Origin: Klebsiella phage Magnus
DNA: 64,000 bases
Strand: one strand, 5' to 3'
Sequence record: NC_049462.1
The position numbers and the translations under genes were made by a program. Below are positions 1 to 64,000 of the stretch, piece after piece. The notes below the pieces were generated by a model, which ran no database searches, was not told the origin of the DNA, and saw nothing but the letters and a program-made list of their open reading frames with translations. Positions within the stretch are counted from its first letter, which is position 1. The number at the start of each line of letters is the position of its first letter.

Positions 1-818
1 TGCTAAGAAATTTGCTGTCCGTTTCTGGAGCAATTTTCTGTATCGCCTCCCCTGATTTAAATACCCCCATCAATTGGGGGTATTTTCTTATGAACGCACA
101 AATTTATGACGCCCTTGAACAAGGCAATGCATTTAACAATCCTCTCCCGGGATTCTCTGCTACTTCTCAGACGTTAATCACCAGTGGCCAACAAAGTATA
201 GCAGGCATTACAAGCATCCCGGATACGTCCGTTCAGGCGGCGATAACCGCTGGTGGTTTGACTCCTGCTAAACTGAATACCATGAACACCATGTACGGGA
301 CTGCCAATACTGGGATCGGGACTCTGAATTCTTATGGTGACCAGACCGTTAATGAGGCATACAATAGGATCGGAACTTCAGTATCCTATAAATCCGGCCT
401 CAAAAGTATTGAACGAGAACCCACCAACTGCGATTTGATTAACAACGCATTCGGTGTCGTACAGACACTCGGTCGTCAATGGTTGACTGCAATGGAGGAT
501 GCCTTATCTCCAATAACAGACAAAGTCCAAGAACTGTATGATCTCGCCAAACAAGGCGCGGCGGCGGGGTTGGCCAAAATACAGGCATTAGCCTCGCAGG
601 TCAACGGATTAATCAATGATGCTGTAGCAAAGGTGAATGGTGTTATTCAGAACATCACTGATGGGATAGCTGCTGAGTTAGCCCATATCGAAGACATGGT
701 GAAGAAGTGTCTTAATTTCTCCTTTGCTAATGTTCTTGGTGAATGGGCAAAAGATCTTTGCGCTGGCGGTGTCATCAACAATATCGGTTCTAATGATCTG
801 AAAAATGCCCTGAAATGA
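1..818 (+). CDS. 3' part of an ORF that runs open to the window edge (first in-frame alternative start TTG at 12). Hypothetical protein, possibly virion/fiber-associated.
   Basis: Open frame from the window start. Ser/Thr/Gly/Asn-rich N-part and Ala/Leu-rich helical C-part (AKQGAAAGLAKIQALASQVNGLINDAVAKVNG). No recognisable catalytic motif. Confidence 0.3.
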   Translation, partial: LRNLLSVSGAIFCIASPDLNTPINWGYFLMNAQIYDALEQGNAFNNPLPGFSATSQTLITSGQQSIAGITSIPDTSVQAAITAGGLTPAKLNTMNTMYGTANTGIGTLNSYGDQTVNEAYNRIGTSVSYKSGLKSIEREPTNCDLINNAFGVVQTLGRQWLTAMEDALSPITDKVQELYDLAKQGAAAGLAKIQALASQVNGLINDAVAKVNGVIQNITDGIAAELAHIEDMVKKCLNFSFANVLGEWAKDLCAGGVINNIGSNDLKNALK

Positions 819-1505
819 TCAGGGCACAGTCCTTGCTGGCAGAACTCCCACTGGCTCAATACCTTCCACCAGAAGGGAGTTCACGCCTACATCGCTCAAC
901 CTAATCCATATCTTCCCACCAGGCTTAATTTCAAAAACGTTCATTTCATTCCCAACCGCTTCATTATTCACAAATACACCTTGTGTTGCTATCCTTACAG
1001 GTTTCTTCGTGTTGTTTGTGATTTGAAATGTAACAGTTATATCCGTGGTCAGATTAACTCCCTGTCTCATGGTGTAACGTTTTATTTTGTCGTAGAAAGA
1101 TGGGTTGAATGTGATGATGATGCTGTTGTTCTGGGAGTAATAAATACTTGCTGACAAGTAAGGAATTTTGCCTTCTTCCCCTTTGCGTAAAAGAGGGATG
1201 GTGGTTTTCCAGTATGGTCGCAAAGTGTCTTTATTATCAAAACAACCGACAGGCTGGAGATTTTGGAAACTTTGAAACAAAATAGTGGCCTCATCCAGCA
1301 TGGATTTTTCACATTTGTTACTGTCTGTTGAAATGGTTACTGGTACAACACGGACATCAGTATCCCAGAGGTCACTAACGGAAATGATGGGCGTGACGAA
1401 AATACGGCAACTTGTCAATACAAGTACCATAAAAATCACCACAATCCATCTTCTGATTCCGCGCATCAGGGACACAATTATTCTCCACGGTAAAGGTGCT
1501 AACAA
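819..1505 (-). CDS. Hypothetical protein, putative lipoprotein.
   Basis: N-terminal hydrophobic segment followed by a lipobox-like LTSC (VIFMVLVLTSCRIF). Diverges from the neighbouring + strand gene. Confidence 0.35.
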   Translation of the reverse strand: MLAPLPWRIIVSLMRGIRRWIVVIFMVLVLTSCRIFVTPIISVSDLWDTDVRVVPVTISTDSNKCEKSMLDEATILFQSFQNLQPVGCFDNKDTLRPYWKTTIPLLRKGEEGKIPYLSASIYYSQNNSIIITFNPSFYDKIKRYTMRQGVNLTTDITVTFQITNNTKKPVRIATQGVFVNNEAVGNEMNVFEIKPGGKIWIRLSDVGVNSLLVEGIEPVGVLPARTVP

Positions 1506-2005
1506 TGTCTACTTCAGTCCAATTTAAACATGACAACCCAAATTATGCAGCATCCGATAAGTGGCGCTTAACTATCGGTGACCTGATATTGTTATCCCGC
1601 TCTGTACACGATTTTAGCATACCAGGCGTGTATTCCGAGGGCATCGATGGGCCTTCGCCCGGTTCAGTGCTCAACACGATCCCTTCTGAACGTTTAACAT
1701 ATGATCCCATCGTATTTACGTTCGTTATCGATGAGGATTGGGTAAACTGGGAAACCATCTACAACTGGATAGCCAGTAACGCCGCCGCTGATATGGCTGT
1801 TAGCAAAGATATCACCATAGAATTACTCAACAACATGAACCGCCCGGTTGGCCTGCAACTTCTGTTGGAAGAAGCACGTCCAACTGCACTGGACAACGTT
1901 CTTGTTGATGTAGACGCTTCTGTTCCCCAATTAGTTACAACGGTGACTTTCAAGTATCTGAAACTGACACCGACCCGTGTTGTCCGCGAAATTGATAAAG
2001 AATGA
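1496..2005 (+). CDS. Hypothetical protein (probable ATG start at 1505).
   Basis: ORF with an in-frame ATG at 1505. No recognisable motifs. Confidence 0.4.
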   Translation: MLTMSTSVQFKHDNPNYAASDKWRLTIGDLILLSRSVHDFSIPGVYSEGIDGPSPGSVLNTIPSERLTYDPIVFTFVIDEDWVNWETIYNWIASNAAADMAVSKDITIELLNNMNRPVGLQLLLEEARPTALDNVLVDVDASVPQLVTTVTFKYLKLTPTRVVREIDKE

Positions 2006-2021
2006 GTTATAATAGAGAGAG

Positions 2022-2507
2022 TTGAAAAGGTGGGAATATTTTATGGAAGTTAACAACACTCAATATCAAACGATGTCTATAGAGGACATCATGGCTGAAC
2101 TGGATCCACTGATTACGGTTGATCCGGCTGATCGTAATTTAGATCAGATTTCGTTGAAGATCGGGCGTTCCTTTATGACAGTGCAGCGGCATTACATTCG
2201 TGAAGGGCGTTATCTGGAATACCTGACTGGGCGGTTTAAACAGATTGATGTTTATCTGCGCAGGTATTATGCCGGGGAATTACCTGCGCAATCGTATCGC
2301 GAACGCCCTCTCAACAACAAACCACTGAAAACTGATCTGCCTCTATGGGTTCAGGCCGACGATATGTATATCGAGATGTCCGGGCTTCTACAAGAACAGA
2401 AAGCGAAGGTGAAATTCATCGAAAGTTGTTTGGATCGTTTGAACAAGCTGGGTTATGAAGTGAAGAATGCCATAGATTGGAGAAAATACATGGATGGCGG
2501 TTACTAA
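2022..2507 (+). CDS. Hypothetical protein.
   Basis: ORF; its stop overlaps the next gene's start (TAATG). Confidence 0.4.
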   Translation: MKRWEYFMEVNNTQYQTMSIEDIMAELDPLITVDPADRNLDQISLKIGRSFMTVQRHYIREGRYLEYLTGRFKQIDVYLRRYYAGELPAQSYRERPLNNKPLKTDLPLWVQADDMYIEMSGLLQEQKAKVKFIESCLDRLNKLGYEVKNAIDWRKYMDGGY

Positions 2508-3253
2508 TGAGCCAACTCCAGGTACTCAAGAAGATCAACAATATTGAGGAACGTCAATATACATTTCAGCAGTACGAATTACCGTACAAGGAGCTGACTT
2601 GTGTAACGAACGAGAATGGACGCCATTACGTTTCCCCAACAGGGGTGAAGTTAACCTCTGTAACAACAATGTTGGGGCGTACCAGTGACCATACATGGTT
2701 GGATGCCTGGGTCGAAAGGCTTGGAGTTGAACAAGCAGCAATTGAAGCACAAAGATGCGCTGATAGGGGAGAGGCAGTGCATCTTGCTTGTGAATTATAT
2801 CTGAAGAATGCGCCGATGAAAGATGTTGTGGCCGCCGCCGGACAATATCTGTTCATGTTCATGCAATTGTTTCCCTATCTGAATCGCATGACAAAGATAT
2901 ATGCCCAGGAAATACCTCTATATAGCGAAGTATTGGGCTTGGCCGGGCGTGTGGATTTAATCGGGGTGTACAACGGAACCCCAGCAATTATCGACTTCAA
3001 GACTTCCAATACTCTGAAAACCAGGGACATGATAGAGGATTACAGCATACAATTGTGTCTGTATTCAGTTATGTTTCAACAGATGTTTAATGTCAAAATC
3101 GAGCGTCTCATCAACATTATATCCAATGAGAATGGTTTACTGCCGACAGTAATAGAATTCCACAGAAAAGATATTCTCCCAAAAATGTTCGAGCGTGTCC
3201 GTTTATATCACCGTATGGACAAGGAACAGAATGGAATCTGGGCAGACCGCTAA
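2507..3253 (+). CDS. PD-(D/E)XK-type nuclease-like protein.
   Basis: D...D/E-x-K arrangement: GRVDLIGV ... IIDFKTSN. Start is coupled to the upstream stop. Confidence 0.45.
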   Translation: MSQLQVLKKINNIEERQYTFQQYELPYKELTCVTNENGRHYVSPTGVKLTSVTTMLGRTSDHTWLDAWVERLGVEQAAIEAQRCADRGEAVHLACELYLKNAPMKDVVAAAGQYLFMFMQLFPYLNRMTKIYAQEIPLYSEVLGLAGRVDLIGVYNGTPAIIDFKTSNTLKTRDMIEDYSIQLCLYSVMFQQMFNVKIERLINIISNENGLLPTVIEFHRKDILPKMFERVRLYHRMDKEQNGIWADR

Positions 3254-3280
3254 ATACTCCATATAATTGGGAGGATTGGT

Positions 3281-4798
3281 ATGGCCGACATTTCTGTGAC
3301 CAAAGTGAACGAAGTCCGTATGCGTGTGCATGCTGAAGCAGGGATCTATGAAGAACTAAATGATTACTTCAAATTTGAAGATCCCAACTTTCTGCCTAAT
3401 CCTTTCAGCAAATGGGATGGCGTCGTCCGCCTATTTACCAAATCTTCCGGCCTGATTGACATCGGTCTTCTGTTTGAACTCTTCAAATTTTGTAAGACCA
3501 ACGGTTATTCACTTGACGTGGATCCTGCATTGAAATATATCCAGGACATCCCTGACAATGAAATCCATGATTTCTGTAATAATTTGAAAACACAAATTCG
3601 CACAGAATCTGGGGAATACATTGATGCTGAAGTTCGGCAGTATCAATTCGATTCCATCGCCACTGCCATGAGGCAATCTCGCTGCGTCCTCGAGCTGGCT
3701 ACAAGTGCCGGTAAATCCTTTATTCTTTATGTGATGGCCCGTTACTACAGGGAAAGGCGAGAAGCGCTCGAAAGTAATCTGAGGACGCTTATCGTTGTTC
3801 CTTCCGTACACCTTGTAAGACAATTGTACGAGAACTTCGAAGAATATAGCCATGGACAATCCTGGAACCCGTTCTACCAGGTACAAACCATATGCGAAGG
3901 TGCAACCCGCAATATTGATAAACCCATCACAATTTCCACATGGCAAGGCATACAAGACCAGCCAAAGGATTGGTTTCATCAGTTTGGCGATATCATTGTT
4001 GATGAAGTGCATACTTCAAAGTCAGATAAACTTTCTTATATCCTCAACAACTGCATAAATGCTGACCAACGCCTCGGGGTTACTGGTACTTTGGCGAACA
4101 CTAAAGTTGCTGGTCTGCAGGTGGTATCCCACTTTGGTGCCTATCACAAGATCATCACGGCTCGAGAACTGATAAGTATGGGATATGCGGCTGATATTAA
4201 AATCCGGATGATAGAATTGAAACACAGATTGGCCGACGCTATTGATATGCATGGTGCCGATTATCAGAAAGAAATGGAATATTTGATATCGAACGAAGTT
4301 AGAAACCGGCTTATCGCCAAGATGGCTTTAACATTAAAGGGTAACGTCGCCATCATGTTCGAACGTATTGATGCCCACATGATGATCGTGTATGACATCC
4401 TCAAAGAAATAAAGCCAAACGTATTTGTCATCAACGGGGAGGTCAAATCAGCAGACCGCATGCAAATACAAAGGGCGATAGAAGAAGGTGAGGATATTAC
4501 TCTGTTGGCATCTTATGGAACGATGCAACAAGGGGTTTCTATAAAGAAACTTCATCATCTGGTATTGGCACACCCAAGCAAATCATATATCCGCGTCATC
4601 CAGACTCTTGGACGATTGATGCGTCAGCACTCAACAAAAGACGTGGCACTCATATGGGATTTGGTAGACAATTTGAGTTATAATGGGAGTTACAATCATG
4701 CGTTGCGTCACTCTCACGAGCGATACAAATTCTATTTGACAGAGCGCCACCCTGTAGAATTGAAAAGAGTGGCGCTGGAAGATTATTTGGGGTCTTGA
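3281..4798 (+). CDS. uvsW: UvsW-like SF2 DNA/RNA-DNA helicase.
   Basis: N-terminus NPFSKWDGVVRLF resembles T4 UvsW NPRFRYGNWDGRIRLL. Walker A TSAGKS, DEVH box (IIVDEVH). Length 505 aa, close to T4 UvsW. Confidence 0.85.
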   Translation: MADISVTKVNEVRMRVHAEAGIYEELNDYFKFEDPNFLPNPFSKWDGVVRLFTKSSGLIDIGLLFELFKFCKTNGYSLDVDPALKYIQDIPDNEIHDFCNNLKTQIRTESGEYIDAEVRQYQFDSIATAMRQSRCVLELATSAGKSFILYVMARYYRERREALESNLRTLIVVPSVHLVRQLYENFEEYSHGQSWNPFYQVQTICEGATRNIDKPITISTWQGIQDQPKDWFHQFGDIIVDEVHTSKSDKLSYILNNCINADQRLGVTGTLANTKVAGLQVVSHFGAYHKIITARELISMGYAADIKIRMIELKHRLADAIDMHGADYQKEMEYLISNEVRNRLIAKMALTLKGNVAIMFERIDAHMMIVYDILKEIKPNVFVINGEVKSADRMQIQRAIEEGEDITLLASYGTMQQGVSIKKLHHLVLAHPSKSYIRVIQTLGRLMRQHSTKDVALIWDLVDNLSYNGSYNHALRHSHERYKFYLTERHPVELKRVALEDYLGS

Positions 4799-5166
4799 TC
4801 CACATAGGCGGGCGTTGGCTCGCCTTCTTCACTGTCGTCAACCAAACCCAGGAATGCGTCGATACTATCACAACAACGTTGTAACAGTTCCGGCTTGATG
4901 GTTTTGTTGATGACCGCCTGATTTTTGTTGATGAGAGGGAACACTTTTAATTCGCCGAAGTTGCTCATATTGACGATCGCAACATAAAGCCCTGGCTTGG
5001 TATTACCCGACAGGAATGAGAATGGGACTTCCTTGGCAGTGTCTGATTTCGTTTCATCAACTAAAACTTTCAAAAGAGTAGTGCTTGTTGTCTCACTACC
5101 CAATTTCCGGCTTGCCATATCTCCGTGGCTGTACCCTACGGCATAGATTGCTACTAGTTGTTTCAT
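4783..5166 (-). CDS. Hypothetical protein.
   Basis: ORF on the minus strand, convergent with uvsW. No motifs recognised. Confidence 0.3.
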   Translation of the reverse strand: MKQLVAIYAVGYSHGDMASRKLGSETTSTTLLKVLVDETKSDTAKEVPFSFLSGNTKPGLYVAIVNMSNFGELKVFPLINKNQAVINKTIKPELLQRCCDSIDAFLGLVDDSEEGEPTPAYVDQDPK

Positions 5167-5489
5167 GCTATTCGTCTCGTGTTGTTTGCATCCTTATATA
5201 ATAGTCTCATGTTATGTTTAGACCAATTTAAAATAATTTGCCTTTCGGATTAAAAAGTCCTTTCTTGTTGAACAAATCCGTCGTACTATACGAGTTGTGA
5301 GCTTTGCGAGCAACGAGTATTAGGGGTTTACGAGCGAAGCGAGTTGATTAATATAAATTAATAGATTAATCTATTTCGTTAATAATTTGCGCGCGAAGAG
5401 ATTTAACACTTGTTCTATATCCCCAAATGGGCGATACTAAATTGCGTCAACAACATGACTTGACTTCACTATATCTTGAGGATACATAA

Positions 5490-6158
5490 ATGCAAGAAAT
5501 TACTCTGTCGGAACGCACTCTGCAACTTCTGGCTAACTTTGAAACCATCTGCCCGTCTATCGTCCTGACTCCTGGCAAAAAGCTGCGTACCGTAAATGAC
5601 GCATCGACGGTTATCGCCATCGCCGATATTGACGAAGACTTCCCGTTCGAATTCCCGATCCTCGATCTAACCAAGCTGCTGGCCATCCAGCGCCTGCCGA
5701 GTTTCAAGAGCGGTAAGATCGAAATGTACGAAGATCACGTGCTGCTCAAAGGCGAAAACTCTCAACTGCAATTCTGGCGCTCGGCCAAAGAACTGACCAC
5801 AGTTCCGGCTGATACCATCGATCTGCCGTCGGTTGATTTCGAAGCAACTGTATCGCCGGAAAAAATGAAAGAGCTGATCCGCGCGTGTTCTACTCTGGGC
5901 CACAAAACTGTCCGCATGGTCGCCAGCGGCGGCAAAACCCGTCTGGTGGGTACTACTCCGGCGATCGACAATTCCAACGATTACACCGTTGAATTGGGCG
6001 AAACTGCGCTGGGTGATTTCTCCATGCCGATCGACGTTGTCAACCTGAAAATGATCGAAGGCAACTATACTATCCGCGCCTGCACTGAAATGCAGCTGGT
6101 CAATTTCCAATCGGTCGACGGCACCATCAACTATTACGTCGGCATGCAGCTGGAATAA
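5490..6158 (+). CDS. 45: Sliding clamp (T4 gp45-like).
   Basis: 222 aa with SD GAGGA. Sits directly upstream of the gp44/gp62 clamp-loader genes as in T4. Has a C-terminal acidic tail. Confidence 0.8.
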   Translation: MQEITLSERTLQLLANFETICPSIVLTPGKKLRTVNDASTVIAIADIDEDFPFEFPILDLTKLLAIQRLPSFKSGKIEMYEDHVLLKGENSQLQFWRSAKELTTVPADTIDLPSVDFEATVSPEKMKELIRACSTLGHKTVRMVASGGKTRLVGTTPAIDNSNDYTVELGETALGDFSMPIDVVNLKMIEGNYTIRACTEMQLVNFQSVDGTINYYVGMQLE

Positions 6159-6192
6159 TCTTCAATATCTATCTGTTGCTTTAATATCGTTG

Positions 6193-6217
6193 CAGGGGCG
6201 GAAAGCCCCTGTATTTT
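6193..6217 (+). terminator. Rho-independent terminator after gene 45.
   Basis: caggggc-ggaaa-gcccctg followed by a T-run. Confidence 0.6.
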
Positions 6218-6243
6218 GAAACGCATCATCTAAAGAGGCTGTA

Positions 6244-7242
6244 ATGTCTAATATCACAATCGTTGGTGACCAATACGCATGGGAAAACAAATATCGTCCG
6301 GATAATCTGGATGAGATCGTACTCCCTCGGGACGTCCGTGCCAAGATCCATGGCTATATCACTGGTGGTAATGGCAACATCCCGTCAATGCTGTTCTACT
6401 CACCGAAACCGGGTACTGGTAAGACCACGACTGCTCTGGCGGTTTGTAATGAAATCGGCTGCGTCAAGCCGCTGATGATCAACGCATCCCTGGACAACAA
6501 CATCGACACCATCCGCGACAAAGTTATCCAGTATTCGACTGGCGTCAGCGTATATGGCGGACGGAAAGTCGTTATCCTGGATGAAGCCGAGCGCCTGTCT
6601 ATGGCCGCTCAGGAATCGTTGAAAGGTATTATCGAGAAGGTGAGCAAAAACTGCTCGTTTATCCTCACCACCAACTCCAAATCCCGTCTGAACGAACCGC
6701 TGGTTTCCCGCTGCCGTGAAATCGACTTCATCTGGACCGACAAAGAAGCACATGAAGTGCAGCTACAGTTCATGCGGCGCTGTGCTGAAATCCTTGCTGC
6801 TGAAAACGTCGAAGTCGATCTGAAAGTCCTCGGCCGGATCATTCCTCAGTTCTTCCCGGACAACCGTAAGATCATGGGCATCTTGCAAGACAATGCCTCC
6901 ACCTACGGAAAAATTGATGAACGCGCTTTGGCCGTCGTCAACGCAGGCGGTATGCGCCAGCTGGTTGAAGAGATGAAGGCCAACAATTGGGCTGGCGTTC
7001 GGCAATGGGTGACTGATAATCAGAACTATATCGGTGATGATTTTTATTCACGTTTCTTCCAGTTCTGTGTACCACAAGACAAAAGCAAACCCCGCTTGTT
7101 GGCCGACAATTCTAGCATCGTGGATATGGTTGCTCTGTGTGGTCAGGCACAAATAGAGCATCGCCAAGCTGGAGATGTATGGCTCCATGCGGTTTACTTC
7201 CTGACTAATGTCATGATCACCATGAGTAACAAATGGAGCTAG
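6244..7242 (+). CDS. 44: Clamp loader large subunit (gp44, RFC-like AAA+).
   Basis: N-terminus WENKYRPDNLDEIVLP (RFC box). Walker A PKPGTGKTT, DEAE box (ILDEAERL), SRC motif (SRCREI). Confidence 0.9.
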   Translation: MSNITIVGDQYAWENKYRPDNLDEIVLPRDVRAKIHGYITGGNGNIPSMLFYSPKPGTGKTTTALAVCNEIGCVKPLMINASLDNNIDTIRDKVIQYSTGVSVYGGRKVVILDEAERLSMAAQESLKGIIEKVSKNCSFILTTNSKSRLNEPLVSRCREIDFIWTDKEAHEVQLQFMRRCAEILAAENVEVDLKVLGRIIPQFFPDNRKIMGILQDNASTYGKIDERALAVVNAGGMRQLVEEMKANNWAGVRQWVTDNQNYIGDDFYSRFFQFCVPQDKSKPRLLADNSSIVDMVALCGQAQIEHRQAGDVWLHAVYFLTNVMITMSNKWS

Positions 7243-7245
7243 ACT

Positions 7246-7668
7246 ATGGCTGGTCCTTCTTTATTTGATTTCTTAGGCGCCATAAACAACACTAAAGAAA
7301 ATTTGTTAGAGACAGATGATCCCGATGTTTTGAAGGCGTTTGACCCGTTCATGATTCGAAGAGGTTTAGCTCAGAGCGAAGACACGCTGGTGATTGCACA
7401 AAAAATGAACTTGTTGCACAAGTGCAGTCCTTGGATGCAGTGGAACATGGCGTTCCATACCGTTCAGGCCAGGAAAAGATATCCAAAATGGGCCAAAAAA
7501 GGTCCGCTCGACCCTGATATTCAGATGTTGTCTGAATATTATTACATTAGCCATGAAAAGGCATCAGAGTATCTCAAATTTCTTCCAAAAGAAGCACTGG
7601 CCGAGATCAGGAAGAAAGTTGAGTTGTCTAACAGCAACGAGAAAGCGAAGCCGCGCAAGGCTAAGTAG
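7246..7668 (+). CDS. 62: Clamp loader small subunit (gp62-like).
   Basis: GAINN and KRYPKWAKK match T4 gp62 GAINN...KRYGKWAK. Position immediately after gene 44. Confidence 0.7.
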   Translation: MAGPSLFDFLGAINNTKENLLETDDPDVLKAFDPFMIRRGLAQSEDTLVIAQKMNLLHKCSPWMQWNMAFHTVQARKRYPKWAKKGPLDPDIQMLSEYYYISHEKASEYLKFLPKEALAEIRKKVELSNSNEKAKPRKAK

Positions 7669-7696
7669 TTAAAATCATTAATGAAGGAGTTTGGTC

Positions 7697-8161
7697 ATGG
7701 CGCGCAATACGCTCGACATCTTAAAACTGACTGCGGTCGACGATGAGGCCAGCATCGTCGATTGTATGGTCGAAGTTGAACTGAACCAAGATAAACCAGG
7801 GATTTTCCTGGGTATCAAGGAAACACTGAGCCGAATCGGGGTTAATACTCGTCAAGAGCCTGAAACCCTGTACCAGACCTGCCATATCCTCCACAAATCT
7901 GGCAAGTATTTTATCGTTCATTTCAAGCATCTGTTTATGCTGGATGGACATTACAACGGCTTTCAGCGTGAAGATGTCCTGCGTATGAATCGAATCATTC
8001 GTCTTCTGGAGCAGTGGAAGATGATCAAGGTTCTGCATCCGGAACAAGTGACCGAATGCGCCGACATGTCCCGTATCAAAGTTGTGAAACACGATCAGAT
8101 CGCCGATTGGAAACTGGTCCCCAAATATATCATTCGCCCATCTCGGGCCAAAAGCGAATAA
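7697..8161 (+). CDS. regA: RegA translational repressor (ATG at 7697; a TTG alternative lies at 7691).
   Basis: LYQTCHILHKSGKYFIVHFKHLFMLDG and DWKLVPKYIIRP align with T4 RegA (LYQSCHILQKKGLYYIVHFKEMLRMDG ... EWKLVPKYTI). About 25 aa N-terminal extension relative to T4. Confidence 0.85.
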   Translation: MARNTLDILKLTAVDDEASIVDCMVEVELNQDKPGIFLGIKETLSRIGVNTRQEPETLYQTCHILHKSGKYFIVHFKHLFMLDGHYNGFQREDVLRMNRIIRLLEQWKMIKVLHPEQVTECADMSRIKVVKHDQIADWKLVPKYIIRPSRAKSE

Positions 8162-8177
8162 CTGGAGTCGCTATATT

Positions 8178-9062
8178 ATGACAACTACATTTAGTAAGAA
8201 CGTGAGACTGAATCTGGCTTTTGGTAATGCTAAAGGGGACGTAACCGCCCCCGACTTTAGCAAAATTCGCAATCAGGCGAAACTCGTGTTGGAAGAAACC
8301 AAAGAACTCCTGGAAGCGGCGTATTTTGACCATGACGTTGTTGTCAATTTCCAGGCCACTCCAAAACCGAGTAACAACGAAATATATTCTGACCCCAATG
8401 CCAAAGTGAATGCTATGCGCCTCATTATGGATTCCCAGGGCGATATCACAACGGTCAACGACGGCGTGGCTCACATCGCCGGTTTCGACGGCAACGAATG
8501 CTTGCAGCGTGTCTACACGTCCAATATGAGCAAATTCATCCGTTCTGAAGATGAAGTCGGTCCGGCGCTGGATTATTACTATTCTCGCGGTTTCCCGGAA
8601 GGCCAGCTGCGTGTTGAAGGTGAATTCCCTCAGGCATGCATCAAGGTCAATGAGACCGTGATGTGGAACGGCAAAGAATATCCGGCGAATAAATTCCTGA
8701 AGAACATGGCCGTCTTCCAGGAACCGGATTTCAGTGATATGCTGACGAGTACTCCATTACAACAGGTGAAAGCCATCATCGCCAGCAGCGTTGTTGAACC
8801 GGGTAAAGCGTACATCGATAAAGAGAATGGTGTCGCTTACTTCCACATCAACGACCTCCGCCAGTTCCTGGAAACTTCTGCGGGGTTTGGTACGACTCAA
8901 GAACTGGCTAATGTAGATGGCCAGACTGAGAGTTATGTCCCGGTCTACCATGTTAGTGATGATTCGTATCCGGAACTGAACGGTTATTGGGCTGCTAACG
9001 TTCGTGTGTTCGTCTACTCCCCATACAATCCGGAAGTCACGCAGCTGACCCGTATCGATTAA
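8178..9062 (+). CDS. Hypothetical protein.
   Basis: 294 aa with a good SD. The N-part KLVLEETKELLEA weakly recalls the EExxE motif of all-alpha NTP pyrophosphohydrolases (MazG / T4 gp56-like). This is not established. Confidence 0.45.
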   Translation: MTTTFSKNVRLNLAFGNAKGDVTAPDFSKIRNQAKLVLEETKELLEAAYFDHDVVVNFQATPKPSNNEIYSDPNAKVNAMRLIMDSQGDITTVNDGVAHIAGFDGNECLQRVYTSNMSKFIRSEDEVGPALDYYYSRGFPEGQLRVEGEFPQACIKVNETVMWNGKEYPANKFLKNMAVFQEPDFSDMLTSTPLQQVKAIIASSVVEPGKAYIDKENGVAYFHINDLRQFLETSAGFGTTQELANVDGQTESYVPVYHVSDDSYPELNGYWAANVRVFVYSPYNPEVTQLTRID

Positions 9063-9085
9063 GTCATTCCACGTTTCAATATACA

Positions 9086-9108
9086 ACAGAGGCTATAATG
9101 GCCTCTGT
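9086..9108 (+). terminator. Hairpin with loop TATAATG followed by a T-run (terminator with an embedded -10-like hexamer).
   Basis: acagaggc-TATAATG-gcctctgt tttcg. TTCAAT lies 13 nt upstream of TATAAT. The hairpin ends 26 nt before the ATG at 9134. Confidence 0.6.
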
Positions 9109-9133
9109 TTTCGTATTCTAAGAAGAGGATACC

Positions 9134-10363
9134 ATGAAAGATAAACCGTCAGACATCCAATATTGCGGTGTCCGTGAAGATAAAATCAAAACAGCTGATC
9201 CTGTCCTCAGCCCTTTCCATCGCAAGCTGTCCTATGATTGGATGAATGAACGTTACAAAATCCACGTAAGAAAGGACGTCCAGAGTCTTCCTGCTCCCTG
9301 GACGGAAAATGAGATACTACGGCAGGTCAAGTTTTGTAACGTCCGGAGAGAGCACGACAGGCAGTCTCAGCACCTCATCCGGAATATCGTTGATAATAAG
9401 AACCTGACTCTGGCGGACAAGATGTTCAACTGCCTTCTGTTCCGTATGTTCAATATGTGGGATCCCATCCAGCATGTTCTAGAAGGTCCGGTCTCCATCA
9501 ATGATTTCCGTAATATCAATTTGGACCGAACTCGTGAACGATTTGCGGACTTTGACAAAAAAGGCGGCGTGACGTTCACTAATGCTTTCAACACAGGCGG
9601 CTTGAAGCAATGCCTGGCTTTTCCTGAACTGGCCGTGACTGGTAAGCCAGCCAGCCCCAGCAAAATGATGGTGAAAGTATTTGAGAAAGAAGGGCCGATG
9701 AAGTTTTATGTCGGGGAAATGAAATACAAAGATGCCAAGACTCTGGCCGAAGCAAATCCGGAAACAGTTGTGATCGAAGGCTGGGAACCGCATATGGGAA
9801 TGCGTGTTGTCCGATTCCTGAAAGCGTTTGTTACCCATAATCCTCATTTCTTCCATGCGTTGTTGGGGTTCAATTCACCACTATCTGTTTATGAAGAACT
9901 GCTTAACAAAGTTGAAGGCCTCGGTCCATTCTTGGCATATCAGATTTGGGTTGACTTCACATACAATCCGGATTATCCGTTCAGTGAAAACCATTTCACT
10001 ATCGCCGGGCCGGGGTGCCGCGCCGGGATTGATCTGTTGTTCCTGGACAAAGATGGTATGACCCACGAAGAGTGTATCTTCTGGCTCCGTGATAACCAGG
10101 ATCAGGTCTACGGGCAATATGGTTATGTTCGTGAACAATTCTGGTCGGCTGAAGCACCGGAAGATCAATGCATGAACGTCATGCAGCTGGAAAATATGTT
10201 CTGTGAACTGAGCAAATATACCCGTTGTGTCGAGGCTGTCATGCGTGGTGAGAAGCCTCGTGGTAAGGTTGGATATGACGGAAGCGGCGATTATAAAAAG
10301 CGTTGCGACGAAGTTGTTCTCAACCGTGGTTCTGTCAATCTTCTGGAAAGGATGAAGAAATGA
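9134..10363 (+). CDS. Hypothetical protein (409 aa).
   Basis: Strong SD AGAGGA. No motif I can assign; conserved-looking block GPFLAYQIWVDFTYNPDYPF. Confidence 0.5.
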   Translation: MKDKPSDIQYCGVREDKIKTADPVLSPFHRKLSYDWMNERYKIHVRKDVQSLPAPWTENEILRQVKFCNVRREHDRQSQHLIRNIVDNKNLTLADKMFNCLLFRMFNMWDPIQHVLEGPVSINDFRNINLDRTRERFADFDKKGGVTFTNAFNTGGLKQCLAFPELAVTGKPASPSKMMVKVFEKEGPMKFYVGEMKYKDAKTLAEANPETVVIEGWEPHMGMRVVRFLKAFVTHNPHFFHALLGFNSPLSVYEELLNKVEGLGPFLAYQIWVDFTYNPDYPFSENHFTIAGPGCRAGIDLLFLDKDGMTHEECIFWLRDNQDQVYGQYGYVREQFWSAEAPEDQCMNVMQLENMFCELSKYTRCVEAVMRGEKPRGKVGYDGSGDYKKRCDEVVLNRGSVNLLERMKK

Positions 10364-10700
10364 GTTGGAAATTATTCAAGTTACGCAAAGCCACAGATGA
10401 ATTTCTACTGGAAGCTCGTATGCAAGGTCGTCTTGTGTACACGCCTTATCCAGGAACCACGCGCTTTTGCAATACGTTAAGAAAACAGAATTCTGTTTCT
10501 GGCCCTAGAAGATTGATGAACCAGGGAATGTTGGCATACAACTCTGGGGATACCCGGCCTTGTGACGGTGGGAAGATAATCTGAACCAATATGATACTGG
10601 AATAAAGTTTTCAATAACTGTAATCGGGGTATATTGACCTCACTTTAACGAAGCGCCTCAACCGGGGCGCACATTTGAACTGAAACAGGAAGACTATATC

Positions 10701-12731
10701 ATGTCAGATTTTAAACCCTTCGCAGTTGCTGTAAAGAATCAAATCACCGCGATGTCCAGCAATGGCCTGTACATGACTTCGGTTGACAAAGACGCCCTGT
10801 GGGATCTGTATCTGTCGTCTTTCCCGGAAGGCACCAACAACATCTACCGTGAGCGCACCGAGCACGATTGCACCTGCTGCAAGCAATTCATCCGTAATAT
10901 CGGCGGCGTCGTATCGATTGACGCTGATCTGAACCTGGTCACTGTGTGGGACAGTGTTAATCTGGGCAACGAATATGACGTGGTGGCAGCGGCGCTGGCC
11001 AAGTATGTCAAGCAGCACAATATCGTGGGCGTATACTTCAACGATTCGTCTAAAGTCGGCGTTGAAAGCAACCATGAAATGGGTGAAAACGGTAAAGTCC
11101 GCACCTACAACCATTTCCACGCAACGCTGGAAGGCAAATTTGTTCTCCGCGCCGATACTATCGCATCCAGAAAAGGTGAAATCTGGCAGTCGATTGAAGT
11201 CTTTGAGCGCGGGTTGCGTGAACTGACTCTGGAATCGGCTGAGATCGTACTGGAACTCATCGACCAGAACTCCCTGTATCGTGGCGAAGAGCATCGTGCT
11301 GCTATCCAGAGCTTTATCCAAAGCAAAAATGAATACGCACAAATTCCGTCGACTCTGAAACAACTCTGGGCTTGGCGTACTGGCTGGATGTCGAATAACC
11401 ATAAGCCGTTCGGCATCCGAAATAACGTCATCGGCACGTTATTAATCGATCTGTCTGGTGGCGTGGATCTGGAAAAGGCGGTTAAGTCATTTGAAACCAA
11501 AGTGGCACCGACCAACTACCGCCGCCCGACTGCTCTGGTGACTAAGGGTATGATCGAGCAAGCGCAGAAAAAAGTTGCTGAACTCGGCCTGACCGACTCG
11601 CTCGGACGCCGCTTTGCCACCTACGACGACCTGACCATCAACAACGTTCTGTTCGCTGATTTGGCTGCGCAGAAGGCGATGGATCCGTTTGCCCAGCTGG
11701 CTCAGGAAGTGAAAGTGTCGGAGAAATCCCTGGGTAAAATCGAAGAGATCAGTGCCGACGACTTTGTCAAAAACGTACTGCCGAAGGCGCATTCTATGGA
11801 AGTCCTCTTTGAGGGTTCCCATACTGGTAATCTGATGTCGTTGGTGGCACCGCAAACTGCAGGCGCACCTGGCCTCTTCAAATGGAATAACAACTTCTCC
11901 TGGTCATATAATGGTGAAGTTGCCGATTCCATCAAAGAGCGCGTGAAGGCCGCTGGCGGTAATGTGGATTCGTTCCTGCGTGTGTCTCTGGCCTGGTTCA
12001 ACAACGATGACCTGGACCTGCACATGTATACACCGCAGCGTGAACATATCTACTTCCACACTCGCGAATCCCGTTCTACGGGCGCCAAGCTGGACGTTGA
12101 TATGAACGGCATGGATGGTATCAACGCAGAACGCAAGCCCGTTGAGAACATCTTCTTCAGCGATGAAAGCAAGCTGAAAGACGGTGTGTATCAGTTCGTG
12201 GTGGACAATTATAACCAACGTGAAACTATCGACACCGGGTTTATCATCGAAGTCGAATACAAAGGTGATCTGAAGCGCTATTCCTGCGAAAAAGGTCTGA
12301 AGCAGAAACAGCAGTTCGCGGTAGTTGAACTTCATGTCAAAAATGGCAAAGTCGTTGACGTTCAGACTCCACTGACGCCGACTGCTGGCGTTGAGACTGA
12401 AGTATGGGGCATCCGTACACAGAACTTCCAGAAAGTGCAGCTGGTTCTGAACTCACCGAACCATTGGGATGGTGAACAGACAGGCAACCGCCACTTGTTC
12501 TTTATCCTGGAAGGCTGTGTGAACCCGGTCGGAACCCGCGGATTCTACAACGAATATCTGAAGCCGGAACTGGCACCGCATGGTAAGGTTTTTGAAATGC
12601 TTGGCGCTAAAATGAAAACAGCACCAAGTGATAACCAACTGAGCGGCCTGGGCTTCTCTTCCACTCAGCGCAACCATGTTCTGGTGAAGGTAAGTGGCTC
12701 GTTCAACCGTGTAGTCAAAGTCGTCTTTTAA
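10701..12731 (+). CDS. Hypothetical protein (676 aa).
   Basis: Strong SD and high-GC codon usage like the core genes. N-terminal Cys cluster HDCTCCKQF. No family recognised. Confidence 0.5.
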   Translation: MSDFKPFAVAVKNQITAMSSNGLYMTSVDKDALWDLYLSSFPEGTNNIYRERTEHDCTCCKQFIRNIGGVVSIDADLNLVTVWDSVNLGNEYDVVAAALAKYVKQHNIVGVYFNDSSKVGVESNHEMGENGKVRTYNHFHATLEGKFVLRADTIASRKGEIWQSIEVFERGLRELTLESAEIVLELIDQNSLYRGEEHRAAIQSFIQSKNEYAQIPSTLKQLWAWRTGWMSNNHKPFGIRNNVIGTLLIDLSGGVDLEKAVKSFETKVAPTNYRRPTALVTKGMIEQAQKKVAELGLTDSLGRRFATYDDLTINNVLFADLAAQKAMDPFAQLAQEVKVSEKSLGKIEEISADDFVKNVLPKAHSMEVLFEGSHTGNLMSLVAPQTAGAPGLFKWNNNFSWSYNGEVADSIKERVKAAGGNVDSFLRVSLAWFNNDDLDLHMYTPQREHIYFHTRESRSTGAKLDVDMNGMDGINAERKPVENIFFSDESKLKDGVYQFVVDNYNQRETIDTGFIIEVEYKGDLKRYSCEKGLKQKQQFAVVELHVKNGKVVDVQTPLTPTAGVETEVWGIRTQNFQKVQLVLNSPNHWDGEQTGNRHLFFILEGCVNPVGTRGFYNEYLKPELAPHGKVFEMLGAKMKTAPSDNQLSGLGFSSTQRNHVLVKVSGSFNRVVKVVF

Positions 12732-12766
12732 GTTAAAATACAACCGAATTCATAGAGGATACAAAA

Positions 12767-13138
12767 ATGTTTGATAAAGCAACCCGTCTGAAACTGCGTT
12801 TCAACTCCAACAAAGGCATGCTGTCCGTTGAGCAGGTGTGGGATCTGAGCCTGACTGCTCTGAACGAAATGGCGAAAGGTCTGAACCGCGAACTGAAAGC
12901 TGCTGCGGTTGACGATGAAGATTTCATCGGTAACAATACCGCTGTTGATTCTCAGCTGCAACTGCGCTTTGACATCGTCAAAAGCATCATCAGCACCAAG
13001 CTGAAAGAGCGCGACGACACCCTGTCCGCTGCAGAAAAACGTGAGCACAACCAGGCCATCCTGGAACTCATCAAGAAGAAACAGCAGGAAGAGCTGGCGG
13101 GCAAATCTGTTGAAGAACTGCAAGCCCTGCTGAAATAA
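12767..13138 (+). CDS. Hypothetical protein (123 aa). Its last ~11 codons are duplicated downstream of nadV.
   Basis: SD AGAGGA. C-terminus ...SVEELQALLK. Confidence 0.5.
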   Translation: MFDKATRLKLRFNSNKGMLSVEQVWDLSLTALNEMAKGLNRELKAAAVDDEDFIGNNTAVDSQLQLRFDIVKSIISTKLKERDDTLSAAEKREHNQAILELIKKKQQEELAGKSVEELQALLK

Positions 13139-13182
13139 ATCCGTCAACTCCGGTATTAACAACCCCGCCCTGTGCGGGGTTT
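13102..13182 (+). repeat. Direct repeat copy 1: 33-nt core plus terminator hairpin.
   Basis: caaatCtgttgaagaactgcaagccctgctgaa (13102-13134), then 26 nt, then aaccccgccCtgtgcggggttt (13161-13182). Confidence 0.8.
13161..13182 (+). terminator. Rho-independent terminator.
   Basis: aaccccgcc-ctgt-gcggggtt followed by T-rich sequence. Confidence 0.7.
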
Positions 13183-13236
13183 CAATTTGTGTATCGCAGT
13201 ATAATACATATGTAAACTAAACTATGGGGCTACGTT

Positions 13237-14091
13237 ATGTTTCGTTTGAGATTGAACGACCAAGATGTGTTCTACAAACACTTCACCTTTCCGGGCGGTG
13301 AGGAACATATCAAGATTCAAAAGGCGGGTATCCCTGTTGGTAAAATCCAGACAGTGGTAATTGACGCCCACATTAAATCGTCAGCAGACTTCATTGAGCT
13401 GGCACTGTTGGTGAATGCCGTGCGCGGCCTGGGTAATGTCGACCGACTGACAACATTTCATGCTTATATCCCTTATTTTCCATATGCCCGTCAGGATCGT
13501 CATTGCGACTTTGGTGAACCTCTTTCGGTGAAGTGGGCAGCAGAGTTCATCAATAGTATGAACTTTGACCGTGTGGCTATCAAAGACCCTCACAGCCATG
13601 TTGTGTCTTCTTTGATCAACAACGTCCATGTTGTCCCGCAAGATTACATTGCTCGCCAGTACCTGGGATGGTTCATCCGTGGAAACAACGCTGTGTTAGT
13701 AGCCCCTGACGGTGGCGCGGCGAAGAAGACTGAAACCCTCAGCCTATCGCTGGATGGCGTTCCTGTTGTCTACGGACATAAGAACCGCGACACCAAGACA
13801 GGCGAGATCATTGGGGTGAGTATTACAAACCCTGAACTGATCAAAGACCGCTATCTGGTTGTGGTAGATGATATCTGTGACGGCGGGCGAACGTTTGTTG
13901 AGCTGGGCAAAGAGCTTCAGAAGCACGAGCCTAAGCACATGACCCTCTTCGTTACCCACGGCATTTTCAGCAAAGGCCTCTCTGTGTTCGACGGGATCTA
14001 CGATGCTGTGTATGCCGACACTGTCTGGTGGGAGAACATCACTGCCGACGGTCTTCCATTCAAAACTGAAAATACAGGACGTGTAAAATGA
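13237..14091 (+). CDS. prs: Ribose-phosphate pyrophosphokinase family protein (Prs-like; alternatively an ADPR-PP synthetase of NARP1 type).
   Basis: PRPP synthetase motifs: FPYARQDRH (PP-binding loop), LVVVDDICDGGRTF (PRPP-binding site). 284 aa. Confidence 0.75.
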   Translation: MFRLRLNDQDVFYKHFTFPGGEEHIKIQKAGIPVGKIQTVVIDAHIKSSADFIELALLVNAVRGLGNVDRLTTFHAYIPYFPYARQDRHCDFGEPLSVKWAAEFINSMNFDRVAIKDPHSHVVSSLINNVHVVPQDYIARQYLGWFIRGNNAVLVAPDGGAAKKTETLSLSLDGVPVVYGHKNRDTKTGEIIGVSITNPELIKDRYLVVVDDICDGGRTFVELGKELQKHEPKHMTLFVTHGIFSKGLSVFDGIYDAVYADTVWWENITADGLPFKTENTGRVK

Positions 14092-15740
14092 GCATGCGCC
14101 ACTTAGATCCAATCCATGCAATCGACTTCTACAAATCAGGGCACATCTATCAATTTCCTGAAGGTAGCGAGCTGGTGTTCTCCAACGGAACTCCACGCTC
14201 CAACAAACTGTTCAACTCCCACCTGCCGAAGAACGGCGTGGTGGTCTGGGGTATCCAGGGCTTCATGACCTGGTTCCACGAACTGTTTGATGAAGCGTTC
14301 TTCCAGCGCCCAAAGGCCAAGGTGCTGAAGAAGTATGCCCGTCGAATGAACAAAGTTCTCGGACCAGGCCGCGTTGGGACAGAGCATATCGAAGCCCTGC
14401 ACGACCTCGGCTACCTGCCTATCGAAGTCCGCGCTCTACCCGAAGGCACCATGTGCCCGTATGGTGTTCCAGTATATGTGATGTTCAACACCTTGCCGGA
14501 GTTCTACTGGCTGACCAACTATCTGGAGACGGTGTTCAGCTCTGAGATCTGGAAGCCGATGACGAACGCAACCATTGCCCTGCATTACAAGGCGCTGATG
14601 GTGAAAGCCGCTATCGCTACAGGCGTGTCGCCGGACCATTGGTTCATCGACTACCAAGGCCACGACTTCTCCTTCCGTGGTATGAGCGGGTGGCATGACG
14701 CGGCGTCTTCCGGTTCTGGCCATCTGGTGTTCTTCAAAGGCACCGACACCAACCCTGCCCTGGACTTCGTTGAAGAGTATTATGGCGCGGATATCGATGA
14801 AGACTATGTCGTTGCTGGCTCTGTTGCAGCCACCGAACACGCCGTGATGTGCATGGGCACGAAAGATGGCGAATTCGAAACCTTCCGCCGCCTGGTACAG
14901 GACGTGTATCCTGATGGCATCGTCAGTATCGTTTCTGATGCATGGGATTACTGGCAGGTCATCGACGACTATCTGCCGCGCCTCAAAGATATCATCATGG
15001 CGCGTAATGGCAAAGTTGTGATCCGCCCCGACTCTGGTGACCCAGTGCATATCGTCGGTGGTTATCGCGTCGAAGAATTTTGCAATGAGCAGGATTTTTA
15101 CGATAACGACCCACGTGAAGAAACTGAAGTTATCTATCTCAAAGAAGAAAACAGATACCATATTCTGGAACAATATCAGTTTAATCAGATCGGGGAAGAG
15201 ATTTCTCGTTCAGAAGCGGTCGGTTCTATCCAGCGCCTATGGGAGATCTTTGGCGGAACCCAGACCGAAACGGGCCACTTCCTGTTGGATGAGCATATCG
15301 GCCTGATCTACGGTGATTCCATTACCCTGAGCCGTGAAGATCAGATCTTTGCTCGTCTGGCTGAACGTAATTTCGCTTCCATCAACGTAGTGTTCGGTAT
15401 CGGTTCCTATACTTACCAGATGAACACCCGTGATAGTACCGGGACGGCGGTGAAAGCAACGGCTGGGAAGGTCAACGGTGAATTCCGTGAGATTTTCAAA
15501 GAACCGAAGACTGACAAAGGTGGTACGAAGAAATCTGCGCGTGGTTTCCTTAAAGTCATTAAAGACTCTCAGGGTAAACTAGTGTTGGTTGACGGTATCA
15601 CCTTTGATCAGGTGCAAGACGCCGACAACCAGCACCAGCTGGTGTATCGTGATGGCAAGTTCTTCAACACCCAAACTCTGGAAGAAGCGCGTTTTCGTGC
15701 CGCTCCTCTGGTGGAAGAATTGGCATCACAAATATGTTGA
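14088..15740 (+). CDS. nadV: Nicotinamide phosphoribosyltransferase family protein (NadV/NAMPT-like; alternatively a Namat).
   Basis: NAMPT-family features: N-terminus DFYKSGH, GTEHIEALHDLGYLP, RPDSGDP, YGDSIT. Start overlaps the prs stop (ATGA). 550 aa. Confidence 0.75.
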   Translation: MSMRHLDPIHAIDFYKSGHIYQFPEGSELVFSNGTPRSNKLFNSHLPKNGVVVWGIQGFMTWFHELFDEAFFQRPKAKVLKKYARRMNKVLGPGRVGTEHIEALHDLGYLPIEVRALPEGTMCPYGVPVYVMFNTLPEFYWLTNYLETVFSSEIWKPMTNATIALHYKALMVKAAIATGVSPDHWFIDYQGHDFSFRGMSGWHDAASSGSGHLVFFKGTDTNPALDFVEEYYGADIDEDYVVAGSVAATEHAVMCMGTKDGEFETFRRLVQDVYPDGIVSIVSDAWDYWQVIDDYLPRLKDIIMARNGKVVIRPDSGDPVHIVGGYRVEEFCNEQDFYDNDPREETEVIYLKEENRYHILEQYQFNQIGEEISRSEAVGSIQRLWEIFGGTQTETGHFLLDEHIGLIYGDSITLSREDQIFARLAERNFASINVVFGIGSYTYQMNTRDSTGTAVKATAGKVNGEFREIFKEPKTDKGGTKKSARGFLKVIKDSQGKLVLVDGITFDQVQDADNQHQLVYRDGKFFNTQTLEEARFRAAPLVEELASQIC

Positions 15741-15810
15741 AGAACTGCAAGCCCTGCTGAATAGCCAGCTGCCTTCGGCGCGATAATGAACCCCGCCATG
15801 TGCGGGGTTT
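15729..15810 (+). repeat. Direct repeat copy 2: 33-nt core (1 mismatch) plus terminator hairpin (1 mismatch).
   Basis: caaatAtgttgaagaactgcaagccctgctgaa (15729-15761), then 27 nt, then aaccccgccAtgtgcggggttt (15789-15810). Confidence 0.8.
15789..15810 (+). terminator. Rho-independent terminator after nadV.
   Basis: Hairpin aaccccgccatgtgcggggttt + attttag. Confidence 0.7.
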
Positions 15811-15826
15811 ATTTTAGGTGAAGAAT

Positions 15827-16204
15827 ATGAAACCAGTTATTTGTGATTATTGTGGGAAGGCAGCGATACTCGTTAGTGGCGACGCAATATACCCCCACCG
15901 CCCGGATCTTAACCACCTTCAATTCTGGGCTTGTGAGCCTTGCGATGCAAGAGTCGGTTGCCATCCTAACACAGGGGGCATTCCCCTCGGGAGCCTGGCT
16001 AATGCCGAATTGCGCAAAGCGAGAAACAAGGCGCATAACTGTTTTGATCCTCTTTGGAGAGAAGGTGGTATGAGCCGTGGACAGGCATACCAATGGCTGT
16101 CTGAACAACTCGGTCTACCGAAGTCCAAATGTCATATAGGACAATTCGATATCCACACGTGCACAAAAGTCGTTGGCTTGTGCAGCCTTTATTGGAGTAT
16201 GTAA
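15827..16204 (+). CDS. Zinc-finger domain protein (DUF3268-like).
   Basis: CDYCG...CEPCDARVGCHPNTGGIPLGSLA...HNCFDPLW. Resembles the zinc-finger-containing domain family common in phages and prophages. AT-richer than neighbouring genes. Confidence 0.55.
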   Translation: MKPVICDYCGKAAILVSGDAIYPHRPDLNHLQFWACEPCDARVGCHPNTGGIPLGSLANAELRKARNKAHNCFDPLWREGGMSRGQAYQWLSEQLGLPKSKCHIGQFDIHTCTKVVGLCSLYWSM

Positions 16205-16957
16205 ATGTCTAACAGAACTGGTATTAAACTCAATCCAGAAATCCTTAAATCCCATATCGCGGAAGTTATCTATGAAGACCGCGAAGTGGGAGGGCATCGT
16301 GTTATCACTTGCCATTTGAAAATGGATAACGGATTTGTCGTTTGGGGAAAGGATAGCTCAACATCTATTGACCCCAAAAATTTCGATGAAGAATTGGGCA
16401 AGAAATTGGCATACGATAAGACTTTCTCTCAATTGTGGGAACTGGAAGCATATCGGGCTATGGTTGTCCAAGATTTCATTGGTAAGACAACTGAAGAACC
16501 GTTTATAAAACTTGAAGATTATATTGAAGAAAGTAAGACAATGCAAGTATCCGGTTGGGACTATCGGAATGGTGTAGCCACCGCATATTCTATTAGATCA
16601 ATTAAAAGAAGTAAATTTGGATTGTTGGATTACATCAGCATTTGTCTTTACAAAACTGATAATAAAAAACATGATGATATCAATAATTCGAAAGAAATAC
16701 AGAAAGCAAAGGATTTCATCAGATCTTATATGAATCACACTGAAATTAATAGCCAGTTTGTAATTCATATCGCAAAACTTTGTTGGGCTGCTCGGTCAGC
16801 GGTTGTGGACACTACACCTTCTTGGGAAGATTCTAAAGAAACAGATCGCCAAGATATGTGCGAAACGGTTAAAAAATTACTGTTATCCCCCAGCGATTAT
16901 CAACCAAAAGATAATTTGTTGAAATTGTTTTGGGCGATTGTGTCCCAATTCCGATAA
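16205..16957 (+). CDS. Hypothetical protein. The N-terminal ~110 aa resemble the phage Gp49/Gp66-like family.
   Basis: ITCHLKMDNGFVVWGKDSSTSIDPKNFDEELGKKLAY pattern. AT-rich; C-terminal half unrelated. Confidence 0.4.
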   Translation: MSNRTGIKLNPEILKSHIAEVIYEDREVGGHRVITCHLKMDNGFVVWGKDSSTSIDPKNFDEELGKKLAYDKTFSQLWELEAYRAMVVQDFIGKTTEEPFIKLEDYIEESKTMQVSGWDYRNGVATAYSIRSIKRSKFGLLDYISICLYKTDNKKHDDINNSKEIQKAKDFIRSYMNHTEINSQFVIHIAKLCWAARSAVVDTTPSWEDSKETDRQDMCETVKKLLLSPSDYQPKDNLLKLFWAIVSQFR

Positions 16958-17021
16958 CAAAACCGGGTTCAATATACGTTCGGGCATATAATATCCTAGT
17001 GTTAAACAGTGGAGAAGATTT

Positions 17022-17378
17022 ATGTCGATCAAAATGAAAGGTGCCGAGTTTAAAGCATACTACGATGACTCAGAGTATTGGGTTCAGGATGCTTGGCATG
17101 ATTATCACAACATAAAGGTTAATGGCGAATATATTGAAGATATTGAAACTGAGAATATTCCCGACGACGCTGATGTGGTTATTGAGTCGGGGATAGTTTA
17201 TATTCCCATCAGAAGTGAATCCGGTTATGAAGAAAAAGAAATCCAACTGGTCACACACTTCAAGAACTGGCGCAAACTGCAGAAATTTTCTACTATCGTT
17301 GTCGTAGTTGAGAAAGACAAAGCTGAAGAAATTATAGCCTCAATTAAAACGATGCCGGGCGTCAATACCGTCAAGTGA
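17022..17378 (+). CDS. Hypothetical protein.
   Basis: ORF with SD GGAGAAG; acidic. Confidence 0.4.
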   Translation: MSIKMKGAEFKAYYDDSEYWVQDAWHDYHNIKVNGEYIEDIETENIPDDADVVIESGIVYIPIRSESGYEEKEIQLVTHFKNWRKLQKFSTIVVVVEKDKAEEIIASIKTMPGVNTVK

Positions 17379-17521
17379 GGCGATAATGGATTCCTGTCTA
17401 TTAGATCCCGAGAACGTTCTTGTGGTTGAAATTGAAAACAACAAGCCGTTCATTTTGAAAATGTTGGAGAAGGATAATAATCCTGAAACCAATCCTAAAC
17501 TATCCCAAAAGGGGAATAACG

Positions 17522-19720
17522 ATGATTGAATCATTAGAATTTAAGAATGCCACACAGACGGTTGCTCCTTCCAATCACGTCATCGTCGTTGACATTTCTT
17601 ATTCCATGTGCTATGCGCTGCCGAAACTGCGCCAGCACCTGAAAGAAAACCTGCCCTCTCTGGTTAAGCCGGAAGACACCATCAGTATTCTGTACTTCTC
17701 TTCTCGTGGCGACTTCGGTACTGTGTTCGCTGGGCGCCAGGTCAGAAACGCATCTGACCTGAGTGAGCTGGGCAAACTGATCGATCGCTTCCTGCAACCG
17801 ACGGGCTGCACCGGATTTGTTGAGCCGCTCAAGCTGGCTATCGAAACCGCCAACGATCTGAAAAAGTCCGGCGTCATCAATTCCCTGGTGTTCATGACCG
17901 ACGGCTATGACAACTGCTGGCGTTCCAGTGAAATCCTGGCCGTTGCTGAGCAGCTGCCAAAAGCATACGACAACATCACCCTGATCGAATACGGCTGGAA
18001 CTGCAACCGCGAACTGCTGCAGAAAATGGCTGAGTGCTCTGGTGCAACCCATGTATTCGCCGAAGGCCAGGAAGAATATCAGACCGAACTGGAAACAGCG
18101 ATGGTTTCTGTCGCTCCGCGCGTTCGCGTTGATTTCAGCGTCATCTATTCCTATGCCGTTTATATCGAAAACGGGATTCCGACCATCCTGGCCGCCCAGT
18201 CTGATGAAGACCATCCTATCAATTACGTCAACATCCCTGAGAGCGTCTCTAAGCTGTGGGTTGTTGATCCTGATATGATCGACCAACTGGATAACCTGGC
18301 GGACGTTGAAGCGGCATATGTGCTGGCTCTCTTTGGCGTGCATACTATGGATGCCGACCTGGTGTGGGCCGCGCTGAAAAAGACTGGCGATGTGCGCTTC
18401 ATTAAACAGTACACCAACTGCTTCACCAAGCAGGATTATTCCAACATCAAAACTGACATTACAGCAGCGATTGTAGACCCGGCGCTGCGCGGTGTGGACG
18501 GTATCGATTACAATCTGGTGCCGCCGGAAGACGCAACTACTGTTGTTGATGTTCTGACTTACCTGGCGGGAGCAGACGCACAACTGGTTGTTGACCATCC
18601 CCTGTTCTCTTACAAGCGGATCGGTCGCGGTACGGTACAAAAAGCCGACGATACCGAAGACAAGCTGGCGGCAGAAATTGCCGAAGCCAAATCTAAAGAA
18701 GAGCGTAAAGCGCTGGCCCTGAAACTGGCTGAACACGAAGACTGGACTCCTGTGTTTGAGCCAGTGAAAGGCGCGGGCGTTCCCATCAGCAATCTGGTTT
18801 ACAACTCCGCCCGCCCGAACATCAGTCTGCAGACTGTGCAAAACGGGACCGTCATCATTCCGAAGTTCGCCCAAAAGAAATACGATCTGCCGGAATCTAT
18901 TGACACATGGCAGTGGAAGAACTACACCATCGTCAAAGACGGTATCATCCATATGAAGACCCTTCCTGTGGTCTGCTCGGCTGAAACCGTATCTGAACTG
19001 GTTAGCAAAGGCGTTGAAGTTTACGGCGGGCCGGAAGTGTTCATCGTAAATCTGGGCAGCGTTCCTCTGGTTAACCGCGCGATGGTTAAGAACATCAGCG
19101 CCGCGCAGTTCTTTGCTGACCATGTCCGTCTGGAATCCCTGAAAGCCAAGCAGAAGGTTCTCAAATACTTCCGTGACGAACTGGTTGGGAAAGGTAATGC
19201 CGTGGGCCTGGCGGGCAAATACGGTGCCGAAGCGGCTGAGTTTCTGTCTGCGAATGGCATCCGCGATTACGGCTTCTCTCCGAAGACCGCTTCGGTTGAG
19301 TCTACTGATTTCTACATGAGCCGCGAACTCAATGTGAAGATCAAAGGCGCTTCCTCTCTGCCGTCAATTGCCGCCGTTCTGAAGAAACAGGCAGACAACA
19401 AAAAGCTGAACGCAGCTGATCAGCTGATCGCTAATGCGCTGGCAGAATACAACGCCTTTGTCAAATCTCCGGCGGTGACTGCAGTCCCGGAAGCAACGCA
19501 GGCCAAGATCATTGAATCTTGGATCAGTGACGCTGCCAAGGCCGCAATCACCCAAGTGCGTGAGCTGAACAAGACCCTGTCCAAATCCCTGTATGCCATC
19601 GTTGCTGGCCATGGCTGGTTCACCGACCTGGATCTGGAAGAGTCCACCATGGAAGTGGAAGTTGACGGTGTGAAATACACCGTCAGCGCAGTGCTGGAAG
19701 AGAAAGAGATCAAAATCTAA
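17522..19720 (+). CDS. von Willebrand factor A (vWA) domain protein, 732 aa.
   Basis: MIDAS residues: VVDISYSM (DxSxS) ... PTGCTG ... FMTDGYDN. High-GC codon usage. Long C-terminal region of unknown function. Confidence 0.65.
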   Translation: MIESLEFKNATQTVAPSNHVIVVDISYSMCYALPKLRQHLKENLPSLVKPEDTISILYFSSRGDFGTVFAGRQVRNASDLSELGKLIDRFLQPTGCTGFVEPLKLAIETANDLKKSGVINSLVFMTDGYDNCWRSSEILAVAEQLPKAYDNITLIEYGWNCNRELLQKMAECSGATHVFAEGQEEYQTELETAMVSVAPRVRVDFSVIYSYAVYIENGIPTILAAQSDEDHPINYVNIPESVSKLWVVDPDMIDQLDNLADVEAAYVLALFGVHTMDADLVWAALKKTGDVRFIKQYTNCFTKQDYSNIKTDITAAIVDPALRGVDGIDYNLVPPEDATTVVDVLTYLAGADAQLVVDHPLFSYKRIGRGTVQKADDTEDKLAAEIAEAKSKEERKALALKLAEHEDWTPVFEPVKGAGVPISNLVYNSARPNISLQTVQNGTVIIPKFAQKKYDLPESIDTWQWKNYTIVKDGIIHMKTLPVVCSAETVSELVSKGVEVYGGPEVFIVNLGSVPLVNRAMVKNISAAQFFADHVRLESLKAKQKVLKYFRDELVGKGNAVGLAGKYGAEAAEFLSANGIRDYGFSPKTASVESTDFYMSRELNVKIKGASSLPSIAAVLKKQADNKKLNAADQLIANALAEYNAFVKSPAVTAVPEATQAKIIESWISDAAKAAITQVRELNKTLSKSLYAIVAGHGWFTDLDLEESTMEVEVDGVKYTVSAVLEEKEIKI

Positions 19721-19764
19721 TCAACTGTGCCGGGGAAACCCGGCCTTTTCATAAGGTATACCAA

Positions 19765-20088
19765 ATGTCTAAGAATGTGTCTTATATCGATGTCATGCGC
19801 TTCCTTGTCCAGTATGCAAGCGACAATCTGAATATGGAACTGTGGCGTGAGAAGAAACACTCCGTAACAATACAATCCGCGATTGAAAAAATCGAAGACC
19901 AGCTGGATACCCTGGCTCCTCTGCGCGTCAAAGAACATCTGGGTGGCGATGAACTTGACGCGATAGAAATCATCATGGAACTGGAAGAAGAATATGATGT
20001 AGAGATCACGGATCATTGGATCGGGTCTCACCAAGACGACCCAACCCTGGGTGAATTGGCTGAACACGTGGTTCACCTATTAAAATAA
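19765..20088 (+). CDS. Acyl carrier protein-like protein with the phosphopantetheinyl-Ser replaced by Glu.
   Basis: HLGGDELDAIEIIMELEEEYDVEI aligns with E. coli ACP [24 protein letters not shown]. The DSL serine position is E. Confidence 0.65.
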   Translation: MSKNVSYIDVMRFLVQYASDNLNMELWREKKHSVTIQSAIEKIEDQLDTLAPLRVKEHLGGDELDAIEIIMELEEEYDVEITDHWIGSHQDDPTLGELAEHVVHLLK

Positions 20089-20099
20089 TTTTGAAGTTG

Positions 20100-20160
20100 G
20101 CTTTACTTCTTCAATAAATGATTTAATATTAATTTTGTAGGGCGGGAACGGCTCCCGCCT
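20100..20160 (+). promoter_or_regulatory. Promoter-like box plus stem-loop (PeSL-like element).
   Basis: gCTTTACTtCTTCAATAAAtgatttaatattaat followed by the hairpin ggcgggaacggctcccgcc. It sits 20-80 nt upstream of the 20182 ATG. Confidence 0.45.
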
Positions 20161-20181
20161 GATTGAAGAAGGTGCTATATT

Positions 20182-20397
20182 ATGGCTATATCACAAATTG
20201 TCGACCTCACCCCGTTTTGCCTCAACAATATTTCAAATCCTAAATTAGTCTTGTACAAGGACCCAACTAATTTTTGTTGGTTAGCAAGCTGCGACACCCA
20301 CAACGGAAGGCGTGCTGTTTGGGATTTCCCCGCGACCGATGAGGGGCGCATACTTGCTATACGCAAATTGGAATCAGAAAATTCTAAACGCGGGTGA
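20182..20397 (+). CDS. Hypothetical small protein.
   Basis: ORF, SD GAAGGTG. Confidence 0.35.
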   Translation: MAISQIVDLTPFCLNNISNPKLVLYKDPTNFCWLASCDTHNGRRAVWDFPATDEGRILAIRKLESENSKRG

Positions 20398-20639
20398 TGG
20401 ATATGTCGAATAAGAAAGTCGAAACCACGGTTGAAATTGAAAAGAATTGGGGTTTCCTGCGTGCTAAAGGTTTCCGCCGTGTGTATGCTGCGAAGGAAGT
20501 CTACGTCCAGCGTAAGGACGTTATCATTAGCAAGAAGGGTAAGTCCTGGGTGGCCGAAGAAGTGGACGAAGACGGCATCGTAGGCAAGATTAAGGCCAAG
20601 GCTGAAATCCTCTTCGCTCTTCTGAAGCAAATCAATTAA
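20397..20639 (+). CDS. Hypothetical small protein.
   Basis: ORF coupled to the upstream stop; basic. Confidence 0.35.
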   Translation: MDMSNKKVETTVEIEKNWGFLRAKGFRRVYAAKEVYVQRKDVIISKKGKSWVAEEVDEDGIVGKIKAKAEILFALLKQIN

Positions 20640-20651
20640 AATCAATAACAC

Positions 20652-20674
20652 GGGCGGGGTATGATTGCCCCGTC
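20652..20674 (+). terminator. Hairpin terminator with a TATGAT-containing loop.
   Basis: cgggcgggg-tatgattg-ccccgtc followed by tatttg. Confidence 0.5.
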
Positions 20675-20698
20675 TATTTGAAACGCAGGATTCATATC

Positions 20699-21067
20699 AT
20701 GAAAAAGTTAATCATCGCCTTGTCTCTGGTGTCTCTTTCTTTCGCCGCCCATGCTGATCGTGTGGTAAAAGGCATCTCGTTTGACGGGAAATATTCCTTC
20801 CAGGCGTTTGGTGCCGACCTGGTATTGACCCAAGGTAAAAAGACCGTTTATCGTTGCAAATACGATGAAACGATCCGTGGGATAGATAAGGCCAATGACC
20901 CGTATATTCTGGATATTTACCAGTGTGGTCAAAAAACCCTGGGCGTAAAAACTTTCGGTCGAATTGAAGACGGCGGATGGGTAACGGTTTTGGCAACTGT
21001 CAATAACAAAACTGTGGAAGTTTTCCAGAAACCGTTCAATATTTACACTGAGGCGAATTCATTATGA
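20699..21067 (+). CDS. Secreted protein with signal peptide (ATG at 20699).
   Basis: MKKLIIALSLVSLSFAAHA signal peptide. Four Cys residues. Confidence 0.5.
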   Translation: MKKLIIALSLVSLSFAAHADRVVKGISFDGKYSFQAFGADLVLTQGKKTVYRCKYDETIRGIDKANDPYILDIYQCGQKTLGVKTFGRIEDGGWVTVLATVNNKTVEVFQKPFNIYTEANSL

Positions 21068-21363
21068 TCAAGAACCCAAGTATTCATGATGCGGTGACAA
21101 ATATTGTCAGAAGGGAATTTGATTGTCTAAGGGTTCCGGCTCGGCGTATTACTCGCTTATTGGAGGCGAAAGTCGCCATTGAAGAAGGTGATACTAAATC
21201 TGCAATGTTGTCGATGTTGGAAGTGATTGTCCGGTTGTCTGATGATGACAATGTTAAATCTGTAGACGATCTAACAAAACTTCTAAACACAACAATTCAG
21301 GTTCGTTTAGATACAGGACCATTCACCTTACGTGAACTGATCAAAGAAGGGGTTGGAAAATGA
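21064..21363 (+). CDS. Hypothetical protein.
   Basis: ORF coupled to the upstream gene. Confidence 0.35.
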   Translation: MIKNPSIHDAVTNIVRREFDCLRVPARRITRLLEAKVAIEEGDTKSAMLSMLEVIVRLSDDDNVKSVDDLTKLLNTTIQVRLDTGPFTLRELIKEGVGK

Positions 21364-21536
21364 TTATTAATTGGGAATTAGTCGGCTTGGTGCTCAGCAT
21401 TATTTTCGGCTTGGTGGGTGTAATTTGGGTAATCATTGGCATCTGGTTCTATCGTTTCTTCACCAAATATGAGAAACGCGATGCTGAACGCCGGGCGCGT
21501 CAGGATGATATTCGAAATCGCCGGGAGAACTGGTGA
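21360..21536 (+). CDS. Small membrane protein (58 aa). Not in the ORF track because it is under 60 aa.
   Basis: ATG overlaps the upstream stop (AATGA). One TM segment LVGLVLSIIFGLVGVIWVIIGIWFY, then a basic tail. Confidence 0.4.
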   Translation: MIINWELVGLVLSIIFGLVGVIWVIIGIWFYRFFTKYEKRDAERRARQDDIRNRRENW

Positions 21537-21649
21537 TGGAAGAAAATGTCTGGCATGTCATTGGCGGCAATCTTCTGGGTATTCTGATCGTCTGGTTCTG
21601 TTATTGGTTTGGTGGCAAACTGGCTAAATTTTTCCACGGGCGTGACTAA
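21536..21649 (+). CDS. Small membrane protein (37 aa).
   Basis: ATG overlaps the upstream stop (TGATG). TM segment VIGGNLLGILIVWFCYWFGG. Confidence 0.3.
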   Translation: MEENVWHVIGGNLLGILIVWFCYWFGGKLAKFFHGRD

Positions 21650-21681
21650 CTAAGGGATAACTCCATATCCCGAGGTGTGCC

Positions 21682-22131
21682 ATGTTTCTGACTTCCTTTA
21701 TCGACTGGATGAATATCATCAATGGCCTGAGGATTCCTGTGGGAAACCTCGGGCTTTCTCGTTCTTCTATGCCACAAATTGACGCTGATAAACAGCAAGA
21801 CTTTCATGATTATCTGGAAGACAACGGCGTCACTATCGATGCATCTCAAGTTCCGATCCGGTCATTGCGTCTGACCCAGAACGAAATCAACAAAATGAAA
21901 GTCTGGAAGATAATGAAACAGATCCGAAACAAGAAGCCGATGGGCCGGGTTTGGGTGTCGTCAGACAATTACGTCGTGGATGGTTCTCATCGGTTCGTCG
22001 CCGCTCTGAATATGGATGGGAAGCAGCGCATGAAGGTCTACAAAGTTGATATGCCTGCCATGGAATTTGTCAAATTAGCTCGACAATTCAATGGTGTGCG
22101 CTACCGGACAGTTTCAGATAATCGATTCTGA
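21682..22131 (+). CDS. ParB/Srx-like nuclease domain protein.
   Basis: VVDGSHRFVAAL matches the ParB N-terminal domain core (DGhHRxxAa). Preceded by an IRSLRLTQNEI segment. Confidence 0.5.
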   Translation: MFLTSFIDWMNIINGLRIPVGNLGLSRSSMPQIDADKQQDFHDYLEDNGVTIDASQVPIRSLRLTQNEINKMKVWKIMKQIRNKKPMGRVWVSSDNYVVDGSHRFVAALNMDGKQRMKVYKVDMPAMEFVKLARQFNGVRYRTVSDNRF

Positions 22132-22209
22132 ATAAAGATTCTTATTGAATTCCTTTACTCAATAAACCTCCCGAACTACTATTTCCTCAATGAACAAGAG
22201 GGAATCACC

Positions 22210-22896
22210 ATGAAACGTTTAATCCTTGGGGTGCTGCTGGCTGGACTGGCGCTCCCCGCCGCTGCCAAACTGAACTCCACAGGTGAGAAACTGTGGGAAG
22301 ATCTTTCTTACTGTGCTGGATGGTCTCAGGCTGTCGCCATAGACAAGACTGGTTCTATCGAGAACTTTTCTGAATTGTGGAACACAGGCAACGTATCTGA
22401 CGCTGTTGTCAACGCCGGAATTGAATTTAATCGATACAAACAAGGAGCCTATAATCTTAAAGGCTACCTGAATGACGATAAATTCAACAAAGGTGGGATG
22501 GATGCCTCAGATTTGATCATGACCGGGCGTATGGGGACGGCAGGACGGATTCAGGTTAGACAATGCCGTTCTCTCCCCATCCCGGCGCTTCAGAAAGGTG
22601 TCAACATCGGGCGTCGCCATCTTGATCTCATTAATGATGGGAACCAGTGCGTCAAAGTATTTGAATACAGTGCCGATCAGATCAATGATCCTAAATTGAA
22701 GAAAGAATGGCGGACACGCGCTCTGGAACTTCGTGCTTGGCTGGTCGACAATGATCGTTATCATCAAGACCGGGTTGATGCCGGACTGAAAGATTTATCG
22801 ACCAATTTGTCTGTGAATCTGGATGACCCACGACTGTCCCGGGAACTTCAGCAGACTCGTATTGACTGTGAAAATATGATGAAGGAGAACGAATGA
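22210..22896 (+). CDS. Secreted protein with signal peptide.
   Basis: MKRLILGVLLAGLALPAAA signal peptide. SD GAGGGA. Confidence 0.5.
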   Translation: MKRLILGVLLAGLALPAAAKLNSTGEKLWEDLSYCAGWSQAVAIDKTGSIENFSELWNTGNVSDAVVNAGIEFNRYKQGAYNLKGYLNDDKFNKGGMDASDLIMTGRMGTAGRIQVRQCRSLPIPALQKGVNIGRRHLDLINDGNQCVKVFEYSADQINDPKLKKEWRTRALELRAWLVDNDRYHQDRVDAGLKDLSTNLSVNLDDPRLSRELQQTRIDCENMMKENE

Positions 22897-23240
22897 TGCG
22901 TGTGAAAAAGTCGACTATCATAATCTTCTACCTGGCATTCGTTGCAGTCTTTGTGGTCTGGGCAAGCAATGCGTTGGCAGTCCCGGCGAACAATCTGAAC
23001 AAATGCGCTGCATGGCTGTCAACGTATCAACAGTTCCATCCTGACGATAAAGATACTTCTATTTTGCTTTCCGATTTTGAAGGTGAAATGAAACGTTTGG
23101 ACCAGTACAGTACTGACCAGATTGAGAATGCTCTGGATTTACCAATGATGGATTCCGCAGCAGATAACAGTCACCAAACTGCTGTAGACCTGTCATATTG
23201 CCGTGAGATTGCGATTAACTTTACCCGTAATCAAAAATAA
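22893..23240 (+). CDS. Secreted/membrane-anchored small protein.
   Basis: N-terminal hydrophobic segment IIIFYLAFVAVFVVWASNALA. Coupled start. Confidence 0.45.
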   Translation: MMRVKKSTIIIFYLAFVAVFVVWASNALAVPANNLNKCAAWLSTYQQFHPDDKDTSILLSDFEGEMKRLDQYSTDQIENALDLPMMDSAADNSHQTAVDLSYCREIAINFTRNQK

Positions 23241-23289
23241 AATCGGGTTAAAATTTAGGCTCTAACTGAAAATGACCGGAGTACTTTAA

Positions 23290-24030
23290 ATGACCGACAA
23301 CGAAATTGCCCAGATCATTAAGCAGCATTCCCGTTTTGCTCCGGATGCTGCTAATGTCATCATAGTGCACAAAGACGGACGTGTATTCTTTGCTGAAAAA
23401 TTTGAGCAAGGGAGCCAGTTCTGGGATGCGAGCACGATGCTTCCACGTACCCTACAAGGTATCATCTACTCCTGTTCTCTGGTAGCGAAGCGGAGCGATG
23501 CTGGTCATTGGGTTAGTGTTAATGATCTCGGTGGCATTATGGGTGGAAAAGAATATCCGACCAAACGCTCCCCGCCGCCTTATGTCAAAGAACAGATGTC
23601 CAAGATTACCAATCGTCCAAGACCGACCCCGAAAGCACCGAAATTCGAAGTCGTTCCTGCAACGGCGGTAGAAACAAAACCAGCCAAAAAGGATACTGAT
23701 TGGCGTTCTGGATTTATCGGGGTTAAAGAATTGGATCGCGAACGTAATCCTCGCAATCATCCATTGTTCGTGTCAATACGGACTGATGGTAAAATCATCC
23801 TGAGCAAAGGTCTTCTGGATAAAATCGATGGTAATTTTGATTTTCTGGTGTCTAAGGATCGGAAGGTCATTGCCCTGGTGAAAAACGGTTCTATGTATAA
23901 TATGAACAAATCGGGGAATTACTCTCACAAAGGTCTGCCCAAGTATCTCAAGTTCCCAGAAGATTCCGGTACAGTTCGAATCTATATGGACTGGGACCAA
24001 GAAAAGAACGCATTTATCGGCAGTCTATAA
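23290..24030 (+). CDS. Hypothetical protein.
   Basis: ORF with SD. Confidence 0.4.
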   Translation: MTDNEIAQIIKQHSRFAPDAANVIIVHKDGRVFFAEKFEQGSQFWDASTMLPRTLQGIIYSCSLVAKRSDAGHWVSVNDLGGIMGGKEYPTKRSPPPYVKEQMSKITNRPRPTPKAPKFEVVPATAVETKPAKKDTDWRSGFIGVKELDRERNPRNHPLFVSIRTDGKIILSKGLLDKIDGNFDFLVSKDRKVIALVKNGSMYNMNKSGNYSHKGLPKYLKFPEDSGTVRIYMDWDQEKNAFIGSL

Positions 24031-24034
24031 TATC

Positions 24035-24057
24035 GGGGCGGTTATAATGACCGCCTC
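24035..24057 (+). terminator. Hairpin with loop TATAATG.
   Basis: ggggcggt-TATAATG-accgcctc ttt. It ends 22 nt before the ATG at 24079. Confidence 0.6.
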
Positions 24058-24078
24058 TTTGATTTGAAGGAATATATT

Positions 24079-24789
24079 ATGCACAATGTAACAAAACTCT
24101 ATCCGATCATTATCGGTGCCGATCAAGGGCACCTGCATTTATCTGAACCCTCATATATCGCCTATGCCCGCGCCGGGGGATCTCGATATGTATATTGTGA
24201 ACATGACCATGGGCGTGGTACAGGCCTCCTTCACTATACGGTGAACGACACTACAATGGTCCCTCTGGCCCCAGAAGACGTCGTGTTGGCCCGGCGCATT
24301 TACATTGAATTTAATGCAATGCACAACAACGAAATAGACGCTCGTTATCATGCCATGCGTTCTATGGAGGGGCGAGATTGTATTTATCGTATTGATCATT
24401 TTTCTGAATTTAGCCAGTCTATAGATTGGTTCATTTCTGACAAGATCTTGGGTGAAAGGATCATCACAACTCCTTGGGCACATGCCGAACAACTTCGTGT
24501 CTCCACAGACGCATACAAAGAAGTTGATACCCTGTGCAACAAATTCCGCATTTCTGTAACCTGCAACCAGGACCTGGGTGAAGAGATCCAATGGAAAGCA
24601 CAGTCCCCACATTTTAGTGATATGGAAATGTGGGCTGAAACCCGTTCCCGTGCTGTTGTTCAATTAGTTCTGTGGGCATTCTACCAGCGTACCCCATTCT
24701 CTTACATGGGGCAGAAAACGATTGATGAAATTCTGAAATCTCATAAAGTCGAGATTGTTGAAGATTTAATGGGTTGGAGCGCATTATGA
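24079..24789 (+). CDS. Hypothetical protein.
   Basis: ORF; SD GAAGGA 7 nt upstream. Confidence 0.4.
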   Translation: MHNVTKLYPIIIGADQGHLHLSEPSYIAYARAGGSRYVYCEHDHGRGTGLLHYTVNDTTMVPLAPEDVVLARRIYIEFNAMHNNEIDARYHAMRSMEGRDCIYRIDHFSEFSQSIDWFISDKILGERIITTPWAHAEQLRVSTDAYKEVDTLCNKFRISVTCNQDLGEEIQWKAQSPHFSDMEMWAETRSRAVVQLVLWAFYQRTPFSYMGQKTIDEILKSHKVEIVEDLMGWSAL

Positions 24790-25061
24790 GCATGCTATTT
24801 GATGTCTATCTGGTTCATATCGCCGCTAGTCAATCCCAACGTTCTTTCTTCGTGCTGTTGCCAGCAGATAAAGGTATGGGTATTGATGACTTATCTACCC
24901 TGGAGCACCAGTTCTTCCAACGTTGGAAAGACTTGGGGCACCTTGTTAATTTCAACAAATTGACTGATGAGATCGCCGCGCAAGAAAGTGACGGTCTTCG
25001 ACTTCTTTCACGGTCTGAATTACAACTAATCAGGAGTAAACATGAGCAGCCGTATTTTTAA
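24786..25061 (+). CDS. Hypothetical protein.
   Basis: Coupled ATGA overlap. Confidence 0.35.
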   Translation: MSMLFDVYLVHIAASQSQRSFFVLLPADKGMGIDDLSTLEHQFFQRWKDLGHLVNFNKLTDEIAAQESDGLRLLSRSELQLIRSKHEQPYF

Positions 25062-25368
25062 TCTAAAATTCCGCGTTTGGCACGTCCCTCAGGTGCCGGG
25101 GAAAATGTTTACAGTTGAAGTTCCGACGTATGCTGAAGCTGAACGTTTGAAATCGTCGCTGGCTGATTATGATCTGTTCCAGTATCAGAACAACATCAAA
25201 CCAGATTATTGCAACGCCAGCGGTATTCAGATTTATCAACACGACCTAAATGATGCCGAGTTGATCGAAATGGGCCTTGAAGATCGTTGGGTGGATATCG
25301 AGGATGACAAAGATCTGCAGGATTATCTAGATCACCTCCGTTCTACTGGTTGGGAAATAAAATCATGA
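25042..25368 (+). CDS. Hypothetical protein.
   Basis: SD AGGAGT. Confidence 0.4.
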   Translation: MSSRIFNLKFRVWHVPQVPGKMFTVEVPTYAEAERLKSSLADYDLFQYQNNIKPDYCNASGIQIYQHDLNDAELIEMGLEDRWVDIEDDKDLQDYLDHLRSTGWEIKS

Positions 25369-25679
25369 CCATGATCAGTTCATATATCGTTCAAAAGGGT
25401 GATACCCTTATGGGGATCTGTATGAAATTTTATTCAGATCCATACATGTATTCAGATATAGCGAAGTACAACAATATCATTGACCCAAACAAAATTTGCG
25501 TCGGCCAGCTGATTAAATTCCCCCGGCCTGTCAATGACCCACAAACAGTCGTTATCCCGGTAGAACCCACTCAGAAATGTTTGGATGCTATCGCAGGCTT
25601 ATTCCAGGAAGGATTTTGTGATGGTCGTATAGAAAGAGATATTTATGCCGTCATAGTGAGTTCGGCTCTGAACCAATAA
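25365..25679 (+). CDS. LysM domain protein.
   Basis: YIVQKGDTLMGICMKFY...YNNIIDPNKICVGQLIKFP matches the LysM consensus. Confidence 0.6.
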   Translation: MTMISSYIVQKGDTLMGICMKFYSDPYMYSDIAKYNNIIDPNKICVGQLIKFPRPVNDPQTVVIPVEPTQKCLDAIAGLFQEGFCDGRIERDIYAVIVSSALNQ

Positions 25680-25796
25680 TTTATTGGGAATCGGCAAATA
25701 AGTGCTTTATTCAATAATTTTTGTTAGGTAAGCTGTAATCCTCTTGTAGTGAACACAGAAGTAAACGTTTAACATAAACCAACTGGAGTAATCCGA

Positions 25797-26075
25797 ATGA
25801 ATCGTCAAGATTTTATCGCACATATCGCCCAAACTCAGGGTGTGACCAAAACCGAAGCTGAAAAAACTGTCGCGTCCTTTATCGCTGGTATCAACTCTGC
25901 CGTCGCTGCTGGCCAATCCGTTCAACTCGTCGGGTTCGGCACCTTCGAAGTGAAACATCAGGAAGCCCGCGCTGGCCGCAACCCGCTGACCGGAGCTGCG
26001 CTGACAATCGAAGCGAAAAATGTCGTCAAATTCAAAGTCGGCGAAACTCTGAAAAACGTCGCCAACGGCAAATAA
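25797..26075 (+). CDS. HU/IHF-family DNA-binding protein.
   Basis: MNRQDFIAHIAQ...VQLVGFGTFEVKHQEARAGRNPLTG...KFKVG: a canonical HU fold signature, 92 aa. Confidence 0.85.
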   Translation: MNRQDFIAHIAQTQGVTKTEAEKTVASFIAGINSAVAAGQSVQLVGFGTFEVKHQEARAGRNPLTGAALTIEAKNVVKFKVGETLKNVANGK

Positions 26076-26126
26076 AACAAATTCGGCCAGTACCAGGCGC
26101 ACTGCGCAGGCAGGTACAAAGAGGAA

Positions 26127-26150
26127 GCCGGGGTAATCCCCGGCTTTTTC
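26127..26150 (+). terminator. Rho-independent terminator.
   Basis: gccgggg-taat-ccccggc ttttt. Confidence 0.75.
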
Positions 26151-26200
26151 GTTCTTGGGATTCGGGTAAACTATACTGACACCCCCAAAGGAGAAATCAA

Positions 26201-27922
26201 GTGACAGCATTTAACCAGCATGCCAAAGCGCTGGATACTCTTCGCAGAGAAATACCGATAGAAGAAATCCAGAAATTGGCCGAACGATATTTTCCATATG
26301 ACCACGCCAACCCCGGCCAAATGGAATGTATTGTTGAAGCCACAGATGCTTTGGCCAATAAGAAATTCAAACACGTGATTATCGAAGCTCCTACCGGAGT
26401 CGGTAAATCCCTCATCGGCACAACTATCCATCAGGTGTTGCGCCATCTTGTGCTTGAAGCAAACCCCTATGGCCAATTCCGTACATCCATTTCCACGCCG
26501 ACCAAAGGTCTACAAGATCAGTATGCGGCTGAAAAGGCTGTTGCTATCGATATCCTGAAAGGCAAGAAGAATTACCGCTGCCATATGCACCCGGATATCT
26601 ATTACAACGCAGTGCAATGCCGTATCGCTTGCCGGGATGGGCATTGTAGTAAGAGGCGTTGCCCCTATGTCCAGGCACGTAATCTCTGGACCAACATCTC
26701 TTCATTACGCTGCACAAACGCAGCCATGATGATAGAAATGTGCACCACCATTTGTATGAAGCCAGAAAACCGGGCCGACATGCTTATTTTGGATGAGTGC
26801 CATAAAATGCCCTCTACGCTCCTGGACCATACGATCATGGAATACAATACGAAGGTATTGGAAGGACTGAGATCGTTGCCTCAGGGGAAGGATATCGTCC
26901 AGGCAGTGGTTGAGATTGTATCCCATTGCAAAGACTATGAATTGGGCAAGCTGTATTCCCTTGATGGTTATCTGTTCGACCGTTTTGTGGACTTGTTAGG
27001 AAAGGTGGAAGCCATTTTAACAGAACTGCATGAACTCGTTGAAGATGACCGCCTGACCGAAGCCCAGGTAATGAAGCTGGCCGATATTATCGACACCCTC
27101 CACAACCTATCTGACTATTGTGGTATCATGTCACAGACCCAGGCGAGTACATTTATTGTACAAGAGAAAGGAGAAGAATTCATCCGCTTCAAACCTGTTA
27201 TGGCATCGGATGTGTCTGAATTCGGCCTTTTCCGCAAAGCCGATTATCACGTGCATATGTCTGCAACCATCTGTGGTATTGATGCGTATGCCCGCTCCTT
27301 GGGTATTCGCCCTGGGCAGTACCATAAGATACAGATAGGGAACCCGATCCCGATTGAGAATCGCAAAGTCAATTACATGCCGGTTATGAAAATGACCAAC
27401 AACATGGGTGACTATGAGATGCGTCAGCTGGCCGGGTTTGTTGATGAGATCATCCAATTCCACCAAGGGCAATCCGGCATCATTCATACGGTGAGTTATG
27501 ACCGGGCGCTGGCGATACAGAAGTTCAGCAAATATCGGAACATCATCCACGTACCCAGGACCCGCAAGGCTCTGATGGAACTGATGGATAACGCTTTCCG
27601 TACGAAGACGCCTTGCATCATTGCCAGCCCGGCTATGGAAGAAGGATATGACTTCAAAGGGGATTACAGTCGTTTCCAGATTCTTATCAAGGTGCCATAT
27701 GATTACCTTGGTGACCCATTAGTTGCGCATATCAACTCTGTGGACCCATCGGCGTATTTCCGGAATGCCATACTGCGTATCATACAAATGTGTGGGCGTT
27801 CGGTCAGGGGCGTGAACGACTGGGCCGCGACATACATCCTGGATTCGTCATTTGAATCCTTGATGATGCGCAACCCAGAGTTCTTTCCAACTTGGTTTAC
27901 CGAGGCAGTGTTTGAAGTTTAA
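26201..27922 (+). CDS. DinG/XPD-like SF2 helicase with Fe-S cluster domain (GTG start).
   Basis: Walker A EAPTGVGKS. Four-Cys cluster CHMH...CRIACRDGHCSKRRCPY between the helicase motifs. DECH box LILDECHKM. Confidence 0.7.
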   Translation: MTAFNQHAKALDTLRREIPIEEIQKLAERYFPYDHANPGQMECIVEATDALANKKFKHVIIEAPTGVGKSLIGTTIHQVLRHLVLEANPYGQFRTSISTPTKGLQDQYAAEKAVAIDILKGKKNYRCHMHPDIYYNAVQCRIACRDGHCSKRRCPYVQARNLWTNISSLRCTNAAMMIEMCTTICMKPENRADMLILDECHKMPSTLLDHTIMEYNTKVLEGLRSLPQGKDIVQAVVEIVSHCKDYELGKLYSLDGYLFDRFVDLLGKVEAILTELHELVEDDRLTEAQVMKLADIIDTLHNLSDYCGIMSQTQASTFIVQEKGEEFIRFKPVMASDVSEFGLFRKADYHVHMSATICGIDAYARSLGIRPGQYHKIQIGNPIPIENRKVNYMPVMKMTNNMGDYEMRQLAGFVDEIIQFHQGQSGIIHTVSYDRALAIQKFSKYRNIIHVPRTRKALMELMDNAFRTKTPCIIASPAMEEGYDFKGDYSRFQILIKVPYDYLGDPLVAHINSVDPSAYFRNAILRIIQMCGRSVRGVNDWAATYILDSSFESLMMRNPEFFPTWFTEAVFEV

Positions 27923-28686
27923 TAACCAGCAATAAATGACAGGCGACATTTGAGATTCGGTGCCAGGGATGTCAGGGATATGATCATATCATCGCTGTCC
28001 ATACTGTACTCAATTGTCGCCAGTTTCTGGGTTTGAACATTGTTGTATTCACTGTAGATCAAGTCCTCACCACGGAAACCGATTTTTCCATCTGTATCTT
28101 GCCAATGACCTTGTGTTTTGTCATACACATGGACACGGAATTCTACCATATGGAAAAGCGCTTTCGGTATACTTTTCAATATACTGGTGCCCACGACTGG
28201 GATCTCAATATTTGAATCATTGGCCCCGCCTTCATAAACTGGCGTCCAATTGAATATAGGATCACCACCAGCGACCGGAGTCCTTTTCCAATATTGGAAT
28301 TCCGGGTTCCCTGAATCGTTTTTCTGCAATAATATGACTTCGCCACCTGTAAAATTGGTGGTGTCAATATCGTCTCTTGCTAAAATATCCGCCGGGGAGC
28401 CGATAAATTTCCAGCCATCACGATCCAATAATGACTTATAATAGTCTGTGAAAACGTTGCTGTCGCCAGCATTGTTGATTGCGTCTTTGAGACCTTCTCC
28501 TGTGACCATCTCATTGACTTTCAACCACATGTTTTTGACCGCAGACGCTGCCGCAACCTGGCCTGGTGTACCGCCTGCAGTGTAGTCATAGATGATGTCT
28601 ACATTCTGTATTGCGGTATGTATGGACAGGAGAAGTCGTTCGATTTCAGCTGCGGTTAAACTGAAACGATAAGAACGTTCAGCCAT
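27919..28686 (-). CDS. Hypothetical protein on the minus strand (256 aa, start MAERSYRF).
   Basis: Lone minus-strand ORF with SD GAGGA. Gly/Asp/Asn/Thr-rich, predicted beta-rich C-part. Confidence 0.45.
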   Translation of the reverse strand: MAERSYRFSLTAAEIERLLLSIHTAIQNVDIIYDYTAGGTPGQVAAASAVKNMWLKVNEMVTGEGLKDAINNAGDSNVFTDYYKSLLDRDGWKFIGSPADILARDDIDTTNFTGGEVILLQKNDSGNPEFQYWKRTPVAGGDPIFNWTPVYEGGANDSNIEIPVVGTSILKSIPKALFHMVEFRVHVYDKTQGHWQDTDGKIGFRGEDLIYSEYNNVQTQKLATIEYSMDSDDMIISLTSLAPNLKCRLSFIAGY

Positions 28687-28727
28687 AATAATGTCCTCAT
28701 GATAAACAAGTTTGGAGTATTTATATC

Positions 28728-29267
28728 GTGATTGAAATTTACACTGACGGCGCTTCATCGCCACAAACCACACAAGCGGCGGGATGGGCCTTTGCAGTCA
28801 GCCCGATTTCTGGCGGGGTACAATGGAATGTATTCTATGGTTATTTGCCGCCGCCTTCCACAAATAATATAGCAGAACTCTTGGGCGTTATTAATGCTCT
28901 GAAACTCCTTTGGAAATTTTCGGGTTGTGGTGAGCGTAATATTCCCAAAGCGACGATTATATCTGACAGCCAGTATGTCATCAATAGTGCCACCAAATGG
29001 CGTTCGAAATGGGAATATGAGGGCATGCCTCCCAAGAATACTGAATTGCTTCTTGATTTGTTCAATATGTATGACAAAGTTTGTTCAATTTGTGAACTTG
29101 AACTAAAATGGGTCAAAGGTCATGCGGGTACAATCGGCAACGAAATTGCGGATCAGTGGAGTGTCCGGGCCAAAGAAAATAGCAGTATGGTCCTGGAAAA
29201 TGAACGATTTCGCGTCAAGAAAGTCGTCGGTTCATTCAATCAATTTATCGGTATCTCTGAGGGTTAG
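28728..29267 (+). CDS. rnh: RNase H (RNase HI type).
   Basis: IEIYTDGAS...NNIAELLGVINAL...KGHAGTIGNEIAD matches the RNase HI catalytic motifs. Confidence 0.8.
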   Translation: MIEIYTDGASSPQTTQAAGWAFAVSPISGGVQWNVFYGYLPPPSTNNIAELLGVINALKLLWKFSGCGERNIPKATIISDSQYVINSATKWRSKWEYEGMPPKNTELLLDLFNMYDKVCSICELELKWVKGHAGTIGNEIADQWSVRAKENSSMVLENERFRVKKVVGSFNQFIGISEG

Positions 29268-29270
29268 ATC

Positions 29271-30041
29271 ATGGGCATGAATTTCGTAGACAGAGGGGAA
29301 AACGTCACCAAATATTTCACTGACGAAGACAATGAGCGTGTCATCGCAATATTACGTGACTGGATACCCGGAAGGAAAAAGGCGATAGCCGAAGGGAAGC
29401 CCCTACCCAAGATCCCAAATTATGTGGCCACTAAAGTCCATATGATCATCCAGAAAATGAGTACCCGCTACAACTACAGAGATTATCCTTTCCGTGAAGA
29501 TATGGTGAGCGATGCCGTCGCCAATATTCTTCGATATTTACACACCTTCGACGTCAGCCATGTCGGCAAGAAAGGGAAGATCAATTTCTTCTCTTGGGTC
29601 ACCATGTGTGCTGATCGTTCATTCGCCCGCAAACTGACAATCGAAGAAGAACACACATATATCAAATTGCGTTCATTCGAAGACGCGGGTGGCTTTGCGG
29701 CGTTCAGTGATGATCCGGACTTCCAGACTCAGACATTTGTTGACAACACTGGGATTACAATGGATTTTCGTGAGCGCATAGGCCACTTCGAAAATAAGAA
29801 AGAATCACAGCGTGAAAAGGAAAGACAAAAACAAGCCGACCTCAAAGAAGACGAAAAGAACAAAAAGATTCCAAAAGGTATACTTCAATGTCTTCGTGGA
29901 CCACAAAATAATGCTACCGCACAGGCCGAAGATGATTCAGAACAAGACTTCGGCAAAACCCAATTCAGCCTTGAAGAAATAATGGATAGCCCTACGCTGC
30001 TATCCGAATTATCAGGAGAAAAGAATAATGGCGATTGCTAA
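29271..30041 (+). CDS. 55: Late-transcription sigma factor gp55-like.
   Basis: ATKVHMIIQKMSTRYNYRDYPFREDMVSDAVANILRYLHTFD aligns with T4 gp55 [42 protein letters not shown]. Acidic C-terminal extension. Confidence 0.75.
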   Translation: MGMNFVDRGENVTKYFTDEDNERVIAILRDWIPGRKKAIAEGKPLPKIPNYVATKVHMIIQKMSTRYNYRDYPFREDMVSDAVANILRYLHTFDVSHVGKKGKINFFSWVTMCADRSFARKLTIEEEHTYIKLRSFEDAGGFAAFSDDPDFQTQTFVDNTGITMDFRERIGHFENKKESQREKERQKQADLKEDEKNKKIPKGILQCLRGPQNNATAQAEDDSEQDFGKTQFSLEEIMDSPTLLSELSGEKNNGDC

Positions 30042-31146
30042 GATCGGCGATTTACACATCGGGAGCCGCAATGGCTCTCGTTATGTTCGTGACTTCATTA
30101 AGAATTATCTCATCAACTATTTCATTCCTGAACTCGTTGATGCCGATATCAAAGAAGTCTGGCAATTCGGTGATACATTTGATGTCCGCAAATTCATGTA
30201 TGGGCGCGACAAAGATTGGCTAAAAGATGAGTTGGTCCCGGCTCTGCGCGCTGCTGGTATCAAATGGAATGGTCTGATCGGCAACCATGACATTACTTTG
30301 GAAGAGTCCAACCGCATCAACTGGCCTTCTTATTTGGTTGAACTTGCTCCCGATGTCTTTACTTACTACTCAGAACCGACGGAAGTTATGGTCGAGGGCA
30401 AAAAAGTTCTGGTGCTCCCGTGGATCAACAAAGAGAATTATGCGCGGTCGGTACAGATGTTGCAAGACACTGATGCAGAGTTCTGCTTTGCACACCTGGA
30501 ACTGGCTGGTTTCAAAATGTATCAGTCCTCCACTTGTGACCATGGCCAGATCGATTTGTCTCTGTTGAGTAAGTTCACTCGTGTAGACACAGGACACTTC
30601 CACACCCGTTCGTTTGAAGGGAATGTTCAGTACCTGGGAACGCCGTATCATCTGACATGGGAAGACCACAAAGACGGGGATAACCGTGGATTCTACGTGG
30701 ACGACCTGACAGAAGGTGGTGAGCTGTTCATCCCCAACAACGCCAGCCAAACTCTATTCCGGTATGTGGAATATGATTACACCAAACTTTCATCTGATGA
30801 CGAAGGTAATTGGATTGATCCGGAATGGCTAAACACCAAGTTGGGTATTGAAGGACAGATCGTTAAGATTATCGTAACCAATCGCGATAATTCTAAACAT
30901 TACGAGAAGTTCTGTGATGCGATGAAGCGCTGTAAATGTATTGACTACAACTTCATCGATAAGACCGTGACCGTTTCGGCTGAAAAGGTTGAAGTCACCG
31001 AAGAAATGATCGCGACCGATGCCGTGGAAGTTCTGAAGAATGATATCCGCGCTGCCGACAATATCCAGCGCCCAGAATCGGTCTGTAAACTGGCCGAAGC
31101 ATTCTATACAGCCGCCCAACAACGTCTTAATACTCTGGATGCATAA
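30028..31146 (+). CDS. 47: Recombination nuclease subunit gp47 (Mre11/SbcD-like).
   Basis: Phosphoesterase motifs GDLHIG, GDTFD, GNHD, HFH. Confidence 0.85.
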   Translation: MAIAKIGDLHIGSRNGSRYVRDFIKNYLINYFIPELVDADIKEVWQFGDTFDVRKFMYGRDKDWLKDELVPALRAAGIKWNGLIGNHDITLEESNRINWPSYLVELAPDVFTYYSEPTEVMVEGKKVLVLPWINKENYARSVQMLQDTDAEFCFAHLELAGFKMYQSSTCDHGQIDLSLLSKFTRVDTGHFHTRSFEGNVQYLGTPYHLTWEDHKDGDNRGFYVDDLTEGGELFIPNNASQTLFRYVEYDYTKLSSDDEGNWIDPEWLNTKLGIEGQIVKIIVTNRDNSKHYEKFCDAMKRCKCIDYNFIDKTVTVSAEKVEVTEEMIATDAVEVLKNDIRAADNIQRPESVCKLAEAFYTAAQQRLNTLDA

Positions 31147-31148
31147 CG

Positions 31149-33476
31149 ATGACAGATATCCTTGAAAAATTTGGCAACCTGTTAAAAGAAGCTGCGACGC
31201 CGGAAGATATCCCGGTTCCATTTGATGTGCGTGGTGATGTTACCCACAAACTCACCTTCCGTAAGGGGCGGGCGAAGAACTTCCGTTCTATTGGTAATGA
31301 ATTCATGGAAATTGATTACCAACGAAACCCAGCAACCCTTGTTACATCTGATGATAATGGTGCCGGGAAATCCACTATGTTGGTCTGGCTGTTATTCTTT
31401 GTCCTGTACAACGATACATACAGCAAGAAAGAGAAGAAGGCCGGGCTGGTAAATTCTCAGAACAAAAAGGACTGCGTTGGTGAAGTAGAATTCGCCTGCC
31501 GGGGTAGTGAATGGAAGGTCCGCCGTGGGATCAAACCCGACTTCGTTGAAGTTCATCAGCTGGTTGACGGGGAATGGAAACAGGTTGTAAACGAAGCGGC
31601 TAAAGCCGACATGAACAAGTATATCGTCAACCTGATCGGCATCGACCAGAAGATGTTTGAGAACTCCCTGGTGTTGGGTAAAGAGAAATTCATCCCGTTC
31701 ACGGAAATGTATACGGCTGACCGCCGTACCATGGTAGAAGCGATATGGGATCTTGGTTTCTTCAGCCTGATGAATGAGGATGTTAAGGCAAAGATCAAGG
31801 TGCTCAACAAAACGTTGGAAGATATCTCCAATGAGTTTGGTATGAAAATGATTGATCATACCAACAAAAAGACGCAGCTGGCACAGATCATTGAATCTAA
31901 TAATCGTATCCAACAACAATCTGCTGAGATCCTTGAGCAGGAACGGATCCGGCTTTCCAGTCTGGATGCGGATATTTCTTCGTATCAAGATGAAATGGCC
32001 CGGCTACAGGAAGTCGAAGTCAACACCAAAAAGGAAATTGGTGAAGTAGAAAGTCGTCTCAATCAAGAATCTACTGAAGAGATAGAAAACCTAAAGGCAC
32101 AATATGCCGAGAAGATGAAAGCAGTAGATGACATTGCATCAGATAAAGCTGAGGACTATGAGCGTATAGAATTGTCTTCGGCTGAGCAGGCGCTTAACAA
32201 TATCCGAGACCAAGCCCGTAAGGTCACTGAACGCAAAAACGAAGTACTCAACCAGCGCAATGAGAATCTGAATGTTCTCAACGAAGCGATGGAAAGGATG
32301 CGTTATGGCGAAGGTTTCAGGATCAAATTCCAAACCGAAAAAGAAGGGTATCAGGAATCCATTCAGAAGTTCCATGATATGGGTACTTGCCCAACTTGCC
32401 AACAAGAAGTATCTGAAGAAGCTAAATCCCAGGTCCAATACGAAGGCAACATCAAAATTAAAGATGTAGATTCCCGTATTGAACGACTGGAAACTATGCT
32501 GGAAGAAATCAATACCACCATAGCAGAGCACAAAGCGAAGGATGATGAATTTGTTCGCCAAGTCGCTGAAATCGATGCTGAGTTAAGTTCTCTGCGAGAC
32601 CAAGCGGCAGAAGCGCATAATGGTATTGAAACGATTAAACGGGATATTCAAGAGTTCTACAAAACTGCTGAAATTGAGAAGGCTTCTCTTGACCGTGAAC
32701 TCAAATCTCAAATCCTGTCTAACCGCCAGGCGCTGAACACCAGGTTCGATGACATTACGGCATCATTACAACAAACGTTAGAGACAGCCTCTCAGGGACG
32801 CGCAACTGTCAAGGATAAGATCGGCGAGCTGAAAGCCCGTCGTGCCCCTCTCGTTGCTTCGATTGCCGATTTGGAGCGTAAACTATCCGTACAGCCGACT
32901 CTAACTGCCGACCTGGAAGCAGTCATTGCAGGTATTGAACAATCTCTGAAAGATCTGGAAGAACGGCGTCAAACGACAGATGAAGAACTTCAGGATCATA
33001 ATCATCTTCTCCACTTCTTGAAGGATGACCAGACCAAGGCCCGCATTATCTCCTTGTACCTGCCATTCTTGAATAAGAAGATCAATGAATATCTGGAAGG
33101 GATGAATATGTTCTTGGACATTTCTGTGGACGATACGTTTGATATCACCATGGGAACCGCCGGGCGTAAAGGGCAAAGTCTCTTCAGCTTATCTTCCGGT
33201 CAGCGCGTCCGTGTTAACATTGCCATCACCATGGCTCTGCGTGACGTCGCTAACCTGAAAGCATCTGTCCAATGTAACATACTGGTGTTTGACGAAGTGC
33301 TGGAGAACCTTTCTGAGCGCGGTGTACAAGAATGCATTGAGATGCTGAAATACAAATTCAGCAATAATAATCTCTTCGTCATCAGTCAACGTGAGCAGGA
33401 ATTCCAGGAATATTTTTCTAATAACATTCGTTATGGGCTGCGAAATGGTATGACCCAGGTGATCAGCAAGGAGTGA
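31149..33476 (+). CDS. 46: Recombination ATPase subunit gp46 (Rad50/SbcC-like).
   Basis: Walker A DDNGAGKSTM; long coiled-coil; zinc hook CPTC; signature LSSGQ; Walker B LVFDE. Confidence 0.85.
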   Translation: MTDILEKFGNLLKEAATPEDIPVPFDVRGDVTHKLTFRKGRAKNFRSIGNEFMEIDYQRNPATLVTSDDNGAGKSTMLVWLLFFVLYNDTYSKKEKKAGLVNSQNKKDCVGEVEFACRGSEWKVRRGIKPDFVEVHQLVDGEWKQVVNEAAKADMNKYIVNLIGIDQKMFENSLVLGKEKFIPFTEMYTADRRTMVEAIWDLGFFSLMNEDVKAKIKVLNKTLEDISNEFGMKMIDHTNKKTQLAQIIESNNRIQQQSAEILEQERIRLSSLDADISSYQDEMARLQEVEVNTKKEIGEVESRLNQESTEEIENLKAQYAEKMKAVDDIASDKAEDYERIELSSAEQALNNIRDQARKVTERKNEVLNQRNENLNVLNEAMERMRYGEGFRIKFQTEKEGYQESIQKFHDMGTCPTCQQEVSEEAKSQVQYEGNIKIKDVDSRIERLETMLEEINTTIAEHKAKDDEFVRQVAEIDAELSSLRDQAAEAHNGIETIKRDIQEFYKTAEIEKASLDRELKSQILSNRQALNTRFDDITASLQQTLETASQGRATVKDKIGELKARRAPLVASIADLERKLSVQPTLTADLEAVIAGIEQSLKDLEERRQTTDEELQDHNHLLHFLKDDQTKARIISLYLPFLNKKINEYLEGMNMFLDISVDDTFDITMGTAGRKGQSLFSLSSGQRVRVNIAITMALRDVANLKASVQCNILVFDEVLENLSERGVQECIEMLKYKFSNNNLFVISQREQEFQEYFSNNIRYGLRNGMTQVISKE

Positions 33477-33478
33477 TC

Positions 33479-33799
33479 ATGAAAGTCGTCCATTTCAAGA
33501 AGGAACCATATGACATCTACATCGGGAGACCCGGAAAATGGGGGAACCCGTTTGAGGTCAAATATCATGGGCGCGGTAATTGCATCGAATTATTTGAAGA
33601 TGATCTTTACCGACGCTTGATAAATGGAGATATCACGGAAGATGAACTCCTTGAATTGGACGGAAAGGTCTTAGGGTGTTGGTGTAAGCCGCGCCCTTGC
33701 CACGGTGATGTTTATGTCAAAGTGGTCAACCGTATTAAACTATTCCGATTGATGGGTAAATCCTTTGTAGAGCACTTGAGACAAACATATGGGAAATAA
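33479..33799 (+). CDS. DUF4326-like small protein with a Cys/His motif.
   Basis: YDIYIGRPGKWGNPF...GCWCKPRPCHGD. Start coupled to the gp46 stop. Confidence 0.45.
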   Translation: MKVVHFKKEPYDIYIGRPGKWGNPFEVKYHGRGNCIELFEDDLYRRLINGDITEDELLELDGKVLGCWCKPRPCHGDVYVKVVNRIKLFRLMGKSFVEHLRQTYGK

Positions 33800-34070
33800 C
33801 ATAGACGAAATATTCGAGGCATCAAAGATTGCATGTGACACCTGGAATAGCAATAACCCGAAGTTTCCTGTGGCCATTGGCGTTATTTCATACCATCTTG
33901 AAGGATACGTGATATTTGTTGACGGGAAAATCAACTTTTACCGTGATGGGCATGAATTCAACGGATTATTCAAGATCGGGAATTACAAAACTTCATTTGA
34001 TGACCCTATGGAACTGGTGTATGCCTGGTTAGAATGCATCGAAGAATGCTATAACGCCAAATTTGAATAA
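33789..34070 (+). CDS. Hypothetical protein.
   Basis: ORF. Confidence 0.35.
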   Translation: MGNNIDEIFEASKIACDTWNSNNPKFPVAIGVISYHLEGYVIFVDGKINFYRDGHEFNGLFKIGNYKTSFDDPMELVYAWLECIEECYNAKFE

Positions 34071-34167
34071 TGATAAAGGGCGCTAATTATCTGGTGCCCT
34101 TTATCTTTTAACCCTGTCAGGAGGCTCAATCGAGCTGCAAGTCGACAAACAAATAAGGAACGCCATC

Positions 34168-34785
34168 ATGACGATGACAACGTTGAAGGCCATGGCTGCT
34201 TTCGTGACCTTTACCATTGCCAGCGGGAGTGTGCACGCTTCCCAAAGTACATCACAATGTGACTATGATTTTTCTGAGCAACAACTATCCACCATGGCGA
34301 CTGCATACCACGTAGGCAAGTCCCAATCTCTTGGTTACACCCTGGCAGCTATATCCTGGAGAGAGTCCCGTGCGGGCGAAGACGTCGTGTCTATGCGATC
34401 TGGTATCAAAGCCGCCAATATGGGAGCATTTCAAAACAAAGTTCAAAGTGTTGGGGATCGGGAAGGATGTAAGAACAGAAAGTGCTATGCCAATGTGGCT
34501 GTGAAACTTTTGATTGATCAGGAGTATGCTGCCAACGCCGCGCTGGATGAGATGAATTTCTGGATGAACCAACATAATCAGAATGTACGCAAGTCTCTTT
34601 CATCGTATAATGCCGGGCACGCACACAACAGCAAATCGAATTCGTATGCTGCCGATGTAGTGAAGAAGGCTAAATATCTGCAAAGATGTGTGTCTTTCAA
34701 AGGCATTCCCGCGAGTTCGAAAGTTGATCCTCAGGTGATAGCCATGAACAAGCGCACTATAGAGAAACTCAAGAGGACGCGATAA
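34168..34785 (+). CDS. Secreted lytic transglycosylase (SLT domain) protein.
   Basis: Signal peptide AMAAFVTFTIASGSVHA. SLT motif AISWRESRAG...ANMGAFQ (ES catalytic Glu; GLMQ-like GAFQ). Confidence 0.55.
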   Translation: MTMTTLKAMAAFVTFTIASGSVHASQSTSQCDYDFSEQQLSTMATAYHVGKSQSLGYTLAAISWRESRAGEDVVSMRSGIKAANMGAFQNKVQSVGDREGCKNRKCYANVAVKLLIDQEYAANAALDEMNFWMNQHNQNVRKSLSSYNAGHAHNSKSNSYAADVVKKAKYLQRCVSFKGIPASSKVDPQVIAMNKRTIEKLKRTR

Positions 34786-35423
34786 TGAATATCACCCCAT
34801 CTCAAACAGGTTATGAGCACCTGATGGTCTTCCTGGCTATTCAGGGAGCCAAAGAGGGCATCATAACTTCAGAATACAGCGGGACCGTCCGCTTGATCGA
34901 CTACACGGCCAGCGAAGCATTTATCAAGAAATGTATCACGGCATGGACCAAATATGCCGTTGGGACTTACCCGTCCCCTCCTGCTGGAGAAATGTTATTT
35001 GTCGTGCCTACCCTGGCGACAACCGATACTGACGAGATCTTTGCCGATATGCTGTCCAAAGGATATCTGGCTTATGACACACAGCATGATATCTATGACT
35101 TCTCGGCCTTGAATCGAGTGTTCGGTTATACGATCACTTCTGAAGCGAATATCCCAGATTGGGGGATCCTGGCTTGGGGTAAAGATGGCCTTGGGGCGAC
35201 ATATGCTTCATCTGATGTTGGGCCAGTTCTTATTGATCCGGGCGTTACTATGGAGCAGTACCTTGCCCAATTCCCTCAGCATGGTGTAACGGGTAGCGAC
35301 ATCATTATCGTATACCCTGGTTCTAACGCCCTTGAGCGTCTTGTGTCCGGATGGGATCCACATCTGAAAGCGGTCGTAGAAGGTATCCGCTTCTACATCC
35401 CGGTAGTAAATCCCACAGCATAA
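34785..35423 (+). CDS. Hypothetical protein.
   Basis: ORF with SD AGAGGA. Confidence 0.4.
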   Translation: MNITPSQTGYEHLMVFLAIQGAKEGIITSEYSGTVRLIDYTASEAFIKKCITAWTKYAVGTYPSPPAGEMLFVVPTLATTDTDEIFADMLSKGYLAYDTQHDIYDFSALNRVFGYTITSEANIPDWGILAWGKDGLGATYASSDVGPVLIDPGVTMEQYLAQFPQHGVTGSDIIIVYPGSNALERLVSGWDPHLKAVVEGIRFYIPVVNPTA

Positions 35424-35435
35424 AATAATTCAATA

Positions 35436-35455
35436 AAAGGGGCTTCGGCCCCTTT
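35436..35455 (+). terminator. Rho-independent terminator.
   Basis: aaaggggc-ttcg-gcccctttt. Confidence 0.7.
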
Positions 35456-35531
35456 ACTTATTCAATAACTACCCCTATAATTCAATACATAAGCAGTACG
35501 ATGAAACAAATTGAAACGAAGGAACTACATT

Positions 35532-35867
35532 ATGACACAACTCAAGAACTTCACCTCCGATGACATGTTTGCCTTCCAGGGCGCGGAGCACTTTGCTGAC
35601 GGATCCGTACCTCGCATCTACTACTTCTCCGACGAAGAGATGGAAGCGTTCTTCGATCTGATGGAAAAAGACTACGAATCTGGCGACTTCGTTTATATCA
35701 TCCACCATGCTGAAGGCTTGTCCCTGGGCTGGACGGCCAACAGCGAGCCGGAAGAAGTGAACTTCCCAGAAGGCATCATGTCAGAGCGCATAGAATATCT
35801 GCTGGAAGCCCTGGATTCACACACCCTTCCGCTCTGGGCGATGTCTGTAGCCAAAGTTCAAAAATAA
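35532..35867 (+). CDS. Hypothetical acidic protein.
   Basis: ORF with SD AAGGA. Confidence 0.4.
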   Translation: MTQLKNFTSDDMFAFQGAEHFADGSVPRIYYFSDEEMEAFFDLMEKDYESGDFVYIIHHAEGLSLGWTANSEPEEVNFPEGIMSERIEYLLEALDSHTLPLWAMSVAKVQK

Positions 35868-35870
35868 GAT

Positions 35871-35890
35871 AAGGGGCTATAATGCCCCTT
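35871..35890 (+). terminator. Hairpin with loop TATAAT.
   Basis: aaggggc-TATAAT-gcccctt tcctttcg. Confidence 0.6.
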
Positions 35891-35941
35891 TCCTTTCGCT
35901 AATTAATGGAAACCGTCCGTTTTATTATCAGGAGAACCACC

Positions 35942-38719
35942 ATGTCTATACCGAACTTCTTAGATTTCATGAAAGAGCGCGACCAGTTGGACGAAGCGTT
36001 CAACTCAGCTCCTTATGAACTCACCATGGGCAAGAAAAATGCCGGGGACGTTTTCTTCACCTTCATCGATGAAGATGATAAAGAATACCGTATCCAATTC
36101 TATACCCCGCAAGGTCTGGGTAAAAACGTCCGCCAGGTCTTCATCGGACAGAAACGTGGTTCAGTTTATCCTGATGCCATCGCCCGTTTCAAGAACCCGA
36201 TGCGCGTTATCGCCAGCATGATCGAAGCCACCAAACAATTCATGGCGACGCCTCTGGGTAAGACTATCGATGGCTATGCCGTCAACTTCTCTAAGAAAGC
36301 GCTGGATCGTGGTATGACCCTGATCCCGAAAATCATTCGTCAATCCGGCCTCAAACAGAAACTGAACGTCATGGATCTGACCTACGCGCCTGTCCCTGAC
36401 CGTGGTTACGTTTGGCTGGTCAAAAAAGGAAAAGACCCGGCTCAGGTATTCGACGGTCCGAAGATGCAGGGTATCACCTGGGATGATCCAGACAAGGTCG
36501 GTGACGTCCCGGTTCAGAACAATATTCCGGATGTGGGGGCTTCATCTTCTGTTGATGATTCCAACGGATGGAAATTAACTTCAAACGGGGATCAGCCCAT
36601 GTTGATATGGGTTGGTAAGGAGAGAGGCCGCATGAACACGGCAAATATCGCTCCCCACTACAATGAGCCAGGCGTGTATGTTGGCGCATACATGAATGAG
36701 AAATCTGTGCGTGGGCAAAGTGCTGATTTCATCGCTCGTCAGTTGAAATTACCGCAAGTCCCTATCAGTATCCTGAATGATTTCACCACGGCGTCCACAA
36801 AATTTTGGAAAGGTTCTCAGCAGAAGTCCGCGCCAGCTGACTCCAACACCACTATTGGTGCTCGGGGTGTGGGAACCGGGGCTGGTTCTTCTGAAATCGA
36901 AGTCAACCGCGAGTGGTACAACAGCTCGGACACTGGTCTGGAGTTGAAGAGCGGGCGAGACCCGATTCGTGGAAACTACGTCCGCCTGATGAGCGGTTCG
37001 AAAGAAGTAGCCGCATTCTATGGTTATAATTTTGACAAATATCCAGACGGGGCTGAGGTATCTTGGAATATGAAGCGCGGCTTCACCAACCAAGACTTGG
37101 TCGGTGCGTCCATGACCAAACAGAAGAAAGGCATGTACGATCAGTACACTTTCAAGAAAGGTGCTCAGATAATTCTGGTGGTGGACGTTGACACCAGCAA
37201 TGACACCGGCAATGACACCAGCGATGAACTTACCAAATCCAAGTGGCTCAATTTACTGAATTACATTGGCTACAGTAAGGCAGCTGGCGGCAAATTGTTT
37301 GGTGATGATGAATACATCAAGAACTTCGTGAAAGACCGTTACAAACTGACTCTGTCAATTGCGCGACGTAATCAATCAGTCCAGATGTCTGTTAATGCCT
37401 GGAACGCAACAGCAGAAAAATGGGTAGCATTCCCGCCATCTGTGGGTGTGTTAGAAAATGTTGACATCAGCGATCCAAAACGATTCCCCAAGATTATTGA
37501 TGATTTTGTTCAAACAGCAACGGACTACGTTGAAAAGAACTTGGAGAACGTCGTCGTTGGTTGGTATAACAAAACGGCACCTGCTGGACAACCAGTATTG
37601 GAGTTCCGTGAGAAATCAGGTATGTATGGTGGTGGTATCAATGTGTTACCAAGTTCTGGCACCCCAGTATATGGTGTGTATTACGGTGCTTCCTCAAAAT
37701 TAAGATCCTTTGCAGAAGTGTCCGGCTCAGACTTGGGTGTCCTGGCCAAAACCTTGAAACTCCCACCGATTCCGTCTGGTGTGGCTAAAGAGTTTACGAA
37801 GGCGGCGACTGCCTGGTGGAAACAGAAAAATATCACCCCACCGAACACTGATTCTGGGGAACAATCCGTTTTGGATAATTTGAAGATACCACGTAACGCC
37901 ACGGTGTTTGGTGAGACTGTCAACGGTATGTCCATCACTTGGTCCGGCATCAATTTCCCGGAAACTGGGAAATATGGTGGTGCTGTATTGACAACTAATG
38001 TGACCTGCTACTATGATAAAGACAAAGTCGCATTCACGCCGATGATCTCCCAGAAAGGGCGGCTACTGAACAATCCGAAGACATATGAACTTCCTTTGAA
38101 GAAAACTATTGTTCAAGCCGTGATCGATGAAATTTCTTCGAAAATGGAAATTTTATCTCGGAATATGCAAACTCTGAAAAGCACGTCCTATAATCCGAAA
38201 CAAGTATTTTTGGACGACATTGTTGTCGACAACAACGGTTCAGTCCTTTGGCGCGGGCACGACATGGCTGATCGCCGCACTACTGAATTCATGTTGGGTA
38301 TCTTGAATGACGAAAATAGTCGTCTGGAGAAGGAGGGCGGCAAAGGGAAGACAGCTGCAGACCTGGCAACATATGCGGCGTCGATTGAAGAAAGTGCTCC
38401 AAAGGGGCGTGACCTTGATTGGCGGGTATACTTAACCAACAATGGCAATTCCCTGCAGGTTGATTGGGAAATTACTTTCCGCCGCAACACACACGTCGGC
38501 GCCATGAAGGAATTCAGCGCTCAGGTCTACCGTGGCAACCGTTATCTGGAAGACGTATATGCCGATGCTAAGAGCAGAGGCTATGCGCCGGAACAACCGA
38601 ACCTGATGGCGATGTCCGATGCTCAACGTAGCGATGACATGGCTATGATGAATGGCGAAGACGCATATTCCGAATACGAGCAGTCAATCGGCGGTAGTTT
38701 GAAAATTAATCTGAAGTAA
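35942..38719 (+). CDS. Large Alt-like/internal-head-protein-like protein with an internal ~70-aa duplication (ATG at 35942; an upstream ATG lies at 35906).
   Basis: The N-region PMRVIASMIEATKQFMATPLGKTIDGYAVNFSKKALDRGMTLIPKIIRQ resembles the T4 Alt N-region. Internal repeat: ARQLKLPQVPISILNDFTTASTKFWK vs AKTLKLPPIPSGVAKEFTKAATAWWK. Confidence 0.4.
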   Translation: MSIPNFLDFMKERDQLDEAFNSAPYELTMGKKNAGDVFFTFIDEDDKEYRIQFYTPQGLGKNVRQVFIGQKRGSVYPDAIARFKNPMRVIASMIEATKQFMATPLGKTIDGYAVNFSKKALDRGMTLIPKIIRQSGLKQKLNVMDLTYAPVPDRGYVWLVKKGKDPAQVFDGPKMQGITWDDPDKVGDVPVQNNIPDVGASSSVDDSNGWKLTSNGDQPMLIWVGKERGRMNTANIAPHYNEPGVYVGAYMNEKSVRGQSADFIARQLKLPQVPISILNDFTTASTKFWKGSQQKSAPADSNTTIGARGVGTGAGSSEIEVNREWYNSSDTGLELKSGRDPIRGNYVRLMSGSKEVAAFYGYNFDKYPDGAEVSWNMKRGFTNQDLVGASMTKQKKGMYDQYTFKKGAQIILVVDVDTSNDTGNDTSDELTKSKWLNLLNYIGYSKAAGGKLFGDDEYIKNFVKDRYKLTLSIARRNQSVQMSVNAWNATAEKWVAFPPSVGVLENVDISDPKRFPKIIDDFVQTATDYVEKNLENVVVGWYNKTAPAGQPVLEFREKSGMYGGGINVLPSSGTPVYGVYYGASSKLRSFAEVSGSDLGVLAKTLKLPPIPSGVAKEFTKAATAWWKQKNITPPNTDSGEQSVLDNLKIPRNATVFGETVNGMSITWSGINFPETGKYGGAVLTTNVTCYYDKDKVAFTPMISQKGRLLNNPKTYELPLKKTIVQAVIDEISSKMEILSRNMQTLKSTSYNPKQVFLDDIVVDNNGSVLWRGHDMADRRTTEFMLGILNDENSRLEKEGGKGKTAADLATYAASIEESAPKGRDLDWRVYLTNNGNSLQVDWEITFRRNTHVGAMKEFSAQVYRGNRYLEDVYADAKSRGYAPEQPNLMAMSDAQRSDDMAMMNGEDAYSEYEQSIGGSLKINLK

Positions 38720-38723
38720 ATGA

Positions 38724-38743
38724 TTAGCCCCTGCGGGGGCTAA
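38724..38743 (+). terminator. Rho-independent terminator.
   Basis: ttagcccc-tgc-gggggctaa. Confidence 0.6.
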
Positions 38744-38772
38744 TTATGAATAAATTCTTAGGAGATAAACCC

Positions 38773-39339
38773 ATGAAGACCTTTCTCGAATTCTTTACCG
38801 AACAAGCAGCGCAGCCTGTGACCCATGCTGGTGTACAGGGCAAAAGTGTTACCATCAAAAAGCAAGCTGACGGCACTCAGTGGTGCTCTGGTACTGTTAC
38901 CCAGATCACTCCGGACAACGCAGCTGACACCTATAACCTGGAGCTGACCGATGGTAATACCGTCAAAGCAGTGCTGACCCCGGACCAGGTACACGCGGTG
39001 TCTCAGGGACAGGAAGTCGTAGCCGTTCATGACGGTTTCGAATTCTTCTTTGGTAAGTCTGCTGACAAAGGCCAGGTCACTGAAGCATATGCTCAGGAAC
39101 TCGCCAATATGGACAAAATGATCGGTAAGGCGCTGGGCGTCGGTAAATCTCGCAAGAGCGGGCGTACCGAATTTGAATATTCGGGCATCCCCGGTATCGG
39201 CAAATCTGTTGCTATCGACTTCGGCGGCGAAGACGACCCGTATGTGATCGTCACCATGGGCGGAAAGCAACAGGACATCAGCAAAGGTAAAACGCTGGCT
39301 GTCGACATTGCCAAGTACCTGGGTGTCAAGCCTCAGTAA
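38773..39339 (+). CDS. Internal head protein-like (capsid-targeting sequence type N-terminus).
   Basis: N-terminus MKTFLEFFTE matches the T4 IP capsid-targeting sequence MKTYQEFIAE (LxE prohead-protease site). SD GGAGA. Confidence 0.5.
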   Translation: MKTFLEFFTEQAAQPVTHAGVQGKSVTIKKQADGTQWCSGTVTQITPDNAADTYNLELTDGNTVKAVLTPDQVHAVSQGQEVVAVHDGFEFFFGKSADKGQVTEAYAQELANMDKMIGKALGVGKSRKSGRTEFEYSGIPGIGKSVAIDFGGEDDPYVIVTMGGKQQDISKGKTLAVDIAKYLGVKPQ

Positions 39340-39357
39340 ATCTCCGGTTAGTAAACA

Positions 39358-39388
39358 ATCCCCCTTAAATACAGGGGGATTTCTTTTT
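39358..39388 (+). terminator. Rho-independent terminator.
   Basis: atccccct-taaataca-gggggat ttcttttt. Confidence 0.75.
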
Positions 39389-39403
39389 CTGAGGATGTTT
39401 AAA

Positions 39404-39757
39404 ATGGTCAATGCGAGCGCATTTATCAACCGTGGTCTGCTGGCGATAGCACACACCCATGCTCTCCACTTCGTCACGCATTCATATTCGAAACATAAGG
39501 CTCTCGGGGAGTTCTATGGCGACCTCGAGGACTTGCTGGATACCTTCACCGAAGCATATATCGGCGCGGGCGGGACTTATACTCCCGGATTCGAGAACAC
39601 AAAGTTGTTCAATCCAGACCCGATCCAATATATCCAGAGCATCGTTATCGACGTCGACGCCATTTATCGGCAGTGTGATTCTCATCTCCAAAATACGTTA
39701 GACGAGATCAAGACCCTTTGCTATCAGACGCTGTATAAACTGAAGCAACTGGCGTAG
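39404..39757 (+). CDS. Hypothetical protein.
   Basis: ORF with SD GAGGA. Confidence 0.4.
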   Translation: MVNASAFINRGLLAIAHTHALHFVTHSYSKHKALGEFYGDLEDLLDTFTEAYIGAGGTYTPGFENTKLFNPDPIQYIQSIVIDVDAIYRQCDSHLQNTLDEIKTLCYQTLYKLKQLA

Positions 39758-39818
39758 TCTATAGACCCCTCTGATAATATAATTGCCCATTATTTGTCAA
39801 CTATGGATAAAGATAAAG

Positions 39819-40427
39819 ATGGGCAAGATCTTCGTTCCAACTCATTTAGAAGGCTGTCAGATTTCAGCCAAATATCTTCACAAGCAGATGAATTGCGGTG
39901 CCGTATTTGTCGAACCGAATCCTCATACCAATTCTGAATCCCCTGATGCAATCGGTTTCCGCCCCGATGGGTGTAGTATTTTGATCGAGGTCAAAGTCAG
40001 CAGGGATGATTTCCGAGCAGATGCCAAGAAGCCTCATCGCATCAATCCTGAGCAGGGGATGGGCAGCTATCGTTTTTATGCATGTCCTGAGGGAGTCATC
40101 CGGATCGAAGATCTACCACCAAAGTGGGGGTTGTTCTATTTCACGCCTCGAAAATCATTGAAGGCTATCCATGTCCCCGACGTGCAGATATCTTCCCTGT
40201 ATTCCCCTCAGCACTATCTGAATATGATAGCCCGCCGAAGCCCGAATGGCAAGATGCCTCCTTATCTCCTCCATTATCAAAAGATGGTGGAAGACTTCGG
40301 CCATGTCGTAAAGAATACCGTCGCTGAACACAATATCCTCTATGGGGCTTGGCGCCAGCTCTGTATTGCTCAAACCCGTGGTGTGGCGTATACTGTCAAT
40401 GAGGTATTCCAGAGGCCAAACATATGA
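39819..40427 (+). CDS. PD-(D/E)XK nuclease-like protein.
   Basis: DAIGFRPDGCSILIEVKVSRDD (D...E-x-K). Confidence 0.4.
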   Translation: MGKIFVPTHLEGCQISAKYLHKQMNCGAVFVEPNPHTNSESPDAIGFRPDGCSILIEVKVSRDDFRADAKKPHRINPEQGMGSYRFYACPEGVIRIEDLPPKWGLFYFTPRKSLKAIHVPDVQISSLYSPQHYLNMIARRSPNGKMPPYLLHYQKMVEDFGHVVKNTVAEHNILYGAWRQLCIAQTRGVAYTVNEVFQRPNI

Positions 40428-41095
40428 ACTATAAAAGGATACACGACTCCATAATTTCCAGGGCGGTTAATCGGTCACTGCCTTCGGGTTACACAGAGAA
40501 ACATCATATCATTCCTCTTTCCATGGGTGGTAAAGATAGGAAATTTAATATGGTGGTTTTGACAGCGTCAGAACATTATATTGTGCATATGTTGTTGGCT
40601 AAGATGTTTGGTGAAGTTATGAACAAAGCATTTACCAAAATGAAACATCTTACATCCAATCCATCCAATAACAAGGAGTTTTCATTAAGAAGGGAAATGT
40701 TATGCACTATTTCTGGAAACAACGCTAAAACTGAAAGAAACAGAAAGGCTCATTCTGATAAAATAAAAGGCCGAAAACATACAGAAATTACGAAGAAATC
40801 TATTTCGGATTCTATGAAAGGGGTTAATAACCCAATGAAGGGGACCAGTCCTTGGAGAAATCCGACTAATATAAAACGGGGTTCTCATAAAAATTGGTTG
40901 ATAGCGGATAAAATATACGACAAATGGTGTAATAACAAATCTGTTAGAGTCATAGATTTACTCAATGGAAACGATATGCAGACTTCGTATACGACAGTTA
41001 CAACTATGAAATTGAAATTCGAAGCTGGCTGGGTTCCTAAAGAAGACGAAGATTGGATTGTCTTTGTCAAGGAGAACAAACGTGAAATTTCTTGA
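40424..41095 (+). mobile_element. Free-standing HNH homing endonuclease with NUMOD3-like DNA-binding repeats.
   Basis: HNH core EKHHIIPLSMGG...NMVVLTASEHYIVH. Repeats GRKHTEITKKSISDSMKG / NNPMKG (NUMOD3-like). AT-rich. Its 3' end overlaps the primase start. Confidence 0.75.
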
Positions 41096-42146
41096 TGAAC
41101 AATTTATCAATTATCTTGCCCCGAGATTGGAAAAATTTGTCTGGGAAAGAACTGGTTCCGTTGCGAAATTTCGTTGTCCCCTATGCGGCGATTCTCAAAA
41201 ACACGCCAGCAAACGTCGAGGACATTTCTTCTATGACCATGATGAAGATGTGTTTAGATTTAAATGTTTCAATTGCAATGAGATGAGCGGTTGGGCTTTT
41301 GAGTTCTGGTTGAAGAAATTTGATGACCGTCTGTACAGCGAGTACAGCATGGAGAAGTTTAAGGTCATGGGGGATACCCGCGCCCGCCCGGTACAGAAAC
41401 TGGCACCCTTGAAGAAACTGACACAGACGGCGCGTATCGGTCAACAAGTGGCGAAGCGGGATGAGGACCACCTCGGCAATATGATCCGACTAGATCTTCT
41501 TGACCCAACACATTTTGCTCGCCAATATGTGGAAGGCAGGGGAATGCCGGAGAGCGCTCTCTCTTTGTTGTATTTCAGCGAGAACTTTAGAAAAGATCTT
41601 CTTGATTTTGAAACTGACTCAGAGAAACAGAAGAAGATCCCTGATGACCCGAGATTGGTTATCCCCTTCTGGACTCAAGATGGTCGGATGAAGATTGTTC
41701 AGGGGCGCGCATTTGGTGATAACCTTCCAGAAGGGATGTTGCGGTATGCAACTGTCAAACCGCGAAACGAGGACACGAAGGTCTATGGCGAAGAACGCAT
41801 TTTGATGAACCGGGTGAAGTTAGTGGTTGAAGGGCCGCTGGATAGTCTCTTCTTACCAAATTGCTTGGCGACGGCAGATGCTGATCTATTGAGCGCCAAG
41901 GGGGACATCTATGTGCCTGACAACCAATATAGAAACCCGCAGGTCTGTGATGGCATCCAGAAAATGATTGACAAAGGCGTGAAGGTTGTTTTGTTCCCGC
42001 CAGAGATACATTGGAAGGATATCAACGATATGGTGAACCCTAGAAAGGGGAATATCCCGATACGTGACCTTCTGAAAATTATGGCCGACAATGTCTACCA
42101 GGGACTTGCGGCTTCCTTACGATTTGCCGATTTGAGGAAAGTGTGA
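41082..42146 (+). CDS. 61: DNA primase gp61-like (GTG start at 41082; the ORF track's TTG alternative is at 41058).
   Basis: Zinc ribbon FRCPLCGDSQKHASKRRGHFFYDHDEDVFRFKCFNCN aligns with T4 gp61 FRCPVCGDSKTDQNKARGWYYGDNNEGNIHCYNCN. Toprim VVEGPLDSL. Confidence 0.85.
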   Translation: MKFLDEQFINYLAPRLEKFVWERTGSVAKFRCPLCGDSQKHASKRRGHFFYDHDEDVFRFKCFNCNEMSGWAFEFWLKKFDDRLYSEYSMEKFKVMGDTRARPVQKLAPLKKLTQTARIGQQVAKRDEDHLGNMIRLDLLDPTHFARQYVEGRGMPESALSLLYFSENFRKDLLDFETDSEKQKKIPDDPRLVIPFWTQDGRMKIVQGRAFGDNLPEGMLRYATVKPRNEDTKVYGEERILMNRVKLVVEGPLDSLFLPNCLATADADLLSAKGDIYVPDNQYRNPQVCDGIQKMIDKGVKVVLFPPEIHWKDINDMVNPRKGNIPIRDLLKIMADNVYQGLAASLRFADLRKV

Positions 42147-42358
42147 TGGACATGAAAGAACTTGACAAGATGGATGACCAAGAGATCCTCCGGGGATACC
42201 AGCAAGCCCGAGCCGGGTATGTCCTCAGTGGGCATGAGTCGAAGAGTTTTGTTCACGGATGGCGTAATGGCATAGTTGATTCCGGGGCGTGTCAGCCTGA
42301 TGCTGATCAGATGGATACGGCAAGAAACTATCTGAAGCAACTACGCGAACAAAAATAA
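42146..42358 (+). CDS. Hypothetical small protein.
   Basis: Coupled TGATG overlap with primase. Confidence 0.35.
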   Translation: MDMKELDKMDDQEILRGYQQARAGYVLSGHESKSFVHGWRNGIVDSGACQPDADQMDTARNYLKQLREQK

Positions 42359-42436
42359 TTCTTCCCTCCAGGCCTCGTAGATAGAGGCCTCGTAAAATAA
42401 TTCAAAAATATTTTAAATTTTTATTGAAAAAGACTT

Positions 42437-42493
42437 TACTCTTCAATAAAGCTGGCCTATTATAGTTCACATAGGGCGGTAAACAACACCCCG
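42437..42493 (+). promoter_or_regulatory. Promoter-like box plus stem-loop (PeSL-like element), near-identical to the box at 20100.
   Basis: aCTTTACTCTTCAATAAAgctggccTATTAT followed by the hairpin agggcgg-taaacaacac-cccgcc. Preceded by two copies of the palindrome GAGGCCTC (42367-42390). Confidence 0.45.
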
Positions 42494-42538
42494 CCGAATG
42501 AAAAGTGAAAAGCACCAACTACATAATGAGGATTTAAC

Positions 42539-43027
42539 ATGAAAACTATCAAAACCATCATCACCAACGGCTCTGTATCTTTCGAACTGAACACCGAAGT
42601 TTCCAAAGCAGAAATGTTCCGCATTGCACAGGAAGCCGGTTTCCAGGGCGGTAAGACCTCCTTCATGAACCTGCTGAGCGGCAAAACTGAAACTGCTTGC
42701 GGCTTCACCATGAAAGACCAGATTGTGGTTGACCAGGCGGTAGTGGCTAAATCCTCTGACAAAGTCAGCATGCTGAAAATGTTTGGCCTGAACATCCACA
42801 TCGTCGAAGCGAAGACCGAAACCTACGGCACCCTGAACGTCGGCAAAGGCCGGGTGCAGCTGAACCCGCTGAACAACGGAACCTACTCGGTGATGGTATT
42901 CCCGAAAAAAGGCTACGACAACACAGATATCCTGAAAGCGGTCGGTGGTGATTCTAAATCTCAGTATGTCAAAATGGGCAAACTGACTCTGATCGAAGTA
43001 CAGAACATGATCGAGCGCCTGGCATAA
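42539..43027 (+). CDS. Hypothetical protein, probably abundantly expressed.
   Basis: Strong SD GAGGA at optimal spacing, high-GC codon usage, and flanking promoter-like and terminator elements. N-terminus MKTIKTIIT. Confidence 0.5.
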   Translation: MKTIKTIITNGSVSFELNTEVSKAEMFRIAQEAGFQGGKTSFMNLLSGKTETACGFTMKDQIVVDQAVVAKSSDKVSMLKMFGLNIHIVEAKTETYGTLNVGKGRVQLNPLNNGTYSVMVFPKKGYDNTDILKAVGGDSKSQYVKMGKLTLIEVQNMIERLA

Positions 43028-43079
43028 GTCGCTGAGGGGGAGGAAACTCCCCCATCCTGGAAAGATGAGGAATAAATCG

Positions 43080-43382
43080 ATGAATAAATTCAGCAGCACA
43101 GAAGCGACTAAGATTGCGGAAGAAACCGCACAATTACTGGCTTCACATACTTTAAAAAATTGGCAGATAGATACATGTTCCTTCTCCCAAATTGTCCTTT
43201 CTTGTGGGGATGTGTATGTTCAGCATCTACTCCCCACGAGATCTTGGCTTGCTGGTTTTAGAGAATATGACGACAATATTACCAGCGATTATGTTGATTC
43301 TGCAATAATGGCATACGAAGGTTTAAAGGCTGCTGTTGCAGAGTCCATTGACGAGTTGAAAGAAATTTACGACAATATGTAA
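43080..43382 (+). CDS. Hypothetical protein.
   Basis: ORF (an alternative ATG lies at 43065). Confidence 0.4.
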   Translation: MNKFSSTEATKIAEETAQLLASHTLKNWQIDTCSFSQIVLSCGDVYVQHLLPTRSWLAGFREYDDNITSDYVDSAIMAYEGLKAAVAESIDELKEIYDNM

Positions 43383-43451
43383 CGGAATTTCCTCGAGTGT
43401 AATTCACTTTCACTTTAAATACCTCTGCAAACATTGCGGAGGTATTTTCTT

Positions 43452-44246
43452 ATGGCCATTTTAAAGATTGGCAGCAAAGGTCTGGAAGTTAAGAATCTTC
43501 AGACCAGTCTCAACAAAATCGGGTTCAATCTGGTTGCCGATGGCATATTTGGTAAAGCGACTGACAACGCCGTCAGGGCAGTTCAGGCGGGTGCCGGACT
43601 CGTCGTTGATGGTATTGCTGGCCCCAAGACCATGTATGCTATACGCAACGCAGGGGAGTCTCATCAGGATCATCTGACTGAGGCTGACTTGATTGACGCT
43701 GCTCGTGAATTGTCTGTTGACCTTGCTAGCATCAAGGCAGTCAACCAAGTAGAATCGCGCGGTACTGGCTTCACCAAGTCTGGAAAGATTAAGACATTGT
43801 TTGAACGCCACATCATGTACAAAAAGCTGAATGCCAAGTTCGGTCAGGCAAAAGCCAATGCTCTGGCCCAGCTTTACCCGACGTTGGTTAACGCCAAAGC
43901 CGGGGGATACACAGGTGGAGACGCGGAGTTGGAACGACTCCATGGTGCAATAGCGATCGATAAAGATTGCGCCTACGAGAGCGCTTCCTACGGGTTATTC
44001 CAGATCATGGGGTTCAACTGTGTTATCTGCGGGTACGCAAATGCTGAGCAGATGTTCAACGACTTTCTCACTGGTGAACGTGCTCAGCTCATGGCATTTG
44101 TCAAGTTCATCAAGGCTGACGCCAATCTGTGGAAAGCATTGAAGGACAAGAATTGGGCTGAGTTTGCTCGGCGTTACAATGGCCCGGCGTATGCACAGAA
44201 CCAGTACGACACCAAGCTGGCTGCAGCATACAAATCATTCAGTTAG
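43452..44246 (+). CDS. Modular endolysin: N-terminal peptidoglycan-binding domain plus C-terminal N-acetylmuramidase (DUF3380-type), like Gp110 of Salmonella phage 10.
   Basis: PG_binding_1-like LQTSLNKIGFNLVADGIFGKATDNAVRAVQ...GIAGPKT. C-terminal GLFQIMGFN and the remaining muramidase region. Confidence 0.75.
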   Translation: MAILKIGSKGLEVKNLQTSLNKIGFNLVADGIFGKATDNAVRAVQAGAGLVVDGIAGPKTMYAIRNAGESHQDHLTEADLIDAARELSVDLASIKAVNQVESRGTGFTKSGKIKTLFERHIMYKKLNAKFGQAKANALAQLYPTLVNAKAGGYTGGDAELERLHGAIAIDKDCAYESASYGLFQIMGFNCVICGYANAEQMFNDFLTGERAQLMAFVKFIKADANLWKALKDKNWAEFARRYNGPAYAQNQYDTKLAAAYKSFS

Positions 44247-44250
44247 TCGA

Positions 44251-44272
44251 AGGCCGGAAACGGCCTTTTTCT
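44251..44272 (+). terminator. Rho-independent terminator.
   Basis: aggccg-gaaa-cggcct ttttcttt. Confidence 0.75.
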
Positions 44273-44352
44273 TTATCTATGACAGAGTTATGCTGGGCGC
44301 GTCGCTTAATTAAAGGTGATGAGATAACCCCTGTAGAAATAGGAAGGTTCAC

Positions 44353-45195
44353 ATGCAATCTGCGAGCAAAGTAGTATCCATGAAGCCAGCTGGTAAAACC
44401 AAATCAGCGCGCAAGAAAGAAGTAACCCAGCGCGAAGACGAATGGATGAAGTTCTCTAAAGGTGATTTCAAAATCGCTCCATTCCATGGCCTCTCTGACA
44501 ACCAGAATCTTGCCTACCAATCTGCCCTTGAAAACAATCTGACCATCACAATCGGACCTGCTGGTACGGGCAAATCATATTGCGGTGCTGCCGCTGCTAT
44601 CAAACATCTTATTGATCGCCGTGTCAGTAAAATCATCATCTCTCGTTCGCCGTTGCCAACCGGACAGACTGCGGGGTTCCGCCCCGGCGACACGTATGAA
44701 AAACTCGTTCCGTATCTGCGCCCGCTGATCGAAACCTTCAAGAAAGTGTTGAAGACCGATACTGGCAGCGACGGCTTCTTCAACTATCTGTGGGAGAAGC
44801 ACATCATCGAAATTCAGGATCTGGAGACGATCAAGGGTATGACCTTTGATGACGCCTTCCTGATTATCGAAGAGGCTCAGGAATGCGACATGGAGCAGCT
44901 GAAGAATCTTCTCACCCGTTCTTCTGACTCCACCTATGTGTTCGTCAACGGTGATATCAAGCAGTCGAACAAACGTCTGCGTGACAGCGCCCTTGACACG
45001 TATGTCAAAGCATTCCGTGACTTCAACCAGAAACTGAATGCCGGTACTCTGGCGGTCTATGGGGTAGAACCGGGGGACGCGTATCCTGAATGGGTTCAAC
45101 CTTTCAGTATCATCGAGTTCAACAAAGATGACCGTAACGGTCGCGGCAACTTTACCCGCCTGATGCTAGAGGTCAATGACCTGTACGACATTTAA
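44353..45195 (+). CDS. phoH: PhoH-like ATPase.
   Basis: Walker A GPAGTGKSY; Walker B LIIEEAQE. Typical PhoH length. Confidence 0.85.
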   Translation: MQSASKVVSMKPAGKTKSARKKEVTQREDEWMKFSKGDFKIAPFHGLSDNQNLAYQSALENNLTITIGPAGTGKSYCGAAAAIKHLIDRRVSKIIISRSPLPTGQTAGFRPGDTYEKLVPYLRPLIETFKKVLKTDTGSDGFFNYLWEKHIIEIQDLETIKGMTFDDAFLIIEEAQECDMEQLKNLLTRSSDSTYVFVNGDIKQSNKRLRDSALDTYVKAFRDFNQKLNAGTLAVYGVEPGDAYPEWVQPFSIIEFNKDDRNGRGNFTRLMLEVNDLYDI

Positions 45196-45214
45196 ATACC
45201 TCATCACCATTCCC

Positions 45215-45247
45215 CGCCGCCTTCAATCTATGAGGGCGGCGTATAAT
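45215..45247 (+). promoter_or_regulatory. Hairpin immediately followed by TATAAT, upstream of nrdA.
   Basis: cgccgcc(TTCAATctatgag)ggcggcg then TATAAT at 45242-45247. TTCAAT lies 14 nt upstream of TATAAT. ATG at 45282. Confidence 0.45.
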
Positions 45248-45281
45248 AACAACCTGCATATAACACAAACCGAGGATCTCT

Positions 45282-47564
45282 ATGATTAACGTCATTAAGA
45301 GGGACGGATCTTCTGTCTCCTTTGATATTGAAAAACTACACACCGTCGTTGAACGCGCTTGTGATGGGCTGGACGGGGTTTCAATGTCAGAGGTGATTGC
45401 AGCATCAAAGATCCAATTCACCGATAATATGAGAACCGACCGCATCCAGGATATTCTTATCCAGGCGGCTGCGTCTCTCATCTCTGTAGAAAAGCCGAAC
45501 TATCAGTATGTCGCAGCGCGTCTGAAGTCATACGATCTCCGCAAAATCGCCTATGGCCAGTACAAGCCGCCCCATCTGCTGGATATCTTTGTCAAGAACA
45601 TCAAACTCGGTAAATACGACCGGGAATTCCTGGATCTGTACACCACTGAAGAGTTTGATGAACTTCAGGCCACCATCAACCACAAACGCGATAAGAACTT
45701 CACCTGGGCGGCCATGGGCCAGCTGACTGAGAAGTACCTGTTGCGTGACCGTTCTCAAAAAGACAAGAAAGTCTATTGTGAAACTCCTCAGGTCATGTAT
45801 ATGGCGATTGCTATGGCGCTGTTCTCTAATTGGGACAAGGCCAGCCGCCTGGATATGATCAAAAAGTTCTACAATTATGCCAGCACAGGCAAATTCAGTC
45901 TTCCGACCCCCATCATGGCAGGCGTTCGTACCCCTACCCGTCAGTTCAGTTCATGCGTTCTTATCAAAACTGGCGACACGCTGGATTCCATCAACGCGAC
46001 AGCCAAATCTATCGTAGACTATGTGAGCAAGCGTGCTGGCATCGGTTTCGACGTTGGTGCAATTCGCGGTATCGGCAGTCCTATCCGGGGTGGAGAGATG
46101 GTCCACACTGGTCTGGTGCCATTCATCAAATATCTGACCGGGGCACTGAAGTCGTGCTCTCAGGGCGGTATTCGCGGTGGTGCTGCTACGGCTTATATCC
46201 CGCTGTGGCATTACCAGTTCGACGATGTCGTTGTGTTGAAGAACAACCGTGGTACGGAAGAAAACCGCGAGCGCCGTATCGACTATGGTATTCAGATCAA
46301 CCGCGTCATGTTTGAACGTCTGGTCAACAAACAACCTCTGTATTTGTTCGATCCGAAAGACAACATGGATATGTACGAGGCATATTTCAGCGACGTGGAT
46401 CAATTCCGTACTCTGTACGACAACATGATCAAAGCAGCAGACGCCGGGTTATGTCGAGCCAAGACACTCCAGGCTGAAGAAGTATTCCAGATGTTGCTGG
46501 ATCAGCGTTCCGATACCGGGCGCATTTACATCGCATTCGTTGATCACATGAACATGTATAGCCCGTTCAACCTCGACACGATTTACAGCTCGAATTTATG
46601 TCTGGAAATCGCGCTGCCGACTCGTGAGTTCCAACAATACGATGATGAAAGTGGTCGTATCGCTCTGTGTACTCTGGCATCATTCAACCTGACGGCGTTT
46701 GATGAGCCGACGGAAATGGAAGATGTGGCATTCGTATTAGTGTCCGCGCTGGACATGCTCCTCGAATATCAAGATTACCCGGCCCGCCAAGCCCGCCTGG
46801 CTGTTCAGGAATATCGTCCCCTGGGTATCGGTGTTGTCAACGTCGCTCACTTCCTGGCGCGGAACTTCACCGGATATGGTTCGCCCGCCGGGTTACAGTT
46901 GATCGATGAATGGATGGCACATCTTCACTATTATCTGGTTAAGGCATCCAACAAGCTGGCAGAAATGTTTGGCCCGTGTGGTAAAGAAACAATCCATTCA
47001 AGCGGTATGGTAACAGCTGACCTGGCCCCTCTGCCACTGGACATCCTCCCTAATGGCAAAAAGCCTGTTGGGGACGCATACGGTCTGGATTGGGATGGGT
47101 TAAAAAACAGGCTCGCCAAATTTGGTATCCGCAATGCTACCCTGTTGGCGATAGCCCCTACCGAAAGCTCCTCGCAGGTGCTGAATGCCACCAATGGGAT
47201 TGAGCCGCCGAAAGGCTTGGTGAGCATTAAGGCAAGCAAGGACGGCATCTACAAGCAAATCGTGCCGGATGTCGAAACCCTTGGGCCTATCTATGATCTC
47301 AAGTGGAACATGGAATGTATCGACTATCTGAAGACGGCGGCGGTGTTCCAGCGCTGGGTTGACCAATCTATCAGTACCAATACCTTCTATGATCCAGAGA
47401 AGTTCCCGGGAGGCAAGATCCCCCGCGCCAAGATGATGCAGGATATCCTTTCCTTCTATATGTGGGGAGGCAAGACTCTGTACTACAACACAAACAAAGA
47501 CTCCAAGGAAGATGAAGAGTTGAAAGCAGCAGAAGACCCCGGCTGCGATTCGTGCATCGTGTAA
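45282..47564 (+). CDS. nrdA: Ribonucleoside-diphosphate reductase alpha subunit (class Ia NrdA).
   Basis: ATP cone VIKRDGSSVSFDIEKL. Active-site NLCLEIALPT. C-terminal CDSCIV Cys pair. 760 aa. Confidence 0.95.
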   Translation: MINVIKRDGSSVSFDIEKLHTVVERACDGLDGVSMSEVIAASKIQFTDNMRTDRIQDILIQAAASLISVEKPNYQYVAARLKSYDLRKIAYGQYKPPHLLDIFVKNIKLGKYDREFLDLYTTEEFDELQATINHKRDKNFTWAAMGQLTEKYLLRDRSQKDKKVYCETPQVMYMAIAMALFSNWDKASRLDMIKKFYNYASTGKFSLPTPIMAGVRTPTRQFSSCVLIKTGDTLDSINATAKSIVDYVSKRAGIGFDVGAIRGIGSPIRGGEMVHTGLVPFIKYLTGALKSCSQGGIRGGAATAYIPLWHYQFDDVVVLKNNRGTEENRERRIDYGIQINRVMFERLVNKQPLYLFDPKDNMDMYEAYFSDVDQFRTLYDNMIKAADAGLCRAKTLQAEEVFQMLLDQRSDTGRIYIAFVDHMNMYSPFNLDTIYSSNLCLEIALPTREFQQYDDESGRIALCTLASFNLTAFDEPTEMEDVAFVLVSALDMLLEYQDYPARQARLAVQEYRPLGIGVVNVAHFLARNFTGYGSPAGLQLIDEWMAHLHYYLVKASNKLAEMFGPCGKETIHSSGMVTADLAPLPLDILPNGKKPVGDAYGLDWDGLKNRLAKFGIRNATLLAIAPTESSSQVLNATNGIEPPKGLVSIKASKDGIYKQIVPDVETLGPIYDLKWNMECIDYLKTAAVFQRWVDQSISTNTFYDPEKFPGGKIPRAKMMQDILSFYMWGGKTLYYNTNKDSKEDEELKAAEDPGCDSCIV

Positions 47565-47638
47565 GTTAGGTCTATATCTCACTGTGTTATATTATCAGGG
47601 GTGGAGCAATTCACCCCATTATCCATCAGGAAAGAATT

Positions 47639-48742
47639 ATGTCTGAACAAAAGCAATTTTCCGTTTTCGACCCGACATCGAATAACCAGGGACTCCCGTT
47701 CTTTGGTGATCCGGTATCAATCCAGCGTTATGACGTTGTTGCTTGGCCGTTTGTACAGAAGTGGTATGAAAAAGGCCTCAGCCAATTTTGGCGCCCGGAA
47801 GAAGTAGACATCACCAAAGACAAGGCGGATTTTGCCACTCTAAGCGATGGTGAAAAGCATATCTATTTCTCCAACCTGAAACGGCAGACCATGCTGGACT
47901 CTATCCAGGGCGCGGCCCCGTTTGAAGCATTCGGTGCCTGGGCTTCTACCCCGGAGGCGCAGTTCGCTATCCTGGAATGGACCCGCCAAGAGGCAATTCA
48001 CTCTCTGTCCTACACCCATATCCTACGCAACACGGTCAATGACCCTGGTATCGTGTTTGACCATGTGCTGGATGTTGCTGAGATCGTAGATTGTGCACAC
48101 CAAATCAGCACCTGCTACGATGAATCTGTGCGCTGGGCGGGTATGCGTATGGCGGGCCGGATCTTCACCCGTGAAGATATCATGAATGCCAAGCGGTCAT
48201 TCTGGCGATCCCTGTTTGCTGCCAACACGCTGGAAGGCATCCGCTTCTACGTTTCGTTTGCATGCTCCTGGGCATTCGTCCAATTCCTTCAAAAGATGGA
48301 AGGTAATGCGAAGATCATTCGCCAGATCGCCCGCGACGAGCAGGACCACCTGATCCTCACGCAGACATTCCTGAACCGTCTTCCGTTGATGGATCCGGAC
48401 TTTGCTGCCATTCGTGAAGAACTTCGTGCTGAGATGACGCAGATGTTCATGGATGTCGTGAATCAGGAAAAACAGTGGGCTGACTATCTGTTCAAAGAAG
48501 GTTCTATCCTGGGCTTGAACGCCAAGATCCTTCACCAGATGGTTGACTGGCTGGCGACCCACCGCATGGGTGCTATCGGCCATCCGTATCCTGGGGAACC
48601 GCGCAAAGACAATCCGGTGCCGTGGATTAACGACTGGCTAGATAATACTACAATGCAATACGCATTGCAGGAAGCAGAAGCTCCTGATTATCTGATGGGC
48701 ATACTGACTGGTTCAGTATCTGACGGTCTTAAATTTGCATAA
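47639..48742 (+). CDS. nrdB: Ribonucleoside-diphosphate reductase beta subunit (NrdB).
   Basis: Diiron/tyrosyl-radical region QEAIHSLSYTHIL; ferritin-like helices. 367 aa. Confidence 0.9.
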   Translation: MSEQKQFSVFDPTSNNQGLPFFGDPVSIQRYDVVAWPFVQKWYEKGLSQFWRPEEVDITKDKADFATLSDGEKHIYFSNLKRQTMLDSIQGAAPFEAFGAWASTPEAQFAILEWTRQEAIHSLSYTHILRNTVNDPGIVFDHVLDVAEIVDCAHQISTCYDESVRWAGMRMAGRIFTREDIMNAKRSFWRSLFAANTLEGIRFYVSFACSWAFVQFLQKMEGNAKIIRQIARDEQDHLILTQTFLNRLPLMDPDFAAIREELRAEMTQMFMDVVNQEKQWADYLFKEGSILGLNAKILHQMVDWLATHRMGAIGHPYPGEPRKDNPVPWINDWLDNTTMQYALQEAEAPDYLMGILTGSVSDGLKFA

Positions 48743-48751
48743 AGGTGAGAA

Positions 48752-48976
48752 ATGATTACGATCTATTCCAAACAAGGTTGTGCACAGTGTGTTACAGCTG
48801 AGAACATCTGTCGCATTCGCGGTATTGAGCATCGTATACTCAAACTTGAAAAGGACTACAAGTTGGAAGATCTACAAGCTCTGACGGGTAAGCAGCGCAT
48901 GTCTATGCCTGTAATCGTTCTCTCTGACCAGACTGTGACCGACGTTGCTGGTCTCGCCGCAAGCGTTAAACGCTGA
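48752..48976 (+). CDS. Glutaredoxin/NrdH-like redoxin.
   Basis: ITIYSKQGCAQCVTAE (CxxC). 74 aa, immediately downstream of nrdB. Confidence 0.7.
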   Translation: MITIYSKQGCAQCVTAENICRIRGIEHRILKLEKDYKLEDLQALTGKQRMSMPVIVLSDQTVTDVAGLAASVKR

Positions 48977-48983
48977 TCGTGAC

Positions 48984-49010
48984 AAGCCCCCAAAAGGGGG
49001 CTTTACTTTT
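48984..49010 (+). terminator. Rho-independent terminator.
   Basis: aagccccc-aaaa-gggggctt tacttttg. Confidence 0.75.
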
Positions 49011-49069
49011 GAAAAAGCCAGACCTATACTTCCTGTACATACCAAATATTGAATAGCAGGAACTACATC

Positions 49070-49525
49070 ATGTCGAACATCATCTTACGCAATCCCGGTC
49101 ATCATTTTGGATACATCCAACTCCCGTTGGTCATCGACACTTTATACCCTGAAGACAAAGAACAGATTTGTTGGTCTCCAGCGGCCCTCATTGAACGAGA
49201 GATATTCAAATCAGAAGTGGATGTCATGTACCGGTTTGGGGAAACGGGCAAATTGCAATATATGGGCAAGGCCACCGAGTTGCGAACCACCAGAGAACAA
49301 AGATTTCTTCGTATTGATACGACAAATTGCGAATTCTTTGTTCTTCTGAAGGAATATGTGACACGGAATCGCCCGGTTTCCCAGCACCGCCCGTTCTTGT
49401 CAAGTGTGCATATTGACAACTTTATCTCTGATGTTCACCTTGTGGCTTCTACTCTTCACGATGAAGAAACTGGTGTACCAAAGGACACAGTCTTAAATAT
49501 GGTTGTGATCACATTAGTGGAGTAA
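49070..49525 (+). CDS. Hypothetical protein.
   Basis: ORF; the ATG at 49070 follows AGGA. Confidence 0.4.
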   Translation: MSNIILRNPGHHFGYIQLPLVIDTLYPEDKEQICWSPAALIEREIFKSEVDVMYRFGETGKLQYMGKATELRTTREQRFLRIDTTNCEFFVLLKEYVTRNRPVSQHRPFLSSVHIDNFISDVHLVASTLHDEETGVPKDTVLNMVVITLVE

Positions 49526-49531
49526 GCCGCT

Positions 49532-49900
49532 ATGAGCGATTTAGTCTTGAATACCCAATTCCGTCTTCCTGTGGATTCTCTTGTCCCGTTTCAAATCATG
49601 AAACAGATGCTTGAAGAAGGCATGGAAGTTCCGTTAAAACATAATGGACAAGATATCGGGCGCTGTATGAGTTGCTCATTTCAGGATGATGCGTATTGGG
49701 CAATGGACTATAATGCTCAAATGCCAATTGAGGCTAACACACTCATGGAATTGGGTTTCATTTTCAAATTAAAACCACCAATCCGTTTATACGATATCAA
49801 GCCTGTAGTAATACAGATACCTGCTGGCAAATCAACTTACATGTACTTGATATCGCATTTTATGTTTTATGACGTTGCGCCGTCAGTTGGTCCGTTGTAA
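49532..49900 (+). CDS. Hypothetical protein.
   Basis: ORF with SD GGAG. Confidence 0.4.
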   Translation: MSDLVLNTQFRLPVDSLVPFQIMKQMLEEGMEVPLKHNGQDIGRCMSCSFQDDAYWAMDYNAQMPIEANTLMELGFIFKLKPPIRLYDIKPVVIQIPAGKSTYMYLISHFMFYDVAPSVGPL

Positions 49901-50263
49901 CCAGATGGTGTCAGTAATCGGTTCAGGATCATTCACGACGTTAAACGTAATGGTGACTGCCAGGGAATGGTAGTCATCAGACAGAGATACTTCGACAGAC
50001 TGTAGTTCTGCCCTCGGTTCATAAAGAGCAATAGCATCTTCAACTTTGTTCTTCACATCCACCTGAATAGTCGGCGTCGTGTTTTCCCCGAGCATCCCAT
50101 AAAGGCCAGCACCCATATCTGGTAGAGTCCGCCATTCGCCTGCCGACGACATAACAATATTCCGGACAGACTGTAACACAGCCCATTTCCCAGATTTCAT
50201 CGTGACGTCTTTGGTAACAGGATGCATCCCAAATTTTAGGTCCACATCTTTATAATCTTTCAT
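49883..50263 (-). CDS. 25: Baseplate wedge subunit gp25-like.
   Basis: ALYEPRAELQSVEVSLSDDYHSLAVTITFNVVNDPEPI aligns with T4 gp25 RNYEPRIDKLAVNVIPVYDDYTLIVEIRFSVIDNPDDI. Confidence 0.85.
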   Translation of the reverse strand: MKDYKDVDLKFGMHPVTKDVTMKSGKWAVLQSVRNIVMSSAGEWRTLPDMGAGLYGMLGENTTPTIQVDVKNKVEDAIALYEPRAELQSVEVSLSDDYHSLAVTITFNVVNDPEPITDTIWLQRTN

Positions 50264-50326
50264 GTTGAGGCTCCCTCAGCAGCACGGAGAGGCAGTATCC
50301 GCCTCTCCTGGTGTAATCGTATGGGG

Positions 50327-51949
50327 TTATTGGCTGGAACCAAAATTACCGCCATTGTCTTCCAGTTCTGGTTTGATATCGATAGTGCCCGGCCCTGTCG
50401 GTGACGCTGGGGTCGCACCACTAAGAGAACTGGCCCGGCCCGCGCCTTCGGCATATTTGATATTACCGTCGATGGTCTGGGCTACCGTCAATTTGTCAGC
50501 GATGATCTCGGACACGAGGATCTTAGGAACCTTCAACGTACCTGACACTTCTAACATCTGACAAACGATACGGAAAATATTCTGCGCCTGGATTTCGGCA
50601 AGCTGAGAATATTTCATCAAAGATGTCCCGGCAACTACGTGTGAATGATTGCTGGAATGAAGATGATAAACTTCGCCTGTCTTGCGCTGAACTTCCGTCC
50701 CACCAACGGTCAGGTTATGGTCGCGACCGACGTAATACCTTTTGTCGAACATCGCAATATCATAGTGGTCTTTTACTGATTTATTGACCACGTCACCGTT
50801 CGGTAACATTTGTTTATAGGAACCTGACTGGTGCATCCAATGAAGACGCTCACCGCCGGGCGTATCATCAACTTCCATAATATGTCCAGAACGGGAAGCC
50901 ATAACATTGTTGTACGGATATACTGAGCCGCCAGCGGATGGAACAATAGTTTCGCCTGTGTTATCGATATCCTGTACGCGACCAGATGGTGGTGGTGTCT
51001 GCTGTACTTTTGGAGTACGATCAGGAATAGGCTCAGACCATTTTCCATTCTGTTGCGCCGGGGATGCAGCAACTGTATTAGCCGGGCCGGGCCAACGATA
51101 ACCCAAAACTGAAGAACGGCTGAAACGGCTGACCTTCACACTGTCAGATTGGTTGCCCCCAAGGCACCACACATAATTCGCATCAAACTTCTGAACAAAC
51201 GCCACATGCCCAAAAGTCGGGTTGTTCCCTCGACGGAAAACGACCACTGCCCCATAACGGGGTTCAGACAAAGGAGAACCCCATTGAAGATATGAACGGG
51301 CCAAAGCAGATCGTGTAGATGTGAATCCAGCCTGGAGGAGAACCCAACCAACGAATGCAGCACACCAACTCACTTCGTCTTCAGATGCTCCAAGAGAAGT
51401 GGTTTTGTGATATTCTACAATCCTTGGGTTGTTGTTGAATTTACCAGCATATTCCTTCACACCCAATTCGCCTCGAGCGACAGTCATCCATTTTTCAGGA
51501 TCATACCCATCTTTGGGCGGCTCTGGGTCAGGTTGAGGTTCGTCTTCTATTTTTACAGGAACATCTGTAACAGCATTATATTTTTGACGTTCAATAGACT
51601 GCACAACCTGGCCGAGAGCCAACGGGTTGGTGTCAGAACCATTAACCTGGTTGGCTGCTGGCCACACCCACGCTATTCTCAAATTCTGGTATGCTTCGTC
51701 AAGGGCGAACCCCATGACTTCACTGTTGACAGTAATACCAGTCGGAGACCAGCCTAAACCTGCCGAGGACGCATTTGTTGCAGGCATCATGAGCACAGCC
51801 CATGGTAACAGCTCAGTAGGCAGGAGAGTAGTGTCTTGGGTGTGTACGCCGTATACACGGACGGCAACGCGCCCGTTTTCTTCGGGATCATTCACGTCTT
51901 CAACGCGCCCATAAAACCAACGCATATTTTCTAACATAGTGATGTCCAA
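50327..51949 (-). CDS. 5: Baseplate hub / cell-puncturing protein gp5-like with a CHAP peptidoglycan-hydrolase domain (TTG start per the ORF track).
   Basis: N-terminal gp5/VgrG OB-fold signature FYGRVEDVNDPEENGRVAVRVYGVH. CHAP domain Cys/His (VSWCAAFVGW ... FGHVAFV). C-terminal beta-strand-rich region. Confidence 0.7.
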   Translation of the reverse strand: MDITMLENMRWFYGRVEDVNDPEENGRVAVRVYGVHTQDTTLLPTELLPWAVLMMPATNASSAGLGWSPTGITVNSEVMGFALDEAYQNLRIAWVWPAANQVNGSDTNPLALGQVVQSIERQKYNAVTDVPVKIEDEPQPDPEPPKDGYDPEKWMTVARGELGVKEYAGKFNNNPRIVEYHKTTSLGASEDEVSWCAAFVGWVLLQAGFTSTRSALARSYLQWGSPLSEPRYGAVVVFRRGNNPTFGHVAFVQKFDANYVWCLGGNQSDSVKVSRFSRSSVLGYRWPGPANTVAASPAQQNGKWSEPIPDRTPKVQQTPPPSGRVQDIDNTGETIVPSAGGSVYPYNNVMASRSGHIMEVDDTPGGERLHWMHQSGSYKQMLPNGDVVNKSVKDHYDIAMFDKRYYVGRDHNLTVGGTEVQRKTGEVYHLHSSNHSHVVAGTSLMKYSQLAEIQAQNIFRIVCQMLEVSGTLKVPKILVSEIIADKLTVAQTIDGNIKYAEGAGRASSLSGATPASPTGPGTIDIKPELEDNGGNFGSSQ

Positions 51950-52262
51950 ATGTGTAGAGGATGTTGAAGATATTTATGCTCTGTCGAATATAATATTATA
52001 GGATGCGTCAGCATCCGTTGTATTTGATTTATTTGTTTCAACTCGCGTTGCTCGTGAAAGACCGTCTTACGCAGACAGCGCCCTTCCAATGCCAGGGAGG
52101 CATAAGGCGAGGAAACAACCATACAGCACAGAATGTCCGTAGAAAAACGATTTTTATTCCATCCTAAACATTCAATAGCTTAGAAGCCAGGAGTTTGTTC
52201 AGGAACAATGGCATTATAAGAAATTGCGTTCAAGAAACAACAAATAGACCTGTAAAACAAAT

Positions 52263-52295
52263 AAGCAATAAAAACCCCGCTCATGCGGGGTTTTG
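52263..52295 (-). terminator. Hairpin terminator between minus-strand genes (could act on either strand).
   Basis: aaaaccccgc-tcat-gcggggtttt ggttcttttt. Confidence 0.6.
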
Positions 52296-52441
52296 GTTCT
52301 TTTTAGCAAGACGAGCTTTCAATGTCTCTGTAAGCATATCAAGATGCCAGGGCATTAATTCGCTTATTTCAAATATGCTATAGCCTTGTGACTTCAATTC
52401 GTCACACATCACGAAGTAGGATAATAAATCAATTTCAAAAA

Positions 52442-53245
52442 TTAAATGAAAATCTCTTCAAGACTATTAAATTCGATCTTGTGCTCTTTACCGCAACCAG
52501 GACACTTAATCTTGGTTTCAAAATGAATGCGCGGTATTTTGGAAAAGAAATCGTCTTTAATTTTCTGGATAATATCCGTTTCCAGGTTATCGCCAACCCA
52601 TTGTACAAACTCATCACGAGTTTTCTTACGAGCAACTGCTACCTGAGGATCAATACCCGGTTCATTAGGGTCATCAAACCGCCAAACCTGACCGTCATCG
52701 TCATACAAACAATCGATGAATGTAGCAATGCTCTCTTCGATAGAAACCACTTTCTGAAGCACTCCAGCATCAGAGAAGGATGGTTGACGCATCTTGATGT
52801 GATAGCCGCCCGGCAGGTCGAAGCATTCTGTAAACCCCTCGACGCCCCGCGCCGCCACCTTGTCCAGAGGGATAGGCACAACGAGTTCTTGACCGCATGC
52901 TTCTAAATTGTCCCCAGGATAATCAGGATCAACAGAAGGAACTTTGATCTGGTTGTTGCATTTGTACCGGATTTTCATTACTTCACCGATTGATATACAA
53001 CGCATCCGAAGGAAAACTTCTTCTACAACACCGATCGGGAGTTTGGCAAATGGAACTCCAGCATCTACACAAGACGAAAATAATGATTCCATCGTTGCGA
53101 TACGTTCATCATCAGGAGTGTTTGGGTCAGCCACCTGAAGTAAAGAAGTTTGTTGCCCCGCAGTAAACGCGCGATACTTGATGACAGTAGGCCAAAATTG
53201 GCTTTTGAGCGTTCTTTCTGTACGAGGCAATGATGGTAAATTCAT
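52442..53245 (-). CDS. Hypothetical baseplate-region protein with a C-terminal zinc ribbon.
   Basis: Sits upstream of gp5 in the same minus-strand operon. C-terminal CPGCGKEH. Confidence 0.4.
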   Translation of the reverse strand: MNLPSLPRTERTLKSQFWPTVIKYRAFTAGQQTSLLQVADPNTPDDERIATMESLFSSCVDAGVPFAKLPIGVVEEVFLRMRCISIGEVMKIRYKCNNQIKVPSVDPDYPGDNLEACGQELVVPIPLDKVAARGVEGFTECFDLPGGYHIKMRQPSFSDAGVLQKVVSIEESIATFIDCLYDDDGQVWRFDDPNEPGIDPQVAVARKKTRDEFVQWVGDNLETDIIQKIKDDFFSKIPRIHFETKIKCPGCGKEHKIEFNSLEEIFI

Positions 53246-53290
53246 AATGTATCTCCACGGTATAATGTAGTCTTTTAATTAGGGGGATTT

Positions 53291-53872
53291 ATGGGTAGAA
53301 ACACTGATGGTATTGTTTGTGGAGTAGGAATAAATGATTCACAACAGAAGATTAGTGACATGCCGTCTGGGGTTCAAGTATACAACCGTTGGCGTCAAAT
53401 GATTTATCGTTGTTATGACCCAGAATATCTGAAATCTTCACCAACATATGCGGGGTGTTGGGTTTGTGAAGAGTGGCTAAGTTTTACAAATTTTTATCGT
53501 TGGTATATTAGTCATTATATGGTAGGTTATCATCTTGACAAGGATCTTTTGATTCCTGGTAATAGATGTTATTCCCCGGAAACTTGTATCTTTATTCCTC
53601 AATGGTTGAACTCATTCACTATAAATCGTAGTTCTAAACGCGGTTTATACCCAGTTGGGGTTTGTAAATTTGGAAACCGTTATAAATCTTATTGTAATGA
53701 CCCTTTTACGGGAAAGCAACGATATATTGGGTATTTTTCTACGCCGGAAGATGCACATCAGGCTTGGTTAGAAACTAAATTAAAATATTCTAAAGAACTA
53801 AAATCTTACATGGATGCCATAGATACACGTTTGTACCCCAATGTGGTTGAAATTATAAAGAAAATGAAATAA
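53291..53872 (+). mobile_element. AP2-domain homing-endonuclease-like protein (free-standing, AT-rich island).
   Basis: N-region YNRWRQMIYRCYDP...GCWVCEEWLSFTNFYRW, typical of phage HNH/AP2 homing-endonuclease-like proteins. AP2-like YIGYFSTPEDAHQAW. Local drop in GC. Confidence 0.55.
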
Positions 53873-53881
53873 GGAACGAAA

Positions 53882-54412
53882 ATGCATGGTTTCTGTTTTA
53901 GCCAGATCGGAGAGCAATTGACAATACTTCATCCTGATGCTGGTACTGATTTCTATTTATTCCTGTCGGATTATGCGAGACATTTGGGTGTAGACACCAT
54001 CGCGATGTCTAAAGATGATATGAAATTTGGTAAACTGGGAACAAAAGATTTATTGAGATATGGATTTAATGTCATTGTCGTAGATCCTGTCTATAGTCCT
54101 ATTCAGGATGAAGACGTTATACCCGTGGGTGTGCACAGGAATATTGAAACATTACACAAATATTATCCCGATTGCATCGTGATCGGAGAGATCATTCCGT
54201 ATTTTCATAAAAGAAGACGCCTTCAAACGATTAAAAGTTATTTTCAAGAAGGCCAAGCGTCCGTTATTATGGATGTCCTCACAAGTGGTTGGGTTGTTAA
54301 AAGTACGACTGGCAATAGCCAACAAATCAATTCCCGTGTATATGAATATGTGAAAGAACGAGACTACGAACTGGAGAATAGTAATGCAAAACGAAAAACG
54401 CGCCGATCTTGA
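53882..54412 (+). CDS. Hypothetical protein (AT-rich).
   Basis: ORF adjacent to the homing-endonuclease-like gene. Confidence 0.35.
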   Translation: MHGFCFSQIGEQLTILHPDAGTDFYLFLSDYARHLGVDTIAMSKDDMKFGKLGTKDLLRYGFNVIVVDPVYSPIQDEDVIPVGVHRNIETLHKYYPDCIVIGEIIPYFHKRRRLQTIKSYFQEGQASVIMDVLTSGWVVKSTTGNSQQINSRVYEYVKERDYELENSNAKRKTRRS

Positions 54413-54872
54413 GCAGTTGAAAACAGTTATCATCAATCGCCTAAAGGCCGTCGTCACCAACGATAAAGGTGAAGTCGCACCGGGGTTTGAAGGTATTTTC
54501 GATGAATTCCAAACCGACGACATGGGTAATCCGGTCATCCAAACCGTCGCCGGGATGATCATGATCGATAAAGAGATCCTGGAAAGCGGTTCTGTTCGTT
54601 ATTCACCGAACATGGGTGTTGAAGCCGAATCCCTCTGTTCCGAAGTGATGGACATTAACGAAGCGATCAGTGAAATCGGGTACAAACTGCTTATCTGTAC
54701 CGGCCATTACGTGGATCCTCAGGGGCAGATCGCTTATGGTGACGAAGCACGTAAAGTGAAACGTCACGTTGAAACTAGTGTTCTGCTGAACACCATCCGT
54801 GAGATGCAGAAAGAGCAGGAAAGCGTCAAGCCGCGCCTGATCCTGCCGGATAGCAAAATCGTCACCCGATAA
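54384..54872 (+). CDS. Hypothetical protein.
   Basis: ORF. Confidence 0.4.
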   Translation: MQNEKRADLEQLKTVIINRLKAVVTNDKGEVAPGFEGIFDEFQTDDMGNPVIQTVAGMIMIDKEILESGSVRYSPNMGVEAESLCSEVMDINEAISEIGYKLLICTGHYVDPQGQIAYGDEARKVKRHVETSVLLNTIREMQKEQESVKPRLILPDSKIVTR

Positions 54873-54910
54873 ATCGGTCTAAATACCCATAACACCAATG
54901 AAACTATGTT

Positions 54911-55522
54911 ATGGGTATTTTTATGAAATATTGCGGAATTGACTACTCTTATGGTTGCCCAGCGATTTGTGTCTGGGACGACAAAGATCCTTTGGAATTT
55001 AATTCCCTTCGCTTCTATGCATATTACACGGTAGAAAAATATTGTCGCCCTATTCGGCCGAACATCAGCATTATGAAGCAACCTGCATATTCCTCCCCTG
55101 AAGAAAGATTCTATAACATTTCCAAATGGGCAGAAGCTGTTCTTCTTACAGAGAAACCTGATTTCATAACCCTCGAGGGTTATGCGATGGGCAACTCTAA
55201 GAACTCCAATAATATATGCCAAACCGCTGAGAACACTTCTCTTTTGAAGCAAGCAATGCGCCGTAATAATATGGAATTCGAAATCATCACTCCTTCTTAT
55301 ACCAAAAAGAATTTCACAGGTAAGGGCACTGCTGACAAACTTGCTATGATAGCCCACTTCGAGAAGCTGTTCAACGTTAACATGCGCGGTATAATGGATA
55401 TGTTGGAAGTTAAAGATCCGAAGCCAATCGATGATCTTGTCGATGGGTTTGCCAATATGGTAGGCGGTTCTGCTTTCAAAGAGAATCATCCCGAATTTAA
55501 TTCTGAGGTGCACAATGGTTGA
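54911..55522 (+). CDS. RuvC-like Holliday junction resolvase (start possibly at the in-frame ATG 54923).
   Basis: KYCGIDYSYG (GID Asp), ITLEGYA (Glu), DDLVDGFANMV (C-terminal Asp pair), arranged as in phage RuvC-type resolvases. Confidence 0.5.
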   Translation: MGIFMKYCGIDYSYGCPAICVWDDKDPLEFNSLRFYAYYTVEKYCRPIRPNISIMKQPAYSSPEERFYNISKWAEAVLLTEKPDFITLEGYAMGNSKNSNNICQTAENTSLLKQAMRRNNMEFEIITPSYTKKNFTGKGTADKLAMIAHFEKLFNVNMRGIMDMLEVKDPKPIDDLVDGFANMVGGSAFKENHPEFNSEVHNG

Positions 55523-55811
55523 TTATTGGTTATTGGCGAATATTATCACGTTCGCATTATTGATGGCGACGGCGTTCGTTTGGTTAAAGGCGATGCTGAC
55601 ATTCTTGTCTTCGTTGGCGATGCAAATATCGTATTATTCTGTGACACCGCATGAAGACCAGAATATTCGGGCTGCTCAACAGAGCGAATATCTGTCCAAA
55701 TATGTTCATTTACGCGAACGCTCGGTCACAATCGTTTTGTTTTCCACAATGCTGTTTGCGGTTATCTTATTTGTACGATATGTAATGGAGGCCATCCATG
55801 CCGTTCTATGA
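55515..55811 (+). CDS. Small membrane protein (2 TM).
   Basis: LLANIITFALLMATAFVWL and VILFSTMLFAVILFV hydrophobic segments. Confidence 0.45.
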   Translation: MVDYWLLANIITFALLMATAFVWLKAMLTFLSSLAMQISYYSVTPHEDQNIRAAQQSEYLSKYVHLRERSVTIVLFSTMLFAVILFVRYVMEAIHAVL

Positions 55812-56043
55812 TTATGCATGCAAAGGATGTGGTCATTTTTTCAGCCAGCGCAAGACCTGTGCTGAGCGCCATACTCCTGAACTTGATCCCTGCAGCGAAT
55901 GTGGTGGTCAGATTTCTATGGTAATTGGCGCTCCAAAAATCGTTTCCGGTGTCCGTGGTCCTCAATCTGCTCCGGACGGGTTCAAAGATGTTCTTCGGCA
56001 GATCAAGAAGACATCGGGTAAGGGGAACACAATCGATGTCTGA
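55798..56043 (+). CDS. FmdB-family zinc-ribbon protein.
   Basis: MPFYDYACKGCGHFF...CSECGG. Confidence 0.55.
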   Translation: MPFYDYACKGCGHFFSQRKTCAERHTPELDPCSECGGQISMVIGAPKIVSGVRGPQSAPDGFKDVLRQIKKTSGKGNTIDV

Positions 56044-56278
56044 CGGACAAATCGCTCAGGTGTTGACGCCTGATTCATTTTCAGAGATGGTATTGATGCG
56101 CGCGCAGACCACCAGGGAAAGCCTCCTGGAAACAATGGCCAGCGTGTGCGAAGAGTATGATATCGAGGAATCTAAGATTCGCAAGATGATTACACCGCCT
56201 CTGTTATCCCGTTTAACAGCTGAGTGCGCTGATGCTCGTTTGTTGAAAGGTGAACTGAAATCCAAGAAAATTTTATAG
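56038..56278 (+). CDS. Hypothetical small protein.
   Basis: ATG at 56038 within ORF 55925..56278. Confidence 0.3.
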
Positions 56279-56287
56279 GTTGTTAAA

Positions 56288-56527
56288 ATGACTAAAGAAC
56301 AAGTCTACAAATTGATTAAGGCCCAAGGCTTCTTGCCTGGTGTTACCCGCTGGCGTGTGGGTAGTCTTAACGAGCACGAAGACCAAACTGACCGGATCAA
56401 ATTCACGACTCCGGAAGGCGGTGTGTATGTTGTGGAATACCACACTCACACCGATGCCAAACGCACTTTGTCTGACGTGTTCGATATTATTGAGATTAAC
56501 CCGAAAGAACAAATACTTCGCGGTTAA
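56288..56527 (+). CDS. Hypothetical small protein.
   Basis: ORF. Confidence 0.35.
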   Translation: MTKEQVYKLIKAQGFLPGVTRWRVGSLNEHEDQTDRIKFTTPEGGVYVVEYHTHTDAKRTLSDVFDIIEINPKEQILRG

Positions 56528-56540
56528 ATCAATCAAATAT

Positions 56541-56562
56541 GCGGGGGTATAATTACTCCCGC
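56541..56562 (+). promoter_or_regulatory. Hairpin with loop TATAATTA in the gene 32 leader region.
   Basis: gcggggg-TATAATTA-ctcccgc. About 60 nt upstream of the gp32 ATG. A second small GC hairpin lies at 56592-56606. Confidence 0.5.
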
Positions 56563-56623
56563 TGTGAAAGAAATATTGTGTACAGAATAGCCCCCTGGGG
56601 CGATACTATCGAGGAAAGAAAGA

Positions 56624-57670
56624 ATGTCTAGCTTATTTGATCGTCTGAAGCAATCCCGTGGTCAGCAATCTGACGCTCTGCAAAAACGTCTGGAACAACA
56701 GGGCCAGCGTTCGGCTGCAGCAAAGGATCCGCGTATCTGGAAATGGACCTGGAACAAGGAAGGTATTTCCGAAAACATCATCCGTTTTCTCCCTATCCCG
56801 CTGGTAGATCTGAAAGCACAGGAAGAAGGCAAGATCGATGCTGAGCAGATTCTTACTCCGGTTGCGATGATCATGCGTCATTCCTTCCAAGGTAAGGGCG
56901 GCTGGTACATCGAAAACTCTCCTCAGACCTTCGGCCACGAAGATCCGGTGCGTGATCATGATCGCCCGCTGTGGGCGCAACAAAAAGAGACCAACGACGA
57001 AAAACTGAAAGAAGTTCTCAAAGGTCGTCTCCCGAACACCAAGTATTATGCCAACATTCTGGTGATCAAGGATGTTAACTCCCCAGAAAACAACGGCAAA
57101 GTATTCCTGCTGGAATTCGGCCCGGCGATTAAGAAATTTTTAGACGCGGCCCAGAACCCGAAATTCGCTACTGATCCGAAGTTTGATCCGTTTGATATGT
57201 GGGGCGGCGCCAACCTGATTCTTAACCTGGTTGGTGAGAAACGCAAATTCGGAAATTGGGAAGGTCTCGTCCCACTAATGGATAACGTGAAATGGGATGC
57301 GGTTTCTTCCCTGGGCGGCGAAGGTGAAGAAGGCGATAAGTACAAAGAAGACATCTGGGAAAAAGAACACAGCCTGTTTGAGTTCTTCAACCCGGCCAAC
57401 TTCAAATCGTACGAAGAACTGGAAAAGCGTCTGCGTAAAGCCCTGGCTATCCCGGACAGCCAGCCACTGGTAGAAAGTGGTGCAGCAACTGTCGCTACGG
57501 CTCCGGTACATCAGGAACCGCAACGCCCGACGGCTCAGGATAGCCTGAACCAGCAGCAGTCTCAGCCGTCGCAAGCGCAGCAGAGCGTTCAGACTCCTTC
57601 TTCTACTGGCGCTGATGCTAAGCATACATCGTCTCTGGACGAGTTCGAGCAATTCCTGAAACGTGAATAA
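56624..57670 (+). CDS. 32: Single-stranded DNA-binding protein gp32.
   Basis: YYANILVIKDVNSPENNGKVFLLEFG aligns with T4 gp32 [26 protein letters not shown]. Acidic C-terminus ...SSLDEFEQFLKRE. Confidence 0.9.
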   Translation: MSSLFDRLKQSRGQQSDALQKRLEQQGQRSAAAKDPRIWKWTWNKEGISENIIRFLPIPLVDLKAQEEGKIDAEQILTPVAMIMRHSFQGKGGWYIENSPQTFGHEDPVRDHDRPLWAQQKETNDEKLKEVLKGRLPNTKYYANILVIKDVNSPENNGKVFLLEFGPAIKKFLDAAQNPKFATDPKFDPFDMWGGANLILNLVGEKRKFGNWEGLVPLMDNVKWDAVSSLGGEGEEGDKYKEDIWEKEHSLFEFFNPANFKSYEELEKRLRKALAIPDSQPLVESGAATVATAPVHQEPQRPTAQDSLNQQQSQPSQAQQSVQTPSSTGADAKHTSSLDEFEQFLKRE

Positions 57671-57676
57671 CAACAC

Positions 57677-57699
57677 AAAGCCCCTTCGGGGGCTTTATT
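57677..57699 (+). terminator. Rho-independent terminator after gene 32.
   Basis: aaagcccc-ttc-ggggcttt attg. Confidence 0.75.
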
Positions 57700-58117
57700 G
57701 AGATCCTATATCATGAAATCCATCTTCGTAAAAATTTGCTCTATTCTGATATCTATCCTGGTTGTTGTGTCCCTGGTTTCCGGTTATGTCGATATCGGAA
57801 TCCCACCATTTGATGGTCTTGGGGTGGCGCTGGTTTACGTCAACATCGTGTTGTTGATATTGTTATCTATATTTCTTTTGTTCACTTTGGCGGAAGGTGG
57901 TAAATCCATTCTGAAGCAAGAAAAATTATTGGGTCAAAAGACATCATATGCGTGGCGTAATACAGAGTCAGCGATCATATTCGTTGTAGTGGCGTTGACA
58001 GGACATATTATAACCGCTGTGTTGTATGCCATCGCAATTCTCATCTATCGGGCGTTTGAATATACCGCCCGCCTAGAATACAAAAAGTTGACTACCGTAA
58101 GTGGTAACGAAAAATAA
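57698..58117 (+). CDS. Multi-pass membrane protein (about 4 TM).
   Basis: Four long hydrophobic segments (SILISILVVVSLVSG, VALVYVNIVLLILLSIFLLF, IIFVVVALTGHIITAVLYAIAILIY). Confidence 0.5.
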   Translation: MRSYIMKSIFVKICSILISILVVVSLVSGYVDIGIPPFDGLGVALVYVNIVLLILLSIFLLFTLAEGGKSILKQEKLLGQKTSYAWRNTESAIIFVVVALTGHIITAVLYAIAILIYRAFEYTARLEYKKLTTVSGNEK

Positions 58118-58118
58118 G

Positions 58119-58145
58119 AAAAGCCCCAAAAGGGGCTTTTTAATT
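58119..58145. terminator. Bidirectional terminator between convergent genes.
   Basis: aaaagcccc-aaaa-ggggctttt; T/A runs on both sides. Confidence 0.7.
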
Positions 58146-59147
58146 GCTGGCGACTCTCTTCAACATCCCCAACAGACTACTTTTTTCGGACGCCGTCAGG
58201 TTGTCATTGCCGAGAATATCCCTCTGGATGCCGATCGAGATGCGCTCGAAGTCGGCCAGGCTTATTCCCGCCATATTGTTTACCAATTGATCGAGTTGCT
58301 TGTAGGCAAGAAGGGCTTCACCCGTGAAGTTGCCTTGCTCGAGCTTCTTATAAAGCTGCCCGGCCTTTGACGCAGCGGTTTCCCAATCTCCGGAAGCAAG
58401 AGCATCAGCAATACCCAGAGGAAGAAAGTCGCTGGCGAGGCTGCGTGTTTCATATTCTGTCTCCGATAGGACTTTGTTGTATGAGAATGAAATATTGTAT
58501 TGGTTAAATTGATCTGTGGCACCTTTGTCAAGTTCAATAGACGAGAAGTTTACAGGATGCGCTTCAACAATATAAACCCGGTGGACAACCTGATCTTCTG
58601 TGTCCAATTGTTCAATGCAAATATCGGTTACAAAATCTTCGTAATAACCCATCTTTGTAGTGAGAGGATCGAAGATTAAATTCTTCCATTTGTCCATAAC
58701 AGACTTTTCATAATAGTCATTGGCCAAAAGGAATGAGAGTTCCAAATCAACGTTTGATTTGTTATTCGGCATTTTGATATGGTTGCCGTTATTATTCATA
58801 GGTGTCGTGTCGATACCGACACCTGGCAATGACGCAACCATACACATCATTTGGAGAGAACGAGAAGTTTGGTTTGTCCCTCCAAAGAATGCGTTTACGA
58901 TACGCGCTGTGGAACGGAACAAGTCGCCAAATGACGTTGTATCTGAGGTGTACGCTTGACCATCATTGGCTAATGTAGCATTAGAGTCAAAGATGCCTGC
59001 AGGCAAGGGGATAGTCACCTGGAATCTGTTCTTCCTTGACAGACCGCGCTGCAACATCTGTGTAATAAAATTGCGATAGTCTTCCACGATGAGGACTCCA
59101 CTTAAATAATAGATCTGAAGGTATTTATAGGAGTTGACAAATGGCAA
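58140..59147 (-). CDS. Baseplate tail-tube cap/initiator (gp48/gp54-like).
   Basis: KNRFQVTIPLPAG resembles T4 gp48 IFNRFKVNFGNLP. Further loose matches: DKWKNLIFDP/DAWVELISGN and HRVYIVEAHPVNFSSIELD/NQRLEHVWPSEVGEIKYSYSS. Confidence 0.5.
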   Translation of the reverse strand: MPFVNSYKYLQIYYLSGVLIVEDYRNFITQMLQRGLSRKNRFQVTIPLPAGIFDSNATLANDGQAYTSDTTSFGDLFRSTARIVNAFFGGTNQTSRSLQMMCMVASLPGVGIDTTPMNNNGNHIKMPNNKSNVDLELSFLLANDYYEKSVMDKWKNLIFDPLTTKMGYYEDFVTDICIEQLDTEDQVVHRVYIVEAHPVNFSSIELDKGATDQFNQYNISFSYNKVLSETEYETRSLASDFLPLGIADALASGDWETAASKAGQLYKKLEQGNFTGEALLAYKQLDQLVNNMAGISLADFERISIGIQRDILGNDNLTASEKSSLLGMLKRVASN

Positions 59148-59848
59148 AGAATGCGATGGGTGAAGAAGATCCGCTGCTGCTTCCAGCCGAAATGGATGCT
59201 CCCGAATTGGTGAAGCGCTACATCCGAAAGTACCGCCAGCACTTCGGGGCCGAAGCCAAGCGTAATATTCGCCGCTCCCACGTGTGGTTCATGGAACGTG
59301 TGTCTAAGGATGCCAACCTGACCCCACAGCATATGATGAAAGCATTTGCTGAGAACAAGCGCCCGGTACAGGGTGTCCGCTATATGATCGGACGCATGTT
59401 CTATTTCAAATATGATGCCCTGACAAAAGAAGAGTTGCCATACTGGGACATGTATCCCTTGGTATTTTTCTTCAATTTTGCCAAGGGGGATGGGATTAAT
59501 TTTGGTGAGCGTGGCGTGACTTATCTGTGGGGGCTTAACCTTCATTATCTTCCACCAAAACTCCGGCTTTTGGTATTTGAAGACCTGATTAAATTGAGGA
59601 ATGAAAGGGCATATCGTTCCAAAACCCGTTTGCGATTAACGTGGGATGCATTGAAACGGTTCGCCAACCATCCTCTGTATGAACATTGCGTCAAACTTTA
59701 CAGGGCTGATCGGTTCAGAACACAGCTTTATGAAATCGAACCACAATATTGGGAAGTTGTCCTCTTTATGCGTACTGCACGCTTCCAGAAACAAAGCCAG
59801 GCCAGCGTCTGGAAGGATGCTCGCATGCGCCATAAACCCAAAAAGTGA
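59141..59848 (+). CDS. Hypothetical protein (possibly virion-associated).
   Basis: Divergent from the gp48-like gene; basic. No motif recognised. Confidence 0.4.
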   Translation: MAKNAMGEEDPLLLPAEMDAPELVKRYIRKYRQHFGAEAKRNIRRSHVWFMERVSKDANLTPQHMMKAFAENKRPVQGVRYMIGRMFYFKYDALTKEELPYWDMYPLVFFFNFAKGDGINFGERGVTYLWGLNLHYLPPKLRLLVFEDLIKLRNERAYRSKTRLRLTWDALKRFANHPLYEHCVKLYRADRFRTQLYEIEPQYWEVVLFMRTARFQKQSQASVWKDARMRHKPKK

Positions 59849-59914
59849 TTAGTTCTATAACCCGTTTGCAGCGATAATTCGCGAACGGGTTCCCTTCAAC
59901 AATGAGGCTTTACA

Positions 59915-60649
59915 ATGTCTACTATTTATCGTATTCTCGGTATTGAATTTACACCGGCTCGTCTTGACGCAACACATCCGTTATCTAAAGGAAAGACTGG
60001 TTTTGAAATCGGCCGGGATTCTTTCTACAAAAACGGTAAAGTGCCCCCGACTTTTGCTTCCATGATTCGTGCTATGGGAATCAGCGAAGATTCAGAAGCC
60101 GAATATGATATGAAAGACCTGCTACGCATCGGCGATAGTGAAACAATCGACTTCGTGCAGGATTTTATCACAGGATGGTCGCACTCCAGTGATTTGAAGA
60201 ATAAGGCTAACAAAACGTTGGGCTGTTTTTCATATGCGGTTGAATATCTCTGTTCAAGAAGCCAAACAATTGAATTCTTCAGGGACGATCTGTTATCGGC
60301 TCTTGGTGAATCCGATTTGAGGTTAGTGGATTCTGAAAACCGTGATTCTAACCTGCGTGACGCGATTGAATCCAATGAAGTTCATATCGTCAAGGAACGC
60401 AATATCTTTTTCGGTGGGACCCAGGGGTTCAAGATCCACCCTGACCTGGTTTACACTGACGAAGTTTGCCGTACTCTCACGAAGTTCTTCGGCAAAATTA
60501 ATGATTCGTTATATGTCGCTATCGCTTTGATTATGCAAGAAGAACATTTCGAATCCAAAGTTCGCCAAATTCGTGAACACGTGATCGCAGGAAGTGATTT
60601 CAGATTGACCGAACCAAGTGAAATGCCCAATTTCTTTGATAAAAAATAA
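59915..60649 (+). CDS. Hypothetical protein.
   Basis: ORF. Confidence 0.4.
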   Translation: MSTIYRILGIEFTPARLDATHPLSKGKTGFEIGRDSFYKNGKVPPTFASMIRAMGISEDSEAEYDMKDLLRIGDSETIDFVQDFITGWSHSSDLKNKANKTLGCFSYAVEYLCSRSQTIEFFRDDLLSALGESDLRLVDSENRDSNLRDAIESNEVHIVKERNIFFGGTQGFKIHPDLVYTDEVCRTLTKFFGKINDSLYVAIALIMQEEHFESKVRQIREHVIAGSDFRLTEPSEMPNFFDKK

Positions 60650-60667
60650 TCTGCCGCGCGCCTGGAG

Positions 60668-60985
60668 ATGTCTATGAGAAGGTATTTGAGGCTTAATACA
60701 GTTCTAGAATCATTGATAGAATTTTATATCTTACAACATCTCCGTTCAGGAAACGAGCACATTGACGACTTCCTCTTGTATGATCACCAGATAACGATCC
60801 ATTCAGTTGAAGTCGTTGATGACGATCTGCTCCTGGCCAACATAGAGCACAGTCTGTATGACAACCAGGCGGGTAAATATTGTGCTCCGGCATTTTCTCA
60901 GGTAGAGATAACACCATGCTGGCCTGCCGAAAAAGTTTTCAATATAGACGATGTGGTTTATGATGAAGCGAACTCTTTCAGATAG
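60668..60985 (+). CDS. Hypothetical protein.
   Basis: ORF. Confidence 0.35.
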   Translation: MSMRRYLRLNTVLESLIEFYILQHLRSGNEHIDDFLLYDHQITIHSVEVVDDDLLLANIEHSLYDNQAGKYCAPAFSQVEITPCWPAEKVFNIDDVVYDEANSFR

Positions 60986-61122
60986 AGGGTTGTGAAGAAA
61001 GTTTGTTATCTGAACATTCTTTTTATAGAAAGTGGTTTACAATCTTCAAAACTACAGTATAGTTGAAAACAAGCGAAACGGCTTTGTCAGCCGACCGATT
61101 TACAACATATAGGATCTACACT

Positions 61123-62034
61123 ATGTCTTACATTCTCCATATTGAGTCCGGCCTGAAATTTGATATTGAAGGTAAAACTGCGTCTGACGTCCAGTCCGAA
61201 ATCAAAGACGCTGGTCTGCTGATCGGTAACGTAACCATCCGCCGTATGCTTGACGGCGTCCTGCAAAGTGCCAACGGGTTTGAGCTGATCGATTCCCTGT
61301 CTCAAGAAGAGCAGGAAGAAACCCTGGAGGCTCTCGACCGTGCGAAGGCCGAAGAAGTCCAGCCGACTGACGTTGCTGGCGTGAAAGAAGGCGCTGGCGC
61401 TGCCACTCCGGTTATTGACGCCAAAGAAACCGTTGACCAGCCGGAAGCGGAACAAACTGCAAACTCCGAAGAATCTACGGAAACTGCTGAACAGGCTGAC
61501 CCGCAGGAAGTAGAAGCTGTGGCAAACGCAGATGAAGTCCGCCGCCGTATCCTGGGCACTAACGTGGCAGAAGCGCTGGCCGAAGGTGGCAATGCCGCCG
61601 AAGACGCTTCCCTGGCCGCGAAATCTAAGCTGACCAACCTGACCCCGGCAGTTGCGCCGGAAGATCGCAAACGTCGCCATAACAAACGCGAAGAAATGGT
61701 TGAAGCCGCACGTTCTTCCAATTTCGGCGCGATCCTGGCAGCAGTAGAAGCAGGCGTCATTCCGGGTGTTTACCTGAGCTATGTCAATCCGGATATGCGC
61801 TGGTTCCAGTTCCCGGTCACCGACCTGGCTGATAAAGAAAACCCGCATGCGCGGACTAACACCTACGTCGATCTGGCGCCGATCACTTCCGGCGGCTGGG
61901 GTTTCAGTCTGTACGTGAAAGGTAAATCTTTCACCAAACGCCAGAAAATCAAAGAGACCGATGCGGAATCTCTGGTTAAAGCGATCAATGAATGGTTGCC
62001 GGGCGCTCTGGAAGAAGCCAAAAACGCAGGCTGA
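61123..62034 (+). CDS. Hypothetical acidic Ala/Glu-rich protein (ATG at 61123).
   Basis: High-GC, low-complexity acidic middle region (EEVQPTDVAGVKEGAGAATPV...). Could be scaffold or internal-protein-like. Confidence 0.4.
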   Translation: MSYILHIESGLKFDIEGKTASDVQSEIKDAGLLIGNVTIRRMLDGVLQSANGFELIDSLSQEEQEETLEALDRAKAEEVQPTDVAGVKEGAGAATPVIDAKETVDQPEAEQTANSEESTETAEQADPQEVEAVANADEVRRRILGTNVAEALAEGGNAAEDASLAAKSKLTNLTPAVAPEDRKRRHNKREEMVEAARSSNFGAILAAVEAGVIPGVYLSYVNPDMRWFQFPVTDLADKENPHARTNTYVDLAPITSGGWGFSLYVKGKSFTKRQKIKETDAESLVKAINEWLPGALEEAKNAG

Positions 62035-62062
62035 TTTTAAATCAGATTCCGTTCAATAGACG

Positions 62063-62089
62063 AAGGGGCTGCTATAATAGCAGCCTCTT
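62063..62089 (+). terminator. Hairpin with loop TATAATA.
   Basis: aaggggctgc-TATAATA-gcagcctctt ttg. TTCAAT lies 15 nt upstream of TATAAT. Ends 20 nt before the ATG at 62109. Confidence 0.6.
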
Positions 62090-62108
62090 TTGTTTATTGG
62101 GGCTTTGT

Positions 62109-62771
62109 ATGTCTTATACGATCAAAGGTCTGTTGAAAAGACCTGTCCATTTGTTCCATAAACCGCCTGCCGTTGTCGGGGAATACCCGGCAAGAGGAGA
62201 GCTTTATTATGTCAAAGGCTCCAACGGTAGTGGCAAGTCTACCGTTCCGTCCTGGATGGCGGAGAATGATCCTCAGGCATATGTCGTGACCCACAATGGT
62301 AAGGTGATGCTGACCGTTTGCCCATCATTTAATATCATCTGTGTTGGTAAGTACGACAAATCGAAATCCAAAGGGGTTGACTCTCTAAAAGACACAGAAC
62401 AGATGCTATTCGCTGTGTCTATCACCGAGCAACCTGAATACATCGGGTATGATGTGATCTTTGAAGGTATTATCCCTGCTACTTTGCTCAATACGTGGAT
62501 TGAACGTCTAAACCGCCCGACCCGCCGCCTTGTGGTTCTGTTCTTGGATACCCCCAAGGAAGTATGCCTGGCACGTGTGAGTTCTCGCAATGGTGGTGAA
62601 GACTTCAAACACGAACTCGTCCTGGAGAAATGGAAGCGTGTCAACTCTCACCGAGAGCGGCATAAAGAGTTGTTCCCTAACATTCCTGCGGGTATGATGA
62701 AGTCTAATGGTCTGACCGTTGATCAGGCCGTATCTGCGTTTCTCAATCGTGATTTTGGGAGTATTGATTGA
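62109..62771 (+). CDS. P-loop kinase, candidate 5-hydroxymethyluracil DNA kinase (5-HMUDK-like) or other polynucleotide/nucleotide kinase.
   Basis: Walker A YYVKGSNGSGKST. About 220 aa. Immediately upstream of, and coupled to, the TS-family gene. Confidence 0.45.
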   Translation: MSYTIKGLLKRPVHLFHKPPAVVGEYPARGELYYVKGSNGSGKSTVPSWMAENDPQAYVVTHNGKVMLTVCPSFNIICVGKYDKSKSKGVDSLKDTEQMLFAVSITEQPEYIGYDVIFEGIIPATLLNTWIERLNRPTRRLVVLFLDTPKEVCLARVSSRNGGEDFKHELVLEKWKRVNSHRERHKELFPNIPAGMMKSNGLTVDQAVSAFLNRDFGSID

Positions 62772-63814
62772 TGGAAATTTTTGCTTTAAACAACAACGAC
62801 ATGCTGAAGAAAGCTGTCCTGGCTATTCGTGAACATGGGATTGAGTCTGATCCCGGTAATGCGGAGATTAATACTGATGGCACCCGGTTTCTTGATGGCG
62901 TGACCATAACCGTCTCGGACATCCGTGACCGCTGGCTTTCCGTTGAAGGTCGCAATTCTTCTGCGCTGGCTGCTATTGGCGAGACCTTCTGGGTTCTGTC
63001 AGGCCGCAATGACATCCGTTTCCTTTCCCGAGTACTCCCCCGCGCGGCCAACTTCTCTGACGATGGTGTAACCTGGCGCGGCGCGTATGGCCCACGCCTG
63101 TACAATCACGGGCAGCTGGATAGCGTTATCAGCCGTCTACGCAAGAATCCAAATACCCGCCAGGCGTATCTGACAATCTACGACCCGGCGCTGGACTCTG
63201 ATGAAGGTTTGGCTGCTCATAATGAAACAGGCGAAGCCAAGACCAAGGACATGATCTGTAATCTGGCTCTTTTGTTCTCTATTACAAACGGCTGTCTGAA
63301 CATGACTGTCATCAACCGTAGCCAGGATGTTCTTTGGGGAATGTCTTCGATTAACTTCATTGAATTCTCTATTCTTCAAGAAGTGATCGCTAATGTTTTG
63401 GGCGTTAATGTCGGCCAGTACAAGTTGTTCTCCAACAATCTTCATTACTACAACAATGAAGTAAGTCGTAAACAGCTTGGTGGTATCACCTGGAAAACAC
63501 AAACTTCTACTGGAGGCCTGGTGTGTTCTTTGCTGTCTTTCAATCGTGACAAAGTAAAGAACCAGAACGACATCCGCAACCTGTTCCTGGGCGTCCTACA
63601 CCATTGCGATATCGGAAGCGACTTTGGTGAAGTCCGGGAGCATCTTTCTCAGTTTGATGCTGACAAAGGGCTTATGCTAGATATGGCTTATTGTCTATGG
63701 TGTCGCCTAAACGATTCGAAGATCGATAAACGCAGCATTGCTGATGACGGTTTACGGACAGCATTAATGCATTCTTCGGTTGATCGGAAATATATTTGGG
63801 GACAAGGCGAATGA
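62771..63814 (+). CDS. Thymidylate-synthase-family enzyme, probably a dUMP hydroxymethylase (alternatively a divergent thymidylate synthase).
   Basis: DMICNLALLFSITNGCLNMTVINRSQDVLWGMSSINFIEFSIL aligns with the TS active-site region [41 protein letters not shown]: catalytic Cys, the RS(A/Q)D motif, and Asn conserved. RQAYLTIYDP corresponds to RRIIVSAWNP. Confidence 0.75.
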   Translation: MEIFALNNNDMLKKAVLAIREHGIESDPGNAEINTDGTRFLDGVTITVSDIRDRWLSVEGRNSSALAAIGETFWVLSGRNDIRFLSRVLPRAANFSDDGVTWRGAYGPRLYNHGQLDSVISRLRKNPNTRQAYLTIYDPALDSDEGLAAHNETGEAKTKDMICNLALLFSITNGCLNMTVINRSQDVLWGMSSINFIEFSILQEVIANVLGVNVGQYKLFSNNLHYYNNEVSRKQLGGITWKTQTSTGGLVCSLLSFNRDKVKNQNDIRNLFLGVLHHCDIGSDFGEVREHLSQFDADKGLMLDMAYCLWCRLNDSKIDKRSIADDGLRTALMHSSVDRKYIWGQGE

Positions 63815-64000
63815 TGTATCCTAATCTTGAATTTTTCACGGGGCGCAAGCGCTCCGGTAAGGACTTCTGCCTGGAGTCCATTATTGAAGCAGACCGGGGT
63901 ATCCGTGTCGTTCATCGTCTTTCTTTCTCTGATGAGTTGCGCCGGGTGGCCAATTACATTTACCCTTGGCTCCCGGTTGACGTAGATGATTCCATCAAGG
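63811..64000 (+). CDS. 1: dNMP kinase (T4 gp1-like), 5' part; runs off the window end.
   Basis: FFTGRKRSGKDFCLESIIEADRG aligns with T4 gp1 FLSGVKRSGKDTTADFIMSNYSA. ATGA overlap with the upstream gene. Confidence 0.65.
   Translation, partial: MMYPNLEFFTGRKRSGKDFCLESIIEADRGIRVVHRLSFSDELRRVANYIYPWLPVDVDDSIK

Follow-up and report, generated by a model that had tools for sequence, protein, structure and literature searches.

A conserved phage protein with the acyl carrier protein fold has an acidic residue in place of the 4'-phosphopantetheine serine

What does a homologue of acyl carrier protein (ACP) do in a phage when the serine that should bear 4'-phosphopantetheine is missing? The question is raised by a small gene of Klebsiella phage Magnus (NC_049462.1; Table 1), for which a first-pass annotation, made from the letters alone, had proposed an ACP-like protein with glutamate in place of the attachment serine. 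The stretch of 64,000 nucleotides analysed here (the window) shares 98.9% identity with Klebsiella phage Madison and ~95% with 0507-KN2-1 and Menlow, and therefore belongs to an Ackermannviridae phage of the Taipeivirus type. The gene is preceded by a ribosome binding site (AAGG, 8 nt upstream), and its product is acidic (pI 4.5), with 24 Asp and Glu residues against 9 Lys and Arg. The hairpin ahead of the gene has a folding energy (dG) of -13.7 kcal/mol, and the Madison and LIMEstone1 records both have a terminator annotated at the same place; the LIMEstone1 record has another at the place equivalent to the hairpin downstream of the gene. Around this second hairpin, the intergenic positions 20086..20182 (+) form a long nested stem-loop (dG -28.8 kcal/mol, z -3.7 against shuffles) which, as it has no clear T-run, may be more than a simple terminator.

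Table 1. Coordinates of the ACP-like gene, its segments and its flanking features in the window
Feature	Position	Strand	Remarks
ACP-like gene	19765..20088	+	107 aa / 107 codons
Codon 63, GAA = Glu	19951..19953	+	Where ACP has its 4'-phosphopantetheine serine; opens helix II in the model
Helix II recognition region, residues 59-81, LGGDELDAIEIIMELEEEYDVEI	19939..20007	+	From alignments
Residues 1-50	19765..19914	+	~27 residues more than AcpP ahead of helix II
W85-x-G87-x3-D91-D92-P93-T94-x-G96, between helices II and IV	20017..20052	+	Family-specific; 3-4 residues longer than in AcpP
GC-rich hairpin GCCGGG-GAAA-CCCGGC, then CTTTT	19729..19744	+	Terminator-like; between the vWA gene and the ACP-like gene
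Hairpin GGGCGGGA-ACGGC-TCCCGCC	20140..20159	+	Downstream of the ACP-like gene; nested in a longer stem
732-aa vWA protein, upstream neighbour	17522..19720	+	Complete MIDAS D24-x-S26-x-S28, T97, D127; candidate partner only

The protein matches the Pfam PP-binding family (PF00550) at 31.5 bits, against a gathering threshold of 20.8 (E 2.1e-7), over profile positions 26-67 only. When all PDB sequences were searched with phmmer, 99 matches were returned and the best 60 of the 99 were ACPs, every one; at the top stood B. subtilis ACP (E 7.5e-7), whose DSLD is aligned to DELD. Residues 58-81 read HLGGDELDAIEIIMELEEEYDVEI, exactly as first reported, and residues 56-84 are identical to residues 29-57 of E. 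coli ACP (EcACP) at 16 of 29 positions. The NCBIfam AcpP equivalog and subfamily models gave at best 32.8 bits, below their cut-offs of 66-106, with residues 54-84 alone matching. A full-length match was found to phrog_4154 (E 4.1e-54; residues 1-107 on profile positions 1-108 of 108), which is named 'acyl carrier protein', a name that is an annotation rather than an established function. An AlphaFold model from 19 homologues (mean pLDDT 76; only one of the five models is confident, though in agreement with that in BFVD) places helices at 7-21, 24-29, 33-41, 43-50, 63-77, 83-88 and 95-106, and the independently predicted BFVD model of the ViI orthologue superposes on it over its full length (TM 0.88). 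In the model, Glu63 is predicted to open helix II at the point where E. coli ACP has Ser36. We have shown that the protein has the four-helix ACP fold, and the structure prediction, together with the Pfam and PDB matches, bears out its first assignment as an ACP-like protein.

Glu63 (GAA) is aligned to EcACP Ser36, so that the proposed replacement of the attachment serine is correct for this phage. Each of the 30 distinct family genes, from six genera and metagenomes, and each of the 33 cluster representatives has E or D at this position, and never Ser. In a family alignment made up of the window protein and 18 of the 33 cluster representatives, drawn from a 5.8-billion-protein database, GGD-E/D-LD is present in 19 of 19 sequences, with Asp in Vi01. 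A profile search of 1.84 billion representatives returned only 10 matches below 1e-10, and the full-length ones all have E or D. The codons used at this position are GAA (19), GAT (10), GAC (5) and GAG (5), and no others (35 loci, 30 distinct gene sequences); a rough neighbour-joining tree gives at least four switches between E and D, and the median pairwise dN/dS is 0.25. Across the six genera and the metagenomic relatives, down to about 30% identity, position 63 is never S, T, A, N, Q or G. Selection for loss of modification alone would predict neutral residues too, and the strict E/D pattern therefore indicates that the carboxylate itself is selected. On this comparison of sequences, Glu or Asp at position 63 is kept by selection, beyond the mere absence of serine, and a strict requirement for a carboxylate, rather than for any residue other than serine, is an unusual feature that calls for explanation.

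As the serine is replaced, the canonical phosphopantetheinylation site is absent and the protein would carry no acyl group there, in keeping with the proposal that it could not be converted to holo-ACP. Sequencing error had been considered unlikely, and it can now be ruled out together with a strain-specific mutation, because every homologue has E or D and Ser codons lie at least two nucleotides away; whether relatives keep Ser or Glu, a check suggested at the same time, is thereby answered, as no homologue has Ser.

The acidic swap is not general to phage ACPs, since phiRSL1, BCSR5 and a Manatee Spring siphovirus retain Ser. Like the family described here, Ralstonia phiRSL1 ORF083, Burkholderia BCSR5 and Vibrio phage 277E43-1 have PP-binding domains among small early-type genes, but the first two read GGDSLD and GADSLD, whereas the third has Asn (GFDNLD). 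The Ser in the unrelated phage ACPs of phiRSL1 and BCSR5 indicates that the swap is lineage-specific, and the Asn in the Vibrio phage indicates that Ser has been lost more than once. The Vibrio phage protein (OX241464, 2480-3013; 177 aa) consists of an N-terminal ACP-like domain followed by a C-terminal extension of ~95 aa, and is an independent serine-less phage ACP-like domain. Among prokaryotes, the strict motif LGGD[ED]LDx[IV]ExxM gave only two real matches in one genome for each of 185,579 species, namely a planctomycete lipoprotein-like protein and a Hyphomicrobiales fragment. In the Planctomycetaceae MAG CAVQSF010000039, positions 1713-2348 encode a lipoprotein-type signal (…LALMLGCSQ), a GGDDLD ACP-like domain and a C-terminal extension; this seems to be a bacterial ACP-fold domain that is exported and cannot be modified. 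Metagenomic E/D variants are scattered, mostly on short phage-like contigs. The short E/D ACP-like proteins P0044, P0050, P0052 and P0111 were set aside as a source of genomic context, as they lie on short phage-like contigs with uninformative neighbours (that of P0052, 11.5 kb long, has ThyX and an HNH nuclease and no vWA gene), and the multi-domain E/D proteins, being just tandem PP-binding domains or weak, uninformative fusions, gave no clue either.

Conservation extends along helix II. None of the 30 distinct family genes has lost D62, [E/D]63, L64, I67, E68, M71, E74 or I81, and a single one (L029, with Ser) departs from Asp at position 65. These conserved positions together make up one face of the helix. 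By alignment, D62, E68 and E74/E75 correspond to D35, E41 and E47/E48 of EcACP, the AcpS ion-pair residues whose neutralization abolishes modification by AcpS (bioRxiv 10.1101/2025.01.28.635281), and M71 takes the place of M44, on which SpoT binding depends (PMC3340395); D65 likewise falls among the positions that match EcACP residues involved in AcpS pairing or in SpoT binding. With this acidic face of helix II, ACP docks on the basic patches of its clients; it is shown by these alignments to be conserved and, as judged from the gene sequences, under purifying selection. That this docking surface is retained had been noted in the first-pass annotation. However, every ACP is most conserved in helix II, so that this conservation alone does not point to host clients, and a phage partner would select for it equally.

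Outside helix II, the family has a conserved amphipathic helix at 7-21 (Y7, V10, L14, A18, N21 and L22), then a variable helical segment at 24-50. The W85...G96 segment is invariant in the 19-sequence family alignment and is common to P0044 and P0052, which are short, phage-like and outside the Ackermannviridae; it is absent in Miltonvirus 3M. The Miltonvirus orthologue also lacks residues ~25-48, so the residues at that place are either an N-terminal extension or a loop-I insertion. Since this orthologue is without both family-specific features yet keeps its Glu, the carboxylate is the more fundamental feature. Invariant R54/K56 were considered as a salt-bridge partner for E63 and dropped, as they are not conserved in more distant members.

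The family is widespread. Matches to the ACP-like protein were found by tblastn in 269 phage records, all of them covering at least 80% of the query, from phages of Salmonella, Klebsiella, Escherichia, Dickeya, Shigella, Serratia, Enterobacter and Yersinia. The gene is present in Taipeivirus, Kuttervirus, Agtrevirus, Limestonevirus, Miltonvirus and Nezavisimistyvirus and in CRW-SP2, and the label "acyl carrier protein" stands on most of the matches listed from these records. In Erwinia phage vB_EamM-Bue1 (Nezavisimistyvirus; MG973030), an ACP-like ORF with DELDYIEFIM lies directly after the vWA gene, within a stop-to-stop ORF that starts at position 5747 of the locus, and is unannotated in GenBank. 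The distant full-length relatives P0034-P0042 and P0051 were rejected as independent contexts, as all lie on Ackermannviridae-like contigs with the same gene order; they add divergence and no new context. Two records look mislabelled or contaminated. The acpP of 'Acinetobacter phage MD-2021a' (CAKLQH020000007) lies on a bacterial rpmF-fabD-fabG-acpP contig filed as phage, and was discarded, and OR844942, labelled 'Enterococcus phage Efm 3-10', nevertheless has a vWA gene of the Kuttervirus type (76% identical). In the literature, nothing specific was found on the function, expression timing, interactions or missing serine of this family. The gene family is thus already known and named, and the loss of its serine seems to have gone unnoticed. 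Serine-less ACP-fold proteins as such are already known from apicomplexan mitochondria; what seems to be new is a viral ACP homologue in which the serine has given way to acidic residues only.

How does this protein compare with known systems? AcpP (E. coli ACP and B. subtilis ACP, 1hy8; PF00550) has Ser36 where the phage family has Glu or Asp throughout. The phage protein also differs from AcpP in its additional residues before helix II and its W...DDPT insertion, in being phage-encoded with no linked fatty-acid synthesis or transferase genes, and in falling far below the NCBIfam AcpP equivalog cut-offs. ACP folds also serve as structural subunits, such as SDAP/ACPM of complex I, T. brucei mt-SAF32, Tetrahymena ATPTT11 and the ACP subunit of the Ycf2-FtsHi motor. 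The complex I subunits keep acyl-phosphopantetheine, which is inserted into the partner, and we know of no such ACP-subunit assembly for this phage. Plasmodium falciparum mACP (Ser to Phe) and its apicomplexan relatives resemble the phage protein in conserving the ACP fold after loss of the cofactor serine (PMC8547962). Plasmodium mACP is functional through protein binding alone, and the replacing residue, Phe113, is part of the interface with its partner, the LYR protein Isd11, an arginine of which contacts the cofactor phosphate in canonical complexes (PMC8547962). Nevertheless, the residue in mACP is a hydrophobic Phe (Cys or Gly in Toxoplasma), whereas that of the phage family, which belongs to lytic phages, is always acidic, and there is no close sequence relationship between the two. 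Beyond the Apicomplexa, the same study reported a Ser-less ACP in one chromerid only (PMC8547962). The phage family shows what is expected of a cofactor-independent ACP-fold protein, an ACP fold in which the serine has been replaced in a conserved, selected way.

We tentatively favour the reading that the protein is a non-acylatable ACP mimic acting on a host client, which we regard as quite possible though somewhat short of probable. Such a mimic would work purely by protein-protein binding, with helix II docking on the ACP-binding site of what is most likely a host protein. At the N-terminus of helix II, the carboxylate would supply the negative charge of the cofactor phosphate, or else ligate a metal ion, and residues 1-50 and the W85...DDPT loop could add affinity or specificity. 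The outcome would be a holo-like but chemically dead complex, in which the client is blocked or rewired during infection. The nearest precedent for a decoy mechanism is E. coli apo-ACP, a cofactor-free ACP that blocks a client enzyme and strongly inhibits both glycerol-3-phosphate acyltransferase and growth (review PMC3896788). In that case, however, the host's own protein is over-expressed artificially and can be returned by AcpS to its modified form, whereas the phage protein would be permanently unmodifiable, with a negative charge at the site. ACP also binds SpoT, IscS, MukB and SecA outside lipid synthesis (PMC8602292, PMC13343975). The inhibition by apo-ACP, these regulatory contacts and the interface residue of Plasmodium mACP make a binding model reasonable, and the earlier suggestion of a decoy or inhibitor of host lipid synthesis or of ACP signalling is plausible on this analysis.

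What might the client be? AcpP is present at ~100 uM, or 86-358 thousand copies per cell (PMC8602292), and at that abundance simple competition at the abundant fatty-acid synthase (FAS) enzymes is unlikely; a competitor would need either a much higher affinity or a scarce target. The target would thus more likely be a low-copy protein regulated by ACP (for example AcpS, PlsB, SpoT, MukB or IscS) than the bulk FAS enzymes. Apo-ACP is reportedly not bound by SpoT (review PMC3896788), and MukB responds with the same stimulation to the apo and the holo form (PMC8602292), so that the effect of a Glu variant is unpredictable; to name SpoT as the target is to assume that Glu can replace the cofactor there. 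A more specific version of the favoured reading is that Glu or Asp mimics the phosphate of 4'-phosphopantetheine, making a permanently holo-like ACP that cannot be loaded and that jams one low-copy host hub (AcpS, PlsB, SpoT, MukBEF or IscS). This version we think somewhat unlikely, but, if it is true, the protein would be the first viral ACP mimic and would offer a natural probe of the non-lipid signalling of ACP.

The genes around the locus bear on what the partner or function might be. No fatty-acid synthesis, acyl-transfer or phosphopantetheinyl transferase gene was found within about 10 kb of the ACP-like gene, and no Ackermannviridae record matched an AcpS-type transferase (tblastn with an approximate E. 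coli AcpS query, covering AcpS-type enzymes); host AcpS is available to the phage in any case. Farther upstream, a 284-aa ribose-phosphate-pyrophosphokinase-like gene (13237..14091, +; phrog_619) overlaps by 4 nt a 550-aa nicotinate/nicotinamide phosphoribosyltransferase-like gene (14088..15740, +; phrog_448; NF006629 match, 475 bits). The pair resembles the phage NAD+ reconstitution pathway NARP1 (Adps and Namat), which counters NAD-depleting defence systems. At 16205..16957 (+) lies a gene for a 250-aa protein with an N-terminal Phage_gp49_66 domain (N4 gp49 / Sf6 gp66 family; E 8.7e-13), and this gene is conserved upstream of the vWA block in relatives. The vWA protein itself is phrog_2426 (annotated as of unknown function) and is ~734 aa long across its family, in which the MIDAS motif DxSxS...T...D is invariant. 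In a model with a pLDDT of 88, its N-terminal ~290 residues comprise a vWA domain and a beta-sandwich that resemble 4fx5, ArnB, Sec23/24 and the inter-alpha-inhibitor heavy chains. The protein has been found in LIMEstone1 virions (PMC3296691). In a bacterial JGI contig (3300009320; here L044), positions 1397-6417 hold genes for an ECF sigma factor, a YfbK-like vWA protein, a 543-aa product and a DELD ACP-like protein, the last two of which could belong to a single reading frame of 670 aa. The contig gives a second and independent instance of an acidic ACP-like domain close to a vWA gene. The ACP-like gene of Magnus had been placed directly after the vWA gene, which is right, and in an 'accessory island', which is inaccurate, since the gene is conserved throughout the family, as is its place behind the vWA gene.

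This neighbour suggests a different reading, in which the protein is a partner or adaptor of another phage protein, specifically of the adjacent vWA protein, and Glu/Asp63, exposed where helix II begins, completes the metal coordination of the MIDAS. In integrin I-domains and anthrax-toxin receptors, the MIDAS metal binds a Glu or Asp of the ligand, and an exclusive use of Glu and Asp is the pattern that a metal-ligating residue would show. The MIDAS motif is intact and invariant, and the gene immediately upstream is that of the vWA protein in Taipeivirus, Limestonevirus, CRW-SP2 and Nezavisimistyvirus and in eight of nine metagenomic contigs examined, the ninth of which ends at the upstream gene. 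The numbers of records are nearly equal (268 for vWA at 60% identity or more, against 269 for the ACP-like protein), one peptide of each protein was found in Sajous1 virion preparations, and in L044 the DELD domain lies two genes downstream of a vWA gene. However, the region is collinear across the Ackermannviridae, so that adjacency may be inherited gene order; the terminator-like hairpin separates the two genes; and, although the ACP-like gene follows the vWA gene throughout, three small genes intervene in Miltonvirus. The vWA family as a whole spans 485 phage records, from the Ackermannviridae to the Straboviridae (Slopekvirus KP15, Pseudotevenvirus GAP161) and pf16, and in KP15, GAP161 and pf16 the 3.5 kb around the vWA gene hold no ACP-like ORF (the records with vWA and without the ACP-like gene number about 217). 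These vWA-only phages rule out an obligate pairing and weaken the idea of a MIDAS ligand. Furthermore, the E or D state is accompanied by no correlated change near the MIDAS motif, and the vWA model contains no ACP-client fold. We therefore consider a partnership with the vWA protein unlikely.

The remaining explanations fit the conservation pattern less well. A general acidic mimic built on the ACP scaffold, such as a DNA mimic or an anti-restriction or anti-defence decoy in which the extra carboxylate just adds charge, would suit a small and acidic protein encoded in a region of small genes without assigned function, near an NAD-salvage pair that is possibly an anti-defence module. Nevertheless, the net charge is below that of E. 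coli ACP itself (pI 4.05), conservation is focused on helix II positions and one site and is not surface-wide, and no anti-defence family was matched in libraries other than padloc, and we judge this explanation quite improbable. That the protein might still be a carrier, loaded elsewhere or through Glu/Asp chemistry (for example an ester or ADP-ribosyl linkage), is suggested by the Pfam match above threshold, by the invariance of T94 in the core family and by a Mod-type ADP-ribosyltransferase gene 1 kb downstream in one metagenomic relative. However, Miltonvirus lacks T94, the family as a whole has neither a conserved Ser nor a conserved Cys, the gene has no transferase, synthase or acyl-transfer gene linked to it, the NCBIfam ACP equivalogs score no more than 33 bits against their much higher cut-offs, and even S36T inactivates E. 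coli ACP (PMC3340395); a carrier of this kind is very improbable. Finally, the gene could be what is left of an ACP gene captured from a host or a phage, decaying and with no present function, as the catalytic serine is the first loss to be expected of a pseudo-carrier. This reading is strongly disfavoured, to the point of being scarcely credible: the reading frame is intact in all 269 records, the dN/dS is low at the median already given, the family-specific residues are invariant, and the acidic residue has been maintained through synonymous and E/D changes even in the most distant relatives.

In summary, the conserved, mis-annotated ACP-fold protein described here, a non-carrier at the canonical site, is real. 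The label "acyl carrier protein", and its filing as an auxiliary metabolic gene, are misleading, as carriage at the canonical site is impossible. Correcting the label matters for phage-therapy genome reports, because many of the phages that carry the gene are candidates for therapy or biocontrol. ACP is a protein hub, and little is yet understood of its contacts with SpoT, MukB, IscS and PlsB; a natural, strongly selected and unmodifiable variant with a fixed negative charge at the cofactor site would be a tool with which docking could be separated from carrier function. If a host client is indeed targeted, the protein would reveal an ACP-dependent process that a large lytic phage needs to control.

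Follow-up and report, generated by a model that had tools for sequence, protein, structure and literature searches.

Conserved, probable early promoters of the sigma-70 type, some with leader stem-loops, in Klebsiella phage Magnus and its relatives

The two near-identical boxes described in this study lie in a stretch of 64,000 nt from Klebsiella phage Magnus (NC_049462.1), the whole of which was analyzed and is called the window. They are likely to be the -35 hexamer and spacer of conserved early promoters of the host sigma-70 type that carry stem-loops in their leaders, in cassettes that are fixed in position and occasionally recombinogenic. Rather than being a private duplication, the 17-mer that the boxes share is the core of a family of putative promoters, of which the window has 5-6 members and a whole genome 9-10. 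Their consensus extends from the -35 through spacer, -10 and start region as far as the SD.

With megablast against phage genomes, the stretches 19000-23000 and 41500-44500 match Klebsiella phages Madison, Menlow, May, Trex_ER12 and others at 93-99% identity, and match more than 200 phages of Salmonella, Escherichia, Serratia and Dickeya more weakly. The closest relative is Klebsiella phage Madison (98.7% identity), and the annotated relatives are classified in the Ackermannviridae, genus Taipeivirus. These matches place the window among the Taipeivirus-like Klebsiella phages of the Ackermannviridae, in the ViI group. Genome-wide counts were made in the complete genomes of Madison (157,834 bp) and of the Kuttervirus CBA120, site 2 was compared with 18 IMG/VR loci that encode relatives of its 162-aa protein (protein identity from 100% down to 69%), and gene content was compared between the window and Madison, Menlow and IME250 over the first 50 kb.

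The pattern CTTTACT-N(0-2)-TTCAATAAA has two matches in the window, at 20101-20118 and 42434-42450, both on the + strand, and none in 100 shuffles. A GC hairpin follows each match, so that the recurrence of box and stem-loop reported in a preliminary description is borne out, except that the second box begins at 42434 and not at 42437, 3 nt away. Each element was also said to precede a gene, the second of them with a strong ribosome-binding site, and this agrees with the ATG codons found at 20182 (71 aa) and 42539 (162 aa) and with an SD that ends 6 nt before the latter. The features of the two sites are as follows.

20102..20129, + strand: site 1 promoter core, with -35 TTTACT (20102-20107), a 16-nt spacer and -10 TAATAT (20124-20129); PWM score 41 bits
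20110-20117, + strand: spacer word TTCAATAA of site 1
20137, + strand: G, predicted start of site 1
20140..20160, + strand: site 1 leader hairpin GGGCGGGA-ACGGC-UCCCGCCU, 8 bp including G-U, about -14 to -15 kcal/mol
20168-20173 and 20182-20397, + strand: SD GAAGGT and accessory ORF of 71 aa (phrog_22629), present in some relatives and absent from others
42370..42390, + strand: terminator-like hairpin AGGCCUC-7 nt-GAGGCCU closing the preceding unit, 45 nt away from the -35 of site 2
42393..42434, + strand: A/T-rich tract similar to an UP element, with TTATTGAAAAAGAC at its end ahead of the -35 of site 2, almost invariant across genera
42435..42463, + strand: site 2 promoter core, with -35 TTTACT (42435-42440), a 17-nt spacer and -10 TATTAT (42458-42463)
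42442-42449, + strand: spacer word TTCAATAA of site 2
42471, + strand: A, predicted start of site 2
42475..42495, + strand: site 2 leader hairpin GGCGG-11 nt-CCGCC, 5 bp, -8.4 kcal/mol
42528-42532 and 42539-43027, + strand: SD GAGGA and conserved gene for 162 aa (phrog_3764)

The exact 17/18-mer has just two copies in the whole Madison genome as well, an outcome that the preliminary description had named among those counting against it, but the relaxed motif makes up a family that is conserved in relatives. Scanning IMG/VR for CTTTACT-N0-2-TTCAATAA (15 specified bases) returned mostly unrelated contigs among the matches listed and is uninformative on distribution.

Strict family sites of the form TTTACT-N16/17-TAHWHT number five in the window (-35 starts at 20102, 22154, 35453, 42435 and 49002) against 0.28 expected, and no shuffle reached five. 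Each of the five is read from the + strand and falls between + strand ORFs, its -35 placed 55-105 nt ahead of an ATG. A generic sigma-70 consensus scan was undiscriminating, as it found 44 and 32 sites where shuffled sequence had 32 and 31, and the family-specific pattern and a PWM were used in its place. The PWM was built from the Madison sites and is therefore circular for those of the window, but still shows a gap in score, with the five window sites at 29-41 bits and the next best site on either strand at 11, the level of shuffle noise. Madison has nine strict sites and a TTTACA variant, which gives 9-10 members, and CBA120 has the same promoter set at syntenic positions. The common promoter architecture that the preliminary description had hinted at is supported by this excess over expectation and by positions that are intergenic, co-oriented with the genes and conserved in other genera. 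Apart from sites 1 and 2, the members in the window are the following.

22154..22182, + strand: TTTACT-caataaacctcccgaac-TACTAT, before ATG 22210; PWM score 30 bits
35439..35481, + strand: TTTACT-N17-TATAAT, before ATG 35532; a terminator hairpin, GGGGC-uucg-GCCCC, abuts the -35
48984..49030, + strand: TTTACT-N17-TATACT, before ATG 49070; a terminator hairpin at 48984-49003 overlaps the -35
61036..61063, + strand: variant TTTACA-N16-TATAGT, before ATG 61123; 5-bp leader hairpin, orthologue present in CBA120

The cassette consensus reads A/T-rich tract, (C/G)TTTACT, (tc)TTCAATAA, N6-8, TA(T/C)(A/T)(A/C)T, and that of the alignment reads A/T-rich, GG, TTTACT, TCTTCAATAAC, N, TATAnT, TCATTnCATAG and, further on, TGAAAnGAAGGAACTACATCATG. 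In pairwise identity the two flagged sites are no closer to each other than to other members of the family. No claim is made for gene conversion between sites 1 and 2, as the pairwise identities do not single out the pair, and the TAGGGCGG that both contain is partly explained by the start-region consensus (A/G)TAG of the family together with GC-rich stems. The -10 of site 1 is weak or ambiguous in the window (the candidates are TAATAT, AATATT and TATTAA, with spacers of 16, 17 and 19 nt respectively), and Menlow has a cleaner TTTACT-N17-TATTAT at this position. At site 2, the A/T tract that ends in GAAAAAGAC just before the -35 may be an UP element, for which the UP-element consensus of E. 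coli is the yardstick.

The promoter of site 1 is conserved in the Taipeivirus relatives (L025-L029) and also in Kuttervirus. In 19 orthologous loci from several genera, site 2 shows no variation in its -35 and -10, in TTCAATAA and the start region, or in most of its leader. The intergenic region (182 nt) has a mean column identity of 91% across the 19 loci, against 72-80% identity for the flanking coding DNA in distant loci, and it is more strongly constrained than the genes to either side of it. An upstream ORF in the site 2 leader, beginning ATGAAAAGTGAA, was considered as a coding uORF and rejected, as it has no SD and a 2-nt indel shifts its frame between genera. Searches of PHROGs, Pfam and PDB sequences with the genes behind the promoters returned only families of unknown function. 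The products of early genes usually belong to families without known function.

Host sigma-70 RNA polymerase would use these roughly ten promoters per genome straight after infection, with transcription beginning at the purine 7-8 nt after the -10 (G 20137 and A 42471), and the early units would open with small genes of families without assigned function. The hexamers are 16-17 nt apart, the position is intergenic and co-oriented with the genes, and it is conserved in relatives, all of which is as expected of sigma-70 promoters. The sites are assigned to sigma-70 and to the early class because the hexamers and their spacing fit sigma-70, and because the form matches, and the family consensus equals, the TTTACW-N17-TAYWAT of the T4/PST early promoters that lie inside PeSLs (promoter-early stem-loops; PMC2839356; PMC4122927). 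Use by sigma-70, early timing and start sites are predictions inferred from the DNA, since a search of the literature for Ackermannviridae transcriptomes, start-site maps or expression data found none.

The early promoters of T4, which are used by the host sigma-70 holoenzyme, likewise combine a -35 of the TTTAC(A/T) type, in place of TTGACA, with a TAnnAT -10 across a spacer of 17 nt; the DNA upstream of them is A/T-rich, conservation extends past the hexamers, and small genes of unknown function stand behind them. Specific to the ViI-like group, however, are the conserved TTCAATAA in the spacer and TCAAT-N-CATAAGCAG in the start region. A further difference is that Alt, ModA and AsiA/MotA act on the early promoters of T4, whereas homologues are unreported in ViI-like phages. 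Eight probable sigma-70 promoters were given in the CBA120 paper, in which early promoters were held to be unidentifiable by informatics, and earlier genome papers on ViI-like phages give about eight putative sigma-70 promoters. The putative early promoters in the supplement to the AG3 genome include two sites of this family, among them the orthologue of site 2 (Porf100), in a different register; "TTttacttcttcaataactcacgTATAAT" is also on that list. That register (-35 TTGAAA, -10 AATAAT) was rejected for site 2, as the window has AATAAA, without the final T, and TTTACT and TATTAT are invariant in all loci.

The two flagged hairpins are best read as stem-loops of the 5' leader and not as terminators, since neither is followed by a U-run (the tails are TGATTGAAG at site 1 and GAATGAAAAG at site 2) and the stems begin 3-5 nt past the predicted start. 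Both begin 11-12 nt after the -10, and terminator consensus scans of the window regions listed neither of them. The stem at site 2 had been described as GGGCGG/CCCGCC, which cannot pair in that register; the true stem is GGCGG/CCGCC, of 5 bp. Between the predicted start and the stem there are three unpaired nt at site 1 and four at site 2, or none at site 2 with an optional outer helix, CAU/AUG, of 3 bp (42470-42472 with 42498-42500). If site 2 started at A 42469 instead, six unpaired nt would precede the stem, which is borderline for known protection by 5' stem-loops. The folding z-scores of the whole leaders are modest at both sites (about -1.5), and Rfam gave no match at gathering score in the window, the lone hit, near site 1, being at chance level (E = 0.66).

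Across the 19 loci, the stems of the site 2 leader hairpin are invariant apart from one sequence, with a 4-nt indel and substitutions in the loop. In the terminator-like hairpin at 42370-42390 the stems do not vary but the loop varies throughout, and the loop of the window is the reverse complement of that in the closest relatives. No covariation was found in the hairpins of the site 2 region among these loci, a test that the invariant stems leave uninformative, and the site 1 hairpin of IME250 has a one-sided change from G-U to G-C. The leaders of the site 1 locus differ between lineages, and four hairpins without sequence relationship are found at one and the same place in them.

Taipeivirus site 1 leader: GGGCGGGA/UCCCGCCU
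Det7 copy A leader: GCGGG/CCCGU
CBA120 and Det7 copy B leader: an interrupted 8-bp stem
Vi01 leader: a 9-bp stem, z = -3.8

That a hairpin is kept at this locus without likeness of sequence argues for a role of the RNA structure. A leader hairpin is present in only three of the ten family members (site 1, site 2 and 61036), however, which goes against the suggestion that this promoter architecture has stem-loops as its regular companions. In the remaining seven members the leader is essentially unstructured, with an MFE of about 0 to -2 kcal/mol and z above or near zero, and the hairpin is therefore dispensable for the working of the promoter. Its role is probably that of an mRNA stabilizer, in which 5'-terminal stem-loops would slow the 5'-end-dependent decay (RNase E/RppH) of early mRNAs. 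From the work of Belasco and co-workers on the 5'-end dependence of RNase E, the hairpin in the ompA 5' UTR reportedly protects its mRNA. There, as here, a stable hairpin stands a few nt from the 5' end and is followed by an unstructured ribosome-binding region, but the sequences are unrelated, and the start site in the phage is a predicted one.

The preliminary description likened the elements to PeSLs (Arbiol et al., 2010, PMC2839356; Comeau et al., 2014, PMC4122927), in which an A/T-rich tract and an early promoter are combined with a stem-loop that terminates transcription from upstream and with an SD and ATG. PeSLs are repeated in hyperplastic regions, adjoin indels and form mini-circles between copies; in T4/PST and nt-1 their stem-loop comes before the promoter, and in RB49 it falls between the hexamers or overlaps them (PMC2839356; PMC4122927). 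The evidence partly supports the likeness: the elements are PeSL-like in some respects, without being PeSLs unreservedly. Both sites hold an A/T tract, a promoter, a stable GC stem-loop, an SD and an ATG within ~100 nt, the A/T tract of site 1 overlapping the end of the ACP gene, and several copies are conserved over most of the element. In this they resemble the PeSLs of RB49/phi1, T4/PST and KVP40/nt-1, where A/T tract, promoter, GC stem-loop, SD and ATG likewise fall within ~100 nt and several copies occur. Their promoters have exactly the consensus of the T4/PST class, with which the members at 35453 and 49002 also share a stem-loop just upstream of the promoter. Placement as in published PeSLs is thus found at 35439-35452, at 48984-49003 and at Madison 61225, but at sites 1 and 2 the stem-loop is neither upstream of the hexamers nor between or over them; it lies after the -10, inside the transcript, and without a U-run. 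Further differences are that the present phages are Ackermannviridae and those with PeSLs Straboviridae, that the ~10 copies here have conserved syntenic positions, that most members have no leader hairpin, and that a significant excess of breakpoints at cassettes was not found in the comparisons made.

It is accordingly necessary to weigh whether these could be true PeSLs, whose stem-loops terminate or attenuate transcription from upstream and whose composites drive gene shuffling, for instance through mini-circles between neighboring copies. This is thought unlikely. The stem-loops of RB49 PeSLs, of the form Gn-loop-Cn, terminated efficiently in a reporter assay, by which and not by consensus their activity was shown (PMC2839356; PMC4122927), and at site 1 there is no other hairpin from the stop codon of the ACP gene (20088) to the next gene. 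Layouts of the published type also exist in the family: the hairpins at 35439-35452 and 48984-49003 abut a -35, and at Madison 61225 the -35 and the spacer are bracketed by a stem. The flagged hairpins, however, would attenuate their own transcripts, as they follow the -10 and the predicted start; they have no U-runs and fail the terminator scan, and site 2 already has a separate terminator hairpin upstream. Moreover, the cassettes are syntenic across genera and not scattered, and there are only about 10 copies per genome.

As regards gene shuffling, relatives differ in what follows the site 1 promoter, a slot for which three alternatives occur. Menlow, May and CBA120 have no ORF there; the window, Madison, four other Klebsiella phages and ~24 Kuttervirus have the 71-aa ORF (ORF71; 30 records); and IME250, KWBSE43-6, 0507-KN2-1, Vi01 and others have an unrelated 81-aa ORF (68 records). 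In Menlow, ORF71 is removed from ATG to ATG, with the hairpin leader fused to the next gene, and the breakpoints at the slot are 20185/20409. In the stretch after the site 1 promoter, Det7 has a gene annotated as RNA polymerase ADP-ribosylase, and Vi01 has an endonuclease V gene.

The ORF71 homologue of Det7 is flanked by a 75-nt direct repeat of 95% identity, in which a terminator hairpin is joined to TTTACT-N17-TATTAT and TCAAT and which reaches roughly to the start site, whereas CBA120 has one copy of the cassette and no ORF at the same locus. This cassette-ORF-cassette arrangement against a single cassette is the shuffling pattern of the PeSLs of T4-like phages and favors their presence here, but the 71-aa ORF of the window has one cassette only. 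Copy A of Det7 has a hairpin related to that of site 1 and the same SD context (...tTGAAaAGAAGGTaCTATATTATG), and on the sequences compared the hairpin leader of site 1 goes with ORF71. The 71-aa ORF of Det7, with its terminator-promoter cassette between two conserved genes and its sporadic distribution (30 records), is also similar to phage morons. It differs from them in that the ORF of the window is without a second cassette and in that the flanks are homologous repeats of the resident promoter cassette, which points to homologous rather than illegitimate recombination.

Gene exchange is also seen behind the 35453 cassette, where the gene right after the ATG is replaced in Madison and Menlow (breakpoint 35536), the replacement running from the ATG to a hairpin with TATAAT in its loop (35871-35890). 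Gene content also differs widely among relatives over the 2 kb that separate the 20102 and 22154 cassettes, which again is in favor of true PeSLs. Breakpoints are, however, not enriched at cassettes. In the first 50 kb there are ~19 sites of break in gene content and ~75 gene junctions between the window and Madison, Menlow and IME250, and ATG breakpoints fall at two of the five cassettes (20185 and 35536) against about 1.3 expected, which is not significant. Most indels of the window are at ordinary gene boundaries or are insertions of homing endonucleases, and at site 2 the variable slot (43053-43401) is one gene further downstream and not at the cassette. The PeSL-like modular shuffling first proposed therefore stands in part, with the three contents of the site 1 slot and the 75-nt repeat of Det7 on its side, and the layout of the hairpins and the lack of breakpoint enrichment against it.

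What remains preferred is the reading of the boxes as parts of early promoters in resident cassettes. These cassettes are, to judge by their synteny in Taipeivirus and Kuttervirus at the scale examined, old and fixed in position, which is at odds with the mobility that had been suggested for the elements. We infer that at least one past event used a cassette as a recombination site, and the recurring ~75 nt of terminator and promoter may serve as homology for the insertion or exchange of accessory ORFs.

A more far-reaching proposal is that TTATTGAA and TTCAATAA are half-sites by which the early set is switched, and that the ~75-nt cassettes are portable homology which moves ORFs between Taipeivirus and Kuttervirus; taken together this seems quite improbable. 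About half of the promoters have TTATTGAA, the reverse complement of TTCAATAA, immediately before the -35, and in these the two words form an 8-bp inverted repeat centered on the -35. As operators, they would be half-sites for a DNA-binding protein of phage or host that shuts off or tunes the early promoter set, and this by itself is held to be very improbable. The repeat TTATTGAA-N12/13-TTCAATAA on the -35 is perfect at site 2, Madison 15021 and Madison 58455 and imperfect at 22154 and site 1, and that of site 2 hardly varies among the 19 loci, of which one alone (L013) departs from the rest, by a deletion of 1 nt between the half-sites. Six of the nine occurrences of TTCAATAA in the window are inside cassettes, and operators would supply a route of early shut-off in ViI-like phages, which are without homologues of AsiA, MotA, Alt and Mod. 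The upstream word is direct and not inverted, however, at 35429/35461, Madison 61225 and Madison 98599, the half-sites are 10 to 13 nt apart, with a 1-nt difference between orthologues, and half of the CBA120 promoters have no TTCAATAA in the spacer; TTATTGAA also fits an ordinary A-tract UP element. Finally, chance similarity, or recent local duplication of one intergenic segment without shared function, is scarcely credible even though the exact 17/18-mer has two copies per genome, being refuted by the family statistics (no matches of the motif in shuffles, and five sites of the relaxed family where 0.28 are expected) and by the conservation of both sites at their own positions in other genera, and sites 1 and 2 are no more alike than other pairs of the family.

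Early transcription in the ViI-like phages (Ackermannviridae) has been poorly described so far, and the extended consensus provides a testable list of predicted early start points, about ten per genome, that is conserved across genera, whilst also distinguishing two types of leader, one with a hairpin and the other unstructured. These findings do not overturn current understanding, and the leader hairpins would be part of ordinary phage regulation. The cassette-flanked ORFs known from T4-like phages have at least one counterpart in a second phage family. Several phages of this kind are used or have been proposed for therapy and biocontrol against Klebsiella, Salmonella, E. coli O157 and Dickeya, and the putative early units and the hot spots for accessory genes are therefore of practical value.

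The leader of the 162-aa gene behind site 2 (the promoter box with leader hairpin at 42434) spans 42464–42538, about 70 nt, and is almost invariant across genera, with near-invariant words that include GAATGAAAAGTGAAA, CCAACTACAT and ATGAGGA. The coding DNA flanking this leader on both sides is only 72–80% identical, and, judging by sequence, the constraint on the leader extends past the hairpin. The terminator hairpin that ends the unit upstream of the promoter has the form AGGCCTC-N7-GAGGCCT, with a 7-nt loop at 42377–42383 that reads gtagata in the window, whereas it reads tatctac in the closest relatives. As these are exact reverse complements of one another, this suggests that the loop has been inverted by recombination inside the inverted repeat. 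In more distant loci the AGGCCTC/GAGGCCT stems are invariant, and the loops are different again. The products of the first genes behind two of the promoters, 42539–43027 and 61123–62034, share weak N-terminal similarity (residues 31–62 vs. 28–59, 28% identity, E = 0.024 as a single comparison), for which chance may account.

Behind the site 1 promoter (box at 20101) lies a slot with three states, all of which occur in Taipeivirus and Kuttervirus alike: it is empty, it holds a 71-aa ORF (30 phage records), or it holds an 81-aa ORF that is unrelated to the first (68 records). Also located in the variable stretch behind this promoter is Det7 gene 48 (1857–2363 of the Det7 locus), annotated as an RNA polymerase ADP-ribosylase, which matches phrog_832 (E = 4e-16); none of the four window ORFs tested in the equivalent stretch gave a phrog_832 match. 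The CBA120 paper states that Alt/Mod-type enzymes are absent from ViI-like phages. The slot and other differences in gene content from close relatives are as follows.

Site 1 slot: window 20185–20408; Det7 locus 1080–1510; locus L157, from another relative, 895–1134
Homing-endonuclease gene insertion in Madison/Menlow: window 2499–2506
Homing-endonuclease gene insertion in Madison: window 44245–44316
Additional gene in Madison: window 39764–39818
ORF 40424–41095 missing from Menlow and IME250: window 40428–41082
607-nt segment present in the window and not in Madison: 53265–53871

Two further intergenic TTCAATAA sites in the window resemble degraded members of the predicted early promoter family, both scoring under the threshold of the PWM built from Madison sites.

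TTTTCA-ataactgtaatcgggg-TATATT: 10600–10645
TTTATT-caataatttttgttagg-TAAGCT: 25697–25735

A second class of hairpin in the window, with four members, carries TATAAT(A/G) in its loop and has a T-rich tail.

TATAAT-loop hairpin: 9086–9108
TATAAT-loop hairpin: 24037–24055
TATAAT-loop hairpin: 35871–35890, the right boundary of a gene replacement
TATAAT-loop hairpin: 62067–62085

TTCAAT or TTCAAA lies 13–15 nt 5' of TATAAT in three of the four. The layout is that of the RB49-type promoter-early stem-loop (PeSL), in which the loop of a terminator presents a −10-like box.

At a number of genes, whether or not a promoter is present, a GC hairpin stands directly 5' of a common context for ribosome binding, (T)GATT(T)GAAG(A)AGG-N8-ATG.

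Hairpin-adjoining ribosome-binding context: window 20161–20184
Hairpin-adjoining ribosome-binding context: window 24058–24083
Hairpin-adjoining ribosome-binding context: Madison 43975–43997

A hairpin followed by a Shine-Dalgarno sequence may be a general intercistronic module in phage Magnus.

Follow-up and report, generated by a model that had tools for sequence, protein, structure and literature searches.

A predicted ViI-type thymidine hypermodification module in a Klebsiella Taipeivirus

Results

The window, i.e. the whole 64,000-nucleotide stretch of DNA analysed here, comes from a phage of the genus Taipeivirus (Ackermannviridae) with a Klebsiella host. Between 61000 and 64000 its DNA is 98-99% identical to that of the Klebsiella Taipeivirus phages Menlow, UPM 2146, Zahir and others. 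The window ends in three co-directional open reading frames (62109-62771, 62771-63814 and from 63811, or 63814, onward), whose family matches bear out the initial annotation of a P-loop kinase, a thymidylate synthase (TS)-family hydroxymethylase and a dNMP kinase at 62109-64000. Coupling on both sides of the TS-like gene had been proposed as well, and stop and start codons indeed overlap at both junctions: the TGA stop of the kinase gene (62769-71) shares its A with the ATG of the hydroxymethylase gene (62771-73), and the TGA stop of the latter (63812-14) overlaps the ATG of the dNMP kinase gene (63811-13) within the tetranucleotide ATGA. These overlapping codons, and only these, suggest that the genes form an operon. 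The order kinase, hydroxymethylase, dNMP kinase, NTP pyrophosphatase, hypothetical protein and UvsX is common to ViI, Menlow and Zahir, the hypothetical protein being ACT-like where tested. The same kinase-to-UvsX order is found in a Vibrio phage at just 38-46% identity.

Assignment to a ViI-like phage agrees with the taxonomy and with the orthology of the kinase and the hydroxymethylase to ViI proteins. The three proteins that had been cited in its favour, an HU-like protein, an endolysin and a CHAP-gp5 protein, were all recovered, the last as a hub protein combining Gp5_OB and CHAP domains (Table 1).

Table 1. Features of the window and pathway homologues in the nearest relative, Menlow.
Feature	Position	Strand	Basis
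MazG-like nucleotide pyrophosphatase, adjoining the Pplase1 gene	8178-9062	+	phrog_2144, E 2.6e-121
aGPT-Pplase clade 1 paralogue, ViI gp160 orthologue	9134-10363	+	71% identity; PF18723, E 3.9e-80
HU-like protein	25797-26075		PF00216, E 4e-30
Muramidase endolysin	43434-44246		PG_binding + PF11860
Hub protein	50330-51949	-	Gp5_OB + CHAP
GC-rich hairpin with T-run (terminator-like), loop TATAAT	62062-62090	+	13 pairs in terminator scan
5-hydroxymethyl-dU DNA kinase (5-HMUDK; activity predicted), 220 aa, ViI gp67 orthologue	62109-62771	+	PF18748; 80% identity
Walker A/P-loop GSNGSGKST, residues 37-45	62217-62243	+	translation; identical in ViI gp67
TS-superfamily dUMP 5-hydroxymethylase (predicted), 347 aa	62771-63814	+	PF00303; 87% identity to ViI Vi01_060c
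Catalytic Cys163 codon TGT	63257-63259	+	aligns with E. coli ThyA Cys146; invariant alignment column
Asn195 codon AAC	63353-63355	+	aligns with ThyA Asn177; T4 dCMP hydroxymethylase has Asp179 here
dNMP kinase (predicted), N-terminal 63 codons, cut by window end (188-189 aa in relatives)	63811-64000	+	phrog_139
gp247 homologue (Menlow)			85% identity; PF18724 ADDT
gp243 homologue (Menlow)			72% identity; PF18747
gp226 homologue (Menlow)			88% identity; PALP

The strong terminator-like hairpin precedes the kinase start by 19 nt. Its sequence is nearly invariant between the window and ViI while the flanks differ, and the Menlow annotation places a terminator at the corresponding site. Scanning for sigma-70-type promoters gave no convincing candidate from the hairpin up to the start of the kinase gene. 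A longer kinase frame of 259 aa from 61992, used by some pipelines, was rejected in favour of the 220-aa form because it crosses the hairpin, because ViI gp67 itself has 220 aa and because the Pfam match begins at residue 14 of the 220-aa form.

The 220-aa protein matches Pfam PF18748 (HMUDK_HMUD1) with an E-value of 8.1e-106 and 352.3 bits (cut-off 27) over the full length of the profile (positions 1-196 of 196), and aligns with ViI gp67 (YP_004327432) over all 220 aa without gaps. The ViI protein phosphorylates 5-hmdU in DNA, and gp67 and gp243 make 5-PmdU from hmdU-DNA (PMC8989533). By contrast, dTMP-kinase models match the 220-aa protein only at E 0.005-0.02, below the model thresholds, and a PDB sequence search returned P-loop noise alone (E 0.02 or worse). 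The protein had been proposed as a 5-HMUDK with the P-loop GSNGSGKST, and its PF18748 match and 80% identity identify it as the gp67 orthologue, a 5-hmdU DNA kinase whose activity here is predicted from homology. Its gene adjoins that of the TS-family hydroxymethylase, with overlapping codons, and an aGPT-Pplase1 gene lies in the same window. Adjacency of the kinase and the hydroxymethylase had been taken as a hallmark of hmdU phages, and the same arrangement of 5-HMUDK and dU-hmt has already been described as characteristic (PMC5889632, Fig. 2 legend).

In database records the kinase is named 'terminase small subunit', 'polynucleotide kinase' or 'hypothetical protein', and the hydroxymethylase 'thymidylate synthase' (GenBank, RefSeq).

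The 347-aa protein matches Pfam PF00303 (Thymidylat_synt) with an E-value of 1.7e-14 and 54.1 bits (cut-off 24.3), and phrog_3676 at E 2e-182. It had been described as a strongly diverged TS that keeps the catalytic Cys and the uracil-specifying Asn. Both residues are retained (Table 1), and the protein shares 17% identity with ThyA of E. coli and 20% with a T4-like td. At the position of Asn195 the corresponding residue in the MilA alignment is Asp. Together with Cys163 and Asn195, the protein keeps Glu71, Tyr106, Arg130, Arg183, Ser184, Asp186, His225 and Tyr227. The proposed N-terminal extension did not hold, as the N-terminus exceeds that of ThyA by only about 8 residues and is no longer than those of other phage hydroxymethylases. 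The extra length resides in about 13 aa inserted internally (residues ~142-158) and in a C-terminal non-TS region of about 115 aa after Tyr227; the PF00303 match stops at profile position 216 of 266 and 115 unrelated aa follow.

To distinguish a hydroxymethylase from a true ThyA, the initial annotation had called for an alignment of the two types. In our alignment of ThyA with the ViI protein and the enzymes of the SPO1-like Bacillus phage CampHawk (representing the SPO1 gp29 type) and the M6-like Pseudomonas phage PAE1 (representing the M6/YuA type), three features of ThyA are absent from the 347-aa protein or replaced in it. The W80-D-E-W83 segment reads A92-A-N-F95, His147 is replaced by Asn164, a change common to other phage dUMP hydroxymethylases, and the tail that closes over the cofactor in ThyA is missing. 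The counterpart of the phosphate-binding Arg21 of ThyA is Gly29 here and Gly also in ViI, while other phage hydroxymethylases have Arg, although an insertion close by makes the alignment uncertain at this point.

The closer relationship to the hydroxymethylases is further supported by similarity searches. The CampHawk and PAE1 enzymes are 33-35% identical to the 347-aa protein (E 1e-33 to 1e-36), and the SPO1-like and M6-like phage enzymes score 116-123 bits compared to 52 bits for the T4-like td. The features shared with CampHawk and PAE1 against true TS are Cys-Asn in place of Cys-His and an F/Y-S-D-D-G segment in place of W-D-E-W; an Asp at the position of ThyA Leu143 and a long non-TS C-terminal region are also shared. 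The ViI-type enzyme differs from both in the Gly at the Arg21 equivalent, the extra acidic insertion (~142-158) and an unrelated C-terminal domain. Among solved structures the best match is the CMP 5-hydroxymethylase MilA (E 5e-18), compared to 2e-7 for the best thymidylate synthase. The protein fails all six matched NCBIfam thymidylate-synthase equivalogs, with a best score of 56 bits against cut-offs of 108-405 bits. The 347-aa protein groups with the enzymes of hmU-containing phages and not with true thymidylate synthases.

T4 dCMP hydroxymethylase gp42 and Streptomyces MilA belong to the same superfamily and share the proposed chemistry, hydration of an exocyclic methylene. Their substrates are cytosine nucleotides and their base-discriminating residue is Asp, whereas the window protein has Asn195, as in uracil-specific enzymes. 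BLASTP gave no match between the 347-aa protein and T4 gp42 at E up to 10. The ViI orthologue has been named dUMP hydroxymethyltransferase by Lee et al. (PMC5889632), and a literature search found no direct enzymology of the ViI-type TS homologue. The hydroxymethylase activity of this type is predicted from homology and from the known hmdU intermediate.

The third gene, proposed as a dNMP kinase, matches phrog_139 (dNMP kinase) over 62 aa with an E-value of 3e-13, and the portion inside the window shares 71% identity with ViI Vi01_059c. Its P-loop reads TGRKRSGKD. Direct tblastn gave no T4-like phage match at E 1e-3, and the PDB none at E 1 or below; the likeness to T4 gp1 emerged from comparison with a profile of homologues, in which hhalign returned a probability of 94% and an E-value of 1.5e-7 over just 39 columns. 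In BLASTP the P-loop matches that of T4 gp1 at E 0.005. The window holds 63 of the ~188 codons. Both proteins share the unusual P-loop G-x-K-R-S-G-K-D and a Y-I-V-x-D-x-R segment, but T4 gp1 has 241 aa compared to 188 aa for the window type, and the likeness is very distant. We regard the frame from 63811 as a putative, distant T4 gp1-like dNMP kinase.

The remaining pathway enzymes had been expected beyond 64000 or among the genes at 8-13 kb, and this proved correct in part. In three relatives the region past 64000 encodes the remainder of the dNMP kinase followed by a dUTPase_2-type NTP pyrophosphatase, an ACT-like (ACT_phage) protein, UvsX and a helicase; the expectation thus stands for the nucleotide-pool genes (dNMP kinase and NTP-PPase) but not for DNA-level hypermodification enzymes, which were not found just beyond 64000 in these relatives. 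At 8-13 kb the window contains the clade 1 aGPT-Pplase, a member of the ViI-type pathway gene set; its orthologue gp160 was among the five ViI proteins in the reconstitution (PMC5889632). The adjoining MazG-like protein is 67% identical to ViI Vi01_131c and has no Pfam match. It is a possible dNTP-pool enzyme, and we infer its link to the pathway only tentatively.

Searches with ViI gp226, gp243 and gp247 gave no tblastn match within the 64-kb window. Their homologues map to 7.3-18.7 kb of Menlow, outside the window, which is why the serine:DNA transferase, the second kinase and the PLP decarboxylase of this phage are not visible here. Pplase2/ADDT is seen only in the near-identical relatives. 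Of Klebsiella phage records, 43 contain the transferase, exactly as many as contain the region described here.

Discussion

The closest characterized system is the 5-NeOmdU pathway of Salmonella phage ViI (Kuttervirus), comprising gp67, Vi01_060c, Vi01_059c (dnk), gp160, gp226, gp243 and gp247 (Lee et al. 2018 PNAS; Lee et al. 2021 NAR). ViI has the same gene order and overlaps as the window. The kinases are 80% identical, the hydroxymethylases 87%, the dNMP kinases 71-75% and the Pplase1 proteins 71%, and all five reconstitution genes are also present in near-identical relatives of the window phage. The two phages differ in genus and host, and at the sequence level we see no functional difference between them. 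The Klebsiella Taipeivirus phages Menlow, UPM2146 and Zahir carry effectively the same genes with strain-level sequence differences only. Published data extend the likeness, in place of a sequence comparison, to two further phages: 5-NeOmdU replaces 16.4% of dT in the Taipeivirus phiHS2, a phage of E. coli HS, as determined by LC-MS (bioRxiv 10.64898/2026.05.19.726188), and Klebsiella phage 0507-KN2-1 is among the listed ViI-like 5-HMUDK phages (PMC5889632). The level of substitution in the Taipeivirus is lower than that in ViI, about 40% of dT. Taken together, we consider the trio to be the core of a ViI-type thymidine hypermodification pathway in a Klebsiella Taipeivirus, with a probability of roughly 93%.

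In the proposed pathway the TS-like enzyme, acting through its catalytic Cys163 with methylene-tetrahydrofolate, would attach a one-carbon unit to dUMP, and water instead of hydride would resolve the exocyclic methylene to yield 5-hmdUMP. By analogy to SPO1, PhiW-14 and ViI, the dNMP kinase would convert this product to 5-hmdUDP and a host NDP kinase would form 5-hmdUTP, while the phage dCMP deaminase and the dUTPase-type NTP pyrophosphatase, whose gene lies shortly after the window end, may shape the nucleotide pool. The phage polymerase would then place 5-hmdU into DNA instead of T. After replication the 220-aa kinase would phosphorylate hmdU in DNA at its 5-hydroxymethyl group with the γ-phosphate of ATP to form 5-PmdU, a step demonstrated for the 80%-identical gp67 (PMC8989533). 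An amino-acid:DNA transferase of the gp247 type would replace the phosphate by serine via the side-chain oxygen, and a PLP decarboxylase of the gp226 type would subsequently generate 5-(2-aminoethoxy)methyl-dU (5-NeOmdU). The gp247-type and gp226-type activities have been shown in ViI, and both genes occur in the near-identical relatives, outside the window. Leftover hmdU would be converted to ordinary thymine, and the modified DNA would be resistant to many restriction enzymes.

Could the TS-like protein instead be a genuine thymidylate synthase making dTMP, next to an ordinary nucleotide kinase? The GenBank and RefSeq annotations say so for the TS-like protein, which retains the catalytic Cys, the Asn and most of the residues that bind dUMP, and 60-84% of the thymine in the virion DNA of relatives is still ordinary. 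This is nevertheless very unlikely given the failed curated equivalogs (56 bits against 108-405), the missing W80-D-E-W83 segment and C-terminal tail, the His147 to Asn exchange typical of phage dUMP hydroxymethylases, and a hydroxymethylase, MilA, as the best PDB match. It is further opposed by the measurement of 5-NeOmdU in both ViI and a Taipeivirus, and no DHFR is annotated in the 150 kb of ViI inspected, on either side of 100-107 kb. An ordinary kinase is hard to reconcile with a PF18748 match at E 8e-106 compared to sub-threshold dTMP-kinase matches.

RefSeq and PHROG 800 name the 220-aa protein as a small terminase subunit, and phrog_800 ('terminase small subunit') does match it at E 1.9e-64, with several records bearing the same label. 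However, a separate small terminase gene lies directly upstream of the large terminase gene, both in Menlow (46770-47456 beside 47437-49653) and in ViI (Vi01_162c/161c). The 220-aa protein is also a PF18748 P-loop kinase whose ViI orthologue has demonstrated hmdU-DNA kinase activity, and its gene is located among nucleotide-metabolism genes. The label appears to be a propagated annotation, and we attach practically no probability to a terminase function. A different final base, arising from another amino-acid donor or from a halt at O-serinyl-thymidine, is conceivable with ViI-type pathway genes, as the transferase and decarboxylase of this phage lie outside the window and in other phages the clade 2 transferases work with glycine, putrescine or diaminopropane. 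Such an outcome is highly improbable, however, since the nearest relatives (98-99% DNA identity here) carry a transferase 85% and a PLP enzyme 88% identical to those of ViI, and 5-NeOmdU has been detected by MS/MS in a Taipeivirus (bioRxiv 10.64898/2026.05.19.726188).

Within the ViI-type pathway, the route by which hmdU that escapes hypermodification becomes thymine (60-84% of positions in ViI-like phages) is a matter of speculation. Either the clade 1 aGPT-Pplase at 9134-10363 might carry out this conversion together with the second kinase outside the window, or the ViI-type TS homologue, uniquely lacking an Arg21 equivalent, might make both dTMP and hmdUMP; we hold these readings to be unlikely.

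The pathway, the gene neighbourhood and the product have already been published for ViI-like phages, and nothing at this locus is new. The module can nonetheless aid annotation, as public records of Klebsiella phages that are therapeutic candidates mislabel the DNA kinase and the hydroxymethylase. Its recognition predicts that the DNA of such phages would partly resist restriction enzymes and might also resist certain host defences and sequencing chemistries.

Three overlapping genes form the locus

The region 62109-64000 is taken up by three co-directional ORFs. The TGA stop of the first (62769-62771) has one base in common with the next ATG, and the ATG of the third overlaps the TGA of the second as ATGA, in agreement with the overlaps noted at both junctions in the initial annotation. 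A terminator-like hairpin with TATAAT as its loop sequence precedes the kinase gene; it is almost unchanged between the window and Salmonella phage ViI, the reference for the pathway, while its flanks have diverged. No sigma-70-type promoter was found between hairpin and kinase gene. The hairpin may serve as terminator and phage promoter in one, or as an attenuator, and the three-gene string, if an operon, may be transcribed through read-through or from a promoter specific to the phage. The gene directly upstream, which ends at the hairpin, encodes an Ala/Glu-rich protein; its ViI counterpart, Vi01_062c, likewise immediately precedes the kinase gene.

Features of the window and of related phage records
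Feature	Sequence	Position	Strand	Details
MazG-like pyrophosphatase	window	8178-9062	+	adjoins Pplase1 gene
Pplase1 (aGPT-Pplase clade 1), orthologue of ViI gp160	window	9134-10363	+	71% identity; PF18723, E 3.9e-80
676-aa ORF	window	10701-12731	+	phrog_1735; no Pfam match
Ribose-phosphate pyrophosphokinase-like	window	13237-14091	+	phrog_619, E 6e-91
Nicotinamide phosphoribosyltransferase-like	window	14088-15740	+	phrog_448, E 3.5e-194
Superinfection-exclusion gp17-like	window	25042-25368	+	PF17420, E 2e-43
Small LysM-domain protein	window	25350-25679	+	
HU-family protein	window	25797-26075		PF00216, E 3.7e-30
Endolysin	window	43434-44246		PG_binding_1 + PF11860 muramidase
CHAP-gp5 hub protein	window	50330-51949	-	Gp5_OB + CHAP
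303-aa protein	window	61123-62034	+	phrog_3905, E 4e-157; no Pfam match
Terminator-like hairpin	window	62062-62090	+	13-bp stem + T-run; 19 nt upstream of kinase start
ORF 1, 5-HMUDK	window	62109-62771	+	220 aa
ORF 2, TS-like protein	window	62771-63814	+	347 aa
ORF 3, dNMP kinase homologue	window	63811-	+	runs past window end
gp247 homologue	Menlow	7273-8490		85%; PF18724 ADDT
gp243 homologue	Menlow	9076-9960		72%; PF18747 HMUD2
gp226 homologue	Menlow	17487-18722		88%; PALP
'Phage ACT-like domain' protein	Zahir (L001)	15929-16447		172 aa; PF24021, E 2e-79

The first gene encodes a predicted 5-hmdU DNA kinase

Residues 37-45 of the 220-aa protein form a Walker A motif, GSNGSGKST, and the protein matches Pfam PF18748 (HMUDK_HMUD1, '5-hmdU DNA kinase') over the full profile (352 bits, threshold 27 bits; E 8.1e-106); generic nucleotide-kinase models score under threshold. 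The profile match and a gapless alignment with ViI YP_004327432 (gp67) at 80% identity corroborate the proposal that the P-loop protein is a 5-hmdU DNA kinase (5-HMUDK). According to Lee et al. 2021 (PMC8989533), DNA-borne 5-hmdU is turned into the 5-phosphomethyl nucleotide by each of ViI gp67, ViI gp243, M6 gp54, PhiW-14 gp37 and SP10 gp186, with the ATP gamma-phosphate passing to the DNA.

RefSeq and PHROG 800 label the protein 'terminase small subunit', and public records also name it 'polynucleotide kinase' or 'hypothetical protein'. Because Menlow, a close relative, and ViI each have a separate small terminase subunit directly upstream of the large one, the first label appears to be a propagated misnomer. 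Some pipelines begin the gene 39 codons early (61992), across the hairpin.

The second gene product resembles hydroxymethylases of hmU phages

The TS-like protein, a predicted dUMP 5-hydroxymethylase, is 87% identical to ViI Vi01_060c. It scores 54 bits with the Pfam thymidylate-synthase model (threshold 24.3), a match limited to residues 65-232 (profile positions 52-216 of 266). A true thymidylate synthase is nevertheless argued against by several lines of evidence. Across six matched NCBIfam thymidylate-synthase equivalog models the protein reaches at most 56 bits, compared to cut-offs of 108-405 bits. In the PDB its top matches are two entries of the CMP 5-hydroxymethylase MilA (E 5e-18), with the best thymidylate synthase at E 2e-7 and E. 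coli ThyA at E ~0.01. Homologues in related Vibrio phages are ~40% identical; outside these and the Ackermannviridae, the nearest phage relatives are from hmU-type phages and include Pseudomonas M6/YuA-like phages (PAE1, 33%, E 5e-29), SPO1-like Bacillus phages (CampHawk, 35%, E 2e-26) and a Bordetella phage whose enzyme is listed as a deoxyuridylate hydroxymethyltransferase. T4-like thymidylate synthases (td) align at 23% (E ~1e-4), and local BLASTP yields 123 and 116 bits for the M6-like and SPO1-like enzymes versus 52 for T4-like td.

Residues were compared with E. coli ThyA in an L-INS-i alignment. The nucleophile Cys146 corresponds to Cys163, and Glu58, Tyr94, Arg126, Arg166, Ser167, Asp169, Asn177, His207 and Tyr209 are kept as Glu71, Tyr106, Arg130, Arg183, Ser184, Asp186, Asn195, His225 and Tyr227, upholding the claim that the catalytic Cys and uracil-specifying Asn are retained. 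T4 dCMP hydroxymethylase and MilA have Asp at the position of Asn195, and Asn here fits a uracil substrate. In contrast, W80-D-E-W83 of ThyA is replaced by A92-A-N-F95, His147 by Asn164 and Leu143 by Asp160, and the C-terminal tail is swapped for an unrelated ~115-aa region. Cys-Asn, F/Y-S-D-D-G and Asp160 are common to the TS-like protein and the SPO1-like, M6-like and Vibrio enzymes. In thymidylate synthase the Trp80/82 region and the C-terminus screen the exocyclic methylene and hold the cofactor in place to transfer hydride, and an enzyme that admits water attack instead would be expected to have lost them.

The described N-terminal extension was not confirmed: the N-terminus is ~8 residues longer than that of ThyA, comparable to other phage hydroxymethylases, and the additional residues lie inside the protein and at its C-terminus. 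In the column of the phosphate-binding Arg21, where an adjacent insertion makes the alignment uncertain, the window and ViI have Gly (Gly29, 62855-62857), while the Vibrio, M6-like and SPO1-like hydroxymethylases have Arg and T4 gp42 has Lys. Arg39, in the 9-residue insertion that follows Gly29, might stand in for the Arg21 equivalent.

A conserved nucleotide-pool module

The 62-63 codons of ORF 3 inside the window match phrog_139 (dNMP kinase, E 3e-13) and share 71% identity with the beginning of ViI Vi01_059c ('dnk'). Full-length searches used the 188-aa protein of the relative Zahir, which found no match in Pfam, NCBIfam or PDB, nor by tblastn in T4-like phages. In pairwise BLASTP against T4 gp1 the two P-loops, LEFFTGRKRSGKD and LIFLSGVKRSGKD, align (E 0.005), as does a second, collinear segment, and hhalign of a five-sequence profile gives 94% probability (E 1.5e-7) over 39 columns only. 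A 'T4 gp1-type' kinase is thus a distant but plausible assignment.

Past 64000 the gene order, taken from Zahir, K5lambda5, Menlow and ViI, is identical in all four. The dNMP kinase is completed first; then come a ~184-aa NTP pyrophosphatase from the dUTPase_2 family (PF08761, E 5e-7; phrog_173), a ~172-aa protein (PF24021 'ACT_phage'), UvsX, a small ORF and the replicative helicase. Vibrio phage K447 keeps this order although its proteins are just 38-46% identical, and the block is therefore a conserved nucleotide-pool module. The ACT-like gene of Zahir, ~2.1 kb past the window end, is flanked by the genes for the dUTPase-type pyrophosphatase and UvsX; its place is taken in ViI by a similar-size gene (40-42% identical) and in the Vibrio phage by one compared by size and position only. 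Since ACT domains usually bind small ligands, this protein may regulate the module.

Genes for hypermodification at the DNA level are scattered

The remaining pathway genes had been anticipated just past 64000 or at 8-13 kb. One paralogue, Pplase1, does lie at 8-13 kb; none comes immediately after 64000. The ViI serine:DNA transferase gp247, second kinase gp243 and PLP decarboxylase gp226 have no match within the window, and their homologues are found in Menlow. The transferase occurs in 43 Klebsiella phage records, equal to the number with the kinase region.

Directly downstream of Pplase1 lies the 676-aa ORF, with a 491-aa ORF at the syntenic place in ViI. The overlapping pyrophosphokinase-like and phosphoribosyltransferase-like genes resemble, as a pair, the counter-defence genes Adps/Namat (NARP1), with which phages reconstitute NAD+; neither product is annotated among the ViI genes flanking gp160.

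Proposed pathway

Joining the sequence evidence to the published pathway (PMC8989533; PMC5889632), we infer that every step takes place in the window phage itself. Homology and classical hmU-phage work suggest that dUMP would be supplied by dCMP deaminase, converted to 5-hmdUMP by the TS homologue and raised to 5-hmdUTP by the dNMP kinase of the phage together with the NDP kinase of the host, with competitors cleared by dTTP- and dUTP-degrading enzymes; the phage polymerase would then put in hmdU for T. 5-HMUDK would phosphorylate the hydroxymethyl group, and a clade 2 aGPT-Pplase would form a covalent Cys-C6 adduct, expelling the phosphate, whereupon a serine hydroxyl would attack the exocyclic methylene to give O-serinyl-thymidine. 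Decarboxylation by the PLP enzyme would yield 5-(2-aminoethoxy)methyl-dU (5-NeOmdU). Phosphorylation, serine transfer and decarboxylation have been shown biochemically with ViI proteins (PMC8989533; PMC5889632). Remaining hmdU would be converted to thymine.

Phage identity and relation to published work

Megablast with 61000-64000 matched 269 phage records, the best being Klebsiella phages cp16, KP6F1, Menlow, Zahir and UPM 2146 (98.5-98.9% identity over the entire query). These belong to the Ackermannviridae, genus Taipeivirus, and the window phage is therefore ViI-like, as proposed. The HU-family protein, endolysin and CHAP-gp5 protein were likewise recovered. Just upstream of the HU-like gene lie the gp17-like gene and, after it, the LysM-domain gene.

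Klebsiella phage 0507-KN2-1, the Taipeivirus type, has been named among ViI-like phages with 5-HMUDK, which co-associates with dUMP hydroxymethyltransferase, and 5-NeOmdU was predicted for this group (Lee et al. 2018, PMC5889632). A 2024 review describes the modification genes as conserved throughout Ackermannviridae, and a 2026 preprint reports 5-NeOmdU at 16.4% of dT in Taipeivirus phiHS2 by HPLC-MS/MS, together with a phiHS2-ViI gene comparison (bioRxiv 10.64898/2026.05.19.726188). Thus, the hypermodification locus and its product are already known, and the remaining value of the locus lies in annotation correction.
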